Below the pieces are notes generated by a model. The model made no database searches. It saw only the letters and a list, made by a program, of their open reading frames with translations, and was not told where the DNA came from. The translations under genes were made by a program, and so were the position numbers. 64,000 nt of DNA from Eubacteriales bacterium (GTDB taxonomy: Bacteria > Bacillota > Clostridia > Oscillospirales > CAG-272): NCBI GenBank assembly GCA_045585835.1, contig JAZMZG010000017.1, forward strand, positions 152,315 through 216,314, read 5' to 3'. Each line of letters starts with the position of its first letter. Within the stretch, counting starts at the first letter, position 1. This document shows positions 1 through 64,000 of the stretch, piece by piece.

Positions 1-1
1 T

Positions 2-808
2 ATGGTAGGTTACGAGGATCTTAAGGAAACCGCAATCCCCGTTCTCTGTCTTGAGGGTACGGAAGATAAGAAGCTTCTCCCCTTACCTTATCCCGGATAC
101 GTTGATAACATTCAGAATGTTGACGGCACGAATATGCTTACTGCTATGATTGCCAACAACAACGGTGTAAACGACGTTTGGATCGCAACCGCTGATGAAA
201 TCAAGTTTGAGATAAGAAAGACGGAAATTGAGCAGCTCAAGGAAATCCTTGCTTCAAGTAAGCTCACCTCCGCTGACCTCGATGCACTTAATGCTATGGA
301 CGAAGCTACACTCAAGAAGACGCTTACCAAAGCTAAAGAGCTTATCGAAGGTCTTAAATCGGGCGAAATGACCGAAGCAGGTGTTGCGGCGTTCGACAAA
401 CTTCTTTCCAAGAACGGCATTGATAACGCAGAAAAAGTTAAGGCTATGATGTTCACGGTCGGCGAGACCTTCAACATCGGATTCCCCGCACTTTTGAATC
501 TCGACGTAAGTGAGAGAGAGTATAGTGCCGCTGATACGGTTTACGTTTACAAGGTAAATGCAGACGGTACGGTTTCCGAGATTGCACAAAGAGATCTCAC
601 CGTTTACGTTGCAGACGAGATCATCACGAGAGTTGAATTTGCTGACAGCGTTATAGGCGATTACTTCGTAACGAACGCTCGCCTTGAGCTGCCTCAGCCC
701 TTCAACCCCGCAATCATTGCATACATCGCAATCGCAGTGATGGTACTTGCAATCGTCGGTCTTGTAATCTTCCTCGTTGTTAAAAACAAAAAAGAGAAGA
801 AAGCATAA
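2..808 (+). CDS. C-terminal part of a cell-surface protein with a C-terminal membrane anchor (5' end outside window)
   Basis: Frame is open from the window edge. It ends in a hydrophobic helix plus basic tail (IIAYIAIAVMVLAIVGLVIFLVV-KNKKEKKA). A hairpin terminator follows. Confidence 0.6.
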   Translation: MVGYEDLKETAIPVLCLEGTEDKKLLPLPYPGYVDNIQNVDGTNMLTAMIANNNGVNDVWIATADEIKFEIRKTEIEQLKEILASSKLTSADLDALNAMDEATLKKTLTKAKELIEGLKSGEMTEAGVAAFDKLLSKNGIDNAEKVKAMMFTVGETFNIGFPALLNLDVSEREYSAADTVYVYKVNADGTVSEIAQRDLTVYVADEIITRVEFADSVIGDYFVTNARLELPQPFNPAIIAYIAIAVMVLAIVGLVIFLVVKNKKEKKA

Positions 809-836
809 GCCGCGGCAATAAAAGCTAAACAAATTT

Positions 837-869
837 GGGCGGACCTCGAAAGAGGCCCGCCCGATTTTT
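837..869 (+). terminator. Rho-independent terminator
   Basis: GGGCGGACCTC-gaaa-GAGGCCCGCCC hairpin (one mismatch) followed by gaTTTTT. Confidence 0.75.
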
Positions 870-889
870 ATTGGTGCGATCAGTTTTTA

Positions 890-918
890 TTGACAAGCAA
901 AGAGCAATATTATATAAT
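890..918 (+). promoter_or_regulatory. Consensus sigma-A promoter
   Basis: TTGACA (890-895), 17-nt spacer, TATAAT (913-918). It lies about 40 nt upstream of ATG 956. Confidence 0.65.
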
Positions 919-955
919 ATATATGAAGATAAACTGTGAAAAAGGAGGGTTTTAT

Positions 956-3124
956 ATGGCATTTCCCAAAAAGTTTATACGCAAGCGGCTTGAGAAAAAT
1001 TTAGACCGCACAGAGTCCCTCCCACTTTCAAAGCTACGTCAAAAGCAAGACCTTTTAGGTAAGCTTCTTGCTTATACAGAACGCAAAAAATGTGCCGGAA
1101 AGGAGCTCTCTTTCCCTACTTTTAAAGCAGTATTCATATCTCCCGACGAAGAAAAATCAGACGGCGTGGTGCTATATCTGCACGGCGGCGGCTTTACTTG
1201 CGGCGGTATTGAATACGCTAAGGGATTTGCAAGCGTGATAGCGTCCGCTACGGGCATAAAAGTTTTTGCGCCTGCGTATAGGCTCGCTCCCGAATATAAA
1301 TTCCCCGCCGCTTTGGACGATTGCGAAGAAGCCTACGAATATCTGCTTTCAATCGGATATAAGCCAAGTCAGATTATATTTGCAGGTGAAAGTGCAGGTG
1401 GCGGACTTATTTATTCGCTTTGCCTCAGACTTAAAGAAAAAGGCAGAGAACTTCCCGCCGCACTCCTTGCCATATCCCCTTGGGTAGACCTTACTCAGTC
1501 GGGCAAATCATACGAGTATAACTTAAAAAACGACCCCACCCTGACAAAAGAGCGTCTTGACTTCTTTGCGGGTGCGTATACGGATGACAAAACCTATCCC
1601 CTTGTATCCCCCGTTTTCGCCGACCTTACGGGTATGCCGCCATCGCTTATTTTTTCGGGTGGCGGTGAAATAATGCTCGACGATGCAATTGTTCTTGCAA
1701 AAAAGCTCACAGAGCGCGGTTGTGAGGTGAGCCACCATATAGCGAAGGATATGTGGCACGCATACGTGCTTTACAGACTCAAAGAATATGCCGACGACTA
1801 TGAGCAGATAAAAACGTTTTTTATGCGTTTTTTGAAAGCCGCAGGCGGCGAGCAAAGCGATTGGCTCCGCCTTGACAACGCCGCTAAAATATATCCTGCC
1901 GCCAAACGACGCGATTGGACAAATCTTTTCAGGCTTTCCTTCACGTTTGACGATAATATTGACGAAAAGGTGCTAAACAGCGCTTTGGAAGTAACCGTCA
2001 AGCGTTTCCCTTCTATTGCGGTAAAGCTCGGCAAAGGGCTTTTCTGGTATTATTTGGAGAGGATTCCGAATGCACCCAAAATATCGGAGGAAAAATCTTA
2101 TCCCACCGCAAAAATGACAAATAAAGAGGTCTGCGAATGCGCATTCCGAGTAATAGCGTATAAAAACAGACTTGCGGTTGAATTTTTCCACGCACTTACC
2201 GACGGCACGGGCGGTCTTATATTCCTAAAAAGCCTTGCCGCAGAATATACCGAACAAAAATACGGTGTTAAAATCCCTTTCGAAAACGGCGTTTTGGATA
2301 GACGTGAAAATCCGTCGGAAAGCGAGCTTGAGGACAGTTTCCCAAAATACGCAGGACAGGTCAGCGCAAGCAGACGGGAGTCTACGCCTTTTCACAATAA
2401 AGGCACGAAGGAGCCCGACGGATTTATAAACCTTACTTGCTTTAAGGCACCCCTTTCACAAGTAAAAGCTGTTGCAAAAGCGCAAGGAGTAAGCATAACC
2501 GTAATTATGTGCGCCCTTATGATGCAAGCCTTTACCGAGATTCAAAACCAAGCGGTGTCCAACAAAAAGAAATATAAGCCAATAAAGGTGCTTGTGCCCG
2601 TAAACCTCAGAAGTCTTTTCCCGAGCAACACCTTACGTAATTTTGCGCTTTATATAACGCCCGAGATAAATCCCAAAATGGGCGACTACAGCTTTGAAGA
2701 AATTTGCCAAACCGTAAATCACCAAATCGCCGTTGACTTAACGCCAAAGCGTATGTGTGCAAAATTTACGACCAACGTCCTATCGGAGCAGAGCTTTATT
2801 TTAAGAATAATGCCTTTGTTTATCAAAAATATTGCAATGCGCATCGTATTTTACTTATTCGGTGAAAACAAATCCTGTATATGTATGTCAAATCTCGGCC
2901 GTTTGGAGATACCGAAAGAGCTTGAGGAGAGGATAGTAAGAGGTGATTTTATCCTCGGCAAACAAGCGGCTATACCGCACGGTTGCGGAATTATGAGCGT
3001 TGGCGATACGGTATACATCAATTTCACGCGCACGATTAAAGAAGCAAACCTCGAAAGCGCTTTCTACAGGGCTTTAAAAAATGTCGGTATCGAAGCCGAA
3101 CTTGAAAGCAACGCAAGAAACTAA
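956..3124 (+). CDS. Fusion protein: HSL-type alpha/beta-hydrolase (esterase/lipase) plus condensation/alcohol-acyltransferase-like domain
   Basis: SD AAAGGAGGG sits 6 nt before ATG 956; the TTG at 890 in the ORF track is the -35 hexamer. The N-terminal ~310 aa carry HGGGF (oxyanion), GESAGG (nucleophile elbow) and a late Asp/His (MWHAY). The C-terminal ~430 aa carry FHALTDGTGG (HxxxDG acyltransferase motif). Confidence 0.8.
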   Translation: MAFPKKFIRKRLEKNLDRTESLPLSKLRQKQDLLGKLLAYTERKKCAGKELSFPTFKAVFISPDEEKSDGVVLYLHGGGFTCGGIEYAKGFASVIASATGIKVFAPAYRLAPEYKFPAALDDCEEAYEYLLSIGYKPSQIIFAGESAGGGLIYSLCLRLKEKGRELPAALLAISPWVDLTQSGKSYEYNLKNDPTLTKERLDFFAGAYTDDKTYPLVSPVFADLTGMPPSLIFSGGGEIMLDDAIVLAKKLTERGCEVSHHIAKDMWHAYVLYRLKEYADDYEQIKTFFMRFLKAAGGEQSDWLRLDNAAKIYPAAKRRDWTNLFRLSFTFDDNIDEKVLNSALEVTVKRFPSIAVKLGKGLFWYYLERIPNAPKISEEKSYPTAKMTNKEVCECAFRVIAYKNRLAVEFFHALTDGTGGLIFLKSLAAEYTEQKYGVKIPFENGVLDRRENPSESELEDSFPKYAGQVSASRRESTPFHNKGTKEPDGFINLTCFKAPLSQVKAVAKAQGVSITVIMCALMMQAFTEIQNQAVSNKKKYKPIKVLVPVNLRSLFPSNTLRNFALYITPEINPKMGDYSFEEICQTVNHQIAVDLTPKRMCAKFTTNVLSEQSFILRIMPLFIKNIAMRIVFYLFGENKSCICMSNLGRLEIPKELEERIVRGDFILGKQAAIPHGCGIMSVGDTVYINFTRTIKEANLESAFYRALKNVGIEAELESNARN

Positions 3125-3143
3125 ACGGAAAGGAGTGTATTGT

Positions 3144-3839
3144 ATGTATTGTATAAAATGCGGCGCAAAGCTTGATGACAGCGAAGGAAAATGCCCTCTC
3201 TGCCAAACACCCGTATATAATCCGTTTATCGAAATTCCGCAAAAGGAAAGACTTTACCCCGAGCACGTGGAAAAGCGTGAAACCGTCAGCAAATTCGGCG
3301 CACTGTTTATCGTTACGACGATATTTTTGCTTGCCGTGGTTTTGACGCTCATTACCGATTTGGGCATTTCGGGAAAAATCACTTGGTCGGGATACTCCGT
3401 GACGTCCGTTTTGCTTGCGTATATCATAGCGGTTTTGCCTATGTGGTTTTCGTTTCCGAATCCCGTAATATTCGTCCCCTGTGATTTTGCGGCGGTTGCG
3501 GCTTTCTTGTGGTATATCGAATATGCTACGGGCGGCAAGTGGTTTTTTACCTTTGCTATGCCCGCAACCCTCATGCTGCTTTTGATAGTACAGCCCGTTA
3601 TCACTCTGCGCAAATATGTCAAAAAAGGCGCCCTTTACGTATACGGCGGTGCGTGTATCGGCTTTGGCGCATATCTTCTCGGCGTAGAGCTTTTTATGAA
3701 TTATACCTTCGGTATCAAAAAATTCCTTGCTTGGTCGCAATACCCGCTTATTGCGATGACGATTATAGGTATGATGCTTATTGTTATCGCAATATGTAAG
3801 CCAATGCGCGAATCATTAAAAAAGAAATTCTTTATTTGA
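3144..3839 (+). CDS. Zinc-ribbon domain membrane protein
   Basis: ATG 3144 follows GGAAAGGAG. N-terminal CIKCG...CPLCQ zinc ribbon, then about 6 hydrophobic helices. Confidence 0.7.
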   Translation: MYCIKCGAKLDDSEGKCPLCQTPVYNPFIEIPQKERLYPEHVEKRETVSKFGALFIVTTIFLLAVVLTLITDLGISGKITWSGYSVTSVLLAYIIAVLPMWFSFPNPVIFVPCDFAAVAAFLWYIEYATGGKWFFTFAMPATLMLLLIVQPVITLRKYVKKGALYVYGGACIGFGAYLLGVELFMNYTFGIKKFLAWSQYPLIAMTIIGMMLIVIAICKPMRESLKKKFFI

Positions 3840-3853
3840 ACTGATATGAAAAA

Positions 3854-4867
3854 ATGAATGTGAAAAGAATCTTGGCGTTTGTTTTAACGCTCGTAATGAC
3901 AGTAACACCTATTACCGTAAATGCCGAATCGGACGGTGATTATACTTACACGGTGCAAAACGGCGCAGCTGTGATAACCGGTGTCAGCGAGTCCCTCGGC
4001 GGCAACGTTGTTATTCCATCAACTTTGGATGAATATACCGTGGCGTCTATCGACGCCTACGCATTTTTCGATTTAAAAGATATCGAAAGCATAACTATTC
4101 CTAACGGCGTTACCAATATCGGTCCCTATGCCTTTTACGGATGCAAAAACATCAATGGCATAATTATCCCCGACAGTGTCGAGTATATCGGCGAGAATGC
4201 GTTTTACAATACGGCGTATTACAATAATGCGCAAAATTGGGAAAACGACGTGCTGTATATCGGCAGTCATTTAATAAAAGCAAAAGACACGCTTTCGGAT
4301 AACTATGAAATAAAAAACGGCACCTTGACCGTCGCAAACTTTGCGTTTTCCTTTTGCGAAGTTCTTAAATCCGTAAGTTTTCCCGAAGGCATTAAATCTA
4401 TCGGTAAAAGTGCGTTTTCTTATTGCGAAAATCTTTATAACGTAACAATTCCCGAAAGCGTTACGTATATCGGTGCGGAAGCGTTTAAAAATTGCACGGG
4501 TCTTAAAAGCGCAGTCTTTAAAAATCCGCTTGCTTGGCGTGCAGTTGATTTGGAAGATAACGTTACAAAGCTAGCGGGCGAAAGCCTTGCAAATGAAAAA
4601 ACCGCTGTGCTATATTTGACCGATACGTACAAATACTGCTACTTATTTAGGTCGGTTTCAAGCGATGCTGTCGGTGACATCGACGGCGTCGATGGAGTAA
4701 ATGCAAAAGATGCGATATATCTTTTGTATAGCATTTTCTTCGGCGAAGAAATCTATCCGTTGACAAAAGACTGCGATTTTAATAAAGACGGCAAGACCGA
4801 TACGGACGATGCTATCTACCTACTGTATCACATCTTCTTCAGCGAAGAAAACTATCCTCTCGGCTAA
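3854..4867 (+). CDS. Secreted leucine-rich-repeat (BspA/LRR_5-type) protein with C-terminal dockerin
   Basis: Signal peptide MNVKRILAFVLTLVMTVTPITVNA. Repeated units of the form IP.SV..IG..AF..C..L. The C-terminus has duplicated Ca-binding segments DIDGVDGVNAKDAIYLL and DFNKDGKTDTDDAIYLL. Confidence 0.8.
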   Translation: MNVKRILAFVLTLVMTVTPITVNAESDGDYTYTVQNGAAVITGVSESLGGNVVIPSTLDEYTVASIDAYAFFDLKDIESITIPNGVTNIGPYAFYGCKNINGIIIPDSVEYIGENAFYNTAYYNNAQNWENDVLYIGSHLIKAKDTLSDNYEIKNGTLTVANFAFSFCEVLKSVSFPEGIKSIGKSAFSYCENLYNVTIPESVTYIGAEAFKNCTGLKSAVFKNPLAWRAVDLEDNVTKLAGESLANEKTAVLYLTDTYKYCYLFRSVSSDAVGDIDGVDGVNAKDAIYLLYSIFFGEEIYPLTKDCDFNKDGKTDTDDAIYLLYHIFFSEENYPLG

Positions 4868-4873
4868 TATAAA

Positions 4874-4904
4874 AACGGCGGATGCGTTGCATCCGCCGTT
4901 TTGT
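4874..4904. terminator. Bidirectional terminator between convergent genes
   Basis: AACGGCGGATGC-gtt-GCATCCGCCGTT hairpin with an A-run upstream and a T-run downstream. Confidence 0.75.
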
Positions 4905-5635
4905 TATGTCAGTATTATCTCTCCGTCTATGTTTGCTTCAAGTTTACCGTCTTTTTCCACTATTTCGACTACCGCACCTTGTAAAAATGCTTCCGTAGAA
5001 ACCTTGTCGAGCTCTATGTATTCGCTGCCGTCATAAAAAGCTATACCGAATTGCTCGTTGTTAAAGCCGATTCTGACTATCTCTCCGGTCACAAAGTTTC
5101 TGTATTGAGAAACGTACCCGTTTTCAACGGGAATATACTCAAGGCCGGAGGTCACTATGCCGTCTACCGACTTTTTACAGCTCATATAACCGGTGTCGAT
5201 ATTGTAGCTTCCGTATATACTCTCGCGCTTAGTGCCTGTATAAGTATCGTATTCGATGTCGAAATTGCCGTTTTTATTGACGGTCACCACCGAATTGAGA
5301 TAGCCTTTTGCGTTTCCGCTATAGCTTCCGTCCGCCTTCTCGGCGTTTTGGAGAAGTGAAAGCGGTAAAAAGTCAAGGTCTATAGCAGATATTGAAAGAA
5401 GCTTTGAGCCTGCGGAAAGCGCAAGTTCTTTGCTTGAATAAACCTTCTGTGTAAAGCTTCCGAAGCGGGAGCTTTTCAGCTCCACAAATTTACTGTATGA
5501 GGAAAATATCGGCGCCTCATCATCTTTGTCTTGATTTTGCAGACCGGAGGAGGTTGAACTTACGGTCGTGCAAGAGCAAAGTATAAGCGATAAAATAAGC
5601 AACATCGCCGCCATCGCCATTGCCGCTTTTTTCAA
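4904..5635 (-). CDS. Probable lipoprotein, unknown function
   Basis: N-terminal MKKAAMAMAAMLLILSLILCSC signal with a lipobox-like motif, then a Ser/Thr/Asp-rich linker. I recognise no domain. Confidence 0.6.
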   Translation of the reverse strand: MKKAAMAMAAMLLILSLILCSCTTVSSTSSGLQNQDKDDEAPIFSSYSKFVELKSSRFGSFTQKVYSSKELALSAGSKLLSISAIDLDFLPLSLLQNAEKADGSYSGNAKGYLNSVVTVNKNGNFDIEYDTYTGTKRESIYGSYNIDTGYMSCKKSVDGIVTSGLEYIPVENGYVSQYRNFVTGEIVRIGFNNEQFGIAFYDGSEYIELDKVSTEAFLQGAVVEIVEKDGKLEANIDGEIILT

Positions 5636-5721
5636 TTAAATGCCTCCTTTTTCGCCTTTTTTCGTTATCAATATTCCATATTCGATATCATTATACCATA
5701 TATATTTATAAATTTCAATAT

Positions 5722-6423
5722 CTATTTTGTTTTTTCTACTCTTGCCAATATTTTCTCGGAAAGTAAAAAGCAAATCACCGATATTGCGGCAGTTATAACA
5801 AATATTGCAATTGCCGTAGCATAATTTTTGTTTATCAAAAAGTCTGCCGCCAAGGTCGAGCTTATTATCGACGGAATACGCGCTATCATCGTTATATACA
5901 AAAATTTTAAAATTTTGATATCGAAAAATGCAGCCGCATATATAAGCGCATCCTTCGGAAGTCCGGGAATAAAAAATATCAAAAATATTATTCTGTCACG
6001 GTGCGGGCTTTTATCAAGAACTTCAAAGCGCTTGAGCTTTCGTCCGTCCGTGATGCTTTCCACAAACCTTTTGCCGTACGATCTTGTTACGGCAAAAATA
6101 AGCGCCGTGGCAAGTAAAATTCCGATTTGAGCAAGTAAAAAGCCCCCGAGCCATCCGAAAGCCGCACCCGCAGCTATCTCCAAAGCTTCTCCCGGAATAA
6201 AAGCTATTACTACTTGAAGTGCCTGTAAAATAAGAAAAACAAGCACCGCTGTGATACCTTTGCTCTCGGCAATATTGCGTATTGTGTCGGGTTGCTTGAT
6301 TATAGTTTCAAAATACGGGCTCAAATAAATGAATATGACCGTACAGATCACAAGAAATATTACAACTCCCACGGAATTTACAAGTATGTTTGCAATTCTT
6401 GAACGTTCTCTTTGATTTTTCAA
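5722..6423 (-). CDS. TVP38/TMEM64 (DedA-related) family membrane protein
   Basis: 233-aa polytopic membrane protein. Conserved-looking segments F.PGE and FFIPGLPKDALIYAA are typical of the SNARE-associated/TVP38 family. Confidence 0.65.
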   Translation of the reverse strand: MKNQRERSRIANILVNSVGVVIFLVICTVIFIYLSPYFETIIKQPDTIRNIAESKGITAVLVFLILQALQVVIAFIPGEALEIAAGAAFGWLGGFLLAQIGILLATALIFAVTRSYGKRFVESITDGRKLKRFEVLDKSPHRDRIIFLIFFIPGLPKDALIYAAAFFDIKILKFLYITMIARIPSIISSTLAADFLINKNYATAIAIFVITAAISVICFLLSEKILARVEKTK

Positions 6424-6449
6424 AATATCTCCGTCCTGTTTTTTAACTT

Positions 6450-6479
6450 AAAAGCCTGCACCGAAAAATGCAGGCTTTT
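6450..6479 (-). terminator. Hairpin downstream of obg
   Basis: AAAAGCCTGCA-n8-TGCAGGCTTTT. The U-tract is short on the minus strand. Confidence 0.45.
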
Positions 6480-6550
6480 ATAGTATCGTTTTTTCCGCCG
6501 TATCCCATTATATTCGTTTTGTCAACAATTTATGAGCGTTTTTGCGCCTC

Positions 6551-7825
6551 TTACTTGACAAAATCAAATTCCATATCGTATACGTGTACGGTTTCGCCGT
6601 CCTCAATTCCCTTTTCCTCAAGCGCCGCGATAATACCACTGTTTTTAAGCACTCTTTGGAAGTAGTTTAGGGATTCGTAATCGTTATAGTTAATGGACAT
6701 AACTACCTTTTTAAGCCATTCCGCTTCGACGTAAAAATCACGGTTTTGCTGTCTTATCGTGAAGCTGTGGTCTTTCTCCGCCACGTCTTCGGCGTCAGCG
6801 CTTTCTTCCGCTTCGTATACCTTTACCGGCGGGAGCGTTTCAAGCTTTATACTGACTGCACGAAGAAGCTCCTTTATACCCTCTCCCGTTGCTGCTGAAA
6901 TGGGATATACCTCAATGCCATTCTCCTTGCAATAGCTTATAAGCTCCTCATAAAGCGCCTTGTCGTCTATTGCATCGCATTTGTTTGCGGCAACAATCTG
7001 CGGGCGTTTTTCAAGCTCGGCGCTGTAATTTTTAAGCTCTGCGTTGATTATCTTCATATCTTCGACGGGATCTCTTCCCTCTGTGGCTGCGGCATCGACT
7101 ACGTGAATGAGCATTCTGCATCTTTCCACGTGTCGCAAAAACTGATGTCCGAGTCCCGCGCCCTCGCTTGCGCCTTCTATAAGTCCGGGAAGGTCTGCAC
7201 AGACGAAGCTCTTTTCATCGTCCGTCTTAACTATTCCCAAGACGGGACTTTTCGTTGTGAAGTGATACCCTGCAATTTCGGGAGTTGCCGCCGATATTTT
7301 GGAAATAAGGGAGCTTTTGCCTACGCTCGGCATTCCGACAAGTCCCACATCTGCAATTACTTTAAGCTCCAAGAGAAGATTTCTTTCCTTGCCCTCAATA
7401 CCTGCTTTCGCAAATCGGGGCGTTTGTCTTGTGGGAGTTGCGAAATGCTTGTTTCCGAATCCCCCTTTTCCGCCCTTACAGATAACGACGGGCTCATCGT
7501 TTGAAATATCCGCAAGTATCTTTCCGCTGTCAGCATCCTTTATAACAGTGCCAAGCGGTACTTTTATAACGGTATTTTCGCCGTTTTTGCCGTGGAATTT
7601 TCTTCCTGCGCCGTTTGCTCCGTTTTCTGCGACAAATTTCCTCTTATACTTAAAGTCAATAAGCGAGGTCTTGCCGTAATCGGCAACGAAGATAATATCG
7701 CCGCCGCGACCGCCGTCACCGCCATCGGGACCGCCCGCCGCAACGTATTTTTCACGTCTGAAGGAAACCGCTCCGTTACCGCCGTTTCCCGCTTTTACAT
7801 AAATTTTTGTCTTATCAATAAACAT
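6551..7825 (-). CDS. obg: GTPase Obg
   Basis: N-terminal Obg fold (MFIDKTKIYVKAGNGGNGAVSFRREKY). G1 GMPSVGKSS, G3 DLPGLIEGA, G4 NKCD, and a C-terminal OCT-type domain. Confidence 0.95.
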   Translation of the reverse strand: MFIDKTKIYVKAGNGGNGAVSFRREKYVAAGGPDGGDGGRGGDIIFVADYGKTSLIDFKYKRKFVAENGANGAGRKFHGKNGENTVIKVPLGTVIKDADSGKILADISNDEPVVICKGGKGGFGNKHFATPTRQTPRFAKAGIEGKERNLLLELKVIADVGLVGMPSVGKSSLISKISAATPEIAGYHFTTKSPVLGIVKTDDEKSFVCADLPGLIEGASEGAGLGHQFLRHVERCRMLIHVVDAAATEGRDPVEDMKIINAELKNYSAELEKRPQIVAANKCDAIDDKALYEELISYCKENGIEVYPISAATGEGIKELLRAVSIKLETLPPVKVYEAEESADAEDVAEKDHSFTIRQQNRDFYVEAEWLKKVVMSINYNDYESLNYFQRVLKNSGIIAALEEKGIEDGETVHVYDMEFDFVK

Positions 7826-7827
7826 AT

Positions 7828-8436
7828 CTATTCCTTAAATTTTAAATAAGCCTCATACGCTTCTTTTGCCATTTTTTCGTGCAGCTCGTCGCCATCCGTC
7901 TTTGCCCTCTCACCGAACATCGCCGAATATATCGTACAAGCCGCAAGATACGAGCCTTTTTTTGTCGCATGCTCGTCGTCGGCTCTATATAGCTCTATAT
8001 CGGGTTCTTTATCGAAAAAGCTCCACCACGCCTCGCCTGCCGGTGCGAATGAAAAGCCCGTTTCTTTTATGAATTCAAGATATCCCTTCGTAGCTTCGCT
8101 CTGCTGTCCTCTTTCGTGTCTTCTCGGCCACGGCATATACATAACACCCTTTGCACCGCTTTGCATAACGAAGTGTGCAAGCTTCATTCCCTCACACATA
8201 AGGCTATCTTTTATAAAGGGATTCGCTCTGTGCTGAAGCACAACGTAATCGTATTTGCCGTATTTGATATTGAAAGGAGCTTCAGCGTCGTTTAAATGAT
8301 TTTCAAGGCCAACGCCTCCGTGAGCAAGCATTACGGGAAATACGTCTTTGCCGTTCCACTTACATATTCTCTTGAAAATATCGGGCATATCGTTATAGTA
8401 AACGTGGCTGTTGCCCACAAACAAAACCTTTATCAT
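7828..8436 (-). CDS. SGNH/GDSL-like hydrolase family protein
   Basis: Block I VLFVGNSH near the N-terminus and block V-like DDEHATKKG near the C-terminus. The SD for obg lies in its last codons. Confidence 0.55.
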   Translation of the reverse strand: MIKVLFVGNSHVYYNDMPDIFKRICKWNGKDVFPVMLAHGGVGLENHLNDAEAPFNIKYGKYDYVVLQHRANPFIKDSLMCEGMKLAHFVMQSGAKGVMYMPWPRRHERGQQSEATKGYLEFIKETGFSFAPAGEAWWSFFDKEPDIELYRADDEHATKKGSYLAACTIYSAMFGERAKTDGDELHEKMAKEAYEAYLKFKE

Positions 8437-9293
8437 TATTTGATATCCTCAACGACAGTGACGGGAGTATCAAGTCTTGCCGGATGGGCAAGATAATCCT
8501 TCATAAGCTTTAAGGCAGACGCAAAATAGTGTCCGTCGCAGATTCTTTCGTCAGTGCAGATATTGAAGTCAAGATACTTTCTCTCTTCAACTATACCCTC
8601 TTTGTTCATAACGAGCTGAGGACGCTTTTTGCCGTATGCAATAAATATCGGAATATTTCCGAAATCATAAAGGTGGTGGAATATCGGGGGTATTCCGAGT
8701 GAGCCCATAGAGGTTATAAACATAGATGCGTGGAAGGGGCTCAAATTCTTCAAAAAGCCGGGCAATAAGTTTATATAATCAAGGCCTCGAAGAAGCTTTA
8801 TCGCCCACTTCAAAAGAAATCCCGGTATATAGTTGAGTACTCTTGCAAGAGTATCAAAGCCGTTTTTGTCCGTATCCTCCGTTTCTCTGTTAAGCTCTAC
8901 GAGTGCTTGGAATTGGTTGTATATATCCTCGGGGGAGGCATCGGGCTTGAGCTTGAGCTTTACGCAAGTTTCCATAGCGTTGAGCTTCATAGATTTCTTT
9001 ATCATCATAGAAATAACGATACCGTCACGCCTTGCGTATATCTTATTTCCTCTGATAAATCTGTTTATGCCCGGCCTTTCGGCAACCGTTCTTACGTACG
9101 CCGAGAGCAATACGTGAAGTATACCGAAATTCTTAAGTCCGCTTTCACGCTTTTGACGCACGTAACGCTCCATATTAGCTACGTCAACGCTATCGCTCAT
9201 AAGGTTCATTGCGCCTATACGGTTTAACATAATATAGGGCGACACCTTGTTCATAGGGGGTAAGCTCTTAATTTTTCTTCCGTCTTTAGCCAT
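8436..9293 (-). CDS. Standalone 2-oxoacid-dehydrogenase E2 / CAT-like acyltransferase catalytic domain (variant active site)
   Basis: Collinear with the E2 catalytic domain: SMFITSMGSLGI matches GTFTISNLG, and NICTDERICDGHYFASALKLMKDYLAHP matches SyDHRxxDG...FL..L..lLE.P. There is no lipoyl or E3-binding domain. Confidence 0.65.
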   Translation of the reverse strand: MAKDGRKIKSLPPMNKVSPYIMLNRIGAMNLMSDSVDVANMERYVRQKRESGLKNFGILHVLLSAYVRTVAERPGINRFIRGNKIYARRDGIVISMMIKKSMKLNAMETCVKLKLKPDASPEDIYNQFQALVELNRETEDTDKNGFDTLARVLNYIPGFLLKWAIKLLRGLDYINLLPGFLKNLSPFHASMFITSMGSLGIPPIFHHLYDFGNIPIFIAYGKKRPQLVMNKEGIVEERKYLDFNICTDERICDGHYFASALKLMKDYLAHPARLDTPVTVVEDIK

Positions 9294-9435
9294 AAAAAAT
9301 CCTCATTTTTCGTAAAATAGGGTATTTCGAAAAGCATCTTGAAAAAATAGCGTTTCCGAGATTAAAATACCGCAATATACAGTATATACCATAATTGCAT
9401 AAATTGCAAGTATTTATTTATAACGAAGATAACTA

Positions 9436-9464
9436 TTGCAAAAGGTGTCATTTTATGGTATGAT
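9436..9464 (+). promoter_or_regulatory. Sigma-A promoter with extended -10
   Basis: TTGCAA (9436-9441), 17 nt, TGgTATGAT (-10 at 9459-9464), about 30 nt upstream of mtaD. Confidence 0.6.
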
Positions 9465-9493
9465 ATTGTGTAATGATATAAGCAGAGGTAATT

Positions 9494-10771
9494 ATGAATA
9501 CTGTTATTCGCTCAGCAGAAGTGCTTTTAAAAGAAAACGGCGTATACACCGTCAAAAAATGCGATATCGGTATCGAAAACGATACGATACGCCACGTGGG
9601 GAATATCCCCCAAGACTTTGCCGCAGATAACATCATTAGCGGTGAGGGAAAGTTTGCCGTTCCCTCTTTAATTAACTGTCACACTCACGCTTATATGAGC
9701 GTTTTCAGAAATCTTGCGGACGACCTTCCTTTCGATAAATGGCTTTTCGAGTCAATTATGCCCCGTGAGGACAGAATGACATGCGAAGGCGCAAAAGCGG
9801 GTGCGATGCTCTCGCTTCTCGAGATGATAAAAAGCGGCACAGGATGTTTTGTCGATATGCATATGTTCCCAAGAGCAAGTGCCGAGGCGGCGTCGGAACT
9901 TGGTATGCGTGCAGTTATATCGAGAGGACTCGCGGGCGAAATCGGTACGGACGGCGGTGCGGAAAGAAGATTCAGAGAGGCAGTCGAGGAGATAAGCGAG
10001 TTTTCCGAAAACCCGCTTCTTACGTTTATGATAGCGCCGCACGCAATTTACACCTGCGGTGAAAAGACGCTTCGCTACAGTGCAGAGCTTGCCGAGAAAC
10101 TCGGACTCGGAATAAATATCCATCTTTCCGAAACACAGCACGAATTCGATTCGTGTATGGCAGAGCACGGTATGACACCCGTAGAATACTGCGCAAGTCT
10201 CGGACTTTTGACCGATAAAACTCTTGCCGCTCACCTTGTAAAGCTCACGGATAAAGATATCGAAATACTTGCACAAAATGGCGTGAGCATGGCGTCTTGC
10301 CCGATAAGCAATATGAAGCTCGCCAACGGCTTTGCACCCGTAGAAAAGCTCATGGCGGCAGGCGTAAACATCACACTCGGCACCGATAGCTGTGCAAGTA
10401 ATAATACGGTAAACCTATTCCCCGATATGAGAGCCTACGCTCTTGTACACAAGGGCAAGCTTTCCGATGCGCTTTCCGTAAGCGCCGCAGATACGGTCGA
10501 TGCGGTCACGGTAAATGCGGCAAAGGCACTCGGACTTAATACGGGCGCTATCGAAGAAGGCAAGCTTGCCGACATAACGCTTTACTCGCTTTCCGAGCCC
10601 ACGCTATGCCCCCGTAACAATCTTCTCTCTGCCCTCGCATACAGCATGGGCGGATACGAGGCGGATACGCTTATCATCGGCGGAAAACTAATAATGCAAA
10701 ACAAAGAGATAATCACCGCAGACGTTGAAAAAATATATTACGATGCCCAAAAGGTCATCGACATTTTATAG
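9494..10771 (+). CDS. mtaD: 5'-methylthioadenosine/S-adenosylhomocysteine deaminase (amidohydrolase superfamily)
   Basis: 425 aa. HxH metal motif INCHTHAYMS, HLSE, and late TDS...N residues. Overall MtaD/DadD-like layout. Confidence 0.8.
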   Translation: MNTVIRSAEVLLKENGVYTVKKCDIGIENDTIRHVGNIPQDFAADNIISGEGKFAVPSLINCHTHAYMSVFRNLADDLPFDKWLFESIMPREDRMTCEGAKAGAMLSLLEMIKSGTGCFVDMHMFPRASAEAASELGMRAVISRGLAGEIGTDGGAERRFREAVEEISEFSENPLLTFMIAPHAIYTCGEKTLRYSAELAEKLGLGINIHLSETQHEFDSCMAEHGMTPVEYCASLGLLTDKTLAAHLVKLTDKDIEILAQNGVSMASCPISNMKLANGFAPVEKLMAAGVNITLGTDSCASNNTVNLFPDMRAYALVHKGKLSDALSVSAADTVDAVTVNAAKALGLNTGAIEEGKLADITLYSLSEPTLCPRNNLLSALAYSMGGYEADTLIIGGKLIMQNKEIITADVEKIYYDAQKVIDIL

Positions 10772-10779
10772 GAGGAGCT

Positions 10780-12015
10780 ATGAGCTACGAGATAAAGGAT
10801 ATAAACCTTTGGGAAGAAGGAAAAAGGAAAATCGACTGGGTGCGCGCACATATGGACCTTTTGCGCACGATAGAGGAAGAATTCATAAAGACAAAGCCCT
10901 TTGCGGGACTTCGCGTCGCTTTGTCTATCCACCTTGAAGCAAAGACCGCATATCTTTGCAAGGTGCTTGCTTCGGGCGGTGCCGAAATGTACGTTACCGG
11001 CAGTAATCCCCTTTCAACACAGGACGATATTGCCGCCGCCTTGGTGCACGACGGCCTTAACGTATATGCTTGGCACGGCGTGACCGCTGAGGAATACGAG
11101 CATCACACGAGAATGGTTATCGAAGCCGCTCCCAACTTCATTATTGACGACGGCGGTGACCTTGTAAACCTTATCCATACAGAGTATCCCCATCTTCTTG
11201 AAAACGTCATAGGCGGCTGTGAGGAGACCACTACAGGCATTCTCCGCCTTGTGAGCATGGCAAAGAGGGGCGAGCTTAAATTCCCGATGGCTTTGGTAAA
11301 CAACGCAAAGTGCAAATATCTTTTCGATAACCGTTACGGCACGGGTCAGTCCGTTTGGAACGGTATAAACAGAGCAACGAATCTCATCGTTGCGGGCAAA
11401 AACGTAGTAGTTGCCGGTTACGGTTGGTGCGGTAAGGGTGTTGCGATGAGAGCAAAAGGACTCGGCGCATCAGTTATCGTGACCGAGATAGACGCAGTTA
11501 AGGCTATGGAAGCCGTAATGGACGGCTTTAAGGTTATGCCTATGAACGAAGCGGCGAAGATAGGCGATATTTTCGTTACCGTTACGGGCTGCTGTGACGT
11601 TATCACGAAGGAAGCCTTCGAAGTAATGAAGGAAGGCGCTATAATGTGTAACGCAGGTCACTTCGACGTCGAGGTTGACGTAAAGACGCTTCGCGAGATG
11701 GCGAAATCAAGCTTCCTTGCAAGAGAAAATATTATGGGCTATACCCTTGAAAACGGCAGAACGCTTTACGTTATCGCAGAGGGCAGACTCGTAAACCTCG
11801 CCGCAGGCGACGGACATCCTGCGGAAATTATGGATATGAGCTTTGCTATCCAAGCACTCTCCGCACTCTATATCGTACAGCACAGAAACGAGCTTTGCGA
11901 TATGCTTATAACCGTACCCGAAGAGGTAGACGAAAAGGTTGCACGTATGAAGCTTAAATTCTGGAACGTTGAAATAGACGCTCTCACGGATAAGCAGATC
12001 GAATATTTGGGATAA
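10780..12015 (+). CDS. ahcY: Adenosylhomocysteinase (short archaeal/Thermotoga-type, 411 aa)
   Basis: MSYEIKDINLWEEGKRKIDW..., NAD-binding GYGWCGKG, HFDVEVD. Starts 8 nt after mtaD. Confidence 0.9.
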   Translation: MSYEIKDINLWEEGKRKIDWVRAHMDLLRTIEEEFIKTKPFAGLRVALSIHLEAKTAYLCKVLASGGAEMYVTGSNPLSTQDDIAAALVHDGLNVYAWHGVTAEEYEHHTRMVIEAAPNFIIDDGGDLVNLIHTEYPHLLENVIGGCEETTTGILRLVSMAKRGELKFPMALVNNAKCKYLFDNRYGTGQSVWNGINRATNLIVAGKNVVVAGYGWCGKGVAMRAKGLGASVIVTEIDAVKAMEAVMDGFKVMPMNEAAKIGDIFVTVTGCCDVITKEAFEVMKEGAIMCNAGHFDVEVDVKTLREMAKSSFLARENIMGYTLENGRTLYVIAEGRLVNLAAGDGHPAEIMDMSFAIQALSALYIVQHRNELCDMLITVPEEVDEKVARMKLKFWNVEIDALTDKQIEYLG

Positions 12016-12025
12016 AGTAAAAAAG

Positions 12026-12057
12026 TCCGACAGACTCGCATCTGTCGGATTTTTTTA
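12026..12057. terminator. Bidirectional terminator between ahcY and ricT
   Basis: TCCGACAGA-ctcgca-TCTGTCGGA flanked by AAAA and TTTTTTT. Confidence 0.8.
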
Positions 12058-13197
12058 TTTCTGTTCTTCCTTTTGCTCTTTCTTTGCGGCTTCGCCCTTT
12101 TTCATTTTGCCGATAACCTCAACGTCATCACGGCTTATAAGCTTTATTACGGTATCGTTTTTGTCCGTAAGTCTAACCTTGATAAGTCCCGCAAGCGGGC
12201 TTGTGTCGATTACGACACCCTCGTCGCCGTCCTTACAGCGCACTATGGAATCCACGGGAGGCGTTTTCTTTATCTCTTCCTCGTATACGTCGTTTTCGTA
12301 TTTAAGGCAACATATAAGTCTTCCGCAGGTACCGGATATCTTTGCCGAGTTGAGCGAAAGATTTTGGTCTTTTGCCATCTTTATCGAAACCTGTGCAAAA
12401 TCCGAAAGGAAGCTGTTACAGCAGAACACTCTGCCGCATATACCAAGTCCCCCAAGAAGCTTTGCTTCGTCTCTTATTCCTATCTGACGAAGCTCGATTC
12501 TCGTTTTAAATACTGTTGCAAGGTCCTTTACGAGCTCTCTGAAATCCACTCTGCCGTCTGCTGTAAAGTAGAATATGAGCTTATTGTTATCGAAGGTATA
12601 TTCAACGTCCACAAGCTTCATTTCGAGCTTATGCTCGGCTATCTTCTTTTCGCAAATTTCAAGCGCTTCCTTTTCAAGACGGAGGTTATTTTCGTGGCGT
12701 CTTGTATCGTCTGCACTCGCAAGGCGTACTATCGGCTTTAAGGGCTTTACTATCGTTTTTTCATCAACGAAGCTGTTGGGAACTGCGACAGTGCTGTACT
12801 CAACACCTCTTGCCGTTTCGACGATAACTGCCTGTCCCTTTTGTACCTGTATGTCGCCGGGTGCAAAATAATATATCTTGCCGACATCTTTAAAGCGTAC
12901 GCCGATTATTTCAACCTTTTGCGACTCTTCAACCTCTTGTCCGCCAAATCCTCCCTGATAGCCGACCTTGGCATCCTTATCGGTTTCATAGGGCTCGAAG
13001 GTCTGGCTTTCCGACATGACCTCGCGGCTTTCGACCTCAAGCTCGCTTTCGCCCAAAACCTCGGGAGCGGGCGTATTATTTAACGGTTTATCGGCATCTT
13101 TTGCCTTTGCATTTTGCTTATGATGAAAGTTTTTTCTTCTGTTGCGGTGATATTTGAAGCCTTTGCCGCCGCCTTTTTTATCTTTATTTTCTTCCAT
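12055..13197 (-). CDS. ricT: PSP1-domain protein RicT/YaaT with ~100-aa low-complexity N-terminal extension
   Basis: PSP1 core starts at VEIIGVRFKDVGKIYYF. Cys clusters CGRVFCC and CGRLICCLKYE. Sits in the conserved position downstream of holB. Confidence 0.85.
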   Translation of the reverse strand: MEENKDKKGGGKGFKYHRNRRKNFHHKQNAKAKDADKPLNNTPAPEVLGESELEVESREVMSESQTFEPYETDKDAKVGYQGGFGGQEVEESQKVEIIGVRFKDVGKIYYFAPGDIQVQKGQAVIVETARGVEYSTVAVPNSFVDEKTIVKPLKPIVRLASADDTRRHENNLRLEKEALEICEKKIAEHKLEMKLVDVEYTFDNNKLIFYFTADGRVDFRELVKDLATVFKTRIELRQIGIRDEAKLLGGLGICGRVFCCNSFLSDFAQVSIKMAKDQNLSLNSAKISGTCGRLICCLKYENDVYEEEIKKTPPVDSIVRCKDGDEGVVIDTSPLAGLIKVRLTDKNDTVIKLISRDDVEVIGKMKKGEAAKKEQKEEQK

Positions 13198-13244
13198 AAA
13201 TGTTTCCTCTCGTTTGTTTGTGCGATGTAAGGTGTGTATTTATA

Positions 13245-14174
13245 TTATACCGCCTGAATGAATCTTAATACGGAAAGCTGAACGTTTCCGTTTCGGTAAA
13301 GCTCGTTTTTTTCTTTTTCAAGAAGCTCGTATAAGGAAATTGCCTTTGCAAAGCTTATCCTTCTTGCTATCTCCGCCCTCTGTTCTTCACTTATAAAATA
13401 CTGCGGATGCGATACACCATAGCTTCTTGCGGCAACGTCGCGCATAGCAAGCTGAAGCTCGGAGTAGAGCGCGATAAGGCTTTCTTTACCCGTCGCCTTC
13501 AAAGAAAGAAGCGATGCGGCGTGCGCCTTTGACTCGGTCGCAAGCGCCTTGAGTATCTCATAAGACGTATCTCTAAGCGAAAATGCGCCCTTTTTCTCCA
13601 TTATGTTGTATGCGGCGCCGACGTATCCTTCAGAAAGTCTTGCTGCTTTTCTTGCAGTATCCTCGTCGCATTTGTATTTTTTTATAAGGTGTAACATAAG
13701 CTTTTCTGTGGGAATACTCTCCATCGGAAAGCTCATACATCTTGAGCGCACCGTTGAAAGCAAGGTGGCGTCAGTAGTTGCAAGTAAAAAGAACTTCGCT
13801 CTTCCCGAAGGCTCTTCAAGCGTTTTCAAAAGAGCGTTTTGCGCTTCCTTGCCAAGCGTCTCGGCATCGTCGATGACATATACCCTAAACGGTGCCTCGT
13901 TCGGCGCAAGCTCTATCCCTTTTAAAAATTCTCTGACCGCTTTGACCTTTATCGTTGCGTCCTGCGGGTCTTTCGATAGAATCTGCAAATCGGGATGTGA
14001 AAGCGTATCGAGCTTTTTACAAGCACTGCAGAACCCGCAAGGTCTTTTTTCTCCGCTTTCACAAAACATTTCCTTGATAACGTTCATAACAAAAGTCGTT
14101 TTTCCGCTTCCATCGGGGCCGATCAAAAGATATGCGTGAGAAAGGCTGCCGCTTCGTATCTTCTCGGAAAACAT
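13245..14174 (-). CDS. holB: DNA polymerase III subunit delta'
   Basis: GPDGSGKTT Walker A, Zn module CGFCSACKK, VIDDAE box, SRC motif (TVRSRC). Confidence 0.9.
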   Translation of the reverse strand: MFSEKIRSGSLSHAYLLIGPDGSGKTTFVMNVIKEMFCESGEKRPCGFCSACKKLDTLSHPDLQILSKDPQDATIKVKAVREFLKGIELAPNEAPFRVYVIDDAETLGKEAQNALLKTLEEPSGRAKFFLLATTDATLLSTVRSRCMSFPMESIPTEKLMLHLIKKYKCDEDTARKAARLSEGYVGAAYNIMEKKGAFSLRDTSYEILKALATESKAHAASLLSLKATGKESLIALYSELQLAMRDVAARSYGVSHPQYFISEEQRAEIARRISFAKAISLYELLEKEKNELYRNGNVQLSVLRFIQAV

Positions 14175-14290
14175 TTCCGCAAGCTTTTTATTTCCAAAAA
14201 AAACGGTTTTCGTGGCGGTCTCCCCCTTTGCATATCAATTCAATTTAGTATATCATATTCTTTTCTTTAAGTCAAATACTTTTGAAGGTA

Positions 14291-14319
14291 TTGAAAAAAG
14301 TTTTTATATATGTTAAAAT
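14291..14319 (+). promoter_or_regulatory. Sigma-A promoter with extended -10
   Basis: TTGAAA (14291-14296), 17 nt, TGtTAAAAT (-10 at 14314-14319). Confidence 0.5.
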
Positions 14320-14329
14320 TAACGAGTTA

Positions 14330-15058
14330 ATGACGGTGAAAGGGAATTTTGCGTTGAAGAGCGTAGACTACATTTACGAAAATTTAAAAATAGTCCAAGA
14401 CGACGAGCATTTGAAATACGGCACGGACGCTTTGCTTTTATCCGCCTTCGCAAGAGGCGGTGCTAAATCAAAAGCCGTTGACCTCGGCTGCGGAAACGGC
14501 GTTATCGCACTCGCGCTAGCTTATCTTGGCAAAGCCCAAAAAACGGTCGGAATTGAGCTTCAGGAAAGCTCCGCTTTGCTTGCAAGAGAAAGCGTCGCCG
14601 TAAACAGCTATGAAGATAAGGTCGAGATAATACACGGCGATTTTACCGCTATGCCTTCGGAATATTTCGGCGCATTTGACTATGCCGTGGCAAACCCGCC
14701 GTATATGAAGGTCGAGTCGGGAAAAGCAAACGTCTACGACACGATGAACATAGCACGTCACGAGGTCGGCTGTGACATATATTCGCTTTGCAAAGCGGCT
14801 TCAAAGCTCGTGAAATTCGGCGGATATCTTTATACGGTCTACCGCCCCGACAGAATATGCGACCTTTTCGATGCGCTGCGAACGAATAAATTCGAGATAA
14901 AGCGCCTTACCTTCGTTTGCGCCCGAAAAGACCTTGAGCCATGTCTTGTGCTGACTGAAGCAAAGCTCGGTGCGGCGCCGGGAGTAAAGGTCACCCCCGT
15001 TTTCTTCATTTCGGACGAAGAAAAAATGAAAAATATCTATAACGGAGGCAGCTTATGA
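14330..15058 (+). CDS. SAM-dependent N6-adenine methyltransferase, TrmN6/YabB-like
   Basis: SAM motif VDLGCGNGV and catalytic NPPY (VANPPYMK). The start was moved to ATG 14330 because the ORF-track TTG lies inside the promoter. Confidence 0.75.
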   Translation: MTVKGNFALKSVDYIYENLKIVQDDEHLKYGTDALLLSAFARGGAKSKAVDLGCGNGVIALALAYLGKAQKTVGIELQESSALLARESVAVNSYEDKVEIIHGDFTAMPSEYFGAFDYAVANPPYMKVESGKANVYDTMNIARHEVGCDIYSLCKAASKLVKFGGYLYTVYRPDRICDLFDALRTNKFEIKRLTFVCARKDLEPCLVLTEAKLGAAPGVKVTPVFFISDEEKMKNIYNGGSL

Positions 15059-15894
15059 CAGCTGAAAACAAACTGACACCCGCACTGTATCTTGTGGGCA
15101 CTCCGATAGGCAACCTTTCAGATATGAGCGCACGTGCAATATCTACTCTTTCTGACGTGGATTTTATTGCGGCGGAGGATACCCGAAATTCTTTAAAGCT
15201 TCTCTCGCATTTCGGTATTAAAAAGCCGCTTGTCAGCTACTACGAGCATAATAAGCGCGAACGCGGTGAAATAATTGCAAAGCGCATACTCGAGGGAGAA
15301 AGCTGTGCGCTTATAACAGATGCGGGTATGCCCGCTATATCCGACCCCGGCGAAGACCTCGTTAAGCTATGCGAAGAGCTCAGCATAAAAGTATACGCTA
15401 TCCCCGGCCCGAGCGCCGTAGTCACCGCGGCAGCACTTTCGGGAATATCCGTCGGAAGATTTACCTTCGAGGGCTTTCTGTCCACTAACAGAAACGAGCG
15501 TGATAAGCACCTTCAAAGCCTAACGGGTGAAAGGCGCACGATGATATTTTACGAGGCGCCGCATAAGCTTAAAAAGACGCTTTCCGACCTTCTTGATACA
15601 TTTGGCGACAGAAAGCTGTCCTTGTGCAGAGAGCTTACGAAAATACACGAGGAGGTCTGCCGTACAACAATAAAAGGTGCCATCGAAAAATATGAAGCTA
15701 TAGAGCCCAAAGGTGAATTTGTGCTCGTGCTTGAGGGTAAAACCGATGACGATGCTCCTTTTTGGGAAAAGCTCAGTATCAAAGAACATTTCTTGCACTA
15801 CGGTGGACTTTCCGAATCCGATGCTATGAAAGCCGTTGCAAAAGACAGAGGTATTTCCAAGAGCGAAGTGTATAAGGAAATCAAAGTTAAATAG
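15055..15894 (+). CDS. rsmI: 16S rRNA (cytidine1402-2'-O)-methyltransferase
   Basis: Tetrapyrrole-methylase fold with LYLVGTPIGNLSD and TDAGMPAISDPG. ATGA overlap with the upstream gene. Confidence 0.9.
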   Translation: MTAENKLTPALYLVGTPIGNLSDMSARAISTLSDVDFIAAEDTRNSLKLLSHFGIKKPLVSYYEHNKRERGEIIAKRILEGESCALITDAGMPAISDPGEDLVKLCEELSIKVYAIPGPSAVVTAAALSGISVGRFTFEGFLSTNRNERDKHLQSLTGERRTMIFYEAPHKLKKTLSDLLDTFGDRKLSLCRELTKIHEEVCRTTIKGAIEKYEAIEPKGEFVLVLEGKTDDDAPFWEKLSIKEHFLHYGGLSESDAMKAVAKDRGISKSEVYKEIKVK

Positions 15895-15902
15895 GAGGAA
15901 CT

Positions 15903-16493
15903 ATGGGAATAATTGAAATGCTTGCCCTTGCGATAGGTCTCAGTATGGACGCATTTTCGGTTGCAATATGCAAAGGACTGTGCTCAAAAAAGGCAAGCTT
16001 TGTAAATATGGCAAAATGCGGACTTTGGTTTGGCGGATTTCAGGCTTTAATGCCTCTTCTGGGGTACTTCTTGGCAAGCATATTTGCAAAGCAAATAGAA
16101 GCATTTGACCATTGGGTCGCATTCGTTTTACTTGCACTTATCGGCTCGAATATGCTTAAAGAAGCGTTTTCAAAAGAAGAAACTTCATGCCCCGTAGACG
16201 AAAAAGACAACTTCTCTGTAAAAACGATGTTTACGATGGCACTTGCGACCTCCGTGGACGCGATAGCGGCAGGTATTGCTTTGGCAACGGAGTCTGTGAC
16301 GAAAGATATTAATATAGCCCTCGCAGTGTCGCTTATAGGTATAGTGACCTGTGTCCTCTCCGCGCTCGGCGTGAAGATAGGTAGCGTCTTTGGCGACAGA
16401 TTCGAAAAGAAAGCGCAAATAACGGGCGGTGTGATACTTATACTGCTCGGACTTAAAATACTTCTTGAGCACCTCGGAGTGCTTAACTTTTGA
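15903..16493 (+). CDS. mntP: Manganese efflux pump MntP
   Basis: Two DUF204-type repeats (LSMDAFSVAI and TSVDAIAAGI) and 6 TM helices. Confidence 0.85.
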   Translation: MGIIEMLALAIGLSMDAFSVAICKGLCSKKASFVNMAKCGLWFGGFQALMPLLGYFLASIFAKQIEAFDHWVAFVLLALIGSNMLKEAFSKEETSCPVDEKDNFSVKTMFTMALATSVDAIAAGIALATESVTKDINIALAVSLIGIVTCVLSALGVKIGSVFGDRFEKKAQITGGVILILLGLKILLEHLGVLNF

Positions 16494-16506
16494 ATTTTAA
16501 TACATA

Positions 16507-16539
16507 AAAGCACCTTTCGCTCGTGGCAAAAGGTGCTTT
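16507..16539. terminator. Bidirectional terminator between mntP and the EamA gene
   Basis: AAAGCACCTT...AAGGTGCTTT hairpin followed by TT. Confidence 0.6.
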
Positions 16540-16542
16540 TTG

Positions 16543-17370
16543 CTATGCTTTTTCACGTTTATCTTTTAGCTGTACGAAAATGCCGACGACGATTACGCAA
16601 AGTCCGATAACAAAGTTTATATGCAAGGGTTCTTTCAATATAAGAGATGTCCAAATAAGCGAAACAAAGGGCGTTATGTACGCAAGATTCGATATCTTCG
16701 CCGTCTTTCCCGACTCAAGCGCCATAACCCAAAGCGTATTCGCTATGGCGACGGTGAATATACCGTTGTACGCAAAGCCGAGTGCTTCGGGCACGGTGGG
16801 AATAAACAGATTCCCGCTTGCCGCGTTAATGATACTCGTGAGTGCAAAGGTTACGAAATAATTTATCATCAAAGAGATGGGTTTATCGTAACGAAATTTT
16901 TGATTAAGCGCGGTAAAGGTACCGTAGCATATCGCGCCGAGAATGCACAAAAGCGCGCCTGCGGCAGTATTTGCATTGAAATGTAAAAGCTCGCCGCCCA
17001 TAACTATCACGACGCCGCAAAACGACAGTGCGATAGCGATTATCTTACGCAAGGTGAGCTTTTCCTTTAATATTATACAAGCCATAACAACGCTCATTAT
17101 AGGCCATAAATAATTCACGATAAACGCTTGGGAAGCAAGCATTTTCTTCGTTCCCGCATAAAAGAAAACGTAATAGAAAAATCCGCCGGGAATACCTATA
17201 AGCACGGAAATAATGTAGTCTTTAAGCTTATAGGCTTTCAGCTTTTTAATGTTGCCGGTTGCAAGATTTATAGCAAGAAGAAAAACAGCCGCAAACAACG
17301 AGCTTATCCATAATACCTGAAAGTTGTTTCGCGCGCCGAGAAGTAACTTTGCAACCACCGAAACGGTCAA
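16543..17370 (-). CDS. EamA/DMT-family transporter (main frame; 5' end apparently frameshifted, see findings)
   Basis: 275 aa with about 10 TM helices and a duplicated EamA-like layout. The frame begins at a TTG directly after an in-frame TAG, with no SD. Confidence 0.75.
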   Translation of the reverse strand: MTVSVVAKLLLGARNNFQVLWISSLFAAVFLLAINLATGNIKKLKAYKLKDYIISVLIGIPGGFFYYVFFYAGTKKMLASQAFIVNYLWPIMSVVMACIILKEKLTLRKIIAIALSFCGVVIVMGGELLHFNANTAAGALLCILGAICYGTFTALNQKFRYDKPISLMINYFVTFALTSIINAASGNLFIPTVPEALGFAYNGIFTVAIANTLWVMALESGKTAKISNLAYITPFVSLIWTSLILKEPLHINFVIGLCVIVVGIFVQLKDKREKA

Positions 17371-17414
17371 CTAAAAAATATTGATAAAAATGCGTAAATA
17401 TATGTTTTCTTCAT
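17367..17414 (-). other. SD-preceded 15-codon start segment (MKKTYIYAFLSIFFS*), out of frame with the EamA body
   Basis: GAGGTG sits 4 nt before ATG 17414. The segment stops at TGA 17367-17369 and overlaps the TTG of the main frame. Confidence 0.5.
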
Positions 17415-17526
17415 TTCGCACCTCGAATGATTTAATAGATCGTTGTTATTATACACCAAAATCAAATGATTTCAAGTTTTTTGCTATTTATTTGATATTT
17501 TTTACATTCAGTACTTTTATAAAAAC

Positions 17527-17556
17527 TAAACGGATACCGATTTTTCGGTATCCGTT
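17527..17556 (-). terminator. Terminator downstream of tRNA-Leu
   Basis: AAACGGATACCG-n6-CGGTATCCGTTT. On the minus strand it is followed by aGTTTTTaT. Confidence 0.8.
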
Positions 17557-17559
17557 TAG

Positions 17560-17646
17560 TTGGTGCGGATGACGGGACTTGAACCCACACGCCAATGAAG
17601 ACACAAGCACCTCAAGCTTGCCTGTCTGCCAATTCCAGCACATCCG
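17560..17646 (-). tRNA. tRNA-Leu (anticodon GAG)
   Basis: The minus strand reads GCGGATG-TG-CTG-GAATTGGCAGA-CAG-G-CAAGC-TTGAGGT-GCTTG, a 15-nt variable arm, GTGGG-TTCAAGT-CCCGT, then CATCCGC-ACCA. It forms a class II cloverleaf with A73 and an encoded CCA. Confidence 0.9.
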
Positions 17647-17672
17647 CATACGCTATTTCTAACGCGCTTGAT

Positions 17673-17701
17673 AAGTATATCGCAAAAAACGCACGATGTC
17701 A
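17673..17701 (-). promoter_or_regulatory. Sigma-A promoter for tRNA-Leu
   Basis: Minus strand TTGACA (17701-17696), 17 nt, TATACT (17678-17673), about 26 nt before the tRNA 5' end. Confidence 0.6.
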
Positions 17702-17794
17702 ATACCTTTTTTGAAATTTTTTTCTTTTTTTGAAAAAGTTATAAATTTCCTTCACTCGTTGCCTTTCCGAAACGATATTTATGATAATTTTCTA

Positions 17795-17823
17795 TTGATT
17801 ACAGCCCGATTGTATGATATAAT
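17795..17823 (+). promoter_or_regulatory. Sigma-A promoter (extended -10) for sORF-ruvC-ruvA
   Basis: TTGATT (17795-17800), 17 nt, TGaTATAAT (-10 at 17818-17823). Confidence 0.6.
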
Positions 17824-17870
17824 ATCGTATTATAAATGTATAATTATTTATACGCAACAAGGAGAATGCT

Positions 17871-17945
17871 ATGAATAAACTCGGTTGTTTACCTTTCACT
17901 CTTTCAGCTATTTTGGCAATAATCGCCCTTGCAATAATCCTATAA
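17871..17945 (+). CDS. 24-codon hydrophobic small ORF (MNKLGCLPFTLSAILAIIALAIIL), translationally coupled to ruvC
   Basis: AAGGAG (17859-17864) sits 6 nt before ATG 17871. The TAA stop (17943-17945) overlaps the ruvC ATG (17945) as TAATG. It is too short for the ORF track. Confidence 0.5.
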   Translation: MNKLGCLPFTLSAILAIIALAIIL

Positions 17946-18445
17946 TGATAGTTTTGGGAATAGACCCCGGCTATGCAATAATGGGATACGGCATAGTCGA
18001 GAGAAACGAAAACGGTGTTTTGCGTGCTATTGACTACGGCGTGCTCACGACGAATGCGGGAGAAAAGCTCCAGCTTCGTCTTTGGAAGCTATACTGCGGA
18101 CTTAAGGAACTTACAGCAAAGTACAAGCCTGACGAAATAGCCGTTGAGGAGCTTTTTTACCACACAAACCAAAAGACCGTAATTCCCGTAGCGGAAGCAA
18201 GAGGACTCGTTTTACTCGTTGCGCAAGAGCTTGGCATAGAGGCGGCGGAATACACGCCCTTGCAGGTCAAAATGGGCGTTATCGGCTACGGCAGAGCCGA
18301 AAAAAATCAGATGATCGCCATGACGACAGCGCTTCTCGGTCTGCAAAAGCCCCCTAAACCCGACGATGCCGCAGACGCTCTCGCTATTGCTATATGCCAC
18401 TGTAACACGGTCGGCTCCGCCCTTCGCGGATATTTTAACAAATAA
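17945..18445 (+). CDS. ruvC: Holliday junction resolvase RuvC
   Basis: MIVLGIDPGYAIMGYG start is typical of RuvC. Also VEELF and DAADALAIAICH. The 60-nt N-terminal extension in the ORF track has no homology logic. Confidence 0.9.
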   Translation: MIVLGIDPGYAIMGYGIVERNENGVLRAIDYGVLTTNAGEKLQLRLWKLYCGLKELTAKYKPDEIAVEELFYHTNQKTVIPVAEARGLVLLVAQELGIEAAEYTPLQVKMGVIGYGRAEKNQMIAMTTALLGLQKPPKPDDAADALAIAICHCNTVGSALRGYFNK

Positions 18446-18457
18446 AGAGGTTTTGAT

Positions 18458-19072
18458 ATGTTTTACTACATAAAAGGAGCGCTTGCGTTCCTTGCGCCCA
18501 CGGTATGCGCCGTTGATGCGGGAGGCGTTGCGTACAAGCTTTCAATAAGCGGCACGACTTATAATGCTCTGTCCGTGAAATCTGGCGGCGACGAGGTCAA
18601 GCTCTATACGCATCTTGCTGTAAGAGAAGACGCTATGGAGCTTTACGGATTCGCAAGCGAATGTGAACTTGATACGTTTGAGATGTTAATTACTGTATCG
18701 GGTGTAGGGCCTAAAGCCGCACTTTCCATACTGTCAGCTTTATCAAGCGAAGCTCTTTCTATCGCAATATCAAGCGGCGATTGGCACTCTATCGCAAGAG
18801 CTAACGGCGTTGGCCCAAAAACCGCACAAAGAGTTGTCTTGGAGCTTAAGGATAAGGTGATAAAGCAATTCGAAAGCGGCAGTATAAACTCCGTATTGCC
18901 CGCAAACAGTTCCTCATCAAGTGCAAGCGTTATAAGCGAAGCGATAAACGCGCTTTGCGTTTTGGGGTATACCCGTCAAATCGCATCATCTGCCGTAACA
19001 AAGGCCGCAGAGCCGGGACTTTCGGTTGAAGATACCATAACGAAAGCACTAAAGCTTCTTTCCAAACAATAG
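18458..19072 (+). CDS. ruvA: Holliday junction branch migration complex subunit RuvA
   Basis: MFYYIKG..., two HhH motifs (VSGVGPKAAL and ANGVGPKTAQRV) and a C-terminal domain III. Confidence 0.9.
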   Translation: MFYYIKGALAFLAPTVCAVDAGGVAYKLSISGTTYNALSVKSGGDEVKLYTHLAVREDAMELYGFASECELDTFEMLITVSGVGPKAALSILSALSSEALSIAISSGDWHSIARANGVGPKTAQRVVLELKDKVIKQFESGSINSVLPANSSSSSASVISEAINALCVLGYTRQIASSAVTKAAEPGLSVEDTITKALKLLSKQ

Positions 19073-19089
19073 TTTAAGGAGATAACACA

Positions 19090-20403
19090 TTGAAGAAAAC
19101 GTTTAAAGGCGGAATCATAATCGACGAGCACAAAAATACGTCGAATATCCCCATAGACAAGGATTTTTCACCGTCGGAGGTAATTATACCGATGTCACAG
19201 CATATCGGTGCGCCTTGCGAGTGCATAGTCAAAAAGGGCGATACGGTGAAAAGAGGACAAGTCATCGGCGTAGCCGCAGAAGGTCTTTCCTGCCCCGTCC
19301 ACGCAAGCGTTTCGGGCACGGTAAAGGATATATGCGACATTATTGCAACAAACGGCAAAAAGACCGTAAACGTAGTAATTGAAAACGACGGTCTTAATAC
19401 GCCGAGTGAAGACATCTCCCCCAAAGACTACAAGTCAATGTCCGCAGAACAGATCGTAGAAGCAATAAGGCTTGCGGGTATTTCGGGACTTGGAGGAGCG
19501 ACCTTTCCCACATATGCAAAAATGCTTTCGGCTATGGGAAAGGTAGATACTCTCATCATCAACTGCTCGGAGTGCGAGCCTTATATAACAGCAAATCACA
19601 GGCTTTTGCTTGAAGAACCCGAAAAGCTTATAGAGGGCGCAAGAATACTTCTTTATGCGCTCGGACTTAAAACGGCGATATTCGGTATTTCCGACAATAA
19701 GCTTGATGCGGTGAAACTGATCGGCGAGCTTACAAAGGGCGATGACGCCTTTAGAGTAGAAGTTTTGAAGACCAAGTATCCGCAAGGCGACGAAAGACAG
19801 CTTATCTACGCCCTTACAAAAAGGCAGGTTCCCGTTGGAAAGCTTCCCGCTGACGTAGGCTGTGTCGTTTTCAATACCGAAACGGTCGTGGCGGTGGAAA
19901 ACGCCATAATAAAAGGCGAACCGCTTATTGAAAAAATAGTCACCGTCGACGGTGACTGCATAGAGACTCCCCGCTCGGTAAAGGCACCCATCGGAACGAA
20001 ATACAAAGATTTGCTTGAATACTGCAAATGCACCGTAGAAATCCCCGGACAGATCATATCGGGCGGAACTATGATGGGCTTTACCGCTTGGAGCATTGAT
20101 ACGTCCGTAACGAAGGGCTGCTCTTGCATACTCGCATTTGAAAAGGAAAGTATAAAGCTTTCGCCCGAGGGCGCTTGTATACGTTGCGGAAGGTGCGTTG
20201 CGGCTTGTCCTATGCATCTTATGCCCTCGTATATTGCTCAATACGCAAGAAAAGATATGCTTGACGAAGTCGAAAAACTCGGCGGCAAAGCGTGTGTCGA
20301 ATGCGGCTCATGCAGCTTTGTATGCCCCGCAAAGATACATCTTTCACAGTACGTAAGGACTGCTAAAGCAAAGATAATAGCTAAAACAAGGAGGACAAAA
20401 TGA
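19090..20403 (+). CDS. rnfC: Rnf electron transport complex subunit C
   Basis: TTG start 8 nt after AAGGAG. SLBB/NuoF-like GLGGATFPT, and two 4Fe-4S motifs (CIRCGRCVAACP and CVECGSCSFVCP). Confidence 0.9.
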   Translation: MKKTFKGGIIIDEHKNTSNIPIDKDFSPSEVIIPMSQHIGAPCECIVKKGDTVKRGQVIGVAAEGLSCPVHASVSGTVKDICDIIATNGKKTVNVVIENDGLNTPSEDISPKDYKSMSAEQIVEAIRLAGISGLGGATFPTYAKMLSAMGKVDTLIINCSECEPYITANHRLLLEEPEKLIEGARILLYALGLKTAIFGISDNKLDAVKLIGELTKGDDAFRVEVLKTKYPQGDERQLIYALTKRQVPVGKLPADVGCVVFNTETVVAVENAIIKGEPLIEKIVTVDGDCIETPRSVKAPIGTKYKDLLEYCKCTVEIPGQIISGGTMMGFTAWSIDTSVTKGCSCILAFEKESIKLSPEGACIRCGRCVAACPMHLMPSYIAQYARKDMLDEVEKLGGKACVECGSCSFVCPAKIHLSQYVRTAKAKIIAKTRRTK

Positions 20404-21389
20404 CGCTTTTAAAAATGTCCCCTGCCCCTCACGAACGCTCCGAAGCGACTACGGCTCTTATGATGGGCAAGGTGCTTATTGCTCTTGTACCCGCACTGAT
20501 TTGGGCTTGCCTGATATTCGGGCTTCGCAGTCTTTCGCTTACTCTCGTTTCGGTTGCCTCTTGCGTTGCGTTTGAATACATATTCGCACTTATAACAAAA
20601 AGATCACAAACTGTATACGACCTGTCCGCTATAGTTACGGGTGTGCTCATAGCATTCAATATGCCCGTATCGGCACCTTTATGGCTTCCCGTGTTCGGAG
20701 CATTTTTTGCCATTATCGTCGTAAAGTGCTTATTCGGCGGTATCGGTAAAAATATAGTGAACCCCGCACTTGCGGCAAGAGTGTTTATGACGCTCTCATG
20801 GACGGAGGAAATGACCGCTTTTACGAAGGCGGGCGGTATTCTCTCTCCCGTTTCGGTAAATGCCGATTCCTCGGCGGTAGAGCTTATTGCAAGTGCAACG
20901 CCGCTTGCAGAGCTTAAAGTGGGAACTCTCAGCTCAAATTGGAGCATTTTGGATATGCTTTTAGGCAATATACCGGGGTGTCTTGGAGAAGTGAGCGCTT
21001 TGCTTCTTCTTGCGGGAGGAATATATCTTGTTTTGTCGAGGGTCATCACTTGGCACATTCCCGTTATATATATCGGTACGGTAGCGCTTATCACGTTCAT
21101 TCTTCCGCACGGCGCGGATACGTTTTGCGTAAATTATATGCTCTCCGAGCTTTTATCGGGCGGTCTTATTTTAGGCGCTGTATTTATGGCGACGGATTAC
21201 GTGACAAGCCCCATAACGAAGCGGGGAAAGGTCATATATGCCGTAGGATGCGGACTTTTGACGGTCTTTATCCGTTATTTCGGTGCATACAGCGAGGGCG
21301 TTTCCTACTCTATCCTCATTATGAACCTGTTTGTTTGGTATATTGACAGGCTCACAAAGCCCAAAGTTTTCGGAGGTGCGCACGTATGA
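20400..21389 (+). CDS. rnfD: Rnf complex subunit D
   Basis: NqrB/RnfD-type polytopic protein. FMN-attachment region FMATDYVTSP. ATGA overlap with rnfC. Confidence 0.9.
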   Translation: MTLLKMSPAPHERSEATTALMMGKVLIALVPALIWACLIFGLRSLSLTLVSVASCVAFEYIFALITKRSQTVYDLSAIVTGVLIAFNMPVSAPLWLPVFGAFFAIIVVKCLFGGIGKNIVNPALAARVFMTLSWTEEMTAFTKAGGILSPVSVNADSSAVELIASATPLAELKVGTLSSNWSILDMLLGNIPGCLGEVSALLLLAGGIYLVLSRVITWHIPVIYIGTVALITFILPHGADTFCVNYMLSELLSGGLILGAVFMATDYVTSPITKRGKVIYAVGCGLLTVFIRYFGAYSEGVSYSILIMNLFVWYIDRLTKPKVFGGAHV

Positions 21390-22138
21390 AGAAAAAAGAA
21401 GAAATAATCGCAGAAAACACAAGCGTGCCCGAAACAAAACAAAACGAAACGGTCGCAACAAACGAGCCATTGACACTTGACGTTGCAAAGAGCAAAGATA
21501 CGGGATTCGTAATTTTTGAAAAGGCAAAAAAAGAGCTTTCGGAAAATGAAGAAGCCGTAAGCGGTAAAAACGTCAAGATATTTACATTTGACACTATCCG
21601 CACGGCTATAATCTTGCTTCTTGTAACGGGTTTTACCGTTCTTTTACTTGCTTTTATAAATTATTTTACTGCCGCACCTATCGCCGCCGCCAAAAAAGCC
21701 GAGCTTGATAATGCGGTTGAGGCTATGTTTCCCGAATCTGAATATACACAAATTCCCGACGTTGAATTTTCGAAGGAAATTGACACGGTGTATCTAATCC
21801 ATAAAGGCGACGAGCCCTGCGGTTTCCTCGTTATCGCAAAACCCACGGGATTTGGCGGTGAGATGGAGATCATGGTGGGCACCGACCTTGAAGGTGTGGT
21901 CAGCGGTGTTAAGATAATTTCGGACTCGGAAACCGCCACAAAGGTAGCGCCTCTTAAAGCCGAAGGCTTCCTTGACAATCAGTACGTTTCCAAAAAAGCG
22001 CCTTTTAGCTTTACAAAGGACGGCGGTACGGTTGAGATTGTCGCCGGCTCTACAGTAAGCAGTGATGCGGTGATTTTCGGTGTAAACAGCGCCTGCGAAG
22101 CCGTAGATACATATCTTGACTCTTTAAGAAAGGAGTAG
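21386..22138 (+). CDS. rnfG: Rnf complex subunit G (FMN-binding), with ~70-aa N-terminal extension
   Basis: TM helix followed by an FMN_bind domain with GSTVSSDAV. ATGA overlap with rnfD. Confidence 0.85.
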   Translation: MKKKEEIIAENTSVPETKQNETVATNEPLTLDVAKSKDTGFVIFEKAKKELSENEEAVSGKNVKIFTFDTIRTAIILLLVTGFTVLLLAFINYFTAAPIAAAKKAELDNAVEAMFPESEYTQIPDVEFSKEIDTVYLIHKGDEPCGFLVIAKPTGFGGEMEIMVGTDLEGVVSGVKIISDSETATKVAPLKAEGFLDNQYVSKKAPFSFTKDGGTVEIVAGSTVSSDAVIFGVNSACEAVDTYLDSLRKE

Positions 22139-22142
22139 GAAA

Positions 22143-22739
22143 GTGAAAAACTTGATCGCACAATTTAAGGAAGGCATTATAACGAACAATCCCGTTTTGA
22201 TACAGCTTTTAGGCGCTTGTTCTGCGCTTGCGATAACGACTAACTTGAAGGATTCCTTCGGTATGGGCGTTGCGGTCACGGCGGTGCTCGTTTGCTCTAA
22301 CATGTTCATTTCCCTGCTTCGCAAGATAATCCCCTCTCAAATAAGAATAGCGGCTTACATAGTCGTGATATCGGGCTTTGTAACGGCAGTACAGCTTCTT
22401 ATAAAGGCGTACCTCCCCTCTCTTGATAAGTCGCTCGGAATATTCATTCCGCTTATCGTCGTAAACTGTATAATATTTGCAAGAGCCGAAGCCTTTGCAT
22501 CAAAAAACGGCGTAATTTCCTCTGCCGCAGACGGTATTGCGATGGGCTTTGGCTATACCCTAGCAGTAAGTCTTGTCGGATTTATAAGAGAGCTTTTGGG
22601 CTCAGGCTGTGTGCTTGGGTATAAGATACCCGGTCTTGACGGTATCGGAATGCTCACGGCTTCCGCAGGCGGCTTTCTCGTGTTTGGCTTCTTACTTGCC
22701 GCAGTTCAAGCAATAACGAAAAGAGGTAAGGACAAATGA
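22143..22739 (+). CDS. rnfE: Rnf complex subunit E
   Basis: 198-aa NqrD/RnfE-type protein (NNPVLIQLLGACSALA...). Confidence 0.9.
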   Translation: MKNLIAQFKEGIITNNPVLIQLLGACSALAITTNLKDSFGMGVAVTAVLVCSNMFISLLRKIIPSQIRIAAYIVVISGFVTAVQLLIKAYLPSLDKSLGIFIPLIVVNCIIFARAEAFASKNGVISSAADGIAMGFGYTLAVSLVGFIRELLGSGCVLGYKIPGLDGIGMLTASAGGFLVFGFLLAAVQAITKRGKDK

Positions 22740-23323
22740 ATGAAACGACCTCTATTGTGGTAATTGCGATTACCGCCGTACTTATACAAAACTTCATATT
22801 CTCTCGCTTTTTGGGGATATGTCCGTTTTTAGGCGTATCGAATAATCCCAAAAACGCTTTCGGTATGGGAATGGCAGTCACGTTTTGCATAACCGTTGCT
22901 TCCATCGCAACCTATGCTCTCAATACGTATGTGCTCGTTCCGTATAAGCTTGAATATCTCCAAACGATAGGCTTTATTTTGATAATTGCCTCTCTTGTGC
23001 AGCTTATCGAAATGTTCCTTCGAAGATTCGTTCCCGCATTATATAATGCGCTCGGCATATATCTTCCGCTTATTACGACAAACTGTGCCGTACTCGGTGC
23101 TTGCCTTTTAAATATACAGTACGGATTCGGCTTTGTTCAATCGGTGGCATTCGGCTTTTTCTCCTCTATCGGATTTACCCTCGCATTATTGGTAATGGCG
23201 GGCGTAAGAGAAAGGCTCGTTTTGGCAGATCCCCCGAAGGCCTTTGAGGGGATGCCCATCGTGCTCGTGACCGCCGCTCTTATTGCGATGGCGTTTTCGG
23301 GCTTCCAAGGCTTAAAGATTTAA
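22736..23323 (+). CDS. rnfA: Rnf complex subunit A
   Basis: 195-aa NqrE/RnfA-type protein (FLGICPFLGVS...). ATGA overlap with rnfE. Confidence 0.9.
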   Translation: MNETTSIVVIAITAVLIQNFIFSRFLGICPFLGVSNNPKNAFGMGMAVTFCITVASIATYALNTYVLVPYKLEYLQTIGFILIIASLVQLIEMFLRRFVPALYNALGIYLPLITTNCAVLGACLLNIQYGFGFVQSVAFGFFSSIGFTLALLVMAGVRERLVLADPPKAFEGMPIVLVTAALIAMAFSGFQGLKI

Positions 23324-23352
23324 TCTAAAACACTAATAACAAAGGAAAAACT

Positions 23353-24210
23353 ATGAACGAAATTTTTATTGCCTGCTTATGCTTCATAGCTTTAGGAGGT
23401 GCACTCGGACTCTTGCTCTCGCTTGCATCAAAAGTTTTTCACGTAAGGCAAGACGAGCGTATCGACAAAATAACTGACGTCCTTCCGTCAGCTAACTGCG
23501 GCGGATGCGGATATCCCGGCTGCGCCAACTACGCAAAGGCTATCGTCGAGGGCGGCGAAAAATGTAATCTATGCGTTGCCGGCGGTGAAGCAGTCACAAA
23601 GAAGGTCTCGGATATAATGGGGCTTAATGCGGAGCCGACCGTCAGATTTCGTGCGCAGGTCATGTGCAGCGGTACGAATACACTTGCTAAGAAAAAATAT
23701 ATGCTTGAAGGCATAGACGACTGCTTTTCCGCATCAAGACTTGCGGGCGGAGATAAAATGTGCCCAAACGGCTGTATAGGTCTTGGCACTTGTGTTAAGG
23801 TCTGTCCATTCGGTGCAATTCAAGTACACGACGGCGTTGCCGCCGTTGATTACAATAAGTGTAAGGCTTGCGGTGCATGCGTTGCTGCTTGCCCCAAGAG
23901 CATTATTAAGCTTATTCCCTTTGATGCGAAATATTGGGTCGGCTGTATGTCCGTTGAAAAAGGCGCAAGAACACGCAGCTATTGCGAGGTCGGCTGCATA
24001 AGCTGCCGTCTATGTGAAAAAAACTGTCCGACAGGTGCCATTACCGTAGAAAATTTCGTAGCGCATATAGATTATGACAAATGTACACAATGCGGTAAGT
24101 GCGAAAGCGTTTGCCCGAGAAAAATTATTTGGTCAAACAAGGCTCAAGATGAAGGGCTTTTTATAAAGGAAACAAATGAAAAAGAAAAACAGGAAGAATC
24201 AAATAACTAA
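23353..24210 (+). CDS. rnfB: Rnf complex subunit B
   Basis: N-terminal TM, CGGCGYPGCANYA Fe-S domain, then several CxxCxxCxxxCP ferredoxin motifs. Confidence 0.9.
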   Translation: MNEIFIACLCFIALGGALGLLLSLASKVFHVRQDERIDKITDVLPSANCGGCGYPGCANYAKAIVEGGEKCNLCVAGGEAVTKKVSDIMGLNAEPTVRFRAQVMCSGTNTLAKKKYMLEGIDDCFSASRLAGGDKMCPNGCIGLGTCVKVCPFGAIQVHDGVAAVDYNKCKACGACVAACPKSIIKLIPFDAKYWVGCMSVEKGARTRSYCEVGCISCRLCEKNCPTGAITVENFVAHIDYDKCTQCGKCESVCPRKIIWSNKAQDEGLFIKETNEKEKQEESNN

Positions 24211-24571
24211 ACAAAATAACCGCCCAAAGCTCGAAAAAGGCTCTCGCAAGGCGTGGATTTTACTTGCTCTTATACTTTGGAGCTCGCTTTGCGTTGCGTT
24301 TTATTACCTTTCGATAAAGGAAAATCTTTTGTGGGTCATACATCTGTACGTATGGATATCACTCCCCTGCCTTTGCGGTGCGGTATTTATAAACGCTTAC
24401 TGTAACGCAAAATACACGTCCCCCGACGAAAAAGAAAGCTTAAAAAAGCCCGACGAGCGTTTTATAAAAAAGATGCGCAACATCATAAAGGCACTTATCC
24501 TTATCGGATTTCCGCCGCTTGCTTGCGTTTTGATCGAATATATAGCCGCACGGCTTTTGGAAAAGTTTTAA
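24176..24571 (+). CDS. Small basic three-TM membrane protein, unknown function
   Basis: ATG 24176 follows AAGGAAA and overlaps the last 35 nt of rnfB. Basic N-terminus (KKKNRKNQITKQNNRPK) and 3 hydrophobic helices. Confidence 0.45.
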   Translation: MKKKNRKNQITKQNNRPKLEKGSRKAWILLALILWSSLCVAFYYLSIKENLLWVIHLYVWISLPCLCGAVFINAYCNAKYTSPDEKESLKKPDERFIKKMRNIIKALILIGFPPLACVLIEYIAARLLEKF

Positions 24572-24592
24572 TATAATATTAAGGAGATTTTT

Positions 24593-26032
24593 ATGACTAT
24601 CAGAACACGTTTTGCTCCCAGCCCCACAGGCTTTATGCATATAGGAAACTTGCGCACGGCGCTTTATACTTATCTTATTGCAAAGTCGAAATCTCTCGGC
24701 GGAGGCGGAAAGTTCGTTCTTCGCATTGAAGATACGGACAGAGAAAGATACGTTGAAGGAGCTACGGAGAAAATATATTCCGCTTTAAAGGACGTCGGAC
24801 TTAATTGGGACGAAGGCCCCGACATTGGAGGTCCCTACGGTCCGTATATACAAAGCGAGCGTATGGGAATGTATATGGAATACGCAAAGAAGCTCGTTGA
24901 GCTTGGCGTTGCGTATTACTGCTTCTGCGAAAAGGACGAGAGCGAGGAGGCGGGAGAGGGCTTTAAGAAATATGACGGCAGATGCTCTCTTCTTCCCAAA
25001 GAGACGGTCGAAAAATATCTTGCCGAGGGCAGAAGCTTCGTTATACGTCAGAAGATGCCCCGTGAGGAAGGCTCAACGGGATTCCACGACGAGATATTCG
25101 GTGACGTTTCCGTCCCCAACGACGAGCTTGAGGATCAGATACTTATAAAGAGTGACGGTATGCCAACCTATAACTTTGCAAACGTTATCGACGACCACTC
25201 GATGAACGTGACGCACGTGGTAAGAGGTATCGAATATCTCTCCTCAACACCAAAATACAATCTGCTTTACAAGGCATTTGGTTGGGATTGCCCCGTATAT
25301 ATCCACGTATCTCCCGTTATGCGTGACGCACAGCATAAGCTCTCAAAGCGCCACGGCGACCCCACATACGAGGATCTTCTCAATATGGGATTTTTAAAAA
25401 AGGCAATCCTCAACTATGTTGCGCTTCTCGGCTGGAGCCCCGGCGGTGACAGAGAGAAATATTCGCTTGAAGAGCTTTGCGAGGTATTCTCGCTTTCCGG
25501 TATCTCAAAATCTCCCGCAATATTCGATATACAAAAGCTTTCGTGGCTCAACGGTGAATATATCAAGGCTATGAGCGACGAGGAATTTTGCGAAATCGCA
25601 AAGCCCTATATTGACAAAGTTACGGACGGAAAGCTTGACTCGTCAAAGATATCGCTTCTGCTTAAAACGAGAGTGCAAACGCTTTGCGAAATCCCCGATA
25701 TGATAGATTTCTTTGCAAAAATGCCCGATTTTGACAAGGAGCTTTATTTCAACAAAAAGATGAAAACAGATGCGGAAAGCTCACTTCCCGTTTTGGAAAA
25801 ACTCCTCCCCTTGCTCGAAGAATGCGACTTTACGCACGATGCTTTGCAAGAGCTTCAGGTTTCGTTTGCAGAGAAAAACGAGATGAAAAACGGTAAGATC
25901 ATGTTCCCGCTTCGCATTGCAATAAGCGGTAAAGCTATGACCCCCGGCGGCTCTACGGAGATAGCAGAGATACTCGGTAAGGAAGAAACACTTGCAAGAC
26001 TTAAAGCGTCTATTGAAAAATTAAAAAACTGA
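24593..26032 (+). CDS. gltX: Glutamate--tRNA ligase
   Basis: RFAPSPTGFMHIGNLRTAL (HIGH motif), KLSKRHG (KMSKS motif), 479 aa. Confidence 0.95.
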   Translation: MTIRTRFAPSPTGFMHIGNLRTALYTYLIAKSKSLGGGGKFVLRIEDTDRERYVEGATEKIYSALKDVGLNWDEGPDIGGPYGPYIQSERMGMYMEYAKKLVELGVAYYCFCEKDESEEAGEGFKKYDGRCSLLPKETVEKYLAEGRSFVIRQKMPREEGSTGFHDEIFGDVSVPNDELEDQILIKSDGMPTYNFANVIDDHSMNVTHVVRGIEYLSSTPKYNLLYKAFGWDCPVYIHVSPVMRDAQHKLSKRHGDPTYEDLLNMGFLKKAILNYVALLGWSPGGDREKYSLEELCEVFSLSGISKSPAIFDIQKLSWLNGEYIKAMSDEEFCEIAKPYIDKVTDGKLDSSKISLLLKTRVQTLCEIPDMIDFFAKMPDFDKELYFNKKMKTDAESSLPVLEKLLPLLEECDFTHDALQELQVSFAEKNEMKNGKIMFPLRIAISGKAMTPGGSTEIAEILGKEETLARLKASIEKLKN

Positions 26033-26038
26033 TTTTAT

Positions 26039-26064
26039 ACGCCCCGAGCTTTCGGGGCGTTTTC
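26039..26064 (+). terminator. gltX terminator
   Basis: ACGCCCCGA-gctt-TCGGGGCGT followed by TTT. Confidence 0.8.
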
Positions 26065-26071
26065 AGTTATA

Positions 26072-26101
26072 GAAAAAGACCACCGTTTTTTCGGTGGTCT
26101 T
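26072..26101 (-). terminator. Terminator of the htrA-like gene
   Basis: Minus strand AAGACCACCG-aaaaaa-CGGTGGTCTT followed by TTTT. Confidence 0.8.
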
Positions 26102-26106
26102 CATTT

Positions 26107-27696
26107 TTATTTTGTTGAAATGTTGCTTCCCATTTTAAAGGTTATATCCAAATATTCGCCGTTTCTGTATACCTTTATCGTAGCTTCCTCTCTGGGCTTC
26201 ACCTTATCTCTTTGCTCGCGAAGCTCTGCAAGATTCGTTATCTTCTCGCCGTTCATTTCTACGATGATATCGCCCACTCTTGCGCCGTTTTTCTCCAAAG
26301 AACAGCCTTGCTCGAGAAGGAGTATCTGCACGCCTACGGGTACACCGTAGATAGAGGACATATATTTGGTTATCTCTTGACTGTTGGCAATTCCCATTTG
26401 CGGAGTTTCGTCAACCGATACGTAACCGTTTTCGGGGTCGAAATCAATATTGCCGTTGTTTTCGATTATAGCTTCAACAACGTTCTTTGCGTATATACTC
26501 GGTATTGCAAATCCGATTCCCTCAAATTCATCAGTAAGCTTCAAGGTATTGATGCCAATTACCTGACCGTGCATATTGAGAAGCGGGCCTCCGGAGTTAC
26601 CGGGGTTGATTGTCGCATCCGTCTGCAAAAGGCGCATGGTTTTCTTTACGCCGTTTTCCTCAAGTATAACCTCTCTGTCAACCGCAGAAATAATACCGTG
26701 TGTGAAGGTTCCCGCAAGTGAGATGTCAGCAGGTGTTCCGATGGCTGTTACTATATCTCCCACCTTCAGAACCGAGCTGTCGCCGAATTCCATAACAGGC
26801 AATTTTTCTTCGCTTTCTACCTTTAAGACAGCAATATCCGAAAACGAATCGCTGCCTATAAGCGTTGCCGTAAGCTCTTTTCCGTCGGCAAGATATACCG
26901 TTATCGTGTCCATTTCCTCTACGACGTGAGCGTTCGTCACGACGTATCCGTCTTCTCCGATTATAAATCCGCTTCCGACGTATTTATCTTCGTACATAGT
27001 GGTCTGCCCGAACATACTCGTATAAGACATATTCTTCGTGCAAAGTATGCCTACTGCGGCGGGAGAGCACTTTTCGTAAACGGCACCGTAGTTAAGCTCT
27101 TTTTTGCCGTCGGTGTCTTCAATCTCGATATCTATATCAAGGTCGCCCTCGCCTGTCACGGGAGTATCCTCTCCGTCTTGCGTTGTATCATTCAAAATTT
27201 CGTCGCCGGGCGTGTTCTCATTTTCAGTTTGTTCCTTACCGCTGTCCTCGGAGGGCTCGGAAAGTTTCCAATCGTTTGCCCATATCATACAAAACATCGC
27301 AGTCATAAGTAAAACGCAAGCTATGCATACTATCGAAAGAGCTACGATGGCTGTATTTTTTTTCGACTTTTTGGGTGTGCCTTTATTTACACTTGACGCA
27401 TTATAGTAAGGCGGTACGTAGGTTTGCGAGTTGAAATCGGGAGCTTTTGGCTCGTTTGAGGGCTCGGGTTCATTTACGGACTCGGGTTCATTCACGGGCT
27501 CGGGTTCATTTACGGCCTCGGGCTGCTTAAAGCTTTCCTGCTCTTTTGACTCTTGTTTTTTCTCATATACGGGTGGTATATAATCTCCGATCTCAACGGG
27601 TGCGTCCCACGGTTTTTGTTCTGCCGAGGGATTTTCTTTTTCAGCCTCCCACGGCTTCTTGTCTTCGTTTTGATTATTGTTAAAATTGTTATCCAT
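26107..27696 (-). CDS. Membrane-anchored HtrA/DegP-family serine protease with PDZ domain
   Basis: Low-complexity N-terminus, one TM helix, and a trypsin-like core (VTNAHVV, DIAVLKV, GNSGGPL triad context). C-terminal PDZ-like region. Confidence 0.85.
   Translation of the reverse strand: MDNNFNNNQNEDKKPWEAEKENPSAEQKPWDAPVEIGDYIPPVYEKKQESKEQESFKQPEAVNEPEPVNEPESVNEPEPSNEPKAPDFNSQTYVPPYYNASSVNKGTPKKSKKNTAIVALSIVCIACVLLMTAMFCMIWANDWKLSEPSEDSGKEQTENENTPGDEILNDTTQDGEDTPVTGEGDLDIDIEIEDTDGKKELNYGAVYEKCSPAAVGILCTKNMSYTSMFGQTTMYEDKYVGSGFIIGEDGYVVTNAHVVEEMDTITVYLADGKELTATLIGSDSFSDIAVLKVESEEKLPVMEFGDSSVLKVGDIVTAIGTPADISLAGTFTHGIISAVDREVILEENGVKKTMRLLQTDATINPGNSGGPLLNMHGQVIGINTLKLTDEFEGIGFAIPSIYAKNVVEAIIENNGNIDFDPENGYVSVDETPQMGIANSQEITKYMSSIYGVPVGVQILLLEQGCSLEKNGARVGDIIVEMNGEKITNLAELREQRDKVKPREEATIKVYRNGEYLDITFKMGSNISTK
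27461..27514 (-). repeat. In-frame 18-nt tandem repeat (3 full copies plus partial flanks) encoding an EP(E/V)xNEP linker
   Basis: GGCTCGGGTTCATTTACG, GACTCGGGTTCATTCACG and GGCTCGGGTTCATTTACG lie inside the protease N-terminal region. Confidence 0.8.
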
Positions 27697-27714
27697 TACT
27701 GTTCTCCTATACCG

Positions 27715-28401
27715 TTACTCATTCGCAAGTTCAAATTTATATCCGACGCCCCAAATCGTCTTCAGTTCCCATTTATCCGATATGCCGGATATTTTTTCTC
27801 TTATTCTTTTTACGTGTACGTCAACCGTTCTTGAGTCCCCGATATAATCATAACCCCAAATCTTATCAAGGAGTTGATCTCTTGTGAAAACTCTGTTGGC
27901 GTTTGCAACCAAATGATAAAGAAGCTCAAGCTCTTTGGGCGGCATATTTACAAATTTGTCGGCAAGCTTTAATACGTATCTTTGAAGGCTTATTTCAAGT
28001 CCGTCAAGCTTCACCGTTTCATCATCCGTATGTCCAAGCGCATATCTGCGCATTATCGCTTTTAGGCGTGCGATTATCTCTTTAGGGTCATAAGGCTTTA
28101 CCACGTAATCGTCCGCTCCCATCTCCAATGCCAATACTTTATCGAACACGTCGCTTCTTTCGCTTACTATGATTATAGGCTTTGATGAAAACGACCGTAT
28201 TTCACGAAGAAGCTGTAAGCCGTCCTTTGCGGAAAGCGTACTTTCCATTACGACCGCATCGGGAGAAAAAAGCTTGAATGCGCCGATTGCAAGATCGCCG
28301 CTTTCCGATACGGCAACCTCGTGCTTTTCTTTTTCCAAAGCATTCTTTAAAGCCGCAGCACACGACTTGTCGCCGTCAACTATCAACACTTTATGATTCA
28401 T
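27715..28401 (-). CDS. OmpR/PhoB-family response regulator, atypical (Glu at the phospho-acceptor position), no adjacent kinase
   Basis: ATG 28401 sits 7 nt after AAAGGAG. Receiver domain plus winged helix (RTVDVHVKRIREKI...WGVGYKF). AVVMESTLSAKDG aligns to the OmpR segment LMVLDLMLPGEDG. Confidence 0.85.
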   Translation of the reverse strand: MNHKVLIVDGDKSCAAALKNALEKEKHEVAVSESGDLAIGAFKLFSPDAVVMESTLSAKDGLQLLREIRSFSSKPIIIVSERSDVFDKVLALEMGADDYVVKPYDPKEIIARLKAIMRRYALGHTDDETVKLDGLEISLQRYVLKLADKFVNMPPKELELLYHLVANANRVFTRDQLLDKIWGYDYIGDSRTVDVHVKRIREKISGISDKWELKTIWGVGYKFELANE

Positions 28402-28502
28402 ATAAAGACTCCTTTCACAAACTTCGCTTGTGAACATTCTAAAGGAAAATCCTTAAAATAACTTTAAAAATTATTTATACTTTTAGGCAAATTTGTTGCA
28501 AG

Positions 28503-29354
28503 CTACAACAATACTTCGGGCAATAAGCTTCCAAACGGAACAATATTAGCCATACTCGTGAGTAAAATAAACGCAACAGCAAAGACGATTACCGCAAGTA
28601 TAAACAAAATATCTCTTGTCTTGAACCTTAAAACGTTCATTCTCGTTCTGCCGCCGTTGGAATTGTAGCATCTGCATTCCATAGCCGTGGCAAGCTCATC
28701 TGCTCTTCTGAAAGCAGAAACGAAAAGAGGTATCATAATAGGAATAAAAGCCTTCGCTTTTTTGATAAGACCTCCCGATTCAAAATCCGTACCTCTGGCT
28801 TTTTGAGCGTTTATGATTTTGTCCGTTTCTTCCATAAGCGTAGGAATAAACCTTAAAGCTATAGACATCATCATCGCAAAATCGTGTACGGGAACCTTGA
28901 GCTTTGCAAGCGGTGCAAGAAGGCTCTCTATACCATGTGTAAGCGCTATGGGCGTGGTCGTGTAGCTTATCAAAACAAGCGTGCTCATAACAAGTGAAAC
29001 GAGCCTGAAAACCATATAAAGTGCGGAGATAAGTCCCTCAAGGTATATTTTTATAAAAAAGCCTTCGGGCGTTAAAAGTATATCGCCCTTCGTCCAAAAT
29101 ATATTAAAAAACGAAGTGAAGGCTACGATAAATATAAGCGGCTTGAGGCTTTTTAAAAGTTGACGAAGCGGTATTTTGGAAAGCGATGCCATCGCAAAGC
29201 AAAAGCCTACACTCAATATATACGTTGGTAAATTATCGGCGAAAAAAACTATGATTATAAATATAAAGCTCGACACAAGCTTTGCTCTCGGGTCAAGTAC
29301 GTGCAAAAGTGAATTCGCGCTGTAGTATTGCCCCATCGCAATATTTTTCATCAT
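28503..29354 (-). CDS. ecfT: ECF transporter transmembrane (T) component
   Basis: CbiQ/EcfT-type membrane protein with the coupling motifs AQKARG and AFRRADELATAMECR. Confidence 0.9.
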   Translation of the reverse strand: MMKNIAMGQYYSANSLLHVLDPRAKLVSSFIFIIIVFFADNLPTYILSVGFCFAMASLSKIPLRQLLKSLKPLIFIVAFTSFFNIFWTKGDILLTPEGFFIKIYLEGLISALYMVFRLVSLVMSTLVLISYTTTPIALTHGIESLLAPLAKLKVPVHDFAMMMSIALRFIPTLMEETDKIINAQKARGTDFESGGLIKKAKAFIPIMIPLFVSAFRRADELATAMECRCYNSNGGRTRMNVLRFKTRDILFILAVIVFAVAFILLTSMANIVPFGSLLPEVLL

Positions 29355-30235
29355 TTGCGCTCACCTCCCGACGTAAGCTCTCTTGCAAGAGCGTCAACGG
29401 TAAAAATGCCGTCGGAAATATTCATTCCCTTTTCTTTAAGCATTTTCGCAAGCTTCGTTATCTGCGGTACGTTGAGTCCCCACTCAATAAGCTCTTTTGA
29501 GTGTGAAAAGACCTCGGCAACCGTACCGTAAAGCTTAAGTTTTCCATCCTTTAACACTACAAGGTCGTCACAGTATTTTGCCATATCCTCCATACTGTGA
29601 GAAATTATTATAAGGCTTGCGCCTTTTTCCTTATTATATCTCACGAGTCCCGAAAGTATCTCTTCTCTGCCCGTGGGGTCAAGACCCGCCGCAGGCTCGT
29701 CAAGCACGAGTGTGTCGGGTGCCATCGCAAGTACGCCCGCTATGGCGACTCTGCGCTTTTGTCCGCCCGAAAGGTCGAAGGGGGATCTATCCATTACGGC
29801 TTCGTCAAGCCCCGTAAACTCGGCTGCTTCCTTAACGAGCTTTGCTATTTCTTCTTCGCCCTTCCCCATATTTTTCGGACCGTATGCTATATCCGCTCTG
29901 ACGCTCTCCTCAAAAAGCTGATATTCGGGGTACTGAAAAACAAGGCCTACTTCAAATCGGAGCCGTCCTATCTCCTTTTTGTTTTCCCAAATATCCTTGC
30001 CGTTATGAAGTATCTGCCCCTCTTGGCATTTTGTAAGTCCGTTTAATAGCATCGCAAGCGTGCTCTTTCCCGAGCCCGTATGCCCCATTATTCCCGTTAT
30101 GCGTCCTTTTTTAAAGCCGACGCTGACGTGCGAAAGAGCGAGCTTTTCGTGAGGCGTGCCCTTATCGTAATAATAAGTCACGTCTTTAAGCTCTATGGCA
30201 TTGTTTATCTTTTCGGCGTCCACTTTATTCTCCAA
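29351..30235 (-). CDS. ecfA2: ECF transporter ATPase A2
   Basis: GHTGSGKST, LSGGQKRRVAIAG, LVLDEP. Overlaps ecfT by 4 nt. Confidence 0.9.
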   Translation of the reverse strand: MENKVDAEKINNAIELKDVTYYYDKGTPHEKLALSHVSVGFKKGRITGIMGHTGSGKSTLAMLLNGLTKCQEGQILHNGKDIWENKKEIGRLRFEVGLVFQYPEYQLFEESVRADIAYGPKNMGKGEEEIAKLVKEAAEFTGLDEAVMDRSPFDLSGGQKRRVAIAGVLAMAPDTLVLDEPAAGLDPTGREEILSGLVRYNKEKGASLIIISHSMEDMAKYCDDLVVLKDGKLKLYGTVAEVFSHSKELIEWGLNVPQITKLAKMLKEKGMNISDGIFTVDALARELTSGGERK

Positions 30236-31076
30236 TCAATACGTTGTATATGTCCTGTGCCGTTTCCTCTAAAGAAAGGCTTATCGGCAACTCTAAATTC
30301 TTCTCTCGCAGCCTGTATATAAGCTCTATATTTTGCGGAGGGCACAGTCCCGCTTTTTTGAGCAAAGGCTCGTTTGAGAACACCTCTATGGGTGTTCCGT
30401 CACTTACTATCCTTCCGTCAAGCATTACCACTGCTCTGTCCGCAAGACACGCTTCCTCCATATAATGCGTTATCATAACTACGGAAATACCTCTTTCCTT
30501 TAGCTTTTCTACAACGGAAAGCACCTCCGCTCTGCCGTAAGGGTCAAGCATCGCCGTAGATTCATCAAGTATTATGCATTCGCTCTGCATCGCAAGTACG
30601 CCCGCTATGGCTATCCTCTGCTTTTGTCCGCCCGAAAGTCTGTGCGGCTCGGAAAGTGCGTATTCGGACATACCCACAAGCGACAAAGCTTCGTCTACTC
30701 TGCGTCTTATTTCGTCGGAGGGCACGCCTAAATTTTCGGGGCCGAAGGCAACGTCTTCCTCGCAAATAGTCGCAACGAGCTGATTGTCGGGGTTTTGAAA
30801 CACCATACCGACCGCTTTCTTAACGTCAAAGTCGTGCTTTTCGTCACGGGTGTCAAATCCGTTTACGGTAACGCTTCCCTTATCGGGCAGATATATTCCG
30901 TTGCAAAGCTTGGCAAGCGTGCTCTTTCCCGAGCCGTTTTTGCCGAGTATTGCCGTAACCGTGCCTCTTTCTATCTCAAGGCTTACGCCCGATAAGGCGG
31001 CAGGCGCCGACTCCGAGGTATCATCTGCCGCATCGTATGTGAAATATACGTCTTTTATACTGATTATACTTGACAT
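30225..31076 (-). CDS. ecfA1: ECF transporter ATPase A1
   Basis: GKNGSGKST, LSGGQKQRIAIAG, IILDES. The start is set at ATG 31076 (MSSIISIKDVYFTY); the TTG at 31109 in the ORF track overlaps the upstream gene. Confidence 0.85.
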   Translation of the reverse strand: MSSIISIKDVYFTYDAADDTSESAPAALSGVSLEIERGTVTAILGKNGSGKSTLAKLCNGIYLPDKGSVTVNGFDTRDEKHDFDVKKAVGMVFQNPDNQLVATICEEDVAFGPENLGVPSDEIRRRVDEALSLVGMSEYALSEPHRLSGGQKQRIAIAGVLAMQSECIILDESTAMLDPYGRAEVLSVVEKLKERGISVVMITHYMEEACLADRAVVMLDGRIVSDGTPIEVFSNEPLLKKAGLCPPQNIELIYRLREKNLELPISLSLEETAQDIYNVLIGE

Positions 31077-31095
31077 AAAATTCTCTCTAAAATTA

Positions 31096-31965
31096 TTATT
31101 TCCACTCAAGTCTTGCTACCGCTCCGCAAGGGAGGGCGACTTTCTTTTCCGTTATCGGAAGTCCGACCTCATCTGCAAAAAGAGTGAAGTCTTCATATCC
31201 GTTTTTTCTTGCGTTTACCGCAAGAAGCGCAGCCACCGCAGAAGCGGAAAGTCCCGTCGTGTAGCTGTTATATATGACCGCAAGAGGCTTTTTCGAAAGA
31301 AGCTTCATGCAAAGCGATACGAACTCGTCAACGTTTTCCTCAAGCTTCCACAATTCTCCCGTAGGGCCTCTTCCGTAGGAAGGCGGGTCGAGAATTATAA
31401 CGTCGTAGGTGTTCTGCCTTCTTATTTCTCTTTCGATAAACTTTTTGCAATCGTCCACTATATACCTTATAGGTGCATCGGCAAGTCCCGAGAGTGCAGC
31501 ATTTTCCTTTGCTTGCGCAACCATTCCTTTAGATGCGTCAATGTGGCATACGCTTGCGCCCGCCGCCGCTGCGGCAACACTTGCTCCGCCCGTATAGGCA
31601 AAGAGGTTCAATACCTTTACGCCCTTTCCCCTTTCGGAGATTATCTTTCGAAGATAATCCCAATTTGCCGCTTGCTCGGGGAAAAGTCCCGTGTGCTTAA
31701 AGCTCATCGCCTTGAGCTTGAAGCGAAGGTCTTTATAGCCTATGGTCCAACTTTCCGGAAGCGTATTCTTTGACCAGTTTCCGCCGCCCGTTTTGCTTCG
31801 GCTGTACTCGGCGTCAGCCTTCTTCCAAAGAGGACTTTGCTTTGCTCCCTTCCATATGACCTGCGGGTCGGGCCTTACAAGTATATATTTTCCCCATCTC
31901 TCAAGACGCTCACCGTCGGATGCGTCAATGAGCTCGTAATCATTCCACTTATCCGATAAAATCAT
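31096..31965 (-). CDS. Class I SAM-dependent (RlmI/RlmK-like) RNA methyltransferase
   Basis: VLNLFAYTGGASVAAA SAM motif and ILDPPSYGRG catalytic-loop motif. Confidence 0.7.
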   Translation of the reverse strand: MILSDKWNDYELIDASDGERLERWGKYILVRPDPQVIWKGAKQSPLWKKADAEYSRSKTGGGNWSKNTLPESWTIGYKDLRFKLKAMSFKHTGLFPEQAANWDYLRKIISERGKGVKVLNLFAYTGGASVAAAAAGASVCHIDASKGMVAQAKENAALSGLADAPIRYIVDDCKKFIEREIRRQNTYDVIILDPPSYGRGPTGELWKLEENVDEFVSLCMKLLSKKPLAVIYNSYTTGLSASAVAALLAVNARKNGYEDFTLFADEVGLPITEKKVALPCGAVARLEWK

Positions 31966-32018
31966 TTTTAACCTCTTAAATGGCCGCAGTTATACCAAAG
32001 CAGTATATTTTGCGGCGT

Positions 32019-32963
32019 TTATGTCGTTTCGCCTTGGGGCTCATCGCCGGATTCGTCACCAAGTTCGTTGCCGGGTTCGTCACCATTTTCACCACCGGGT
32101 TCGTTACCATTTTCACCACCGGGCTCGTTATCGGGCTCGTTATCGGGCTCGTTACCGGGTTCGTCACCAAGTTCGTTGCCGGGTTCATCATCGGGCTCGG
32201 CTTCGGGAGCGAGTATCATGTATCTGTCAAGGATATACACCTCTGTTCCATCTTCGAGCTTTACAAGCGCCCAATGAAAATTATCGTCATTCTTGCTCAT
32301 CTTCAAAACGGTTATCACCGTATCTTTTTTGAGCTTTCCGTCCTTTATCCTCGTAGCTGTGTTGCATTCAGTATAAGTGTCAATATCCGTAGTAATAACG
32401 TATTTTTGGTTTACGTCTTTCATCTCGGGTATCGTAAGTGCTTTTTCGGAAAGGTGTTCTCCGTAAATGAAATATGCCGTGCCGCTTATTTCAACTCTCC
32501 ACCAACCGTTATCGGTGATGCCCGTTCTTTTTAATACGGTTCCCCACTCTACGCATCTTATTATCTGCGCTTCGGTCGAAGGTGCCGTGCGCACGTTCAC
32601 TCTGCAAGTGGCGTATACAGTCTTCTTGGTTTCGTCTGTATAATTAACTGTTGTTTCATCGGGCGTTTCGTCGGGTGTTTCGTCGGGTGTTTCGTTCGGT
32701 GTTTCGTCGGGTGTTTCGTCGGGTGTTTCGTTCGGCGTTTCGTTGGGTGTTTCGTTCGGCGTTTCGTCGGGTGTTTCGTCGGGTGTTTCGTCCGGCGTTT
32801 CGTCGGGTGTTTCGTTCGGCGTTTCGTTCGGCGTTTCGTCGGGTATCACGTCTGCAGAGGAATCCTTATCGTCGCTTTCCGTGATTTTCACAATCTTCGC
32901 CTGACAAGAACAAACGACCAAGCATATTAACAACATAAATACCAAAACTGTAAGTTTCTTCAT
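32019..32963 (-). CDS. Lipoprotein with two SH3b-like domains flanked by acidic Pro-rich tandem repeats
   Basis: Lipobox-like LLICLVVCSC. About 16 copies of (E/D)TP(D/N), then an SH3_3-like segment VNVRTAPSTEAQIIRCVEWGTVLKRTGITDNGWWRVEISG. A second SH3-like segment and a C-terminal (G/D)(N/D)EP repeat follow. Confidence 0.7.
   Translation of the reverse strand: MKKLTVLVFMLLICLVVCSCQAKIVKITESDDKDSSADVIPDETPNETPNETPDETPDETPDETPDETPNETPNETPNETPDETPDETPNETPDETPDETPDETTVNYTDETKKTVYATCRVNVRTAPSTEAQIIRCVEWGTVLKRTGITDNGWWRVEISGTAYFIYGEHLSEKALTIPEMKDVNQKYVITTDIDTYTECNTATRIKDGKLKKDTVITVLKMSKNDDNFHWALVKLEDGTEVYILDRYMILAPEAEPDDEPGNELGDEPGNEPDNEPDNEPGGENGNEPGGENGDEPGNELGDESGDEPQGETT
32036..32215 (-). repeat. 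In-frame imperfect tandem/nested repeats encoding a GNEP/GDEP/DNEP tail
   Basis: TTCGTCACCAAGTTCGTTGCCGGGTTC occurs twice, ACCATTTTCACCACCGGG twice, and ATCGGGCTCGTT three times. Confidence 0.8.
32653..32844 (-). repeat. About 16 tandem 12-nt units (GG[GC]GTTTCGT[CT]), in frame, encoding ETPD/ETPN
   Basis: Directly visible periodicity of 12 nt with two alternating variants and no spacers. Confidence 0.9.
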
Positions 32964-32978
32964 TACGGTTCTCCTTAT

Positions 32979-34025
32979 CTACACATCAAATCTGTTTTGT
33001 TCCGAGTGCGTATCGGGGTTGTACTTATATCCGAGATGCTCGTAAGCAAGTGCAGTTGCAAGTCTTCCTCTCGGAGTTCTGCTTAAAAAGCCTATCTGCA
33101 ATAAATAAGGCTCGTATACGTCCTCTAAGGTCACGGTCTCCTCGCCTATCGTTGCCGAAAGCGTTTCGATTCCCACGGGGCCGCCCTTATAGACCTTTAT
33201 TATGGTCTCGAGCATTCTTCTGTCCGTTCTGTCAAGACCGAGCTCATCTATCTCCATCATTCGAAGGCATTTGTCTGCTATTTCCGCATCTATTATGCCG
33301 TTTCCGATAACCTGCGCATAATCTCTGACGCGGCGCAAAAGACGGTTTGCGATTCTCGGCGTACCTCTTGAGCGAGATGCTATCTCCAATGCGCCGTCAC
33401 GGTCTATGCCCACGTTAAGTATACCCGCAGAGCGTGTTACTATTTTCGCAAGCTCCTCTACCGTATAAAGCTCAAGTCGAAGTATCATACCGAAGCGGTC
33501 ACGCAAGGGAGACGTGAGCTGTCCTGCTCTCGTAGTTGCGCCTATAAGAGTAAAATGCTTCAAATCAAGGCGTATGCTTCTTGCCGAAGGGCCTTTTCCC
33601 AAAATAATGTCAAGGGCAAAATCCTCCAATGCGGGATAGAGTATCTCTTCAACGCTTCTCTGAAGGTGGTGTATTTCGTCGATAAACATAACGTCGCCTT
33701 CGTTGAGGTTGGTTAAAAGCGCCGCAAGGTCGCCCGGCTTTTCAATAGCGGGACCTGAGGTTATACGGAAATTTACGCCCATTTCCTCTGCAATAATTCC
33801 CGCAAGCGTGGTCTTACCGAGTCCGGGAGGGCCGTATAAAAGCACATGGTCAAGGCTGTCTCCTCTCGTCTTTGCAGCTTCAATGGCTATTTTCAGTTGT
33901 TCTTTGGCGAGTTCTTGACCTACGTATTCGTCAAACCTTTTCGGTCTTAACGAAAATTCGTTTTCGCTGTCCTCCGAAGTAAGAGAAGAGCTAATTACTC
34001 TGTCGCTTGAAAATTCGTCCATCAT
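32979..34025 (-). CDS. ruvB: Holliday junction branch migration DNA helicase RuvB
   Basis: [19 protein letters not shown] and an AAA+ lid plus winged helix. The start at ATG 34025 follows GGAG and overlaps the stop of the upstream HAD gene (ATGA). The 32 extra codons in the ORF track are unsupported. Confidence 0.9.
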
Positions 34026-34690
34026 ATCTCCTCCGTTATTATGTCGTAAAGCTCTGCGGCATCGTATGCTATAACGTCTGCTCCCGTACCCAAAAGCAAC
34101 TCGGGCGGTCTGTAGCCCCAAGCAACTCCTATACAGTAAAATCCCGCATTTTTGGCGGTCAGCACGTCTACGTTCGAATCGCCAACATATGCAACTTTAG
34201 CCTTATCGGTAACGCCTAAGCTCTCCATCATAAGATACGCTCCCGCAGGGTCGGGCTTTACGGCAATACCCTTACACTCGCCTCTTGCACAGTCGATAAG
34301 CTCTTTGTCGAACTTACACTCGCAAAGCTGTTTTACAAAGAAATCGAGCTTGTTTGAAAAAACGCCTATTTTATAGCCCTCCGCTTTGAGCTTTTTCAAA
34401 AGCTCCGTTATTCCTTCAAAAGGCGCCGTCTTATCCGCATAGCAAATATCGTATTTATCGCTGAAGCTCTGTCTTGCTTTTTCGTGATCGTAGCTGTCTT
34501 TTACACCTATAGCCTCAGCGGCGCTTTTTATCAAATGGTCAACACCGAAATTTATTCCCGCAAGAGTCTGCTGTCTTGAAAATTCCTTTTCGCTTATACC
34601 AAAAGCATATGCCACAGCAGTGCGCAAATCCTCTATCGTATCAAGGAGCGTGCCGTCAAGATCAAAAATTACCGTATCAAAGCGTTTCAT
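34022..34690 (-). CDS. HAD-superfamily hydrolase (phosphoglycolate-phosphatase-like)
   Basis: Motif [13 protein letters not shown], motif II VFSNK, motif [10 protein letters not shown]. Confidence 0.8.
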
Positions 34691-34753
34691 CGCAATCTCC
34701 GTAAATATATATTAAATCATTGTATTATATCATATATTTTCAATAAATGCAAA

Positions 34754-34799
34754 TAAAAAAACCGCTTCTTTTGAAAAATATCAAAGAAAACGGTTTTTT
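34754..34799 (-). terminator. Terminator of the solute-binding lipoprotein gene
   Basis: On the minus strand, an imperfect long hairpin AAAACCGTTTTCTTTGA...TCAAAAGAAGCGGTTTT followed by a T-run. Confidence 0.55.
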
Positions 34800-34810
34800 G
34801 TTTTATCGTG

Positions 34811-36301
34811 TCAGTTAGCTTTGGAGAGCGCCGAGTCGTACAACGAATTGAAATGGCTCTCCGCCTTGCCTTTTCTGCCCGCAACAAAGCTCGAAAGGTC
34901 AGTCGAGCCTTTTGGGAGCAAGGTGCGGAGAAGACTCGAATATCCCACACCCCAACCGTCATAAATATATCCGAAATCGAAGTATACGTTCGGGAAGATA
35001 TATTTTTCAAGCATCTCAAGGCTCTCAAGATCTCTTGTTCCGCTTCCGAAGAGCTGCTGTTCTACGACTGCGGGATAAACCATTCTGTAGGAATAATACG
35101 CCATCGTTTCAAGTATGACGCTCGTTCTTTCGGGGTCTTCATTGTCAATCGGAACGCATATGGTAAGGTGCCAAGGGTCTACCCACGAGCCGTATTGCTC
35201 TTGGTTTTCGTCAAATTTGGGGAGGGGTATAATTCCGAAATTTACACCGTACTCTCGGAGCGCTATAGCGTCGCTTGCGGACGCCACTCTAAACAAGACG
35301 CGTCCTTCCGCAAAAGCATCGAGATACTCCTTGCGTTCAACGTCCATTTTATGTATAACGCCTCTTGAGCCCGTATTGAAAAGAGTGTTGAGCTTTTGTA
35401 CGATGCTTGCCATTCTCGGTGTGTTGACAAGATAGGTCGGTGCATCGTTTTCTCCTTTTTCAACCGTGCTTTGTCTGAAAGCTCCGTACCAAAAATTTAT
35501 ATACGAATGGTCGTTTGACGTCACCGCTATCAAATCTTCCCCGTCGTAAATTCCGTCGCCGTTGAGGTCTTGCGAAAAATTCTTCGTAAGCTCCGTCATC
35601 TTATCGACCGTCCACTCGCCGTCCCTTACGAGCTGATATAAATCGGGCAGCTCGTATTCGTTTGCAAGGTCCTTATTAAACAAAATGCAGGCTGCCATCG
35701 AATAATATCCGTAACAAGAGGAATTTATCGCAAAATACGCCTCGTCAAACATAGAGCAGTTTTCCGTAAAGTTTTGTATCCACCACGGCTTTGAAAGGTC
35801 GCAATACTCAAGATAATCAAAGGAAAGCACAGCATCTGCAACAATGAGAGCAGCACAAGCAGAGGTGCTGTGTATCGCCGCCGCATCGAATGCGTGGTCG
35901 CCCGCAAGCACGCTGTCGATTATCTTCTGCGCCTGTTTATCCGTATACGTGTTATACTGCTCGGCGGCTATGGTTACGCCGATAACGTCCTTTATGGCAA
36001 GATTTCTGTTATATATCGCATCGGTTATGGGGTCTCCGTTAGGCGCCTCTCTGACAAAACGGTCGGCTCCCGACGGAGCAGGTGCGAATATAGTAAATTC
36101 GTAATCCTTATAAAATGCGCCGGCGGGAATATCCAACGTTTCTTCGGAAAGCTCTACCTTTATACCTTCGTCTTCGCCGAATGCTTCTCCGTCATCAAAC
36201 CCTTCTTCGTTTTCGCCGCCGTCATTTTTGCACGCCGTAAAGCTTGCGCAAGTTAAGAGCAAGGTTAAAACCACAAAAAGTGCAAAAAGCCTCTTTAACA
36301 T
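34811..36301 (-). CDS. Large extracellular solute-binding lipoprotein (ABC SBP family 1-like), orphan
   Basis: ATG 36301 (MLKRLFALFVVLTLLLTCASFTAC lipobox) follows GGAGGAAC; the TTG at 36313 in the ORF track is the SD itself. Its size (~495 aa) and layout resemble LplA/YtcQ-type sugar-binding proteins. No permease genes are adjacent. Confidence 0.6.
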   Translation of the reverse strand: MLKRLFALFVVLTLLLTCASFTACKNDGGENEEGFDDGEAFGEDEGIKVELSEETLDIPAGAFYKDYEFTIFAPAPSGADRFVREAPNGDPITDAIYNRNLAIKDVIGVTIAAEQYNTYTDKQAQKIIDSVLAGDHAFDAAAIHSTSACAALIVADAVLSFDYLEYCDLSKPWWIQNFTENCSMFDEAYFAINSSCYGYYSMAACILFNKDLANEYELPDLYQLVRDGEWTVDKMTELTKNFSQDLNGDGIYDGEDLIAVTSNDHSYINFWYGAFRQSTVEKGENDAPTYLVNTPRMASIVQKLNTLFNTGSRGVIHKMDVERKEYLDAFAEGRVLFRVASASDAIALREYGVNFGIIPLPKFDENQEQYGSWVDPWHLTICVPIDNEDPERTSVILETMAYYSYRMVYPAVVEQQLFGSGTRDLESLEMLEKYIFPNVYFDFGYIYDGWGVGYSSLLRTLLPKGSTDLSSFVAGRKGKAESHFNSLYDSALSKAN

Positions 36302-36610
36302 AAGTTCCTCCAAAAATTCCTTTTTGTAATTATACCATCTATTTATCGAACTTTCAATACATTCCGCCTTTTTATCTTAAAGAACCGATTTTTTATCAAG
36401 CACCGAGCTGTGTTAATTTATGCACCATTTTGTATATTTTTGCGTATTTTGACATTTATCGACCGAGTTCCTCAATTCTCGACAAAAGCATTTTAAAGCG
36501 AAAATTGTCGTAATTTTGTGTAGTAAAATCTAAAATTGCTTATAGGAGTTCACAAAAAATTAATATATAGGTGGTATATTTATTTCACAAAATACACTTT
36601 GGAGTTTTTT

Positions 36611-39586
36611 ATGCTGAAATTAAAAAATATTGTTAAAGAATACGGCGTCGGCGAAGACAAGGTAAAAGCGCTTTGCGGCGTAAGTCTTGAGTTCAGAAAA
36701 AGCGAGTTTGTTTCCGTGCTCGGTCCCTCGGGATGCGGAAAAACGACGCTTTTGAATATTATCGGAGGTCTTGACAGATACACAAGCGGCGACCTCGTTA
36801 TTTCAAACCGCTCTACCAAGGAATACAGCTCGGGGGATTGGGATACGTACAGAAACCACTCCGTCGGTTTTGTTTTTCAAAGCTACAACCTTATCCCGCA
36901 TCAAAGCGTTCTTGCTAACGTAGAGCTTGCGCTGACCCTTTCGGGAGTTTCGAAATCTCAAAGACGCAAAAGGGCAAAAGAAGCGCTTGAAAGCGTAGGA
37001 CTCGGCGATCAGCTTCACAAGAAGCCAAATCAAATGTCGGGCGGACAAATGCAGAGAGTTGCCATAGCAAGAGCATTGGTGAACGACCCCGAAATACTGC
37101 TTGCAGACGAGCCTACGGGCGCACTCGACAGCACGACGAGCGTACAGATAATGGATATCTTAAAAGAGATAGCAAAAGACCGTCTTGTAATTATGGTAAC
37201 GCATAACCCCGAGCTTGCAAACGCTTATTCCACAAGAATAATCAAGCTTTTGGACGGTGCGGTAATAAGCGACAGCAACCCCTACGAAAGCAAGCAAGGC
37301 GCCGCAGTGCCCGATAACAAAAAGAAAAAGTCAATGTCGTTTTTCACCGCCCTCTCCCTTTCATTAAACAACCTTATGACGAAAAAGGGCAGAACCTTTA
37401 TGATATCGTTTGCGGGCTCTATAGGTATCATAGGAATTGCGCTTATACTGTCGGTTTCGACGGGCGTGCAAAACTACATCGACAGAGTGCAAGAGGACAC
37501 CCTCTCTTCCTATCCGATAACCATTGAAGCGGAAAGCGCCGATATGGGCGCTATGATAAGCGCTCTTATGGAGGTATCCCCCTCCCAAAGCGAAGACAGC
37601 GAGCAAACAAGCCGACCGGACGATACGGTAAAGGTCAATTCCGTGCTGTATGAGCTTATGAATACGGCAAACTCTCTCGAAACGGAAAAAAATAACCTAA
37701 AAAGCTTCAAGGAGTTTATCGAATCAAGCGAAGAATTTAATAAATATGCAAGCGCCGTGCAATACAAATACGATACCGCTATGGACGTATACGTCAAGGA
37801 CCCTGACGGAAAGATAGTAAAAGCGGACATTATGAGCCTCATGGAGAAGGTATACGGCGATATGGGAATAAACATAAGCTCCTTCGATATGGGTGCAAAT
37901 CCTATGGCAAGCTATTTTATGGGCTATAACGTATGGGAGCAGCTGCTCTCGGGAAAAGACGGGGAGCTTATAAACCCGATTTTGACACAACAGTACGAGC
38001 TTGTAAGAGGCAATTGGCCTACGGAAGCGGGCGAGGCAGTCTTAATAGTAAACGAAAACAACGAGATAAGCGACCTTGCACTTTACTGCCTCGGATTGCA
38101 AACGGCGGACCAAATAAGCAAGCGTATGGCAGATGCGATGAAAAGCGAGCAGGTGGACACGGAAAATCTCGGACAGTGGAGCTGCGATGAGCTTATCGGG
38201 CTTGAATTTAAAATAATACTTCCGACCGACAGCTACCAAAAGCAATCGGGCGCTTACGTTGACCTTCGCGAAAGCGACAGCGGTCTTTCATACCTTTATT
38301 CGTCGGAAAAAGCCGTGAGCGTAAAAATATCGGCTATAGTACGCCCCTCCGACGATGCGGTTGCGGGTATGTTAAGCGGTACTATCGGATATACGGGCGC
38401 ACTTACGGATATACTTCTTGAAAAAGTTGAAGAAAGCGAGATAATCAAGGCGCAGAAGGAAAATCTCGAAACTGACGTTATAAACGGCTTAAAATTTGAG
38501 ACCGAGGAAGATAAAAATATGGCGGACGAGGCAAAAGCCGAAGAAGCGAAAGCATATCTCGGCACGCTGAATGAAGACGGTCTTTTTGAAATATATTTTA
38601 AAATTAAGACAACACCTACGGCAGAATACCTCGAAAATACGGCAAACGAATACGTTATGTCAATGACTGTGGAGCAGCTTCGCCTTGCAATGCTTGAAGC
38701 ATATAAAAACGATATGGGTATAGACGATTTCTCGTCCGTGGAAGAATATATAAACGGACTTTCGGACCAAGAGATACAAAGCTATGCGATAAGCGCAGCT
38801 ATGGAAAAAATCGCCGAAGAATATAAAGTGCAGACGGAAGCCGCACTTTCGGCTGTGCCAAAGCAAAACCTCGTTATGATGTTTACGGAGGAAATGAAAT
38901 CGTATACAAGCTCCGACTTTGCGAAAATATACGATTCGTATATGCCCAAAAACCGCTCCGAAAGGACATACGACGAAGTACTGAAGCTTCTCGGAAACGT
39001 CGACAAAGCGCATCCTTCGGCTATAAACATATACACTGCGACCTTTGAGGATAAGGACGAGATAGCAAGGATAATAGAGGACTACAACAATTCTCTCGGT
39101 AAGGAAAACGAGGAGGATAAGATAAGTTACACGGACTACGTGGGACTTTTGATGTCCTCCGTATCAACGGTCATAAGCGCCATATCATACGTTCTTATTG
39201 CTTTTGTTGCAATCTCCCTTGTCGTATCGTCGATTATGATAGGAATCATCACATATATTTCCGTTTTGGAACGCACCAAAGAGATCGGTATACTCCGCTC
39301 CATCGGTGCCTCCAAGAAGGATATTGCCAGAGTGTTCAACGCAGAAACCATAAGCGTGGGATTTGCGGCGGGCCTTATCGGAATTGCGGTGACGCTTTTG
39401 CTGCTCATACCGATAAATCTTATTTTGAATCACTTTACGGGAATAGAGATCTTGAGAGCATCTCTCCCCGTCGAAGGAGCAATAATCCTCGTTGCGATAA
39501 GTATGCTTCTCACGTTCATAGCAGGTCTTATACCCGCAAAGTTTGCTGCAAACAAAGACCCCGTAATAGCGCTCAGAACGGAATAA
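36611..39586 (+). CDS. Fused ABC ATPase plus FtsX/MacB-type permease with ~600-aa extracytoplasmic domain
   Basis: ATG 36611 follows TTGGAG. GPSGCGKTT, MSGGQMQRVAIARA, LLADEP. One TM, a long hydrophilic region, then a C-terminal FtsX 3-TM module (ERTKEIGILRSIGASKKDI). Confidence 0.85.
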   Translation: MLKLKNIVKEYGVGEDKVKALCGVSLEFRKSEFVSVLGPSGCGKTTLLNIIGGLDRYTSGDLVISNRSTKEYSSGDWDTYRNHSVGFVFQSYNLIPHQSVLANVELALTLSGVSKSQRRKRAKEALESVGLGDQLHKKPNQMSGGQMQRVAIARALVNDPEILLADEPTGALDSTTSVQIMDILKEIAKDRLVIMVTHNPELANAYSTRIIKLLDGAVISDSNPYESKQGAAVPDNKKKKSMSFFTALSLSLNNLMTKKGRTFMISFAGSIGIIGIALILSVSTGVQNYIDRVQEDTLSSYPITIEAESADMGAMISALMEVSPSQSEDSEQTSRPDDTVKVNSVLYELMNTANSLETEKNNLKSFKEFIESSEEFNKYASAVQYKYDTAMDVYVKDPDGKIVKADIMSLMEKVYGDMGINISSFDMGANPMASYFMGYNVWEQLLSGKDGELINPILTQQYELVRGNWPTEAGEAVLIVNENNEISDLALYCLGLQTADQISKRMADAMKSEQVDTENLGQWSCDELIGLEFKIILPTDSYQKQSGAYVDLRESDSGLSYLYSSEKAVSVKISAIVRPSDDAVAGMLSGTIGYTGALTDILLEKVEESEIIKAQKENLETDVINGLKFETEEDKNMADEAKAEEAKAYLGTLNEDGLFEIYFKIKTTPTAEYLENTANEYVMSMTVEQLRLAMLEAYKNDMGIDDFSSVEEYINGLSDQEIQSYAISAAMEKIAEEYKVQTEAALSAVPKQNLVMMFTEEMKSYTSSDFAKIYDSYMPKNRSERTYDEVLKLLGNVDKAHPSAINIYTATFEDKDEIARIIEDYNNSLGKENEEDKISYTDYVGLLMSSVSTVISAISYVLIAFVAISLVVSSIMIGIITYISVLERTKEIGILRSIGASKKDIARVFNAETISVGFAAGLIGIAVTLLLLIPINLILNHFTGIEILRASLPVEGAIILVAISMLLTFIAGLIPAKFAANKDPVIALRTE

Positions 39587-39593
39587 AAATACA

Positions 39594-39627
39594 AAAACGG
39601 TGTGCGATCTTTCGCACACCGTTTTTT
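39594..39627. terminator. Bidirectional terminator
   Basis: AAAACGGTGTGCGA-tctt-TCGCACACCGTTTT lies between two convergent genes. Confidence 0.85.
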
Positions 39628-39635
39628 ATAAAGCG

Positions 39636-39830
39636 TTAAATGTCCGCTTTCCCGTCGTAGATTTCGCACACGGGAGCAGACGGTCTTATTTTAAGCAGGT
39701 CAAAGCGGTATTTTCCGCATTTTCCGTTTTCCGAAACAGGCCCTTTATGCTCGCAATAGCACTCACCGTTATGCACAAGATATACCAAGTGGACACAGGT
39801 GCCGCACGCCTTCACATACTCGCTTCTCAT
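39636..39830 (-). CDS. Small (64 aa) Cys-rich protein, unknown function
   Basis: GGGAGGA sits 5 nt before ATG 39830, and the gene has its own terminator. Cys pattern: CxxC, CxC, then two more single Cys residues. Confidence 0.6.
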   Translation of the reverse strand: MRSEYVKACGTCVHLVYLVHNGECYCEHKGPVSENGKCGKYRFDLLKIRPSAPVCEIYDGKADI

Positions 39831-40001
39831 TTTGTCCTCCCGTTTGATTTGCTTTAGTTTATTTTATCACACGGCTCTATGCTTGTAAAGTACCTTTATT
39901 TATCTTTTTTGCTCAAACAAGGCCGCTTTTTGTCAATAAGTTGTGCACAATACGAGCCTTTTCTCCATTTTCTCGGCTTATAATAGTGTAGGAGAAATTT
40001 T

Positions 40002-40841
40002 GTGAAAGGACAAGCTATGATACACATAAAAAAAGACAAATGCAAAGATAAACTGCTCAATATACCCACGAAATTGATACTGACGGGAGAAAATCCAATA
40101 AGGGAAAATTTCGATGAAGAGGAGCTTTCGCGCCTTGCTGACAGTATAAGGCGGCACGGACTTTTACAGCCTTTAAAAGTCAAAGCCGTAAGCGACCTTT
40201 CCGGTGCTACGGTATACGAGCTTATTTCGGGAAGGCGCAGGCTCAGAGCTTGTAAGCTTCTGTGTATACCGTCCGTTGCCTGCATTGTAAGCAGCTTTGA
40301 CGAAAAGGACTGCTTGGAAATAGCACTTTGCGAAAATTTGGTCAAAAGCGATCTTAATATGTTCGAGCAAGCCGAAGCAATATCGAATCTTATGAAGACC
40401 TCAATGCTTTCCGCAAAGCAAGTTGCAGAGCATTTGTCGGTGAGCGAAGGATACGTTGCAAAAAAGCTAAATCTCTTAAGCTTTCAAAAGCACGAAAGAC
40501 AGCTTGTTTTATATGCGGGACTTGACGAAAATCAAGCTTTGAGCCTTGTTAAAATGCAAAGTGCAGATAAAAGATTAAGGATACTGAACGCCATAATTGA
40601 GGGGCGTCCGAGCTTATCGCAAGGTGATGATTACATAAACGGATTTACCGAAGAAAAACAAGGTAAAGACACGGAAATCAAGCAACAGATAAAGCCCGTC
40701 TTAAAGGATAGGCGTATATTTGTAAACACAATAGAAAAAGCGGTCACGACCTTGCGCTCGGGCGGTATCAACGTCGATTTTGAAAAATGCGAAAACGGTG
40801 CAGGTGAACTGATAATGACCATAAAGCTCGCACCGTCTTAA
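40002..40841 (+). CDS. ParB/Spo0J/Noc-family protein (orphan, no ParA)
   Basis: GTG 40002 sits 7 nt after GGAG. ParB N-terminal domain with LLQPLKV and ISGRRRLRA (GxRRxRA box). HTH SAKQVAEHLSVSEGYVAKKL. Divergent C-terminus. Confidence 0.75.
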   Translation: MKGQAMIHIKKDKCKDKLLNIPTKLILTGENPIRENFDEEELSRLADSIRRHGLLQPLKVKAVSDLSGATVYELISGRRRLRACKLLCIPSVACIVSSFDEKDCLEIALCENLVKSDLNMFEQAEAISNLMKTSMLSAKQVAEHLSVSEGYVAKKLNLLSFQKHERQLVLYAGLDENQALSLVKMQSADKRLRILNAIIEGRPSLSQGDDYINGFTEEKQGKDTEIKQQIKPVLKDRRIFVNTIEKAVTTLRSGGINVDFEKCENGAGELIMTIKLAPS

Positions 40842-40871
40842 AGTGCTTGTCCCATTGGTGCTTATTTACTC

Positions 40872-40900
40872 TTGATTTTATGTTTATTAAGGTGTATAAT
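40872..40900 (+). promoter_or_regulatory. Sigma-A promoter of the secreted-protein operon
   Basis: TTGATT (40872-40877), 17 nt, TATAAT (40895-40900). Confidence 0.6.
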
Positions 40901-40932
40901 ATAACATAAATAAAGCACTGACGGAGAAGTTT

Positions 40933-41919
40933 ATGAAAAAAATTATTGCTATTTTTACTGTGGTTGCTTGTGTTTTAGTCTTTTTATGCGCTTGCAAAGC
41001 AAAAAAGACGGAGCTTTTACCCGACGAGTCCAAAGAAACCTTCGGCGACTCACAGACAGAAAATAACGAGGACAAAAACGAAAACGATACGCAGACCGAC
41101 GTAAACGTAAACGGCGAAAACGGAAATGATACGCAGACCGACGTAAACGAAAACGGCGAAAACGGTGAAAACGGCGGCGAAAACGGCGGTGAAAACGGCG
41201 GTGAAGATACCGAGCCGTTGCCCGATACGCCAAAAGTCGAATACGTACAGCCGACAAGCTTTGCAAAGGCTTATTCGAACGTATCGGCGCTTCGAAACTC
41301 ATTTTACGATATCCTCTCCGCCTCCTTGACCGCTGCGGGTGAATCTTCGCAATTGCTTTTGGATACATACGAGGTAATGAGCGGTGAGTCAAGCTTCGTT
41401 GCCATATCGACTTGTCAAAGCGGCTCGGACGATACTCTGAAAACGACGCTTTCGGCAAACGGCTATAAAGACGTAAACGTGAGCAGGACCGAAAAAGGCG
41501 AATACAACATCACCTTAAAGGTCGACGTTTCGGACAGCCTTAGTTTCGAAGAGGTCTACACGGACGGTTCGTTCTACGTGTATTACGACGTTGCCGACGA
41601 TAGCTTCACTTGCAAATATACCGTTTCGGGAATAGGCACGGAAAAGTTCCGCGCAAAAAGAATAGAGGGCGGATATATTGCCGATTATCTGTCTTCCGAG
41701 GGTAAATATTTGCGATTTATACTTATGGACGACCATACCGGCAAGGCTCTTTTTTACGAGCAGTCACAAGCGCCGGAGCTGCTTCCCGATTCCAAGGAGG
41801 GCTTTGACGCAGAGGGTTATTATACCTTCTACGAGATCACCGAGGACAGATTCCACGCAATACATTACGGCGTAGAGCACACTTATTATAAAGTTTTACC
41901 CGAAAGTTTGAAAGGTTAA
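40933..41919 (+). CDS. Lipoprotein with Asn/Glu/Gly-rich repeat linker, unknown function
   Basis: MKKIIAIFTVVACVLVFLCAC lipobox, a repeat linker (NDTQTDVN.NGENG twice, GENGG three times), then a ~220-aa domain I do not recognise. Confidence 0.65.
   Translation: MKKIIAIFTVVACVLVFLCACKAKKTELLPDESKETFGDSQTENNEDKNENDTQTDVNVNGENGNDTQTDVNENGENGENGGENGGENGGEDTEPLPDTPKVEYVQPTSFAKAYSNVSALRNSFYDILSASLTAAGESSQLLLDTYEVMSGESSFVAISTCQSGSDDTLKTTLSANGYKDVNVSRTEKGEYNITLKVDVSDSLSFEEVYTDGSFYVYYDVADDSFTCKYTVSGIGTEKFRAKRIEGGYIADYLSSEGKYLRFILMDDHTGKALFYEQSQAPELLPDSKEGFDAEGYYTFYEITEDRFHAIHYGVEHTYYKVLPESLKG
41079..41208 (+). repeat. In-frame coding repeats (42-nt duplication plus 3 copies of GAAAACGGCGG[CT])
   Basis: GATACGCAGACCGACGTAAACG occurs at about 41085 and 41127. 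The GENGG-coding unit is repeated three times. Confidence 0.75.
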
Positions 41920-41921
41920 AG

Positions 41922-43391
41922 ATGAAAAAAAGAATAATACTCGTCATTCTTGCGGTGCTCTGCTTTGCTTCTGCCATAAGCGCATTTGCAATAACCGTGG
42001 AAAGACCCGAAAATTATATTTGGATACTCGAAACCTCAGGCGAAGGAAAAACGGAGCTGAAAAATCCCCGCACGAGCGGAGTGACCGTAAATTTCGATTT
42101 CAATATGAGATACGTGAGCCTTTCGGGAAGCTCCCTTACGGACACGGAGGTTCCCACGAGATTTACGGGAGCCGCCGTATTGGATATGGAATACGACTTT
42201 GCAACCGTGCCAAAAATAAAAAATCTTGTTCAGGAAATGAGCTCGGTCGTGCCGGGGTCGCTTACTTCCTACGCAAGCTGCCGCACTCAAAACGAGCTTG
42301 CAAACTTTGTGCTCGGCTATAACGGAGCTATATCCACAAAGCTCGAAATGAGCTCTGCGCAAACAAACCTCGGCGATTCCGAATACCTCATAAACGCCTT
42401 GGGAAATTACCATTCGGGCGCTGTCCCCGGCATAGAAGGGGAAAATAACTTAACGAATATCGCCACCGTCAACATAAATGCGGATTCAAAAGAATTCGAG
42501 ATAGGAAAAGGCACAGACTACGGCGTACGCTCCGTGGCGGTACTCGTGACGGTACACGCAAGTCCTTACGAGGAGGATACGTACTCTTTTGAGCTGACGG
42601 GCACTTTGAAGAGAGTCGTATATTCTCCCGAAAATCTTTACAGCATTTTTATATCTCCGTCGGCAAAGCCGCTACCCGTTATAAGCTCCTTCGGAGAGGA
42701 CGAGCTTAAAAGCTTGGATATCTCCGCCTCCATCTCAAGACTCAAAGCATTCTTAACGGGCAGTGTTTATTGGCCGCTTGACCTACCCGCCTCTTTGCCG
42801 GAATTTGACGAAGCGGATAAGGTCACGAGCGTCACTTCGTCAAACGGTGCGGTAATAATCGAAGCGCAAAGCACTTGGTCGCAATACAACAAATACAGAA
42901 AGCGCTTGCTTGATACGGACGGATATTACACAGACGGTGTAGATATATACTCAAAGGATTGCTACATAAAATTCATAACCGAAAGCCAAGCAAGAGATAC
43001 GGTGAAAGTAACTCTCGAAATATATCTTCCCGCAAAAACAAATTGGCTTGAGGGATTTGAGCTGTTCCCCGTTTTCAAATACGGAACGATATTGAAAACG
43101 CCCTCGGGAGAGGGTATGCCAAAGAAAGACGAAAACGCTTGGATGAACGTACTTGTATACGGTGCGGATGAAGCGTCCTTCGTTTCCTACGGCAAGGAGC
43201 TTGAAGCAAAGGGCTTTGTATACGACCTTGACGAATACATCTTCACCTCCAAGGACGGCTACAGATACAGCTTCTCCATGGCGGATTTCGGTGACGAATT
43301 CGGTGACGGAAAGCTCTTGACCTTCTATATCTCCGAAGCGAAAACAGAGGCGGAAGACGCAAATACGGGAGCCGAGGAGGAACAGAAATGA
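41922..43391 (+). CDS. Secreted protein, unknown function (489 aa)
   Basis: Signal peptide MKKRIILVILAVLCFASAISAFA. Starts 2 nt after the upstream stop. No recognisable motif. Confidence 0.65.
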   Translation: MKKRIILVILAVLCFASAISAFAITVERPENYIWILETSGEGKTELKNPRTSGVTVNFDFNMRYVSLSGSSLTDTEVPTRFTGAAVLDMEYDFATVPKIKNLVQEMSSVVPGSLTSYASCRTQNELANFVLGYNGAISTKLEMSSAQTNLGDSEYLINALGNYHSGAVPGIEGENNLTNIATVNINADSKEFEIGKGTDYGVRSVAVLVTVHASPYEEDTYSFELTGTLKRVVYSPENLYSIFISPSAKPLPVISSFGEDELKSLDISASISRLKAFLTGSVYWPLDLPASLPEFDEADKVTSVTSSNGAVIIEAQSTWSQYNKYRKRLLDTDGYYTDGVDIYSKDCYIKFITESQARDTVKVTLEIYLPAKTNWLEGFELFPVFKYGTILKTPSGEGMPKKDENAWMNVLVYGADEASFVSYGKELEAKGFVYDLDEYIFTSKDGYRYSFSMADFGDEFGDGKLLTFYISEAKTEAEDANTGAEEEQK

Positions 43392-43867
43392 AAAAGCTTG
43401 TAGTTTCGTTATTGCTCCTTTCACTCGTTTGTATAGGCGTCGCAGCATCCGCATTCCCTGAAAATTGGAGCGACATTGACAGAGAAAATTTCAAAACCGT
43501 GTACGGTGATACGGATATAAAGGAATTTTTCGAAGTGGCAAATTTGGAAGAATATTCCACCGACGCAGTCATTGATTTTTTGAAGTTAAAGCAGGGTATT
43601 ATTGCTCCGGGACTGATTACGGACGACGAGGGTTATCTTGTAGACGCCAAAAAGCTGGAGCTTGCGCTTGAAGAAGAAAAAAAGCGTCAAGATGAGCTTT
43701 TGGCAAATAAAAACGAGCAAGAGGCACGTCCCGTGATAACCGTTCCGACCGCTCCCTTGGAAAAGCAAGAGCAGGTTTCCTTAAAGACCAACGTAATAAT
43801 AGCCGTGTGCGCTATTTTATTCGGCGGCGTTTTCGCCGTTGCCGTAACGGGCAAAAAGAAAAAATAA
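43388..43867 (+). CDS. Secreted/C-terminally anchored protein, unknown function (159 aa)
   Basis: ATGA overlap with the upstream gene. Signal peptide, charged coiled region, C-terminal TM plus a KKKK tail. Confidence 0.6.
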   Translation: MKKLVVSLLLLSLVCIGVAASAFPENWSDIDRENFKTVYGDTDIKEFFEVANLEEYSTDAVIDFLKLKQGIIAPGLITDDEGYLVDAKKLELALEEEKKRQDELLANKNEQEARPVITVPTAPLEKQEQVSLKTNVIIAVCAILFGGVFAVAVTGKKKK

Positions 43868-43900
43868 GCTGCAATTTTCCCAATGAAAGAAGGATAAAAA

Positions 43901-45754
43901 ATGAGTATGGAAAAGGGCGGAATATCCGTTCAGACGGAGCATATATTCCCCATAATCAAAAAATGGCTTTATTCGGATAAAGACATTTTCTTGCGAGAAT
44001 TGGTTTCAAACGCCTGCGATGCGTGTACGAAGCTCGGACGGCTTTACTCCTTGGGAGAGGTTAAAGACGTAGACCCCGATGCATTCCGTATCGACGTCGT
44101 TTTGGATAAGGATGCCGGCACCGTAAGCATCAAGGATAACGGTATCGGTATGAGTGCCGACGAGGTCAAGAGATACATAAATCAGATTGCTCTTTCGGGC
44201 GCACTCGAATTTATCGAAAAATACGATGAAAAGGACGGCTCGGGCGGTATAATCGGACACTTCGGACTCGGATTTTATTCGGCGTTTATGGTTGCCGATA
44301 AGGTGCAGATGTACACGAAATCATATACCGATGCTACAGCGGTTTCTTGGGAATGCACCGAAGGCGGAAGCTATGAGATGCAGGAGGACGAAACGAGTGA
44401 CGAGAGGGGCACTCTCATAGTGCTTCATATCTCTGAAGAGGAAAAGGAATATCTTGACGGTGCAAAGCTCCGTATGATATTGGAAAAATATTGCTCGTTT
44501 ATGCCCGTGCCCGTATATTTTGACGACAGTACCTCTTGCGACTGCAAGGACGGTGAGTGCTCCCACGGGCACGGCCCCGTACAAATTAACGATACAAAGC
44601 CGCTTTGGACAAAAAATCCGTCCGAATGCGAAAAAGAGCAATACGCCGAGCTTTACAAAAAGCTCACGGGAGACTTCAAAGACCCGCTTTTCCACATTCA
44701 TATAAACGCGGACTACCCCTTGAACTTTAAGGGAATACTATACTTCCCCAAATATACGAACCAATACGAAAATATTGAGGGCGAGATAAAGCTCTACTAT
44801 AACCAAGTGTTCGTTGCGGATAATATAAGAGAGATACTCCCCGACTATATGATAATGTTAAGGGGAGTGCTTGATTGCCCCGAGCTGCCGCTTAACGTAT
44901 CAAGAAGCTATCTGCAAAATGACGCTTACTCCAAAAAAATCGCAAAGCACATATCGAAAAAGGTCAGCGACAAGCTATCGTCAATGTTCTCGACTGAGCG
45001 TGAAGAATACGAAAAGCTTTGGAACGATATAAAGACCTTCGTGCTTTTTGCATCTTTGCGTGACGAAAAATTTTTCGAAAGAGTAAAGGAAAATATACTT
45101 TTCAAAACAAGCGGGGACGAATATCTTACTCTCGCAGAATACAGAGAAAAAACGAAGGACACACACGAAAACAAGGTGTTCTATACCACCGACCCCGTAG
45201 CTCAAGCACAGTACGTGTCAATGCTTGAAAAGCAAGGCGCTGCGATCGTGTTGTTTGACAGCGTGCTCGATATGCAATTTGCTTCACTTTTGGAAAGCAA
45301 GGATAGCGGACTTAAATTCTGCAGAGTAGACTCCGAGCTTTCACAGCTTATAAAAAGTGAAGACGGTGCTGAAATAAACGAAAACGCTTTAAAGGAGCTT
45401 TTCGGTGAGCTTTGCGGCAAAGACGTTCAAATAAACGTATGTCCTTTAAAGGACGGCGCTCCCTTAATACTCACCGTAGAAGAAAGCTCAAGACGAATGA
45501 GCGATATGCTCAAGATGTATCAAAGCTTCGGTCAAGGCAAAGGGCTTTCCTCTCTTGCCGAAAAAGAGGAGCTTTGCGTGAATTCGTCGCATCCCGTTAT
45601 ATCGGCTCTTGCAAACGCCGATAAAGAGAAGGCTATGCCCATCGCAAAGCAGCTCTTAAACCTTGCCCGCCTTATGCGCAGGCCGCTAAATGCCGAGGAA
45701 GCGGAGGACTTCATGGGCGGAATCTGCGACATAATGCTTAAAACGCTTGAATAA
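43901..45754 (+). CDS. htpG: Molecular chaperone HtpG (Hsp90)
   Basis: FLRELVSNACDA, DNGIGM and GHFGLGFYSAF (GHKL N-domain). 617 aa. Confidence 0.95.
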   Translation: MSMEKGGISVQTEHIFPIIKKWLYSDKDIFLRELVSNACDACTKLGRLYSLGEVKDVDPDAFRIDVVLDKDAGTVSIKDNGIGMSADEVKRYINQIALSGALEFIEKYDEKDGSGGIIGHFGLGFYSAFMVADKVQMYTKSYTDATAVSWECTEGGSYEMQEDETSDERGTLIVLHISEEEKEYLDGAKLRMILEKYCSFMPVPVYFDDSTSCDCKDGECSHGHGPVQINDTKPLWTKNPSECEKEQYAELYKKLTGDFKDPLFHIHINADYPLNFKGILYFPKYTNQYENIEGEIKLYYNQVFVADNIREILPDYMIMLRGVLDCPELPLNVSRSYLQNDAYSKKIAKHISKKVSDKLSSMFSTEREEYEKLWNDIKTFVLFASLRDEKFFERVKENILFKTSGDEYLTLAEYREKTKDTHENKVFYTTDPVAQAQYVSMLEKQGAAIVLFDSVLDMQFASLLESKDSGLKFCRVDSELSQLIKSEDGAEINENALKELFGELCGKDVQINVCPLKDGAPLILTVEESSRRMSDMLKMYQSFGQGKGLSSLAEKEELCVNSSHPVISALANADKEKAMPIAKQLLNLARLMRRPLNAEEAEDFMGGICDIMLKTLE

Positions 45755-45764
45755 AAAGTTTTCA

Positions 45765-45799
45765 GAGGCTTTGTGCTTTTTGCAAAGCCTCGCCTTTTT
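45765..45799 (+). terminator. htpG terminator
   Basis: GAGGCTTTG-n9-CAAAGCCTC followed by gccTTTTT. Confidence 0.65.
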
Positions 45800-45823
45800 A
45801 AAATAAACGAAGGAGGATGAAAA

Positions 45824-48800
45824 ATGCTTAATCTCGTATATACGAGTTCATACGGAAGCTCAACGAAATACTATCGCTCTATTCTCGAAAAGCTGACGAG
45901 CGAAGGTAAAAAATGCTTTCTTTTCGTACCCGAAAGCTCCGTTTTGAAAACGGAACAAGAGCTGTTCTCCTCCCTCTGCCCCACTGCAAATCTCTGTTTT
46001 GACGTTTTGAGCTTTAAGAGGCTTACAAACCGTCTTGCAAGACAATACGGAGGACTGAAAAATTCCTTCGTCAGCGAAGAAGGAAAGATAATCCTTACCG
46101 CTCTCGCGTTAAAAGAATGCTTGCCGCTATTGACAAAATACACAACCCTTGCGGAAAATGAGGAATTTATAAAAAGCCTTTCCGAGCAGATAACAAAGCT
46201 CAAATCGCTCGTATTTACCCCCGAGATGCTTTCCGATGCCGCATCAAAAGCAAGGGCTGCTCATCTTACGGTGACTGCCGATAAGCTTTCCGATATATCC
46301 GTCGTATATTCTGCATACGACACCTTGCTTCACCGTGACCTTTGGGATATGGGAGATAGGCTCATTTATGCGGCAACACAGCTCGAAGACGGCGACTTTT
46401 TTGCGGATTCATACGTATTTTTCGACGGATTTTCGGGATTCACCCCCGCAGAGTACGCTATCATAAAGAAAATTATGAAAAGCTGCAAGGAGCTTTATTT
46501 CACCGTATTTGCAAACGAAGATGAAAAAAGCGAGGTCTTCGAAAAGCCTCTTGCAACAGCCGATACGATAAAAAGACTTGCAAATAAATGCTCCTTCCCT
46601 ATATCGCTTCCGACGCATCTTTGCGAAAAAAACGAAAAGGACGATCTTGAGCTTATACGAACGAGTCTATGGGACTCAACCGTACAGGATAAAGCAAGCG
46701 AAAACGTCAAGATATACGCCTGCGACGGCATAAGCGGTGAAGCGGAGCGCGCCGCCTCTATAGTGCTTAACCTTTGCAGAGAGCACGGCTATCAAATGAA
46801 AGATATCGCACTCTGCGCCGTAGAGCCATCTCTTTACGAGGGTATCTTGGACGCGGTTTTTGAAAAGCATAACATACCTCTGTTTATGTCCGTCAAAAAT
46901 AATTTCTCCGAGTTTCCTCTATGTAAGCTCGTTTTTGCAAGTCTCTGCGCCGTGCATAACGGATTTCGCTGTGAGGATATGATGGGCGTACTCAAAAGCG
47001 CTCTTTCAAACGTACCCGAAAAGCTTGCCGATTCGCTTGAGATATATGCTCGCACTTGGAATATAAGCGGCGGTCTTTGGCAGACCGATAAGGATTTCCC
47101 CTTTAACCCCGATGGTTTCTCGGAAAAGGTAAGCTACAGAGGCGAAAAAATACTCGACGATGCAAATACGGCAAAGCGCCTGCTTGCAGTCCCTTTATAC
47201 GATCTTGCCGATAAATTTAAGCTCGGACAGTGCGCAAAGGACTATGCTGTAGCTTTATATGAATATTTGAATGAACTGAAAGCAGAAGAAAAGCTCGACG
47301 CTCTTGCTGATTTTGACAAGGAGCAGGGAGATATATTTTTGGCAGAGCTGCAAAAACGCCTTTACGAAAGCTTTGTGCATATTCTTGAAGAATGCGTAGA
47401 GCTGTGCGGGGATAAAAAGCTAAACTCGCGTCAATTTGAAGAAATACTGCTTCTTGCGATGAAGAGCCTTTCGCTTCAAGTCATTCCCACATCTATAGAC
47501 GAAGTACAGCTTCTCTCACCCGCATCCTTATTCGGCACAAAGCCCAAAGCCTTGATAATACTCGGAGCCTGCGAGGGCATATTCCCCGGCAAACAGTCAA
47601 GCGACGGTTTCTTTACGAAGGCAGAGCTTCGTGCATTCGAAAGTCTCGGACTTGATCTCGGTGCGGATAAAGAAGATTTTTGCTGTGAGCCATTAAGGGA
47701 ATTTTACTGTGCAGCAAGTCTTCCCACGGAAAAGCTGTTTGTTTTATACGATAAAAAATCACCGCCATCAATGGCGGTTCACCGTCTTGAAAAGCTGTTT
47801 TCCGCTTCCGATATTACAGGTAAGCCTTTAGCGCTTGTCGGTATTCAGGCAATAGCCGACGCTTATGCGGAAAGCTCAGACGGTCTGCTTGCCGAAATAC
47901 TTAAAAGCAAGGCGCCGAAGCTATATGAAAATACCGAAAAAAGCATATTCTTCACAGAAGAAAAAATAGACTCGGAGATAGCAAAAAAGGCGATAGGCGA
48001 AAACTACAGCATAAGCCCCTCAACAGTTGAAAGCTTCCGCCTTTGCAAGCTTTCGTGTTGGTGTAACCGTATCCTCTCGCTAAGAAGTGAGGACAAAGCG
48101 GAGCTGTCGGTAATAGATATAGGAAAGTACATACACAGCATACTCGAAAAATTTATAAACGAATGTCTTGTAAGCGGAAAAAGCTTCAAGGATATGACAA
48201 ACGGCGATATAAGCAAATGCGCGGAAAAAGGTGCCGAGGAGTTTATACACTCCGTTTTCGGCGGATTTGACGATAAAAGCAAGCGCTTTAAATATATAGT
48301 CACCCGCCTTCGAATAAGCCTTGAGATGTTTATACGAAATATGGTCGAGGAATTCAAGCAAAGCAAATTCGTGCCGTGGAAAACCGAGCTTCCCATAGGA
48401 AGAGGGGACGTGCCGGGCCTTTGCGTCACTCTTGAAGACGGCGCAAAGCTTTCCGTAAACGGCATCACCGACAGAGTGGATATCTATAAAAAAGACGATG
48501 TGGCATATATAAGGGTCGTGGACTACAAAAGCGGCACAAAAAATTTCTCGTTAAAATATGTCGACCTCGGGCTCGATTTGCAAATGCTTATGTATCTCTT
48601 TTCCGTTTGTATGCTTGACGGTGACGAAGAGGGCAGAAAGCTCGTACCTGCGGGAGTGCTTTACAGCTCGCCTAAAAAAACAAGTCTTGCTCAAAATGAC
48701 CTTTCCGCCGTTATGGACGATACCATAATGCGAGAGTACGCCGCATCGGGAATATTCCTTGCGGATATCGACGTACTCACCGCTATGGATAAGGAGCTTT

Positions 48801-49048
48801 CGGGAAGATTTATACCCGTAAAGCTGAAAAAGGACGGCAGTTTCTATGCAAACAGTAACGTCATCAGCTCCGAAAGCTTCCAAAAGCTTCAAAATCAGCT
48901 TGAAGGTATACTCTCGGACATAGGAAAAGAAATGCGCGAAGGTCTTGCCGACGCACATCCGTATAACGACGGCGTGAGAGATGCATGCAAATACTGTAAG
49001 CTGCAAAGCCTATGCAGACACGAAGAAACACTCTTAGAGGAAGAATAA
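45824..49048 (+). CDS. addB: AddB/RexB-type helicase-nuclease subunit B (PD-(D/E)XK nuclease with Fe-S staple)
   Basis: 1074 aa. C-terminal nuclease motifs GITDRVD, VVDYKSG and QMLMYL. Cys residues at ...LCKLSCWC... and CKYCKLQSLC (1+3 pattern). The N-terminal Walker A region is degenerate (SSYGSSTK). Confidence 0.8.
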   Translation: MLNLVYTSSYGSSTKYYRSILEKLTSEGKKCFLFVPESSVLKTEQELFSSLCPTANLCFDVLSFKRLTNRLARQYGGLKNSFVSEEGKIILTALALKECLPLLTKYTTLAENEEFIKSLSEQITKLKSLVFTPEMLSDAASKARAAHLTVTADKLSDISVVYSAYDTLLHRDLWDMGDRLIYAATQLEDGDFFADSYVFFDGFSGFTPAEYAIIKKIMKSCKELYFTVFANEDEKSEVFEKPLATADTIKRLANKCSFPISLPTHLCEKNEKDDLELIRTSLWDSTVQDKASENVKIYACDGISGEAERAASIVLNLCREHGYQMKDIALCAVEPSLYEGILDAVFEKHNIPLFMSVKNNFSEFPLCKLVFASLCAVHNGFRCEDMMGVLKSALSNVPEKLADSLEIYARTWNISGGLWQTDKDFPFNPDGFSEKVSYRGEKILDDANTAKRLLAVPLYDLADKFKLGQCAKDYAVALYEYLNELKAEEKLDALADFDKEQGDIFLAELQKRLYESFVHILEECVELCGDKKLNSRQFEEILLLAMKSLSLQVIPTSIDEVQLLSPASLFGTKPKALIILGACEGIFPGKQSSDGFFTKAELRAFESLGLDLGADKEDFCCEPLREFYCAASLPTEKLFVLYDKKSPPSMAVHRLEKLFSASDITGKPLALVGIQAIADAYAESSDGLLAEILKSKAPKLYENTEKSIFFTEEKIDSEIAKKAIGENYSISPSTVESFRLCKLSCWCNRILSLRSEDKAELSVIDIGKYIHSILEKFINECLVSGKSFKDMTNGDISKCAEKGAEEFIHSVFGGFDDKSKRFKYIVTRLRISLEMFIRNMVEEFKQSKFVPWKTELPIGRGDVPGLCVTLEDGAKLSVNGITDRVDIYKKDDVAYIRVVDYKSGTKNFSLKYVDLGLDLQMLMYLFSVCMLDGDEEGRKLVPAGVLYSSPKKTSLAQNDLSAVMDDTIMREYAASGIFLADIDVLTAMDKELSGRFIPVKLKKDGSFYANSNVISSESFQKLQNQLEGILSDIGKEMREGLADAHPYNDGVRDACKYCKLQSLCRHEETLLEEE

Positions 49049-49113
49049 GCAAAATGCGTTCTTATTAAAATAAGGGCGCATTTTTTGCCAATTTTTACAG
49101 CATACTTTAAGTT

Positions 49114-49143
49114 TGAATTGACTTTGCTTTATACGGCAATACT
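49114..49143 (+). promoter_or_regulatory. Possible forespore (sigma-F/G-type) promoter of sigG
   Basis: TGAATT (49114-49119), 15 nt, GGCAATACT (49135-49143). This is a partial match to my recollection of the sigma-F consensus (GYATA-N15-GGnnAnAnT). Confidence 0.35.
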
Positions 49144-49176
49144 CCTTGTATACGATATACGGCAAGGAGTGATGAT

Positions 49177-49950
49177 ATGTTTTGCGGCAAGGTCGAAATT
49201 TGCGGTGTAAATACCTCACACCTTAAAGTCTTGACGGGAAATGAAACTAAAGAACTGCTGATAAGGGTAAAAAACGGAGATAAAAAAGCAAGAGAAGAGT
49301 TAACGTGCGGAAATTTAAAGCTCGTTTTAAGCGTTATGAAACGATTTTACTCTCGGGGAGAGTCAAGCGACGATTTATTTCAAGTGGGCTGTATAGGCCT
49401 TATGAAAGCGATAGACAATTTCGATATCTCACAAAACGTGCGCTTTTCAACTTATGCGGTGCCGATGATAATCGGCGAGATACGAAGATTTTTACGGGAT
49501 AACAGCACTATAAGGGTTTCACGCTCTATAAAAGACCTCGCTTATCGCATATTAAAAGCGAAAGAAGCGCTTTGTATTGAGCTTTCAAGAGAGCCGACGC
49601 CCTCAGAGATCGCCAAAAATCTCAACGTTGCGGAATCGGAGATAAGTCTTGCGCTTGAAGCCGTGTCGGAACCCGTTTCGCTTCACGAACCGATATACAA
49701 TGAGGGAAGAGATACCGTTTCGCTTGAAGATCAGATCAAAGACCCCAATGCAGACGACGATATTTTGATAGAGCAGATAGCCCTCTCTGACGCAATAAAA
49801 AAGCTCGGAGAAAGAGAAAAACGCATACTTTCAATGCGCTATTTCGACGGCAAAACGCAAATGGAAGTTGCGTCTATGATAGATATCTCGCAAGCACAGG
49901 TGTCAAGGCTCGAAAAGGCGGCTCTCGATAAAATTAAAAAAATGTTGTGA
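49177..49950 (+). CDS. sigG: Sporulation sigma factor SigG
   Basis: Near-collinear identity blocks with B. subtilis SigG: KVEICGVNTS, NLKLVLSV, DDLFQVGCIGLMKAIDNFD, RFSTYAVPMIIGEIRRFLRDN, IRVSRS, GKTQMEVA..ISQAQVSRLEKAA. Confidence 0.9.
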   Translation: MFCGKVEICGVNTSHLKVLTGNETKELLIRVKNGDKKAREELTCGNLKLVLSVMKRFYSRGESSDDLFQVGCIGLMKAIDNFDISQNVRFSTYAVPMIIGEIRRFLRDNSTIRVSRSIKDLAYRILKAKEALCIELSREPTPSEIAKNLNVAESEISLALEAVSEPVSLHEPIYNEGRDTVSLEDQIKDPNADDDILIEQIALSDAIKKLGEREKRILSMRYFDGKTQMEVASMIDISQAQVSRLEKAALDKIKKML

Positions 49951-49956
49951 AAACTC

Positions 49957-49985
49957 TTTACAAACGCAAAAAAATGTGATATGAT
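49957..49985 (+). promoter_or_regulatory. Sigma-A promoter of rpsO
   Basis: TTTACA (49957-49962), 17 nt, TATGAT (49980-49985). It leaves a leader of about 100 nt. Confidence 0.55.
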
Positions 49986-50087
49986 ATGAAAGCCGATGAC
50001 TCGGTATAGGGATAATTATGCCCCTTTGGGTATGCCTCACGCCTTATTCTTGGTCAAGCGGTAATAAAATAAAATGAGGTAAGAAAA

Positions 50088-50348
50088 ATGACAGCACAGG
50101 AAAAAACAAACATCATCAAAACTTATGCCGTTCACGAGGGTGACACAGGTTCTCCCGAGGTTCAGATCGCAGTTTTGACAACTCGCATCAATGAACTCAA
50201 CGTTCACCTTGAAAAGAACCACAACGATCACCACAGCCGCAGAGGTCTTCTCAAAATGGTAGGTCACAGAAGAAACCTTCTCAACTACCTTCAGAAGAAG
50301 GACATCGAGCGTTACCGTGCAATCAAAGCTAAGTTGGGACTCAGATAA
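50088..50348 (+). CDS. rpsO: 30S ribosomal protein S15
   Basis: 86 aa. [32 protein letters not shown] is canonical S15. Confidence 0.97.
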
Positions 50349-50359
50349 GAGTCTCTTTT

Positions 50360-50387
50360 AAGGGGCGGTTTTTCCGCCCCTTTTTTC
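50360..50387 (+). terminator. rpsO terminator/attenuator
   Basis: AAGGGGCGG-ttttt-CCGCCCCTT followed by TTTT. Confidence 0.85.
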
Positions 50388-50515
50388 CGAAAAGCATACG
50401 AAGGAGCATCTTTCTTTAGCAGTTATATGCATCGTAAAGTATCGTGCGGTGCGTATAAGTGCTAAAGGTTTCTCTTTCGTCTGAAAATATATTTTACAAA
50501 GAAAAGGAGAAAACC

Positions 50516-52612
50516 ATGTTTGAGAATTATCGCACATTTACAATGGACCTTGCAGGCAGACCTCTCACGATTGAGACAGGCAAAATAGCACAGCTTGCAA
50601 ACGCATCTTGCATAGTAAGATACGGCGACACCGCAGTTCTTGCTTGTGCAACCGCATCAGCCGCTCCCCGTGACGGCATCGACTTTTTGCCCCTTTCCGT
50701 AGACTTCGAGGAGAGACTTTACTCCGTGGGTAAGATCCCCGGAAGCTGGAACCGCAGAGAAGGCCGTCCTCCCGAGAAGGCTATACTTTCTTCGAGAGTA
50801 ATCGACCGACCCATTCGCCCCCTCTTCCCCAAGGATCTTCGCAACGACGTTGTTTTGAGTCTTACCGTTATGTCCACCGACCCTGACTGCGAGCCCGAAG
50901 TAGCAGCTATGATCGGTGCATCTCTTGCGCTCACCATCTCCGATATTCCTTGGAACGGACCTATCGCAGGCGTTCATGTGGGACTTGTTGACGGCAAGGT
51001 AGTAATCAACCCCAACGCCGCAGAAAGAGCAGTATCCGATCTTCAGCTTACCGTCGCTTCCAGCGAAAAGAAGGTAGTAATGATCGAAGCGGGCGCAAAC
51101 GAAGTTCCCAACGACGTTATGTTTAACGCTATCATGGAAGCTCACAAGGTAAACGGCGAGATAATCAAGTTTATAAACGATATTCAAAGCCAAATCGGCA
51201 AGGAAAAGTTTGCTTATCCTTCCGCAGAGGTTGACCACGATATGTTCGAGGCTATCAAGGCTGACGTTATCGAGGACGTTAAGCTTGCGCTCGATACAGA
51301 CGACAAGACAGTCCGCGACGCAAGACTTCAACCCATCTACGAGGCAGTTCACGCAAAGTATGACGAGATATACCCCGACAGCACCGCTATGATAGACGAA
51401 TGCATGTATAAGATACAGAAATTCATCGTCCGCCGTTGGCTCCTTGACGAGCAAAAGCGTGTTGACGGACGCGGTATGGACGAGATTCGTCCCTTGGCGG
51501 CAGAGGTCGGACTCTTCAAGAGAGTTCACGGCTCGGGCCTTTTCACAAGAGGTCAGACACAGGTTCTCACCATAGCAACTCTCGGAAGCGGCGACGACGA
51601 GCAGATGCTCGACGGAATCGACGGTGAGGACTCCAAGAGATATATGCACCACTACAATATGCCCGGCTATTCCACGGGTGAAGCAAAGGCCGTAAGAACT
51701 CCCGGCCGACGCGAAATAGGCCACGGTGCTCTCGCCGAGCGTTCACTCGTTCCCGTACTTCCCTCCAAGGAAGAATTCCCCTACACGATAAGACTCGTAT
51801 CCGAAGTTGTTTCCTCCAACGGCTCTACATCTCAAGCATCCGTTTGCGGTTCTACTCTTGCACTTATGGATGCGGGCGTGCCCATCAAGGCTCCCGTTGC
51901 AGGTATCTCTTGCGGACTTATCACCGAGGGCGAGCGTTGGATGACGATGACGGATATTCAAGGCCTTGAAGACTTCTTCGGCGATATGGACTTTAAGGTT
52001 GCGGGCACGAAGAAGGGTATTACGTCCATTCAGATGGACCTCAAGATCGACGGTCTTACACCCGAGATCATCGCTCAGGCATTTGAGAAGACCTACGAAG
52101 GCAGATGCCACATAATCGACGACGTTATTTTGAAGGCTATCGAAGCTCCCAGAAGCGACGTTTCCGAATATGCTCCCAAGATGCTCACTATGACAATACA
52201 CCCCGACAAGATCCGTGAAGTTATCGGCTCCGGCGGTAAGGTAATTCAAAAGATCTGCGCAGATACGGGCGCAAAGATAGACATTGAGGACGACGGTTCC
52301 ATCTTCATCAGCTGCGTATCCCGCGACGGCGCATACGAAGCAAAGAAGATAATCGAGGGCATCGTTCACGAGCCCGAGGTTGGCGAAGTTTACACGGGCA
52401 AGGTGCTTCGTATTCTCCCCTTTGGCGCATTTATCGACCTCGGCAACGGCAGAGACGGTATGATACACATCTCCAAGCTCGACCACAAGCGTGTTGAGAA
52501 GGTTGAAGACGTTATCAATATCGGCGACGACGTTACGGCAAAGATAATCGAAATCGACGAAAAGGGCAGAATCAATCTTTCAAGAAAAGCTTGCCTTCCC
52601 AAAGAAGAATAA
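50516..52612 (+). CDS. pnp: Polyribonucleotide nucleotidyltransferase (PNPase)
   Basis: ATG 50516 follows AAGGAGAAAACC. Two RNase PH domains, KH (GSGGKVIQKI) and S1 (GKVLRILPFGAFIDL). Confidence 0.95.
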   Translation: MFENYRTFTMDLAGRPLTIETGKIAQLANASCIVRYGDTAVLACATASAAPRDGIDFLPLSVDFEERLYSVGKIPGSWNRREGRPPEKAILSSRVIDRPIRPLFPKDLRNDVVLSLTVMSTDPDCEPEVAAMIGASLALTISDIPWNGPIAGVHVGLVDGKVVINPNAAERAVSDLQLTVASSEKKVVMIEAGANEVPNDVMFNAIMEAHKVNGEIIKFINDIQSQIGKEKFAYPSAEVDHDMFEAIKADVIEDVKLALDTDDKTVRDARLQPIYEAVHAKYDEIYPDSTAMIDECMYKIQKFIVRRWLLDEQKRVDGRGMDEIRPLAAEVGLFKRVHGSGLFTRGQTQVLTIATLGSGDDEQMLDGIDGEDSKRYMHHYNMPGYSTGEAKAVRTPGRREIGHGALAERSLVPVLPSKEEFPYTIRLVSEVVSSNGSTSQASVCGSTLALMDAGVPIKAPVAGISCGLITEGERWMTMTDIQGLEDFFGDMDFKVAGTKKGITSIQMDLKIDGLTPEIIAQAFEKTYEGRCHIIDDVILKAIEAPRSDVSEYAPKMLTMTIHPDKIREVIGSGGKVIQKICADTGAKIDIEDDGSIFISCVSRDGAYEAKKIIEGIVHEPEVGEVYTGKVLRILPFGAFIDLGNGRDGMIHISKLDHKRVEKVEDVINIGDDVTAKIIEIDEKGRINLSRKACLPKEE

Positions 52613-52619
52613 TTAAAGC

Positions 52620-52653
52620 AAGCTCCCCGTTTTTAGAAAAAGCGGGGAGCTTT
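52620..52653 (+). terminator. pnp terminator (short U-tract)
   Basis: AAGCTCCCCG-n13-CGGGGAGCTT followed by Tac. Confidence 0.5.
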
Positions 52654-52675
52654 ACACTTTTGAAAGGCTACAGAT

Positions 52676-53632
52676 ATGGATATAATCAGTATTTTCAAAG
52701 GCGCACTCTCGTTTGACGTTGATGCAGAGGGCTTTATAACGCCCTACCGCTTCACGAAAAAACAGCTTTCCGTATACGAGAAAAAGCCAAACGGCTCATA
52801 TGCAAAAGCCGCAGGCGGTATACTTGCCGAGTTTTATACAAACGCATCGGAAATCTCGTTTTCATATACCGTACATAAAGCTTGGACGAATATGTTTGAG
52901 GATTCCACGCCCACTTTCGATATTTACGAAAACGACATCTTAACGGATACAAAAGAGCTTTGTTTTTCGGATACAAAAAAGCATAAAATCTCATATAACT
53001 GCGAAAGTGTGCAAAAGAAAAAAATAAGCATAGTATTTCCTGCAAACGCCATAGTTTCCGTAGGCGATTTTAGCCTCGGGGAATATTGCCGCGCCGATTA
53101 TTCCAAAAGGAGTTTTCTTGTTCTCGGTGACTCCATTTCACAAGGACTTTTAAACAATACCGCATCAAATAACTATCCGTTTCTTTTAAGCCGATATCTC
53201 GATGCCGATTTTGTAAATCAAGGCGTGGGCGGAGACGGATTTTTCTCAAACGCTTTGGACTTGGTGGGGTTTGTGCCCGATTTTATAATAATAGAGCTTG
53301 GGACCAACGATATGGCTTTCGTGGGCGATATCGAAAAAACCAAAGTGCATATAAGGGAGTATTTTGAGCGCTACTTGGAGCTTTACAAGGGAATAAAAAC
53401 ATACGTTGTAACGCCCGCTTGGCTTTCCGATGCAAAGGAAAACAAGGAAAAATTCACATTACTTTTAAAAATATCCGACGAGGTAAAAAAAGAGGCGAAA
53501 AAGTACTCGTTTACGCTTATTGACGGTCAAAAGCTAATACCGCACCACAAGAGATATTTCTCCGATGATGCACACCCGAACAATCTCGGCTTTGCACATT
53601 ACACCCTTAATTTGACAAAATATTTCAAATAA
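52676..53632 (+). CDS. SGNH/GDSL hydrolase with N-terminal beta-rich domain
   Basis: Block I FLVLGDSISQG, block III ELGTNDM, block V SDDAHPN. About 140 aa of N-terminal extra domain. Confidence 0.75.
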   Translation: MDIISIFKGALSFDVDAEGFITPYRFTKKQLSVYEKKPNGSYAKAAGGILAEFYTNASEISFSYTVHKAWTNMFEDSTPTFDIYENDILTDTKELCFSDTKKHKISYNCESVQKKKISIVFPANAIVSVGDFSLGEYCRADYSKRSFLVLGDSISQGLLNNTASNNYPFLLSRYLDADFVNQGVGGDGFFSNALDLVGFVPDFIIIELGTNDMAFVGDIEKTKVHIREYFERYLELYKGIKTYVVTPAWLSDAKENKEKFTLLLKISDEVKKEAKKYSFTLIDGQKLIPHHKRYFSDDAHPNNLGFAHYTLNLTKYFK

Positions 53633-53643
53633 ACTTTCAAAAA

Positions 53644-53676
53644 AACAGAATGCTCAAAAAGCATCCTGTTTTTTTA
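53644..53676 (+). terminator. Rho-independent terminator
   Basis: AACAGAATGC-n7-GCATCCTGTT (one mismatch) followed by TTTTT. Confidence 0.7.
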
Positions 53677-53727
53677 TGTTATTCCATATTTTTTTACATA
53701 ATAATTATAATTTTTTGAATATATCTA

Positions 53728-53756
53728 TTGTAATAAGTTTCGAATTGTGATACAAT
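53728..53756 (+). promoter_or_regulatory. Sigma-A promoter of the hydrogenase operon, overlapped by a 15-bp palindrome
   Basis: TTGTAA (53728-53733), 17 nt, TACAAT (53751-53756). The palindrome AATTGT-gat-ACAATT spans 53743-53757. Confidence 0.55.
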
Positions 53757-53818
53757 TTAGGGTGAAATATAGCGCACTCCGAAGAGGAGCACCGCTGCAA
53801 TATAAGGAGGAAATTTTT

Positions 53819-54319
53819 ATGCAGAAGAAAATCAGCAAACTTCCCTTCAAGAGCACTCCCGAGCAAGATGCTGCTCTTGATGCAATCATCGCAAAATACA
53901 ACGATGATAAAGCAAACCTCATCACCGTTATGCAGGAAGCGCAGGATATTTACGGATATCTTCCCGTTGAGGTTCAAACAAAAATAGCAGACGGTATGGA
54001 CATTCCCCTTGAAAAAGTGTTTGGCGTGTCGACCTTCTATGCACAGTTCTCGCTTTCACAAAAAGGCGCTCACCACGTTGCTATCTGTCTTGGTACAGCT
54101 TGCTACGTAAAGGGCTCCGGAAAGCTCATGGAAGAATTTGAAAAGCAGCTCGGCATCAAGTCGGGTGAGATCTCCGACGACGGACAGTTCAGCCTTGATG
54201 CAACCCGTTGCATCGGCGCTTGCGGACTTGCTCCCGTTTTGACGGTCGGCGAAGACGTATATGGCAGACTTGATGAAACAATGGTTGCCGATATCGTTGC
54301 AAAATATAAAAACGCATGA
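53819..54319 (+). CDS. hydC: NuoE-like [2Fe-2S] subunit of multimeric [FeFe] hydrogenase (HydC-type)
   Basis: ATG 53819 follows AAGGAGGAAA. Thioredoxin-like 2Fe-2S Cys pattern: CLGTAC...CIGACGLAP. Confidence 0.85.
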   Translation: MQKKISKLPFKSTPEQDAALDAIIAKYNDDKANLITVMQEAQDIYGYLPVEVQTKIADGMDIPLEKVFGVSTFYAQFSLSQKGAHHVAICLGTACYVKGSGKLMEEFEKQLGIKSGEISDDGQFSLDATRCIGACGLAPVLTVGEDVYGRLDETMVADIVAKYKNA

Positions 54320-54669
54320 AAATAAAAGAGATTCAAGAGCTTCTTTCCGCCGAACTTCTATGCGGGGAGGAATCTGTACAAAACGACGTATTTTCTGCTT
54401 GCTGCAGTGATATGATGAGCGACGTTCTTGCATACGTTAAGGATCAAGGCGTTCTTCTTACGGGACTTGTAAATCCCCAAGTCATCCGTACTGCAAATAT
54501 GATGGATATACTTTGCATCGTATTCGTTAGAAATAAGCTCCCTTCCGACGAAATGATATCTTTGGCAAAGGAAAGCGGAATCGTACTTATGAAAACGGCT
54601 TTGAGAGCTTACGAGGCATGCGGAATACTCTATGACTCGGGGCTTGGAAACGATAAGTGCCATGGCTGA
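54316..54669 (+). CDS. DRTGG-domain protein (copy 1)
   Basis: ATGA overlap with hydC. 117 aa with a DRTGG-like core (VLLTGLVNPQVIRTANMMDILCIVFVRNK). Confidence 0.6.
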   Translation: MKIKEIQELLSAELLCGEESVQNDVFSACCSDMMSDVLAYVKDQGVLLTGLVNPQVIRTANMMDILCIVFVRNKLPSDEMISLAKESGIVLMKTALRAYEACGILYDSGLGNDKCHG

Positions 54670-55084
54670 ACCCATTAAATTTCATTTCGACGTTTACGGC
54701 GGCGACTTTTCCGCAGCGGGCGGAGCTTCCGTTGTGGTAAAGAAAAAGCTTCGCCAACTTGGATTTTCTCCCGATATAATTCGTAAGGTGTCGGTTGCGA
54801 TGTATGAAGGCGAGATAAATATGGTCATTCACGCAAACGGCGGTACGGCAGACGTTGAAGTCAGAGATGATTGTATTATGATCGTCCTTGCCGATAAGGG
54901 CCCCGGTATTCCCAACGTAGAGCTTGCGTTTACGGAAGGATATTCCACCGCAAGAGACGATATACGGGCGCTTGGATTCGGTGCCGGAATGGGTCTTCCC
55001 AATATGAAAAAATATACCGATGAGATGACCATTGATACGGTAATCGGAGTCGGCACTACGATAACGATGAAAGTGAATCTTTAG
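54662..55084 (+). CDS. GHKL ATPase, SpoIIAB/RsbW-like Ser-kinase-type (copy 1)
   Basis: ATG 54662 overlaps the upstream gene by 8 nt. N-box-like EGEINMVIHA, G1 DKGPGI, G2 GFGAGMGLPN. 140 aa with no sensor or DHp domain. Confidence 0.7.
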   Translation: MAEPIKFHFDVYGGDFSAAGGASVVVKKKLRQLGFSPDIIRKVSVAMYEGEINMVIHANGGTADVEVRDDCIMIVLADKGPGIPNVELAFTEGYSTARDDIRALGFGAGMGLPNMKKYTDEMTIDTVIGVGTTITMKVNL

Positions 55085-55110
55085 AAAATACGCTTAAAGG
55101 AGGTATATCT

Positions 55111-56418
55111 ATGAATGTCAAAAGACAGCACTCCGTCCGACTTGATTCGGATAAATGCAAGGGATGTACCACCTGCCTTAAAAGATGTCCGACTGAGGCA
55201 ATACGTATCCGCGACGGTAAAGCAATTATCAATGCGGACAGATGTATTGACTGCGGTGAGTGCATAAAGCTATGTCCCTATCAGGCAAAAAAAGCAACTC
55301 ACGATGACCTTTCGGCACTTGATGGCTTTAAGTACAAGGTTGCTCTGCCTGCGCCGTCTCTCTACGGTCAGTTTAATAATCTCGATAATATCGGATATAT
55401 TATAAAAGGCCTGCGTGATATAGGCTTTGACGACGTTTTCGAAGTCGCCTGCGCCGCAGAGCTTGTAACTGCTTATACGAGAATGTATATCACACGTTAC
55501 AATGTCAAAAAGCCTGTAATCAGCTCTGCCTGCCCCACTATCTTAAGGCTTATAAGCACAAATTATCCTTTTCTATGTGATAACATAATGCCACTGCTGC
55601 CACCCGTTGACATAGCGGCAATCTTGGCAAGAGAAAAGGTAAAAAGCGAGCATCCCGAGCTTTCGGACGACGACATCGGTATTGCGTTTATTTCGCCTTG
55701 TCCTGCGAAAGTCAGCTATATCAAGAGCAAAGAAAAGCCTCTTATAGACGTCACGTTATCCGTAAAGGACGTTTACTTTAAGCTGCTTGACAAGATGAAG
55801 GTCGATACCGAGCCCGAAGAAACGACGGATTCGGGACTTATAGGCATCGGTTGGGCAACGACGGGAGGAGAATCCTCCGCAGTCTTCAACGAAAGATACC
55901 TTGCGGCAGACGGAATAGAAAACTGTATAAGGGTTTTGGAGCAGATAGACAACGAGGACATAAAAGACCTTGACTTTGTTGAGCTTAACGCTTGTAACGG
56001 CGGCTGTGTCGGCGGTGCTATGACTATTGCAAACCCCTTTATCGCACAAACGAGGCTTAAAAGCCTAAAACGCTATTTGCCCGTAACGGCAAACAGACCC
56101 TCGGGTAATATCATTCCCGATAAAATTTTCAATCACGATACTATAGCATATACCCCAAGCAATCTTCTTTCCGACGACAGAGAAGAGGCAAGAAGAATGA
56201 TGGGAGATATAGAAAAGATCTCGGAGAAACTTCCCGGTATAGACTGCGGCTCCTGCGGTGCCCCGACTTGTATGGCATTTGCGGAGGATATAGTTAAGGG
56301 CGAGACCTGCGCCGATGAATGCACGGTGCTTATGAAGTCTCTTTTCCACGAATATCTCAAGGAGCACGACAAAAATATAAGCGGTGATGATTTTATAGAC
56401 GGCGGAGGTAACATATAA
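55111..56418 (+). CDS. HydS-like putative sensory [FeFe]-hydrogenase homolog (degenerate H-cluster motifs, extra C-terminal Fe-S motif)
   Basis: AAAGGAGG SD. Two ferredoxin motifs (CKGCTTCLKRCP and CIDCGECIKLCP). SSACP (55522-55536), SPCPAK, ELNACNGGCVGG. C-terminal CGSCGAPTC-x12-CADEC. Confidence 0.75.
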   Translation: MNVKRQHSVRLDSDKCKGCTTCLKRCPTEAIRIRDGKAIINADRCIDCGECIKLCPYQAKKATHDDLSALDGFKYKVALPAPSLYGQFNNLDNIGYIIKGLRDIGFDDVFEVACAAELVTAYTRMYITRYNVKKPVISSACPTILRLISTNYPFLCDNIMPLLPPVDIAAILAREKVKSEHPELSDDDIGIAFISPCPAKVSYIKSKEKPLIDVTLSVKDVYFKLLDKMKVDTEPEETTDSGLIGIGWATTGGESSAVFNERYLAADGIENCIRVLEQIDNEDIKDLDFVELNACNGGCVGGAMTIANPFIAQTRLKSLKRYLPVTANRPSGNIIPDKIFNHDTIAYTPSNLLSDDREEARRMMGDIEKISEKLPGIDCGSCGAPTCMAFAEDIVKGETCADECTVLMKSLFHEYLKEHDKNISGDDFIDGGGNI

Positions 56419-56744
56419 TGAAGCTGTCCGAGCTTATAACAAAACTTTCACTTGCTGAAATTTCACCTTTTGCGGAGGATATATGTCCCACGGGCGTATA
56501 CGCAGGAGACCTTTTAAGCCGTGCCATGAGCCGTATAGAAAGCGGAGATCTTTGGATAACGATAATGTCAAATACCAACGTTATTGCGGTTGCAAGTCTT
56601 ACCGAGGCTTCGATGGTTATTTTGGCGGAGGGCGTTGAGCTTATCCCCGAAGCCGCAAATACTGCACGGGAGCAAAACATAGGAGTTTACTCCTCACAAG
56701 AAACCGTATACGAGCTTTGTAAAAAAATCGGAGAGCTTCTTTGA
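56418..56744 (+). CDS. DRTGG-domain protein (copy 2)
   Basis: TAATG overlap with the upstream gene and GGAGG 9 nt upstream. 108 aa (GDLWITIMSNTNVIAVASLTEASMVILAEG). Confidence 0.6.
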   Translation: MKLSELITKLSLAEISPFAEDICPTGVYAGDLLSRAMSRIESGDLWITIMSNTNVIAVASLTEASMVILAEGVELIPEAANTAREQNIGVYSSQETVYELCKKIGELL

Positions 56745-56745
56745 T

Positions 56746-57477
56746 ATGGGAAAGTATTACGTAGACTTACATATACATTCCTGTCTCTCCCCTTGCAGCG
56801 ACGATGATATGACGCCCGCAAATATAGCGGGAATGGCGTCCCTAAACGGACTGACTTTGGTTGCACTGACCGACCATAACAGCACAAAAAACTGTCCCGC
56901 CTTCTTTAAACAGGCAAAGCGGCTTGGGATAGTTCCCATAGCGGGAATGGAGCTTACCACCTCGGAAGATATACACGCCGTATGTCTTTTCAGGACTTTG
57001 GAAGGGGCAATGCAATTCGGAAGCTTCTTGGAAACGAAGAAAGTGAAAATAAAAAATGATGCGTCCGTCTTCGGCAATCAGTTTATAATGGACGAAAACG
57101 ATGAGATTGCGGAAGTGGAAGAAAATATCCTTTGGAACGCATCGGAGCTTTCCTTGGAAGAAGCTTTTCACGAGGTCAAAAAATACGGCGGTGTGTGCTA
57201 TCCCGCACATATCGACAGAACTTCAAACGGAGCGGTTGCGATTCTCGGCGGATTTCCCGAAGAACCGAAGTTTACTTCTTACGAATTGAACTTTGCTGAG
57301 AAAAACGAAGAATATCAAGAAAAATTCCCTATATTAAGATCCTTGCAAATGATAGCATCATCAGACGCACATCATCTATGGGATATAAGCGAGGGTGGAT
57401 TTTTGTTAGAGCTTGATGACGAACCGTATTCATCTCAAAAAGTGGCAGATAGCTTAATTGAGCTTCTCGGAGGATAA
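56746..57477 (+). CDS. PHP-domain phosphoesterase
   Basis: YVDLHIHSCLSPCS, ALTDHNS, ELT..EDIH, PAHIDR, SSDAHHLWDI: the PHP metal-ligand series. Confidence 0.8.
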   Translation: MGKYYVDLHIHSCLSPCSDDDMTPANIAGMASLNGLTLVALTDHNSTKNCPAFFKQAKRLGIVPIAGMELTTSEDIHAVCLFRTLEGAMQFGSFLETKKVKIKNDASVFGNQFIMDENDEIAEVEENILWNASELSLEEAFHEVKKYGGVCYPAHIDRTSNGAVAILGGFPEEPKFTSYELNFAEKNEEYQEKFPILRSLQMIASSDAHHLWDISEGGFLLELDDEPYSSQKVADSLIELLGG

Positions 57478-57481
57478 GGTC

Positions 57482-58042
57482 TTGGAAGATTTTTCACTCT
57501 ACGTTTTGGATATAACGATGAATTCCGTAAGGGCGGGAGCAAGTAATATTGACATCACCCTAAAGCAAGACGACGAATTTCTTTACGTCACCATCAAGGA
57601 CGACGGTTGCGGTATGACGAAAGAGCAATTAAATAAGCTTGAAAATCCTTTTTTCACAACACGCAAAACGAGAAAGGTCGGGCTTGGAATCCCCTTCTTT
57701 ACGCAGCTTGCCAAAATGACAGACGGATACGTCAAAATAGCTTCAAAGCACGAAAGCGAATATGAAGACCACGGAACTGTGATCGAAGGTAAGTTCGGTT
57801 ATAAGCATATCGACTTCATACCGATAGGAAATATGCCGCAAACCGTTGTAACGCTTATACAAGGCTCACCTGACGTGGATTTCACCTTCACTCACAGCTA
57901 TAAGGATAAAAAAGTCTTTTTGGCGACCTCGCAGCTCCGTGAAATTTTGGGAAGCGAAATATCTCTTGCAAGCATCGAGATACTTAATTGGATCTCGAGC
58001 AGCCTAAAAGAGCAATATGAAGAGCTAAACATTAAAAAATAA
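57482..58042 (+). CDS. GHKL ATPase-domain protein (copy 2)
   Basis: Preferred start is TTG 57482, 8 nt after GGAGG (57469-57473). The alternative TTG 57458 overlaps the PHP gene. LDITMNSVRAG (N box), DDGCGM (G1), GLGIPF (G2). Confidence 0.7.
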   Translation: MEDFSLYVLDITMNSVRAGASNIDITLKQDDEFLYVTIKDDGCGMTKEQLNKLENPFFTTRKTRKVGLGIPFFTQLAKMTDGYVKIASKHESEYEDHGTVIEGKFGYKHIDFIPIGNMPQTVVTLIQGSPDVDFTFTHSYKDKKVFLATSQLREILGSEISLASIEILNWISSSLKEQYEELNIKK

Positions 58043-58077
58043 AAAATATATTAACATAATCAGAAAGGAAGCACACA

Positions 58078-58449
58078 ATGAAATCACTTGAAGAACTTAT
58101 GGCCATCAAAGCCAAAATGCAGGACAAGGTTTCTTTGCGTACGTCAAACGGAAACATCCGCATCGTAGTAGGAATGGCAACCTGCGGAATTGCAGCAGGC
58201 GCACGTCCTGTTCTCTCCGCCTTTGTTGAAGGCGTAAGCGAAGAGGGCCTCGCAGACGAGGTTACCGTAACGCAGACCGGTTGTATCGGCATCTGCCAAT
58301 ACGAGCCCGTTGTAGAGGTTTACGAAAAGGACAAGGAAAAGGTCACCTACGTTAAGATGACTGCCGAAAAAGCAAAAGAAGTTGTACAAAAGCACATCAA
58401 AGGCGGCAATCCCGTTAAAGAATACACCATTGGTGCTGCAAAAATCTAA
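58078..58449 (+). CDS. Thioredoxin-like [2Fe-2S] ferredoxin (HydD-type small subunit)
   Basis: 123 aa. Cys pattern MATCGIAAG...GCIGICQYEP. Confidence 0.75.
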   Translation: MKSLEELMAIKAKMQDKVSLRTSNGNIRIVVGMATCGIAAGARPVLSAFVEGVSEEGLADEVTVTQTGCIGICQYEPVVEVYEKDKEKVTYVKMTAEKAKEVVQKHIKGGNPVKEYTIGAAKI

Positions 58450-58471
58450 ATAAACAGGAGGAACAGAACGC

Positions 58472-60274
58472 ATGATTCGTTCACACATACTTATTTGCGG
58501 CGGTACCGGATGTACCTCTTCCGGCAGTGTTGCACTTGGAGAAAAGTTGGCAAACGAGCTTGTTGCCAAGGGCTTGGAAAATGAAATTAAAATCGTAAAA
58601 ACGGGTTGCTTCGGTCTTTGTGCCTTAGGTCCTGTCATGATCGTTTATCCCGAGGGAACCTTCTATAGCAGAGTTACTCCCGAGGATATTCCCGAAATCG
58701 TAGAAGAGCATCTTCTCAAGGGACGTGTAGTTGAGCGTCTTGTTTACAACGATACCGATGCTAAGGAAATGGCTGACAAGGCTTATGCTACGTCACTTTC
58801 CGAAACAGCATTCTATAAGAAGCAGAAGAGAGTATCTCTTCGTAACTGCGGTGTTATCAACCCCGAAAGCATTGATGAATACATAGCTATGGACGGTTAC
58901 TTTGCTCTTGCAAAGTGCCTTAAAGAGATGACACCCGATGACGTTATCAAAACGATATCCGATTCGGGTCTTCGCGGCAGAGGCGGCGGCGGATTCCCCA
59001 CAGGCAAAAAGTGGAGCTTCGCTAAGGCTTCCGCAGGCGACAAGAAATACGTCGTTTGTAACGCAGACGAGGGCGACCCCGGTGCATTTATGGACCGTAG
59101 CGTTCTCGAGGGCGACCCCCACTGTATCATCGAAGCTATGGCTATTGCAGGTTACGCAATAGGTGCTGACGAGGGCTACGTATACGTTCGTGCAGAGTAT
59201 CCCATCGCCGTTACACGTTTGAAGCTCGCTATTATGCAGGCAGAGGAATACGGCCTTTTAGGCGACGATATCCTCGGCACAGGCTTTAACTTCCACCTCA
59301 AAGTCCGTCTTGGCGCAGGCGCTTTCGTTTGCGGAGAAGAGACCGCTCTTATGACTTCTATCGAAGGTAACAGAGGTGAACCCCGTCCCCGTCCTCCCTT
59401 CCCCGCAGTTAAGGGCCTTTTCGGCAAGCCCACCGTTGAAAATAACGTTGAGACATTTGCTAACGTACCTCAGATAATCTTAAACGGCGCTGATTGGTTT
59501 AAGACTATGGGCATCGAGCAGTCCACCGGTACTAAGGTATTTGCTCTTGGCGGTAAGATCAAGAACACCGGTCTTGTTGAAGTTCCCATGGGACTTACTC
59601 TCCGTGAGATAATCGAAGACATCGGCGGCGGCTGCCCCAACGGCAAGAAATTCAAGGCCGTTCAAACGGGTGGTCCTTCCGGCGGTTGTATCCCCGCAAG
59701 TCTGCTCGATACCTCGGTTGACTTTGACAATCTCACAGCTCTCGGCTGTATGATGGGTTCAGGCGGTATGATCGTTATGGACGAGGATAACTGTATGGTC
59801 GATATGGCTAAGTTCTTCCTCGAATTCACCGTTGACGAATCTTGCGGTAAGTGCACGCCCTGCCGTATAGGTCTTTACAGACTTCTTGAAATGCTTGAGA
59901 AGATCACAAGCGGAAACGGCGAGCTTAAAGATATCGACGAGCTTGAAGAAATGTGCGAATACATTAAGGCTAACTCCCTCTGCGGACTCGGACAGACAGC
60001 TCCTAACCCCGTACTTGCAACACTCAAGTTCTTCCGTGATGAGTACATCGCTCACGTTGTTGATAAGAAGTGCCCTGCAGGCGTATGTAAGGGACTTCTC
60101 ACCTACGTTATCGATCCCGTACTCTGCAAGGGTTGTACAAAGTGCGCTCGTCAGTGCCCCGTTGGTGCAATTAGCGGCACGGTTAAGAATCCTCACGTAA
60201 TTGATACCAAGAAGTGCATTAAGTGCGGTGCTTGCGAACCCAGCTGCCCGTTCAAAGCTATATCTAAGAAATAA
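58472..60274 (+). CDS. hydB: NuoF-like flavoprotein subunit of [FeFe] hydrogenase (HydB-type)
   Basis: N-terminal 2Fe-2S (CGGTGC...GCFGLC). GLRGRGGGGFPTGKKW (FMN), NADEGDPGAF (NAD), ESCGKCTPCR (N3 cluster). C-terminal 2x CxxCxxCxxxCP. Confidence 0.9.
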   Translation: MIRSHILICGGTGCTSSGSVALGEKLANELVAKGLENEIKIVKTGCFGLCALGPVMIVYPEGTFYSRVTPEDIPEIVEEHLLKGRVVERLVYNDTDAKEMADKAYATSLSETAFYKKQKRVSLRNCGVINPESIDEYIAMDGYFALAKCLKEMTPDDVIKTISDSGLRGRGGGGFPTGKKWSFAKASAGDKKYVVCNADEGDPGAFMDRSVLEGDPHCIIEAMAIAGYAIGADEGYVYVRAEYPIAVTRLKLAIMQAEEYGLLGDDILGTGFNFHLKVRLGAGAFVCGEETALMTSIEGNRGEPRPRPPFPAVKGLFGKPTVENNVETFANVPQIILNGADWFKTMGIEQSTGTKVFALGGKIKNTGLVEVPMGLTLREIIEDIGGGCPNGKKFKAVQTGGPSGGCIPASLLDTSVDFDNLTALGCMMGSGGMIVMDEDNCMVDMAKFFLEFTVDESCGKCTPCRIGLYRLLEMLEKITSGNGELKDIDELEEMCEYIKANSLCGLGQTAPNPVLATLKFFRDEYIAHVVDKKCPAGVCKGLLTYVIDPVLCKGCTKCARQCPVGAISGTVKNPHVIDTKKCIKCGACEPSCPFKAISKK

Positions 60275-60291
60275 GAAAGGAGTACGCTATA

Positions 60292-62037
60292 ATGGAAATG
60301 GTTAATGTAATTGTAGACGGTATATCGGTCAGCGTACCCGCAGGATCAACTATCCTTGAGGCTGCCCGTGCGGCAGGCGTGGAAATTCCCACCCTCTGCT
60401 ATATGAAAGAAAAGAACGAGATCGGCGCTTGCCGTATCTGCGTTGTTGAAGCAACAAAAACAAGAGGTCTTGTTACCGCTTGCGTATATCCCGTAGTTGA
60501 CGGAATGGAGATCAAGACGAATACTCCCAAGATCCAAAAGGCTCGTAAGACGACTCTTGAGCTCATTCTCTCCACTCACGATATGAAGTGCCTTTCTTGC
60601 GCACGTTCAACCAACTGCGAGCTTCAGAAGCTCTGCTATGAGTACGGCGTAGACTCTCAACACTTTGAGGGCAAAAAGGCAACTCACCCCCTCGACCTCT
60701 CCGCACCTCACCTCGTAAGAGATAACAACAAATGTATCCTCTGCAGACGTTGCATCGCAGTATGTAACGAGCAGTTTGTATCCGTAATCGGTGCAAACAA
60801 CAGAGGTATCGATACAACTGTCGGTTCTCCCTTCCATATGAACCTCAACAGCACTCCCTGCATCTCCTGCGGTCAGTGTACGGCTGTTTGCCCCACGGCA
60901 GCTCTTATGGAAAAGGACGACACGGACAAGATCTACGAAGCTCTTGCAGATCCCAAAAAGCACGTTGTTGTTCAGACGGCTCCTTCCGTACGTGCAACTC
61001 TCGGCGAATGCTTCGATATGCCTATCGGCACGAACGTAGAAGGTAAGATGGTTTCCGCTCTCAAGAGACTTGGCTTTGCTAAAGTATTTGATACGGACTT
61101 TGCCGCTGACGTTACTATCGTTGAAGAAGCAACCGAGCTTGTACAAAGAGTTCAGAACAAGGGCGTTCTTCCTATGATCACCTCTTGCTCACCCGGTTGG
61201 GTCAAGTTTGCGGAATTCTACTATCCCGAGCTTCTTCCCCATCTCTCCACCTGCAAGTCTCCTCAACAGATGGCAGGCGCTATCATCAAGACTTATTACG
61301 CTGAAAAAGAAGGCATCGACCCCAAGGATATCGTTTCCGTATCGGTAATGCCTTGCACAGCTAAAAAGTTTGAGATAGGCAGAGACGACGAGAGCGCAGC
61401 AGGTGTTCCCGACGTTGATATCGCTATCACTACAAGAGAGCTTGGCAGAATGATAAAGCGTGCCGGAATTAAGTTTACGGAGCTTCCCGATGCAGAATTT
61501 GATTCTCCTCTCGGTGAAGATACCGGTGCTGCAGTTATATTCGGTGCTACGGGCGGTGTTATGGAAGCGGCGCTTCGTACCGCTAACGATTGGCTCACGG
61601 GCAAGGATAATACAGAAATCGAATTTAAGGAAGTCAGAGGCACGGCAGGTCTTAAAGAAGCAAGCTACAACATCGCAGGCCTTAATATTAAGGTTGCAGT
61701 TGCAAGCGGTGCCGCTGCAGCTAACGAGGTTATGAAGAAGATCGCTTCCGGTGAAGCTGATTGGACCTTCGTTGAGATCATGGGTTGCCCCGGCGGTTGC
61801 GTAAACGGTGGCGGACAGCCTATCCAGCCTCAATACGTACGTGATACGGTTGACCTCAAGGCAGTAAGAGCAAAGGCTCTCTACGACCAAGACCAAGCAA
61901 TGACCCTTAGAAAGAGCCACGAGTCCCCCGTTGTTAAGAAGCTCTATAGCGAATACTACGATGGCTTCGGCGGCCACAAGGCTCACCACGATTTGCACAC
62001 AAGCTACGTTGCAAGAAAGAAGTTTGAAGATAGATAA
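60292..62037 (+). CDS. hydA: [FeFe] hydrogenase catalytic subunit (HydA, multimeric/bifurcating-type architecture)
   Basis: N-terminal 2Fe-2S, a His-ligated cluster (HDMKCLSCARSTNCELQ) and 2x 4Fe-4S. H-domain motifs TSCSPGW (61180-61200), MPCTAKKFE and EIMGCPGGCVNGGGQP. Confidence 0.9.
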   Translation: MEMVNVIVDGISVSVPAGSTILEAARAAGVEIPTLCYMKEKNEIGACRICVVEATKTRGLVTACVYPVVDGMEIKTNTPKIQKARKTTLELILSTHDMKCLSCARSTNCELQKLCYEYGVDSQHFEGKKATHPLDLSAPHLVRDNNKCILCRRCIAVCNEQFVSVIGANNRGIDTTVGSPFHMNLNSTPCISCGQCTAVCPTAALMEKDDTDKIYEALADPKKHVVVQTAPSVRATLGECFDMPIGTNVEGKMVSALKRLGFAKVFDTDFAADVTIVEEATELVQRVQNKGVLPMITSCSPGWVKFAEFYYPELLPHLSTCKSPQQMAGAIIKTYYAEKEGIDPKDIVSVSVMPCTAKKFEIGRDDESAAGVPDVDIAITTRELGRMIKRAGIKFTELPDAEFDSPLGEDTGAAVIFGATGGVMEAALRTANDWLTGKDNTEIEFKEVRGTAGLKEASYNIAGLNIKVAVASGAAAANEVMKKIASGEADWTFVEIMGCPGGCVNGGGQPIQPQYVRDTVDLKAVRAKALYDQDQAMTLRKSHESPVVKKLYSEYYDGFGGHKAHHDLHTSYVARKKFEDR

Positions 62038-62056
62038 AATATCTTTCAACAAAAGC

Positions 62057-62088
62057 GGGAGGCGGCACGAAGCCGCCTCCCTGTTTTA
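62057..62088 (+). terminator. Hydrogenase operon terminator
   Basis: GGGAGGCGGC-acgaa-GCCGCCTCCC followed by TGTTTT. Confidence 0.85.
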
Positions 62089-62111
62089 ATAAATAATATA
62101 AGGAAAAAATC

Positions 62112-62525
62112 ATGCTGATAGTAAGACCTGTAAAAGATAAAAAATTTCAAGAGGAACTTTGCAAGATTGCAAATGTGCCATATGATGCGGCGGCTTTTGC
62201 ATATCTTGCGGCTAATACCGACGATATAGGCGAAAGCTATTCAAGCTATATTGGGCTTATTCAATTTGATATTGATGCACAGGGTGCAGAGCTTCTTTCG
62301 GTTAGTATGATGCCCAATGTTGACGATATGGAAGCGATGATAATAATGGGTAGAAGCCTTATGTGCTTCTTGTACCGCGATCTTCACTTAAAGACGCTTC
62401 GTGCTTCTAATAAAGTTGACGGTAAATACTGCAAAGCATTCGGGCTTCGAGAAAAGGACGGTATTTTCAGCATTGATTTGGAGGATTTTTACGCATCTCC
62501 CTGCAAATACAATAATTTGGAATAA
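62112..62525 (+). CDS. Hypothetical cytoplasmic protein (137 aa)
   Basis: AAGGAAAAAATC precedes ATG 62112. No recognisable motif and no signal peptide. Confidence 0.5.
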   Translation: MLIVRPVKDKKFQEELCKIANVPYDAAAFAYLAANTDDIGESYSSYIGLIQFDIDAQGAELLSVSMMPNVDDMEAMIIMGRSLMCFLYRDLHLKTLRASNKVDGKYCKAFGLREKDGIFSIDLEDFYASPCKYNNLE

Positions 62526-62549
62526 TTTGTCATTTTTTCGTTTTTCTTG

Positions 62550-62578
62550 TTGACAAAGCTTTCCTTTTGCGGTATAAT
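62550..62578 (+). promoter_or_regulatory. Perfect-consensus sigma-A promoter
   Basis: TTGACA (62550-62555), 17 nt, TATAAT (62573-62578). Confidence 0.7.
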
Positions 62579-62611
62579 GGCGACACCCACCTAAAATATT
62601 CGGAGGAAAAA

Positions 62612-62851
62612 ATGTTATCAACGGGAATTGTTCGCAGAATAGATGCACTCGGCAGAGTCGTTATCCCTAAAGAGCTTAGAGAGAGCTTGGATATCAACGA
62701 AGCGCCTATAGAGATATTCGTAGACGCTGACTCTATAGTGCTTAAAAAATATCAGCATAAGTGCCTTTTCTGCGGTTCAAACGAGACGGTATTTGAATAC
62801 AAGGAAAAGCTTATATGCAAAGCATGCCTTGAAGAATTGAAGAGTAAATAG
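62612..62851 (+). CDS. AbrB/SpoVT-family DNA-binding protein with C-terminal CxxC...CxxC zinc ribbon
   Basis: ATG 62612 follows GGAGGAAAAA. STGIVRRIDALGRVVIPKELRESL is the swapped-hairpin AbrB motif. C-terminus CLFCGS-x14-CKAC. Confidence 0.8.
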   Translation: MLSTGIVRRIDALGRVVIPKELRESLDINEAPIEIFVDADSIVLKKYQHKCLFCGSNETVFEYKEKLICKACLEELKSK

Positions 62852-62853
62852 TA

Positions 62854-62887
62854 AAAGAGCTTGGTGCATAGAACCAAGCTCTTTTTA
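62854..62887 (+). terminator. Rho-independent terminator
   Basis: AAAGAGCTTGGT-gcataga-ACCAAGCTCTTT followed by TT. Confidence 0.8.
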
Positions 62888-62991
62888 AATTCAAAGGTCG
62901 CAGTGAGCAAACAATGCTCTCTACATTTTAAGAACATAGGATATAGAATTTTTGTGCATCGTCAGCGAGTGCGCAAAATCAAAAAGGTGAA

Positions 62992-63021
62992 AAAATCGGA
63001 TGACCGAGGTCATCCGATTTT
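62992..63021. terminator. Terminator of the minus-strand surface-protein gene (symmetrical)
   Basis: AAAATCGGATGAC-cgag-GTCATCCGATTTT. Confidence 0.75.
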
Positions 63022-63037
63022 TATATGTTCGCTTAAA

Positions 63038-64000
63038 TTACTTTGTTGCCTTTCTCTTCTTGGAGTAGATAGCAGTAGCAACTACGCCGAGAGCTGCAAT
63101 AGCGAGAAGTGCGATCCAAAGAGCCGTAAGGCCGTTGTCGCCCGTTCCGGTTGCAGTGGGCTTACCAACAAATACCACAGGAATGAATCCATATTGTGCC
63201 ATTTCCTCGTTAACAACGATGGTGATAGTTCCGTCGCCGTTATCCGTGTAGTCAAGGAGCTCCTCCAAAGAAGGCTCGTTAACGAAGGGGTTAAGCAATA
63301 CTACGTTCTTAAATCCTTTTGTATTGGGAGCCTTGATAGTAAGCTCCATTCCTTCTACAAGATCTACAAGTGCGCCTTCGAGAGAAAGCTCATACATTAT
63401 ATATCCAAGCGCCTTGTAGCCTTCAAGATCTTCGTTGAGCTCACCGAGATCAATTTCTTTGTTGAATTCTTCGGTTAAGTCCATAACTTCGAGGTGCATA
63501 TTTTCACCTAAAACTCCATCGGGAGCCGTGAGAGAACCTTCAACATCAGCACCGGTTTCGAAATCTTTAAGACCTACTTCATTGGTGTCTTCACCCTTAG
63601 CGTTGGGAACGGTGGTGCCGCATTCATTTGTGCACTCAAGAACATCATTTTCTGCATCATAGTAGAAATCGTGAGCATCTTCGATGGGATCGCCTACTTC
63701 ATATGTTACAGGATTTTCCCAATCAACGTATCCGCATACGCAAGCCTTAGCGTAAATGTCGCCGTGTGCGCAGTTAGCATATTCGTTTACGTACCAATCT
63801 TCCTGTATTTCCTGATCGAATACGTGAGTGCCGACATCGGTCTTTTCGCCACAACCGTACATGCACTCTCTGCTATGGCCTTCTTCATCCCAGTCATACA
63901 TATCTGAGAAGTCGTGCTCTGCTTCTCTGGTGTATTCGCAGTGCATGCACTCAGTGGAGCACTCATACTCAAACTCGTGAGCGGTCTTGTTGATCTGTTC
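63038..64000 (-). CDS. C-terminal part of a His/Cys-repeat cell-surface protein with C-terminal TM anchor (5' end outside window)
   Basis: The frame stays open upstream of the Met at 63946 up to the window edge (...EQINKTAHEFEYECSTEC-MHCEY...). The C-terminus is GLTALWIALLAIAALGVVATAIY-SKKRKATK. Confidence 0.7.
   Translation of the reverse strand, partial: EQINKTAHEFEYECSTECMHCEYTREAEHDFSDMYDWDEEGHSRECMYGCGEKTDVGTHVFDQEIQEDWYVNEYANCAHGDIYAKACVCGYVDWENPVTYEVGDPIEDAHDFYYDAENDVLECTNECGTTVPNAKGEDTNEVGLKDFETGADVEGSLTAPDGVLGENMHLEVMDLTEEFNKEIDLGELNEDLEGYKALGYIMYELSLEGALVDLVEGMELTIKAPNTKGFKNVVLLNPFVNEPSLEELLDYTDNGDGTITIVVNEEMAQYGFIPVVFVGKPTATGTGDNGLTALWIALLAIAALGVVATAIYSKKRKATK

Follow-up and report, generated by a model that had tools for sequence, protein, structure and literature searches.

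We think it somewhat probable that the operon described here carries an H2-sensing regulatory module acting on an electron-bifurcating HydABC(D) hydrogenase, in which the sensor-type hydrogenase HydS would signal through small proteins encoded beside it. The cassette is widespread, already annotated and not novel as an object, being found in HydS and HydABC model organisms. What is newly found is a set of DRTGG1-GHKL1 fusions, a minimal DRTGG1-GHKL1-HydS trio, an invariant Asp-x-x-Ser motif, a MutL/GyrB/Hsp90-like fold in GHKL2 and the nucleotide-phosphoesterase kinship of the PHP protein. The first-pass annotation had placed a cassette of six genes, HydS included, inside the hydrogenase operon. 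In the 64,000-nt window, the whole stretch of DNA that was analysed, their coordinates, plus-strand orientation, junctions and motifs proved to be as claimed apart from one start codon (GHKL2), and profile searches upheld every domain assignment. The features are the following:

53728..53756, + strand: promoter-like site, TTGTAA-17-TACAAT with an upstream TG (9/12 match)
53819..54319, + strand: hydC, NuoE-like thioredoxin-like [2Fe-2S] subunit of the bifurcating hydrogenase (PF01257, 164 bits)
54316..54669, + strand: DRTGG1, stand-alone protein of 117 aa consisting of a DRTGG domain, motif S-D32-M-M-S35-D (PF07085)
54662..55084, + strand: GHKL1, putative 140-aa SpoIIAB/RsbW-like GHKL ATPase or kinase (HATPase_c_2, HATPase_c)
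55111..56418, + strand: HydS, Group D (M2e) putative H2-sensing [FeFe] hydrogenase (profiles, 45% identity to TamHydS)
56418..56744, + strand: DRTGG2, 108-aa divergent DRTGG1 paralog with the motif G-D-L-L-S (PF07085, hhalign)
56746..57477, + strand: putative PHP-family metal-dependent phosphoesterase, 243 aa (PF02811, 42 bits)
57482..58042, + strand: GHKL2, 186-aa predicted ATPase, corrected TTG start (HATPase_c 48 bits, HATPase_c_3)
58078..58449, + strand: hydD, small thioredoxin-like [2Fe-2S] ferredoxin subunit (PF01257 26.5 bits; NF041612)
58472..60274, + strand: hydB, NuoF-like flavin/NADH-binding subunit (Complex1_51K; NADH_4Fe-4S; TIGR01959, 500 bits)
60292..62037, + strand: hydA, catalytic Group A [FeFe] hydrogenase of the NADH-dependent/bifurcating type (NF040763; Fe_hyd_lg_C)
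62057..62088, + strand: intrinsic terminator closing the operon, 10-bp stem with 9 G-C pairs

HydA scores 873.7 bits against NF040763 (cut-off 765) and 326 bits against Fe_hyd_lg_C. Caldanaerobacter also carries the cassette, and there the activity of an NADH-dependent hydrogenase changes with H2 pressure, a finding of Soboh et al. that PMC3561251 cites.

HydS, a sensor-type hydrogenase

The sequence of the central protein places it clearly among the putative sensory [FeFe] hydrogenases known as Group D (M2e), and all the hallmarks of that group were found in it. Two [4Fe-4S] motifs at the N-terminus precede an H-domain in which the relay Cys is replaced by Ala and Met353 by Ser, and a Cx2Cx4Cx16C cluster domain forms the C-terminus; the matching profiles are 2x Fer4, Fe_hyd_lg_C (113 bits) and FeS PF04060 (47 bits). 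The motifs SSACP, SPCPAK, ELNACNGGCVGG and CGSCGAPTC...C are all present, with cysteines invariant among homologs. HydS is, as first described, a sensor-type hydrogenase lacking the relay Cys and any fused PAS, kinase or DNA-binding domain. T. maritima HydS, to which it had been compared, is a Group C enzyme, whereas the window's HydS belongs to Group D/M2e and resembles TamHydS from Thermoanaerobacter, the biochemically characterised member of that group (45% identity, E = 7e-118). TamHydS has a high H2 affinity, a low turnover and a secondary structure that is altered by H2 (PMC8163306, PMC13104023), and it catalyses both directions. A 2026 paper on TamHydS gives its interaction partners as unknown, and the literature calls the sensory role of Group D putative or undefined; as the earlier annotation had it, the signalling logic of the cassette is unresolved in the literature up to 2026. 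The five small companion proteins are obvious candidates for the missing partners.

Judging from this homolog, HydS would bind H2 at a normal H-cluster, have a slow turnover owing to its disabled proton relay, and thereby report the H2 level. Having no output domain, it would signal via the small proteins constantly encoded with it. HydS could instead be no sensor but a slow catalytic or electron-input subunit, its accessories serving as assembly, repair or quality-control factors of HydABC(D) or its clusters, for instance as a chaperone ATPase of Hsp90/MutL type that cooperates with a phosphoesterase. We find this quite improbable. A proton-transfer pathway lost in its entirety, low turnover and high H2 affinity are sensor-like, GHKL1 is of a signalling (SpoIIAB) type, and the DRTGG1-GHKL1-HydS trio is found apart from hydrogenase operons. 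Besides, to our knowledge, HydE, HydF and HydG alone assemble bifurcating HydABC in organisms devoid of the cassette. Such a non-sensory role would nevertheless agree with the activity of TamHydS in both directions, with a Group D function still listed as undefined, with a GHKL2 gene of chaperone- or clamp-like GHL fold lying between structural subunits, and with the co-variation of HydS and HydD distances (mirror-tree r = 0.35 between HydS and this small ferredoxin).

The companion proteins and a possible partner switch

GHKL1 contains an E-x3-N N-box, a DKGPGI G1 box, an EGYSTA motif and a GFGAGMGLPN G2 box. These motifs are invariant across distant lineages, and its orthologs are all about 140 aa long. 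The proposed likeness to SpoIIAB/RsbW is sustained by the HATPase_c_2/HATPase_c matches, an alignment to PDB SpoIIAB (E = 3e-6) and the preserved catalytic boxes, at scores far under the SpoIIAB and RsbW equivalog cut-offs (50.8 bits against TIGR01925, under its cut-off). DRTGG1 is likely to be its direct partner. Natural in-frame DRTGG1-GHKL1 fusion proteins occur in two independent cases with 20-30-aa linkers, both immediately upstream of HydS and one of them on 10 contigs from separate samples, and the separate genes overlap in 56/72 loci. Their order, a small alpha/beta protein followed by a SpoIIAB-like kinase, parallels that of spoIIAA-spoIIAB, where a small alpha/beta protein likewise precedes the kinase.

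DRTGG1 passes the PF07085 cut-off (26.5 bits against 25.2), and its AF2 model (pLDDT 93.9) matches the fold of 2ioj (TM 0.83). Among 67 diverse relatives, only the columns of D32 and S35 are invariant. In the model S35 lies at the N-terminus of a helix following a strand, and the invariant D-x-x-S and T-G motifs occupy neighbouring loops at the C-terminal edge of the parallel sheet. DRTGG2, slightly below the same cut-off at 23.7 bits, is a full-length paralog of DRTGG1 (hhalign probability 98.5%, E = 2.5e-15) that keeps its D-x-x-S motif across distant lineages; Asp-x-x-Ser is invariant in both paralogs, stands at the N-terminal end of a helix in each and coincides in position with the name-giving motif of the DRTGG family. 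Ser35 of DRTGG1 is a candidate phospho-acceptor, although D-x-x-S may be conserved for binding a ligand or for structural reasons and not for phosphorylation. The DRTGG domains whose fold it shares, in CBS-pyrophosphatase and the HPr kinase N-domain, are regulatory or oligomerisation modules, and we know of no phospho-acceptors among the DRTGG domains of other proteins.

In the PHP protein the metal-ligand motifs are all intact. H9, H11, D43, H44, E69, H77, H155, D207, H209 and C17 are invariant, and Cys17 stands in 'SPC', right behind the HxH motif. The call of a PHP phosphoesterase holds; its detectable relatives act on nucleotides or nucleic acids and are not the PHP protein phosphatases. 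The closest solved ones are pAp phosphatase, EndoQ and RNase AM, with weak similarities (E ~1e-6) due to universal PHP motifs, and a CpsB/YwqE-type protein phosphatase is absent from the detectable relatives. We are aware of no PHP enzyme that removes phosphate from Ser/Thr.

The start of GHKL2, given as 57458, is most likely the TTG at 57482, which is the consensus start of its orthologs; a 99%-identical database protein has 186 aa. GHKL2 shows the motifs D-x3-N, DDGCGM and GLGIP, and the SpoIIAB-type signature is absent from it. Its AF2 model (pLDDT 89) has an extended Bergerat fold and gave whole-length Foldseek matches to the ATPase domains of MutL/PMS2, GyrB and Hsp90, so that it looks like a GHL-type ATPase rather than a protein kinase. 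GHKL1 and GHKL2, first described as members of two DRTGG+GHKL pairs, are not equivalent.

A kinase/substrate/phosphatase triad, as first suggested, is plausible, and it fits the fusions of DRTGG1 to GHKL1, the invariant Ser that begins a helix and the intact catalytic motifs. We hypothesize that DRTGG1, GHKL1 and HydS make up the core sensor unit, with GHKL1, a SpoIIAB-like ATP-binding protein, forming a complex with DRTGG1. The H2-dependent conformation of HydS would then decide whether GHKL1 phosphorylates Ser35 of DRTGG1 with ATP or holds DRTGG1, giving a partner switch made of non-STAS, non-PP2C parts. DRTGG2, PHP and GHKL2 may constitute a second tier, which would reset the switch and link it to the block of hydrogenase genes. 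We infer these contacts, the phosphotransfer and the output from observed gene content, conservation, folds, motifs and fusions.

A possible, if doubtful, alternative is a ligand-gated, non-covalent switch in which the DRTGG proteins bind a nucleotide or metabolite, the GHKL proteins are ATP-driven clamps and PHP cleaves a nucleotide-type effector. H2, through HydS, and the energy or redox state of the cell would then jointly determine HydABC activity, and no protein would be phosphorylated. The D-x-x-S and T-G loops do lie where folds of this kind usually bind their ligands, and the regulatory domains matched by DRTGG, the nucleotide-directed relatives of PHP with none detected of CpsB/YwqE type, and the dimerising ATPases nearest to GHKL2 all point the same way; a DRTGG-GHKL fusion would be equally expected of a sensor domain and its ATPase. 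However, the closest relatives of GHKL1 are all SpoIIAB/RsbW-type protein Ser kinases, its catalytic Glu and Asn are kept, the PHP similarities are weak, as noted, and we know of no ligand for stand-alone DRTGG proteins.

Operon layout, distribution and output

Direct reading of the sequence bears out the tight packing of the genes. An ATGA overlap lies at 54316, the 8-nt overlap ATGGCTGA between DRTGG1 and GHKL1 fixes the GHKL1 start at 54662, and AAGGAGG precedes the HydS ATG at 55111. HydS and DRTGG2 overlap by TAATG (56416-56420), DRTGG2 and PHP are joined by TGA-T-ATG (56742-56748), and the SD of GHKL2, GGAGG at 57469-57473, falls within the 3' end of the PHP gene. The strong terminator proposed downstream of hydA is real, at 62057-62081. 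The single promoter-like site is present as well, in the sole sizeable intergenic gap ahead of the operon and directly after the terminator hairpin of the upstream gene (53638-53676), but such matches are no commoner in the region than chance (22 found vs 17 expected), which makes it at most a plausible promoter.

The six accessory and sensor genes occur together in 79/80 of the closest genome loci. Counted among 80 related loci wherever the contig extends far enough, each accessory gene reaches 98% or more (DRTGG1 70/70, GHKL1 74/74, DRTGG2 77/78, PHP 74/75, GHKL2 70/71). Junctions within the cassette mostly overlap in these loci, and the arrangement is far from chance. Thermoanaerobacter, Thermoanaerobacterium, C. 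bescii (Caldicellulosiruptor), Coprothermobacter, Caldicoprobacter and two more lineages have the identical gene set in a changed order. The ancestral layout is DRTGG-GHKL-HydS-DRTGG-PHP followed, after a 110-170-nt gap, by NuoE-GHKL-Fdx-NuoF-HydA. The window shows a permuted version with NuoE shifted to the front; hydC sits ahead of the sensor module in this lineage, and its relative position differs in loci L076 and L081-L089. What had been called a six-gene cassette is actually a five-gene module plus GHKL2, a member of the core hydrogenase block (NuoE-GHKL2-Fdx-NuoF-HydA) in most lineages and in all of those outside the window's own. A Peptococcaceae locus has DRTGG1-GHKL1-HydS alone, with no hydrogenase operon beside it. 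The module start is overlapped in one lineage by the gene of a redox repressor of Rex type.

As first noted, the operon encodes no transcription factor or sigma factor; none is conserved beside it either, and in about 90 loci neither a sigma factor nor a DNA-binding protein proved to be conserved within the cassette or close to it. For this reason, the output of the proposed switch would most likely act at the protein level, on HydABC(D) or on a target whose gene lies elsewhere. The same result argues against transcriptional partner switching, in which GHKL1 would be an anti-sigma factor or anti-regulator with DRTGG1 as antagonist, HydS would pick the partner of GHKL1, and a distant target would make transcription of hyd and fermentation genes H2-dependent. 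Anti-sigma F and anti-sigma B factors are indeed the top family matches of GHKL1; Arg20 of SpoIIAB, required for sigma F binding, is not conserved in it. The gap in the ancestral layout would suit a separately regulated target operon, but the window has the module within the hydrogenase operon itself, so placed that it shares a promoter with its presumed target, and no Rex box was found at that promoter. Even with the Rex-type gene mentioned above and the influence of Group C HydS systems on transcription in R. albus and Thermoanaerobacterium, we judge transcriptional switching unlikely.

Mirror-tree analysis, which is weak evidence, gave a residual co-evolution of r = 0.44 for HydS-GHKL2, the same as the NuoE-NuoF control, and lower values for PHP-GHKL2 (0.36), HydS-GHKL1 (0.33) and DRTGG1-GHKL1 (0.28). 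Shared recombination history could also produce such signals.

Organization of the hydrogenase operon and its signals

Ten genes on the same strand span positions 53819-62037 in the ORF list of the window. Their junctions, described in the first-pass annotation as a succession of overlaps, a 1-nt gap and a Shine-Dalgarno site, match the sequence when it is read directly.

Genes and junctions of the operon (window coordinates, strand, description)
53819-54319, +, NuoE-like gene (hydC)
54316-54669, +, DRTGG1; ATGA overlap with the NuoE-like gene at 54316, read from sequence
54662-55084, +, GHKL1; 8-nt overlap (ATGGCTGA) with DRTGG1, GHKL1 starting at 54662
55111-56418, +, HydS; ATG at 55111 preceded by a Shine-Dalgarno sequence
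56418-56744, +, DRTGG2; TAATG overlap with HydS at 56416-56420
56746-57477, +, PHP; start at 56746 after a 1-nt gap
57469-57473, +, GGAGG ahead of GHKL2
57482-58042, +, GHKL2
58078-58449, +, ferredoxin gene Fdx (hydD)
58472-60274, +, NuoF-like gene (hydB)
60292-62037, +, HydA

According to its orthologs, the start of GHKL2 should be corrected to the TTG at 57482, since the ortholog consensus starts there and a 99%-identical database protein has the same length as the resulting product (186 aa).

The profile searches proposed as a check with the first reading, run with Pfam and NCBIfam, upheld every domain call, that of DRTGG2 just under the cut-off and backed by hhalign. The NuoE-like protein matches PF01257 (164 bits). 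DRTGG1 matches PF07085 with 26.5 bits (cut-off 25.2) and DRTGG2 with 23.7 bits, slightly below it; this marginal call is secured by the profile-profile match to DRTGG1, of which DRTGG2 is a full-length paralog (hhalign, probability 98.5%, E = 2.5e-15). GHKL1 is matched by HATPase_c and HATPase_c_2, while HydS contains two Fer4 motifs, Fe_hyd_lg_C (113 bits) and the FeS domain PF04060 (47 bits). The PHP protein matches PF02811 (42.4 bits, cut-off 26.4), and GHKL2 matches HATPase_c (48 bits) and HATPase_c_3. Downstream of GHKL2 are encoded a 2Fe-2S ferredoxin, a NuoF-like protein and a Group A HydA, which passes the NADH-dependent [FeFe] hydrogenase model NF040763 (873.7 bits, cut-off 765 bits). 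The operon has the features of an NADH-dependent, electron-bifurcating HydABC enzyme, namely a Group A HydA with adjacent NuoF-like and NuoE-like genes in one operon.

The strong terminator claimed for the end of the operon was found at 62057-62081. At the other end, the promoter-like site noted at 53728-53756 is present, directly 3' of the terminator hairpin of the upstream gene, but it is only a pattern match: with 22 such matches against 17 expected, the region shows no enrichment in them. Between this site and the NuoE start, the presumed 5' UTR contains a G+C-rich hairpin of 7 bp (GCACTCCGAAGAGGAGTGC, 53774-53792) without Rfam match, and scanning both operon and leader against Rfam gave no element. 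No match to a Rex operator in the window exceeded chance, and none was located close to the promoter. Immediately past the hydrogenase terminator we observed a 137-aa ORF without family match (62112-62525) and, at 62550-62851, a perfect sigma-70 consensus promoter (TTGACA-17-TATAAT, 12/12) followed by a 94-aa ORF, whose product has an AbrB/MazE fold and a zinc-ribbon-like Cys motif at its C-terminus.

HydS and its companion proteins

Group D (M2e) hydrogenases are recognized by two N-terminal [4Fe-4S] motifs, an H-domain without the proton-relay Cys, the replacement of Met353 by Ser or Thr, a C-terminal Cx2Cx4Cx16C motif and no PAS domain (PMC8163306; PMC13104023). HydS of the window has all of these sequence hallmarks. 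Fer4-family matches cover residues 9-59, where C16, C19, C22, C26, C45, C48, C51 and C55 are invariant in homologs, as are the four H-cluster cysteines C141, C197, C295 and C299. The relay-Cys position (CpI C299) is Ala in the motif SSACP, and the Met353 position is Ser in SPCPAK. The C-terminal cluster motif (C379, C382, C387, C404) is also invariant, the protein ending 31 residues past C404, and Pfam gave no PAS match in HydS. Since all hallmarks are found and HydS is 45% identical to TamHydS over 409 aa (E = 7e-118; TamHydS sequence taken from the supplement of PMC6984386), the protein is, by sequence, a Group D HydS and not a Group C enzyme. The first-pass annotation was right in seeing a sensor type devoid of the relay Cys; T. 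maritima HydS, which it named, belongs to Group C. The Group D family is very large (at least 8000 proteins).

TamHydS, from T. mathranii (Land et al. 2019/2020; Schumann et al. 2026), shares with the window protein the domain order, the length (435 aa), the substitutions of the relay Cys by Ala and of Met353 by Ser, and a Cx2Cx4Cx16C motif at identical residue numbers. At CpI position 497, however, the window HydS has Asn and TamHydS has Leu. TamHydS shows high H2 affinity, low turnover and an H2-induced change in secondary structure (PMC8163306; PMC13104023), and its C-terminal cluster is not reduced by H2 (2026 paper, PMC13104023). H-cluster binding, slow turnover and an H2-dependent signal are known for TamHydS only (PMC8163306; PMC13104023) and are putative for the window HydS.

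DRTGG1 is the most conserved of the accessory proteins. Among 67 diverse relatives (38-65% identity) only the columns of D32 and S35 are invariant, and the D-x-x-S motif is also kept in DRTGG2. The structural model of DRTGG1 (pLDDT 94) places D32 in the loop that follows a strand, and S35 at the N-terminal end of the helix that comes next. The fold matches AF1212 (2ioj, TM 0.83), as well as the DRTGG domain of CBS-pyrophosphatase and the N-domain of HPr kinase, and the fold search with this model returned no STAS structure. A non-covalent switch gated by a ligand is a rival reading, to which we give limited credence; phosphorylation of Ser35, a tentative reading too, is the one that we favour.

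The resemblance of GHKL1 to SpoIIAB and RsbW, noted in the first reading, is borne out by the HATPase_c_2 match, by the alignment to SpoIIAB structures (E = 3e-6) and by the conserved N, G1 and G2 boxes: the catalytic Glu-x3-Asn, DxGPGI and GFGAGMGLPN are kept, and they are invariant in distant lineages too. SpoIIAB Arg20 is not conserved. The best NCBIfam match, the anti-sigma F factor model TIGR01925, gives 50.8 bits, far under its 135-bit cut-off, and the RsbW model gives 25 bits (cut-off 145).

With DRTGG1 as query, a deep search of a library of 50%-identity representatives gave 1405 clusters (E <= 0.001), nearly all of them stand-alone proteins of about 117 aa. Two clusters are in-frame DRTGG1-GHKL1 fusions with linkers of 20-30 residues; both are directly upstream of HydS within full cassettes, and one was found on 10 contigs from independent samples. 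These fusions are Rosetta-stone evidence for a putative DRTGG1-GHKL1 complex. Other long matches join DRTGG1 to fragments of ArgJ, peptidase M3 or DrrA; as their DRTGG part is truncated, we regard them as chimeras produced by assembly or gene calling. We also observed a SPOR-domain gene (263-301 aa) immediately upstream of DRTGG1 in Thermoanaerobacter (L081, 6412-7203), Thermoanaerobacterium (L084, 6405-7199) and Caldicoprobacter (L089, 5287-6192), and a 389-aa database protein (P0379) is a SPOR-DRTGG1 fusion, either functional or a gene-call artefact.

The two GHKL proteins are non-equivalent. The model of GHKL2 (pLDDT 89) aligns over its whole length with the N-domains of PMS2/MutL, GyrB/ParE and GRP94/Hsp90 (E ~1e-6, TM ~0.5), its C-terminal half extending the ATPase fold. 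Compared with these GHL ATPases, GHKL2 lacks a transducer domain and has an invariant Asp in place of the usual catalytic Glu. Its usual annotation as a sensor histidine kinase is not borne out: in its 186 aa only HATPase_c and HATPase_c_3 were found and no DHp/His-phosphoacceptor domain, and the catalytic domains of histidine kinases cover only about 105 columns of the model. In a locus labelled Coriobacteriaceae (L024, 12541-13578) the GHKL2 frame extends at the C-terminus by about 120 aa beyond the usual length, and the surrounding gaps are also larger.

The PHP protein keeps all metal ligands (H9, H11, D43, H44, E69, H77, H155, D207 and H209), which are the same in the 30 sequences compared, distant lineages among them. 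Its family profile matched pAp phosphatase, EndoQ, TM0559, RNase AM and PolC in the PDB, and no protein phosphatase entry of the CpsB/YwqE type. Directly after the HxH metal motif, a C-x3-C (residues 13-17, HSCLSPCS; 56782-56798) is invariant in Oscillospirales relatives. A universal C-x3-C fails in distant lineages, where only the second Cys ('SPC') is universal; a Cys is unusual beside a PHP active site, and this one might bind metal or act as a redox switch.

Conservation, gene order and co-inheritance

The gene-neighbourhood census suggested with the first reading was carried out on a genome scan with HydS, of which the best 80 of 591 relatives were used (MAGs of gut and rumen Oscillospirales, 55-93% HydS identity). 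The synteny census was scripted, counting for each gene the loci whose contig extends far enough. Among these best 80 of 591, the accessory genes are present at 70/70 (DRTGG1), 74/74 (GHKL1), 77/78 (DRTGG2), 74/75 (PHP) and 70/71 loci (GHKL2), and the hydrogenase genes at 67/67 (NuoE), 66/67 (Fdx), 51/52 (NuoF) and 46/47 (HydA). In the same set, junctions overlap between DRTGG1 and GHKL1 at 56 of 72 loci, between DRTGG2 and PHP at 59 of 76, and between HydS and DRTGG2 at 50 of 79.

Distant lineages were reached using TamHydS as query. The order DRTGG1-GHKL1-HydS-DRTGG2-PHP followed by NuoE-GHKL2-Fdx-NuoF-HydA, seen in one of the best-scoring loci (L076), also occurs in Thermoanaerobacter, Caldicellulosiruptor bescii, Coprothermobacter platensis, Thermoanaerobacterium and Caldicoprobacter, with a gap of 110-170 nt before NuoE (about 320 nt in Caldicoprobacter). 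Thus, the six genes singled out in the first-pass annotation do occur together, but they are not one unit of six: according to this order, they consist of a five-gene sensor module and of GHKL2, which belongs to the hydrogenase block. In Thermoanaerobacter, HydS has the same DRTGG, GHKL, DRTGG, PHP and GHKL neighbours beside HydABC(D) as in the window, but there the five-gene module lies ahead of NuoE and is separated from it by an intergenic gap, while in the window NuoE comes first and the module is embedded in one predicted transcription unit. NuoE has moved in front in the lineage of the window, which would place module and hydrogenase under one promoter. A Peptococcaceae locus (L088) has only DRTGG1-GHKL1-HydS, with no hydrogenase close by, and L061 is a similar exception; we therefore take this trio as the minimal unit. 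The six genes are co-inherited across orders in spite of rearrangement.

The Peptococcaceae trio adjoins a CheW gene (5496-5951) and is near a PAS-GGDEF gene (9571-11025), which may be alternative outputs. Another cassette variant (L087), with the order PHP-GHKL2-NuoE, is flanked by heterodisulfide-reductase-like genes (CCG domain and FAD/Fer4 protein; 1-2164) and by an FlpD/MvhD-like gene (10412-10849), suggesting that the sensor module can serve another type of hydrogenase complex.

The history of HydA (60292-62037 in the window) is discordant with the rest of the operon when compared with the 80 best-scoring loci. HydA scores about 760-830 bits in the loci with the closest HydS (70-74% identity) and about 1050-1090 bits in those whose HydS is more distant (57-60%), which suggests that the catalytic subunit gene was replaced or recombined within a conserved operon. 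Because of this discordant history, a first mirror-tree analysis was rejected and a leave-two-out background adopted. The residual r was then 0.44 for HydS-GHKL2, equal to the NuoE-NuoF positive control, 0.36 for PHP-GHKL2, 0.35 for HydS-Fdx, 0.33 for HydS-GHKL1, 0.28 for DRTGG1-GHKL1, 0.03 for DRTGG2-PHP and about 0 for GHKL2-NuoE and GHKL2-NuoF. These values suggest that GHKL2 may track the sensor rather than the diaphorase subunits; the evidence is weak, as shared recombination history can produce the same signal.

Possible signalling logic and known systems

The window is another instance of a Group D HydS beside HydABC(D), a known arrangement. Carere et al. placed TTE0887, Cthe_0335, Csac_1857, Athe_1292, Cphy_3798 and Teth39_1463 each four genes from a trimeric hydrogenase, and any annotated genome of Thermoanaerobacter or C. 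thermocellum shows the cassette, which is thus no surprise to a specialist. A 2022 review calls the sensory role of Group D putative, a 2024 survey considers the group functionally undefined, and the 2026 TamHydS paper (PMC13104023) names finding the interaction partner(s) as the critical next step. Our full-text literature search found no paper describing the HydS accessory genes; an earlier description may exist in Calusinska 2010 or Poudel 2016.

In the fermenting bacteria of gut, rumen and biofuel production, the H2 economy is set by electron-bifurcating hydrogenases, and Group D HydS is the sole putative H2 sensor with detailed spectroscopy. Five small proteins co-inherited with HydS over several bacterial orders, including the genus of TamHydS, provide concrete partner candidates, with the core narrowed to DRTGG1, GHKL1 and HydS. 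Sharper predictions follow from the fusions (which point to one contact), from the minimal trio, from Ser35 and from the differences between the two GHKL proteins.

On balance, we are inclined to see a sensor module in which DRTGG1 and GHKL1 are the proximal partners of HydS. We hypothesize that HydS would report H2 to GHKL1-DRTGG1 through a conformational change. In the reading that we favour, GHKL1 would phosphorylate Ser35 of DRTGG1 in an H2-dependent manner, the PHP enzyme would reverse this phosphorylation, and GHKL2, with DRTGG2, would link the hydrogenase to the state of this switch, with an output that is post-translational or directed at a distant target. As a specific phospho-triad this is a tentative scheme, to which we give limited credence. 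It is tempting to propose a new partner-switching phospho-relay, from a SpoIIAB-like GHKL to a DRTGG Ser, with a PHP Ser-phosphatase, HydS as input and post-translational control of the bifurcating hydrogenase through a MutL/Hsp90-like mini-ATPase; the DRTGG protein would take the place of STAS and PHP that of PP2C, all parts being non-canonical, and the proposal is in our opinion possible rather than probable. If the phospho-switch were true, it would provide stand-alone DRTGG proteins and a PHP subfamily with their first functions and would offer handles on H2/ethanol yields or rumen H2 flux.

The likeness to SpoIIAA/SpoIIAB/SpoIIE and RsbV/RsbW/RsbU lies in a single-domain, SpoIIAB-like GHKL with intact catalytic motifs, whose gene directly follows, with translational coupling, that of a small alpha/beta protein bearing an invariant Ser at a helix N-terminus, and in the metal-dependent phosphoesterase of the set. 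However, the partner has a DRTGG and not a STAS fold, the phosphoesterase is PHP and not PP2C, no sigma factor target is present, and GHKL1 scores far below the SpoIIAB/RsbW family cut-offs. That the folds are unrelated had been anticipated in the first reading, and both the fold search (DRTGG, not STAS) and the phosphoesterase content (PHP alone in the operon, PP2C in none of about 90 loci) agree with it. The cassette may work like a partner-switching module, but it fails the family tests (STAS, PP2C, sigma factor and equivalog score).

Group C (M2f) systems, such as T. maritima HydS, R. albus HydS and Thermoanaerobacterium HfsB with the HfsC phosphatase, share with the window HydS a relay-less H-domain, N-terminal clusters and a C-terminal [4Fe-4S] motif. 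They are also found beside a catalytic hydrogenase with companion genes of kinase/phosphatase type, and H2 sensing has been proposed for them. In contrast, they have a fused PAS domain, absent from the window HydS, and their companions are PP2C-type Ser phosphatases and conventional kinases instead of DRTGG, SpoIIAB-like GHKL, PHP and a GHL-like ATPase. In HoxBC-HoxJ-HoxA (Ralstonia/Cupriavidus), a slow hydrogenase paralog likewise reports H2 to an ATP-using protein controlling an energy-conserving hydrogenase. HoxBC, however, has a [NiFe] site and belongs to a family unrelated to HydS, and HoxJ, a histidine kinase containing a PAS domain, is paired with a known response regulator; the cassette has no such two-component pair. 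Both parallels are of logic only.

Transcriptional control of a distant target, of the anti-sigma type, would call on the SpoIIAB-like features of GHKL1. As the first reading had stated, the operon encodes no sigma factor or HTH protein; in our census of the flanks no regulator was conserved. We consider this reading unlikely. The most frequent upstream neighbour is an Fe-S carrier ATPase of the Mrp/NBP35 (ApbC) type, located upstream of NuoE in 9 of about 49 loci (L028, 7525-8367, and 8 others) and carrying a Cys-rich N-terminal stretch. A role of the module in assembly or repair seems to us quite improbable; the sensor module is the reading we retain. We did not find the 'AraC regulator' named by Land et al. 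beside TamHydS; in Thermoanaerobacter the additional gene upstream encodes a SPOR-domain protein. In two loci of one lineage (L085 and L086, 7372-8004), a Rex-type repressor gene (Put_DNA-bind_N and CoA_binding) overlaps the start of the DRTGG1-GHKL1 fusion gene by 4 nt, and no other DNA-binding protein was seen in direct coupling with the cassette.
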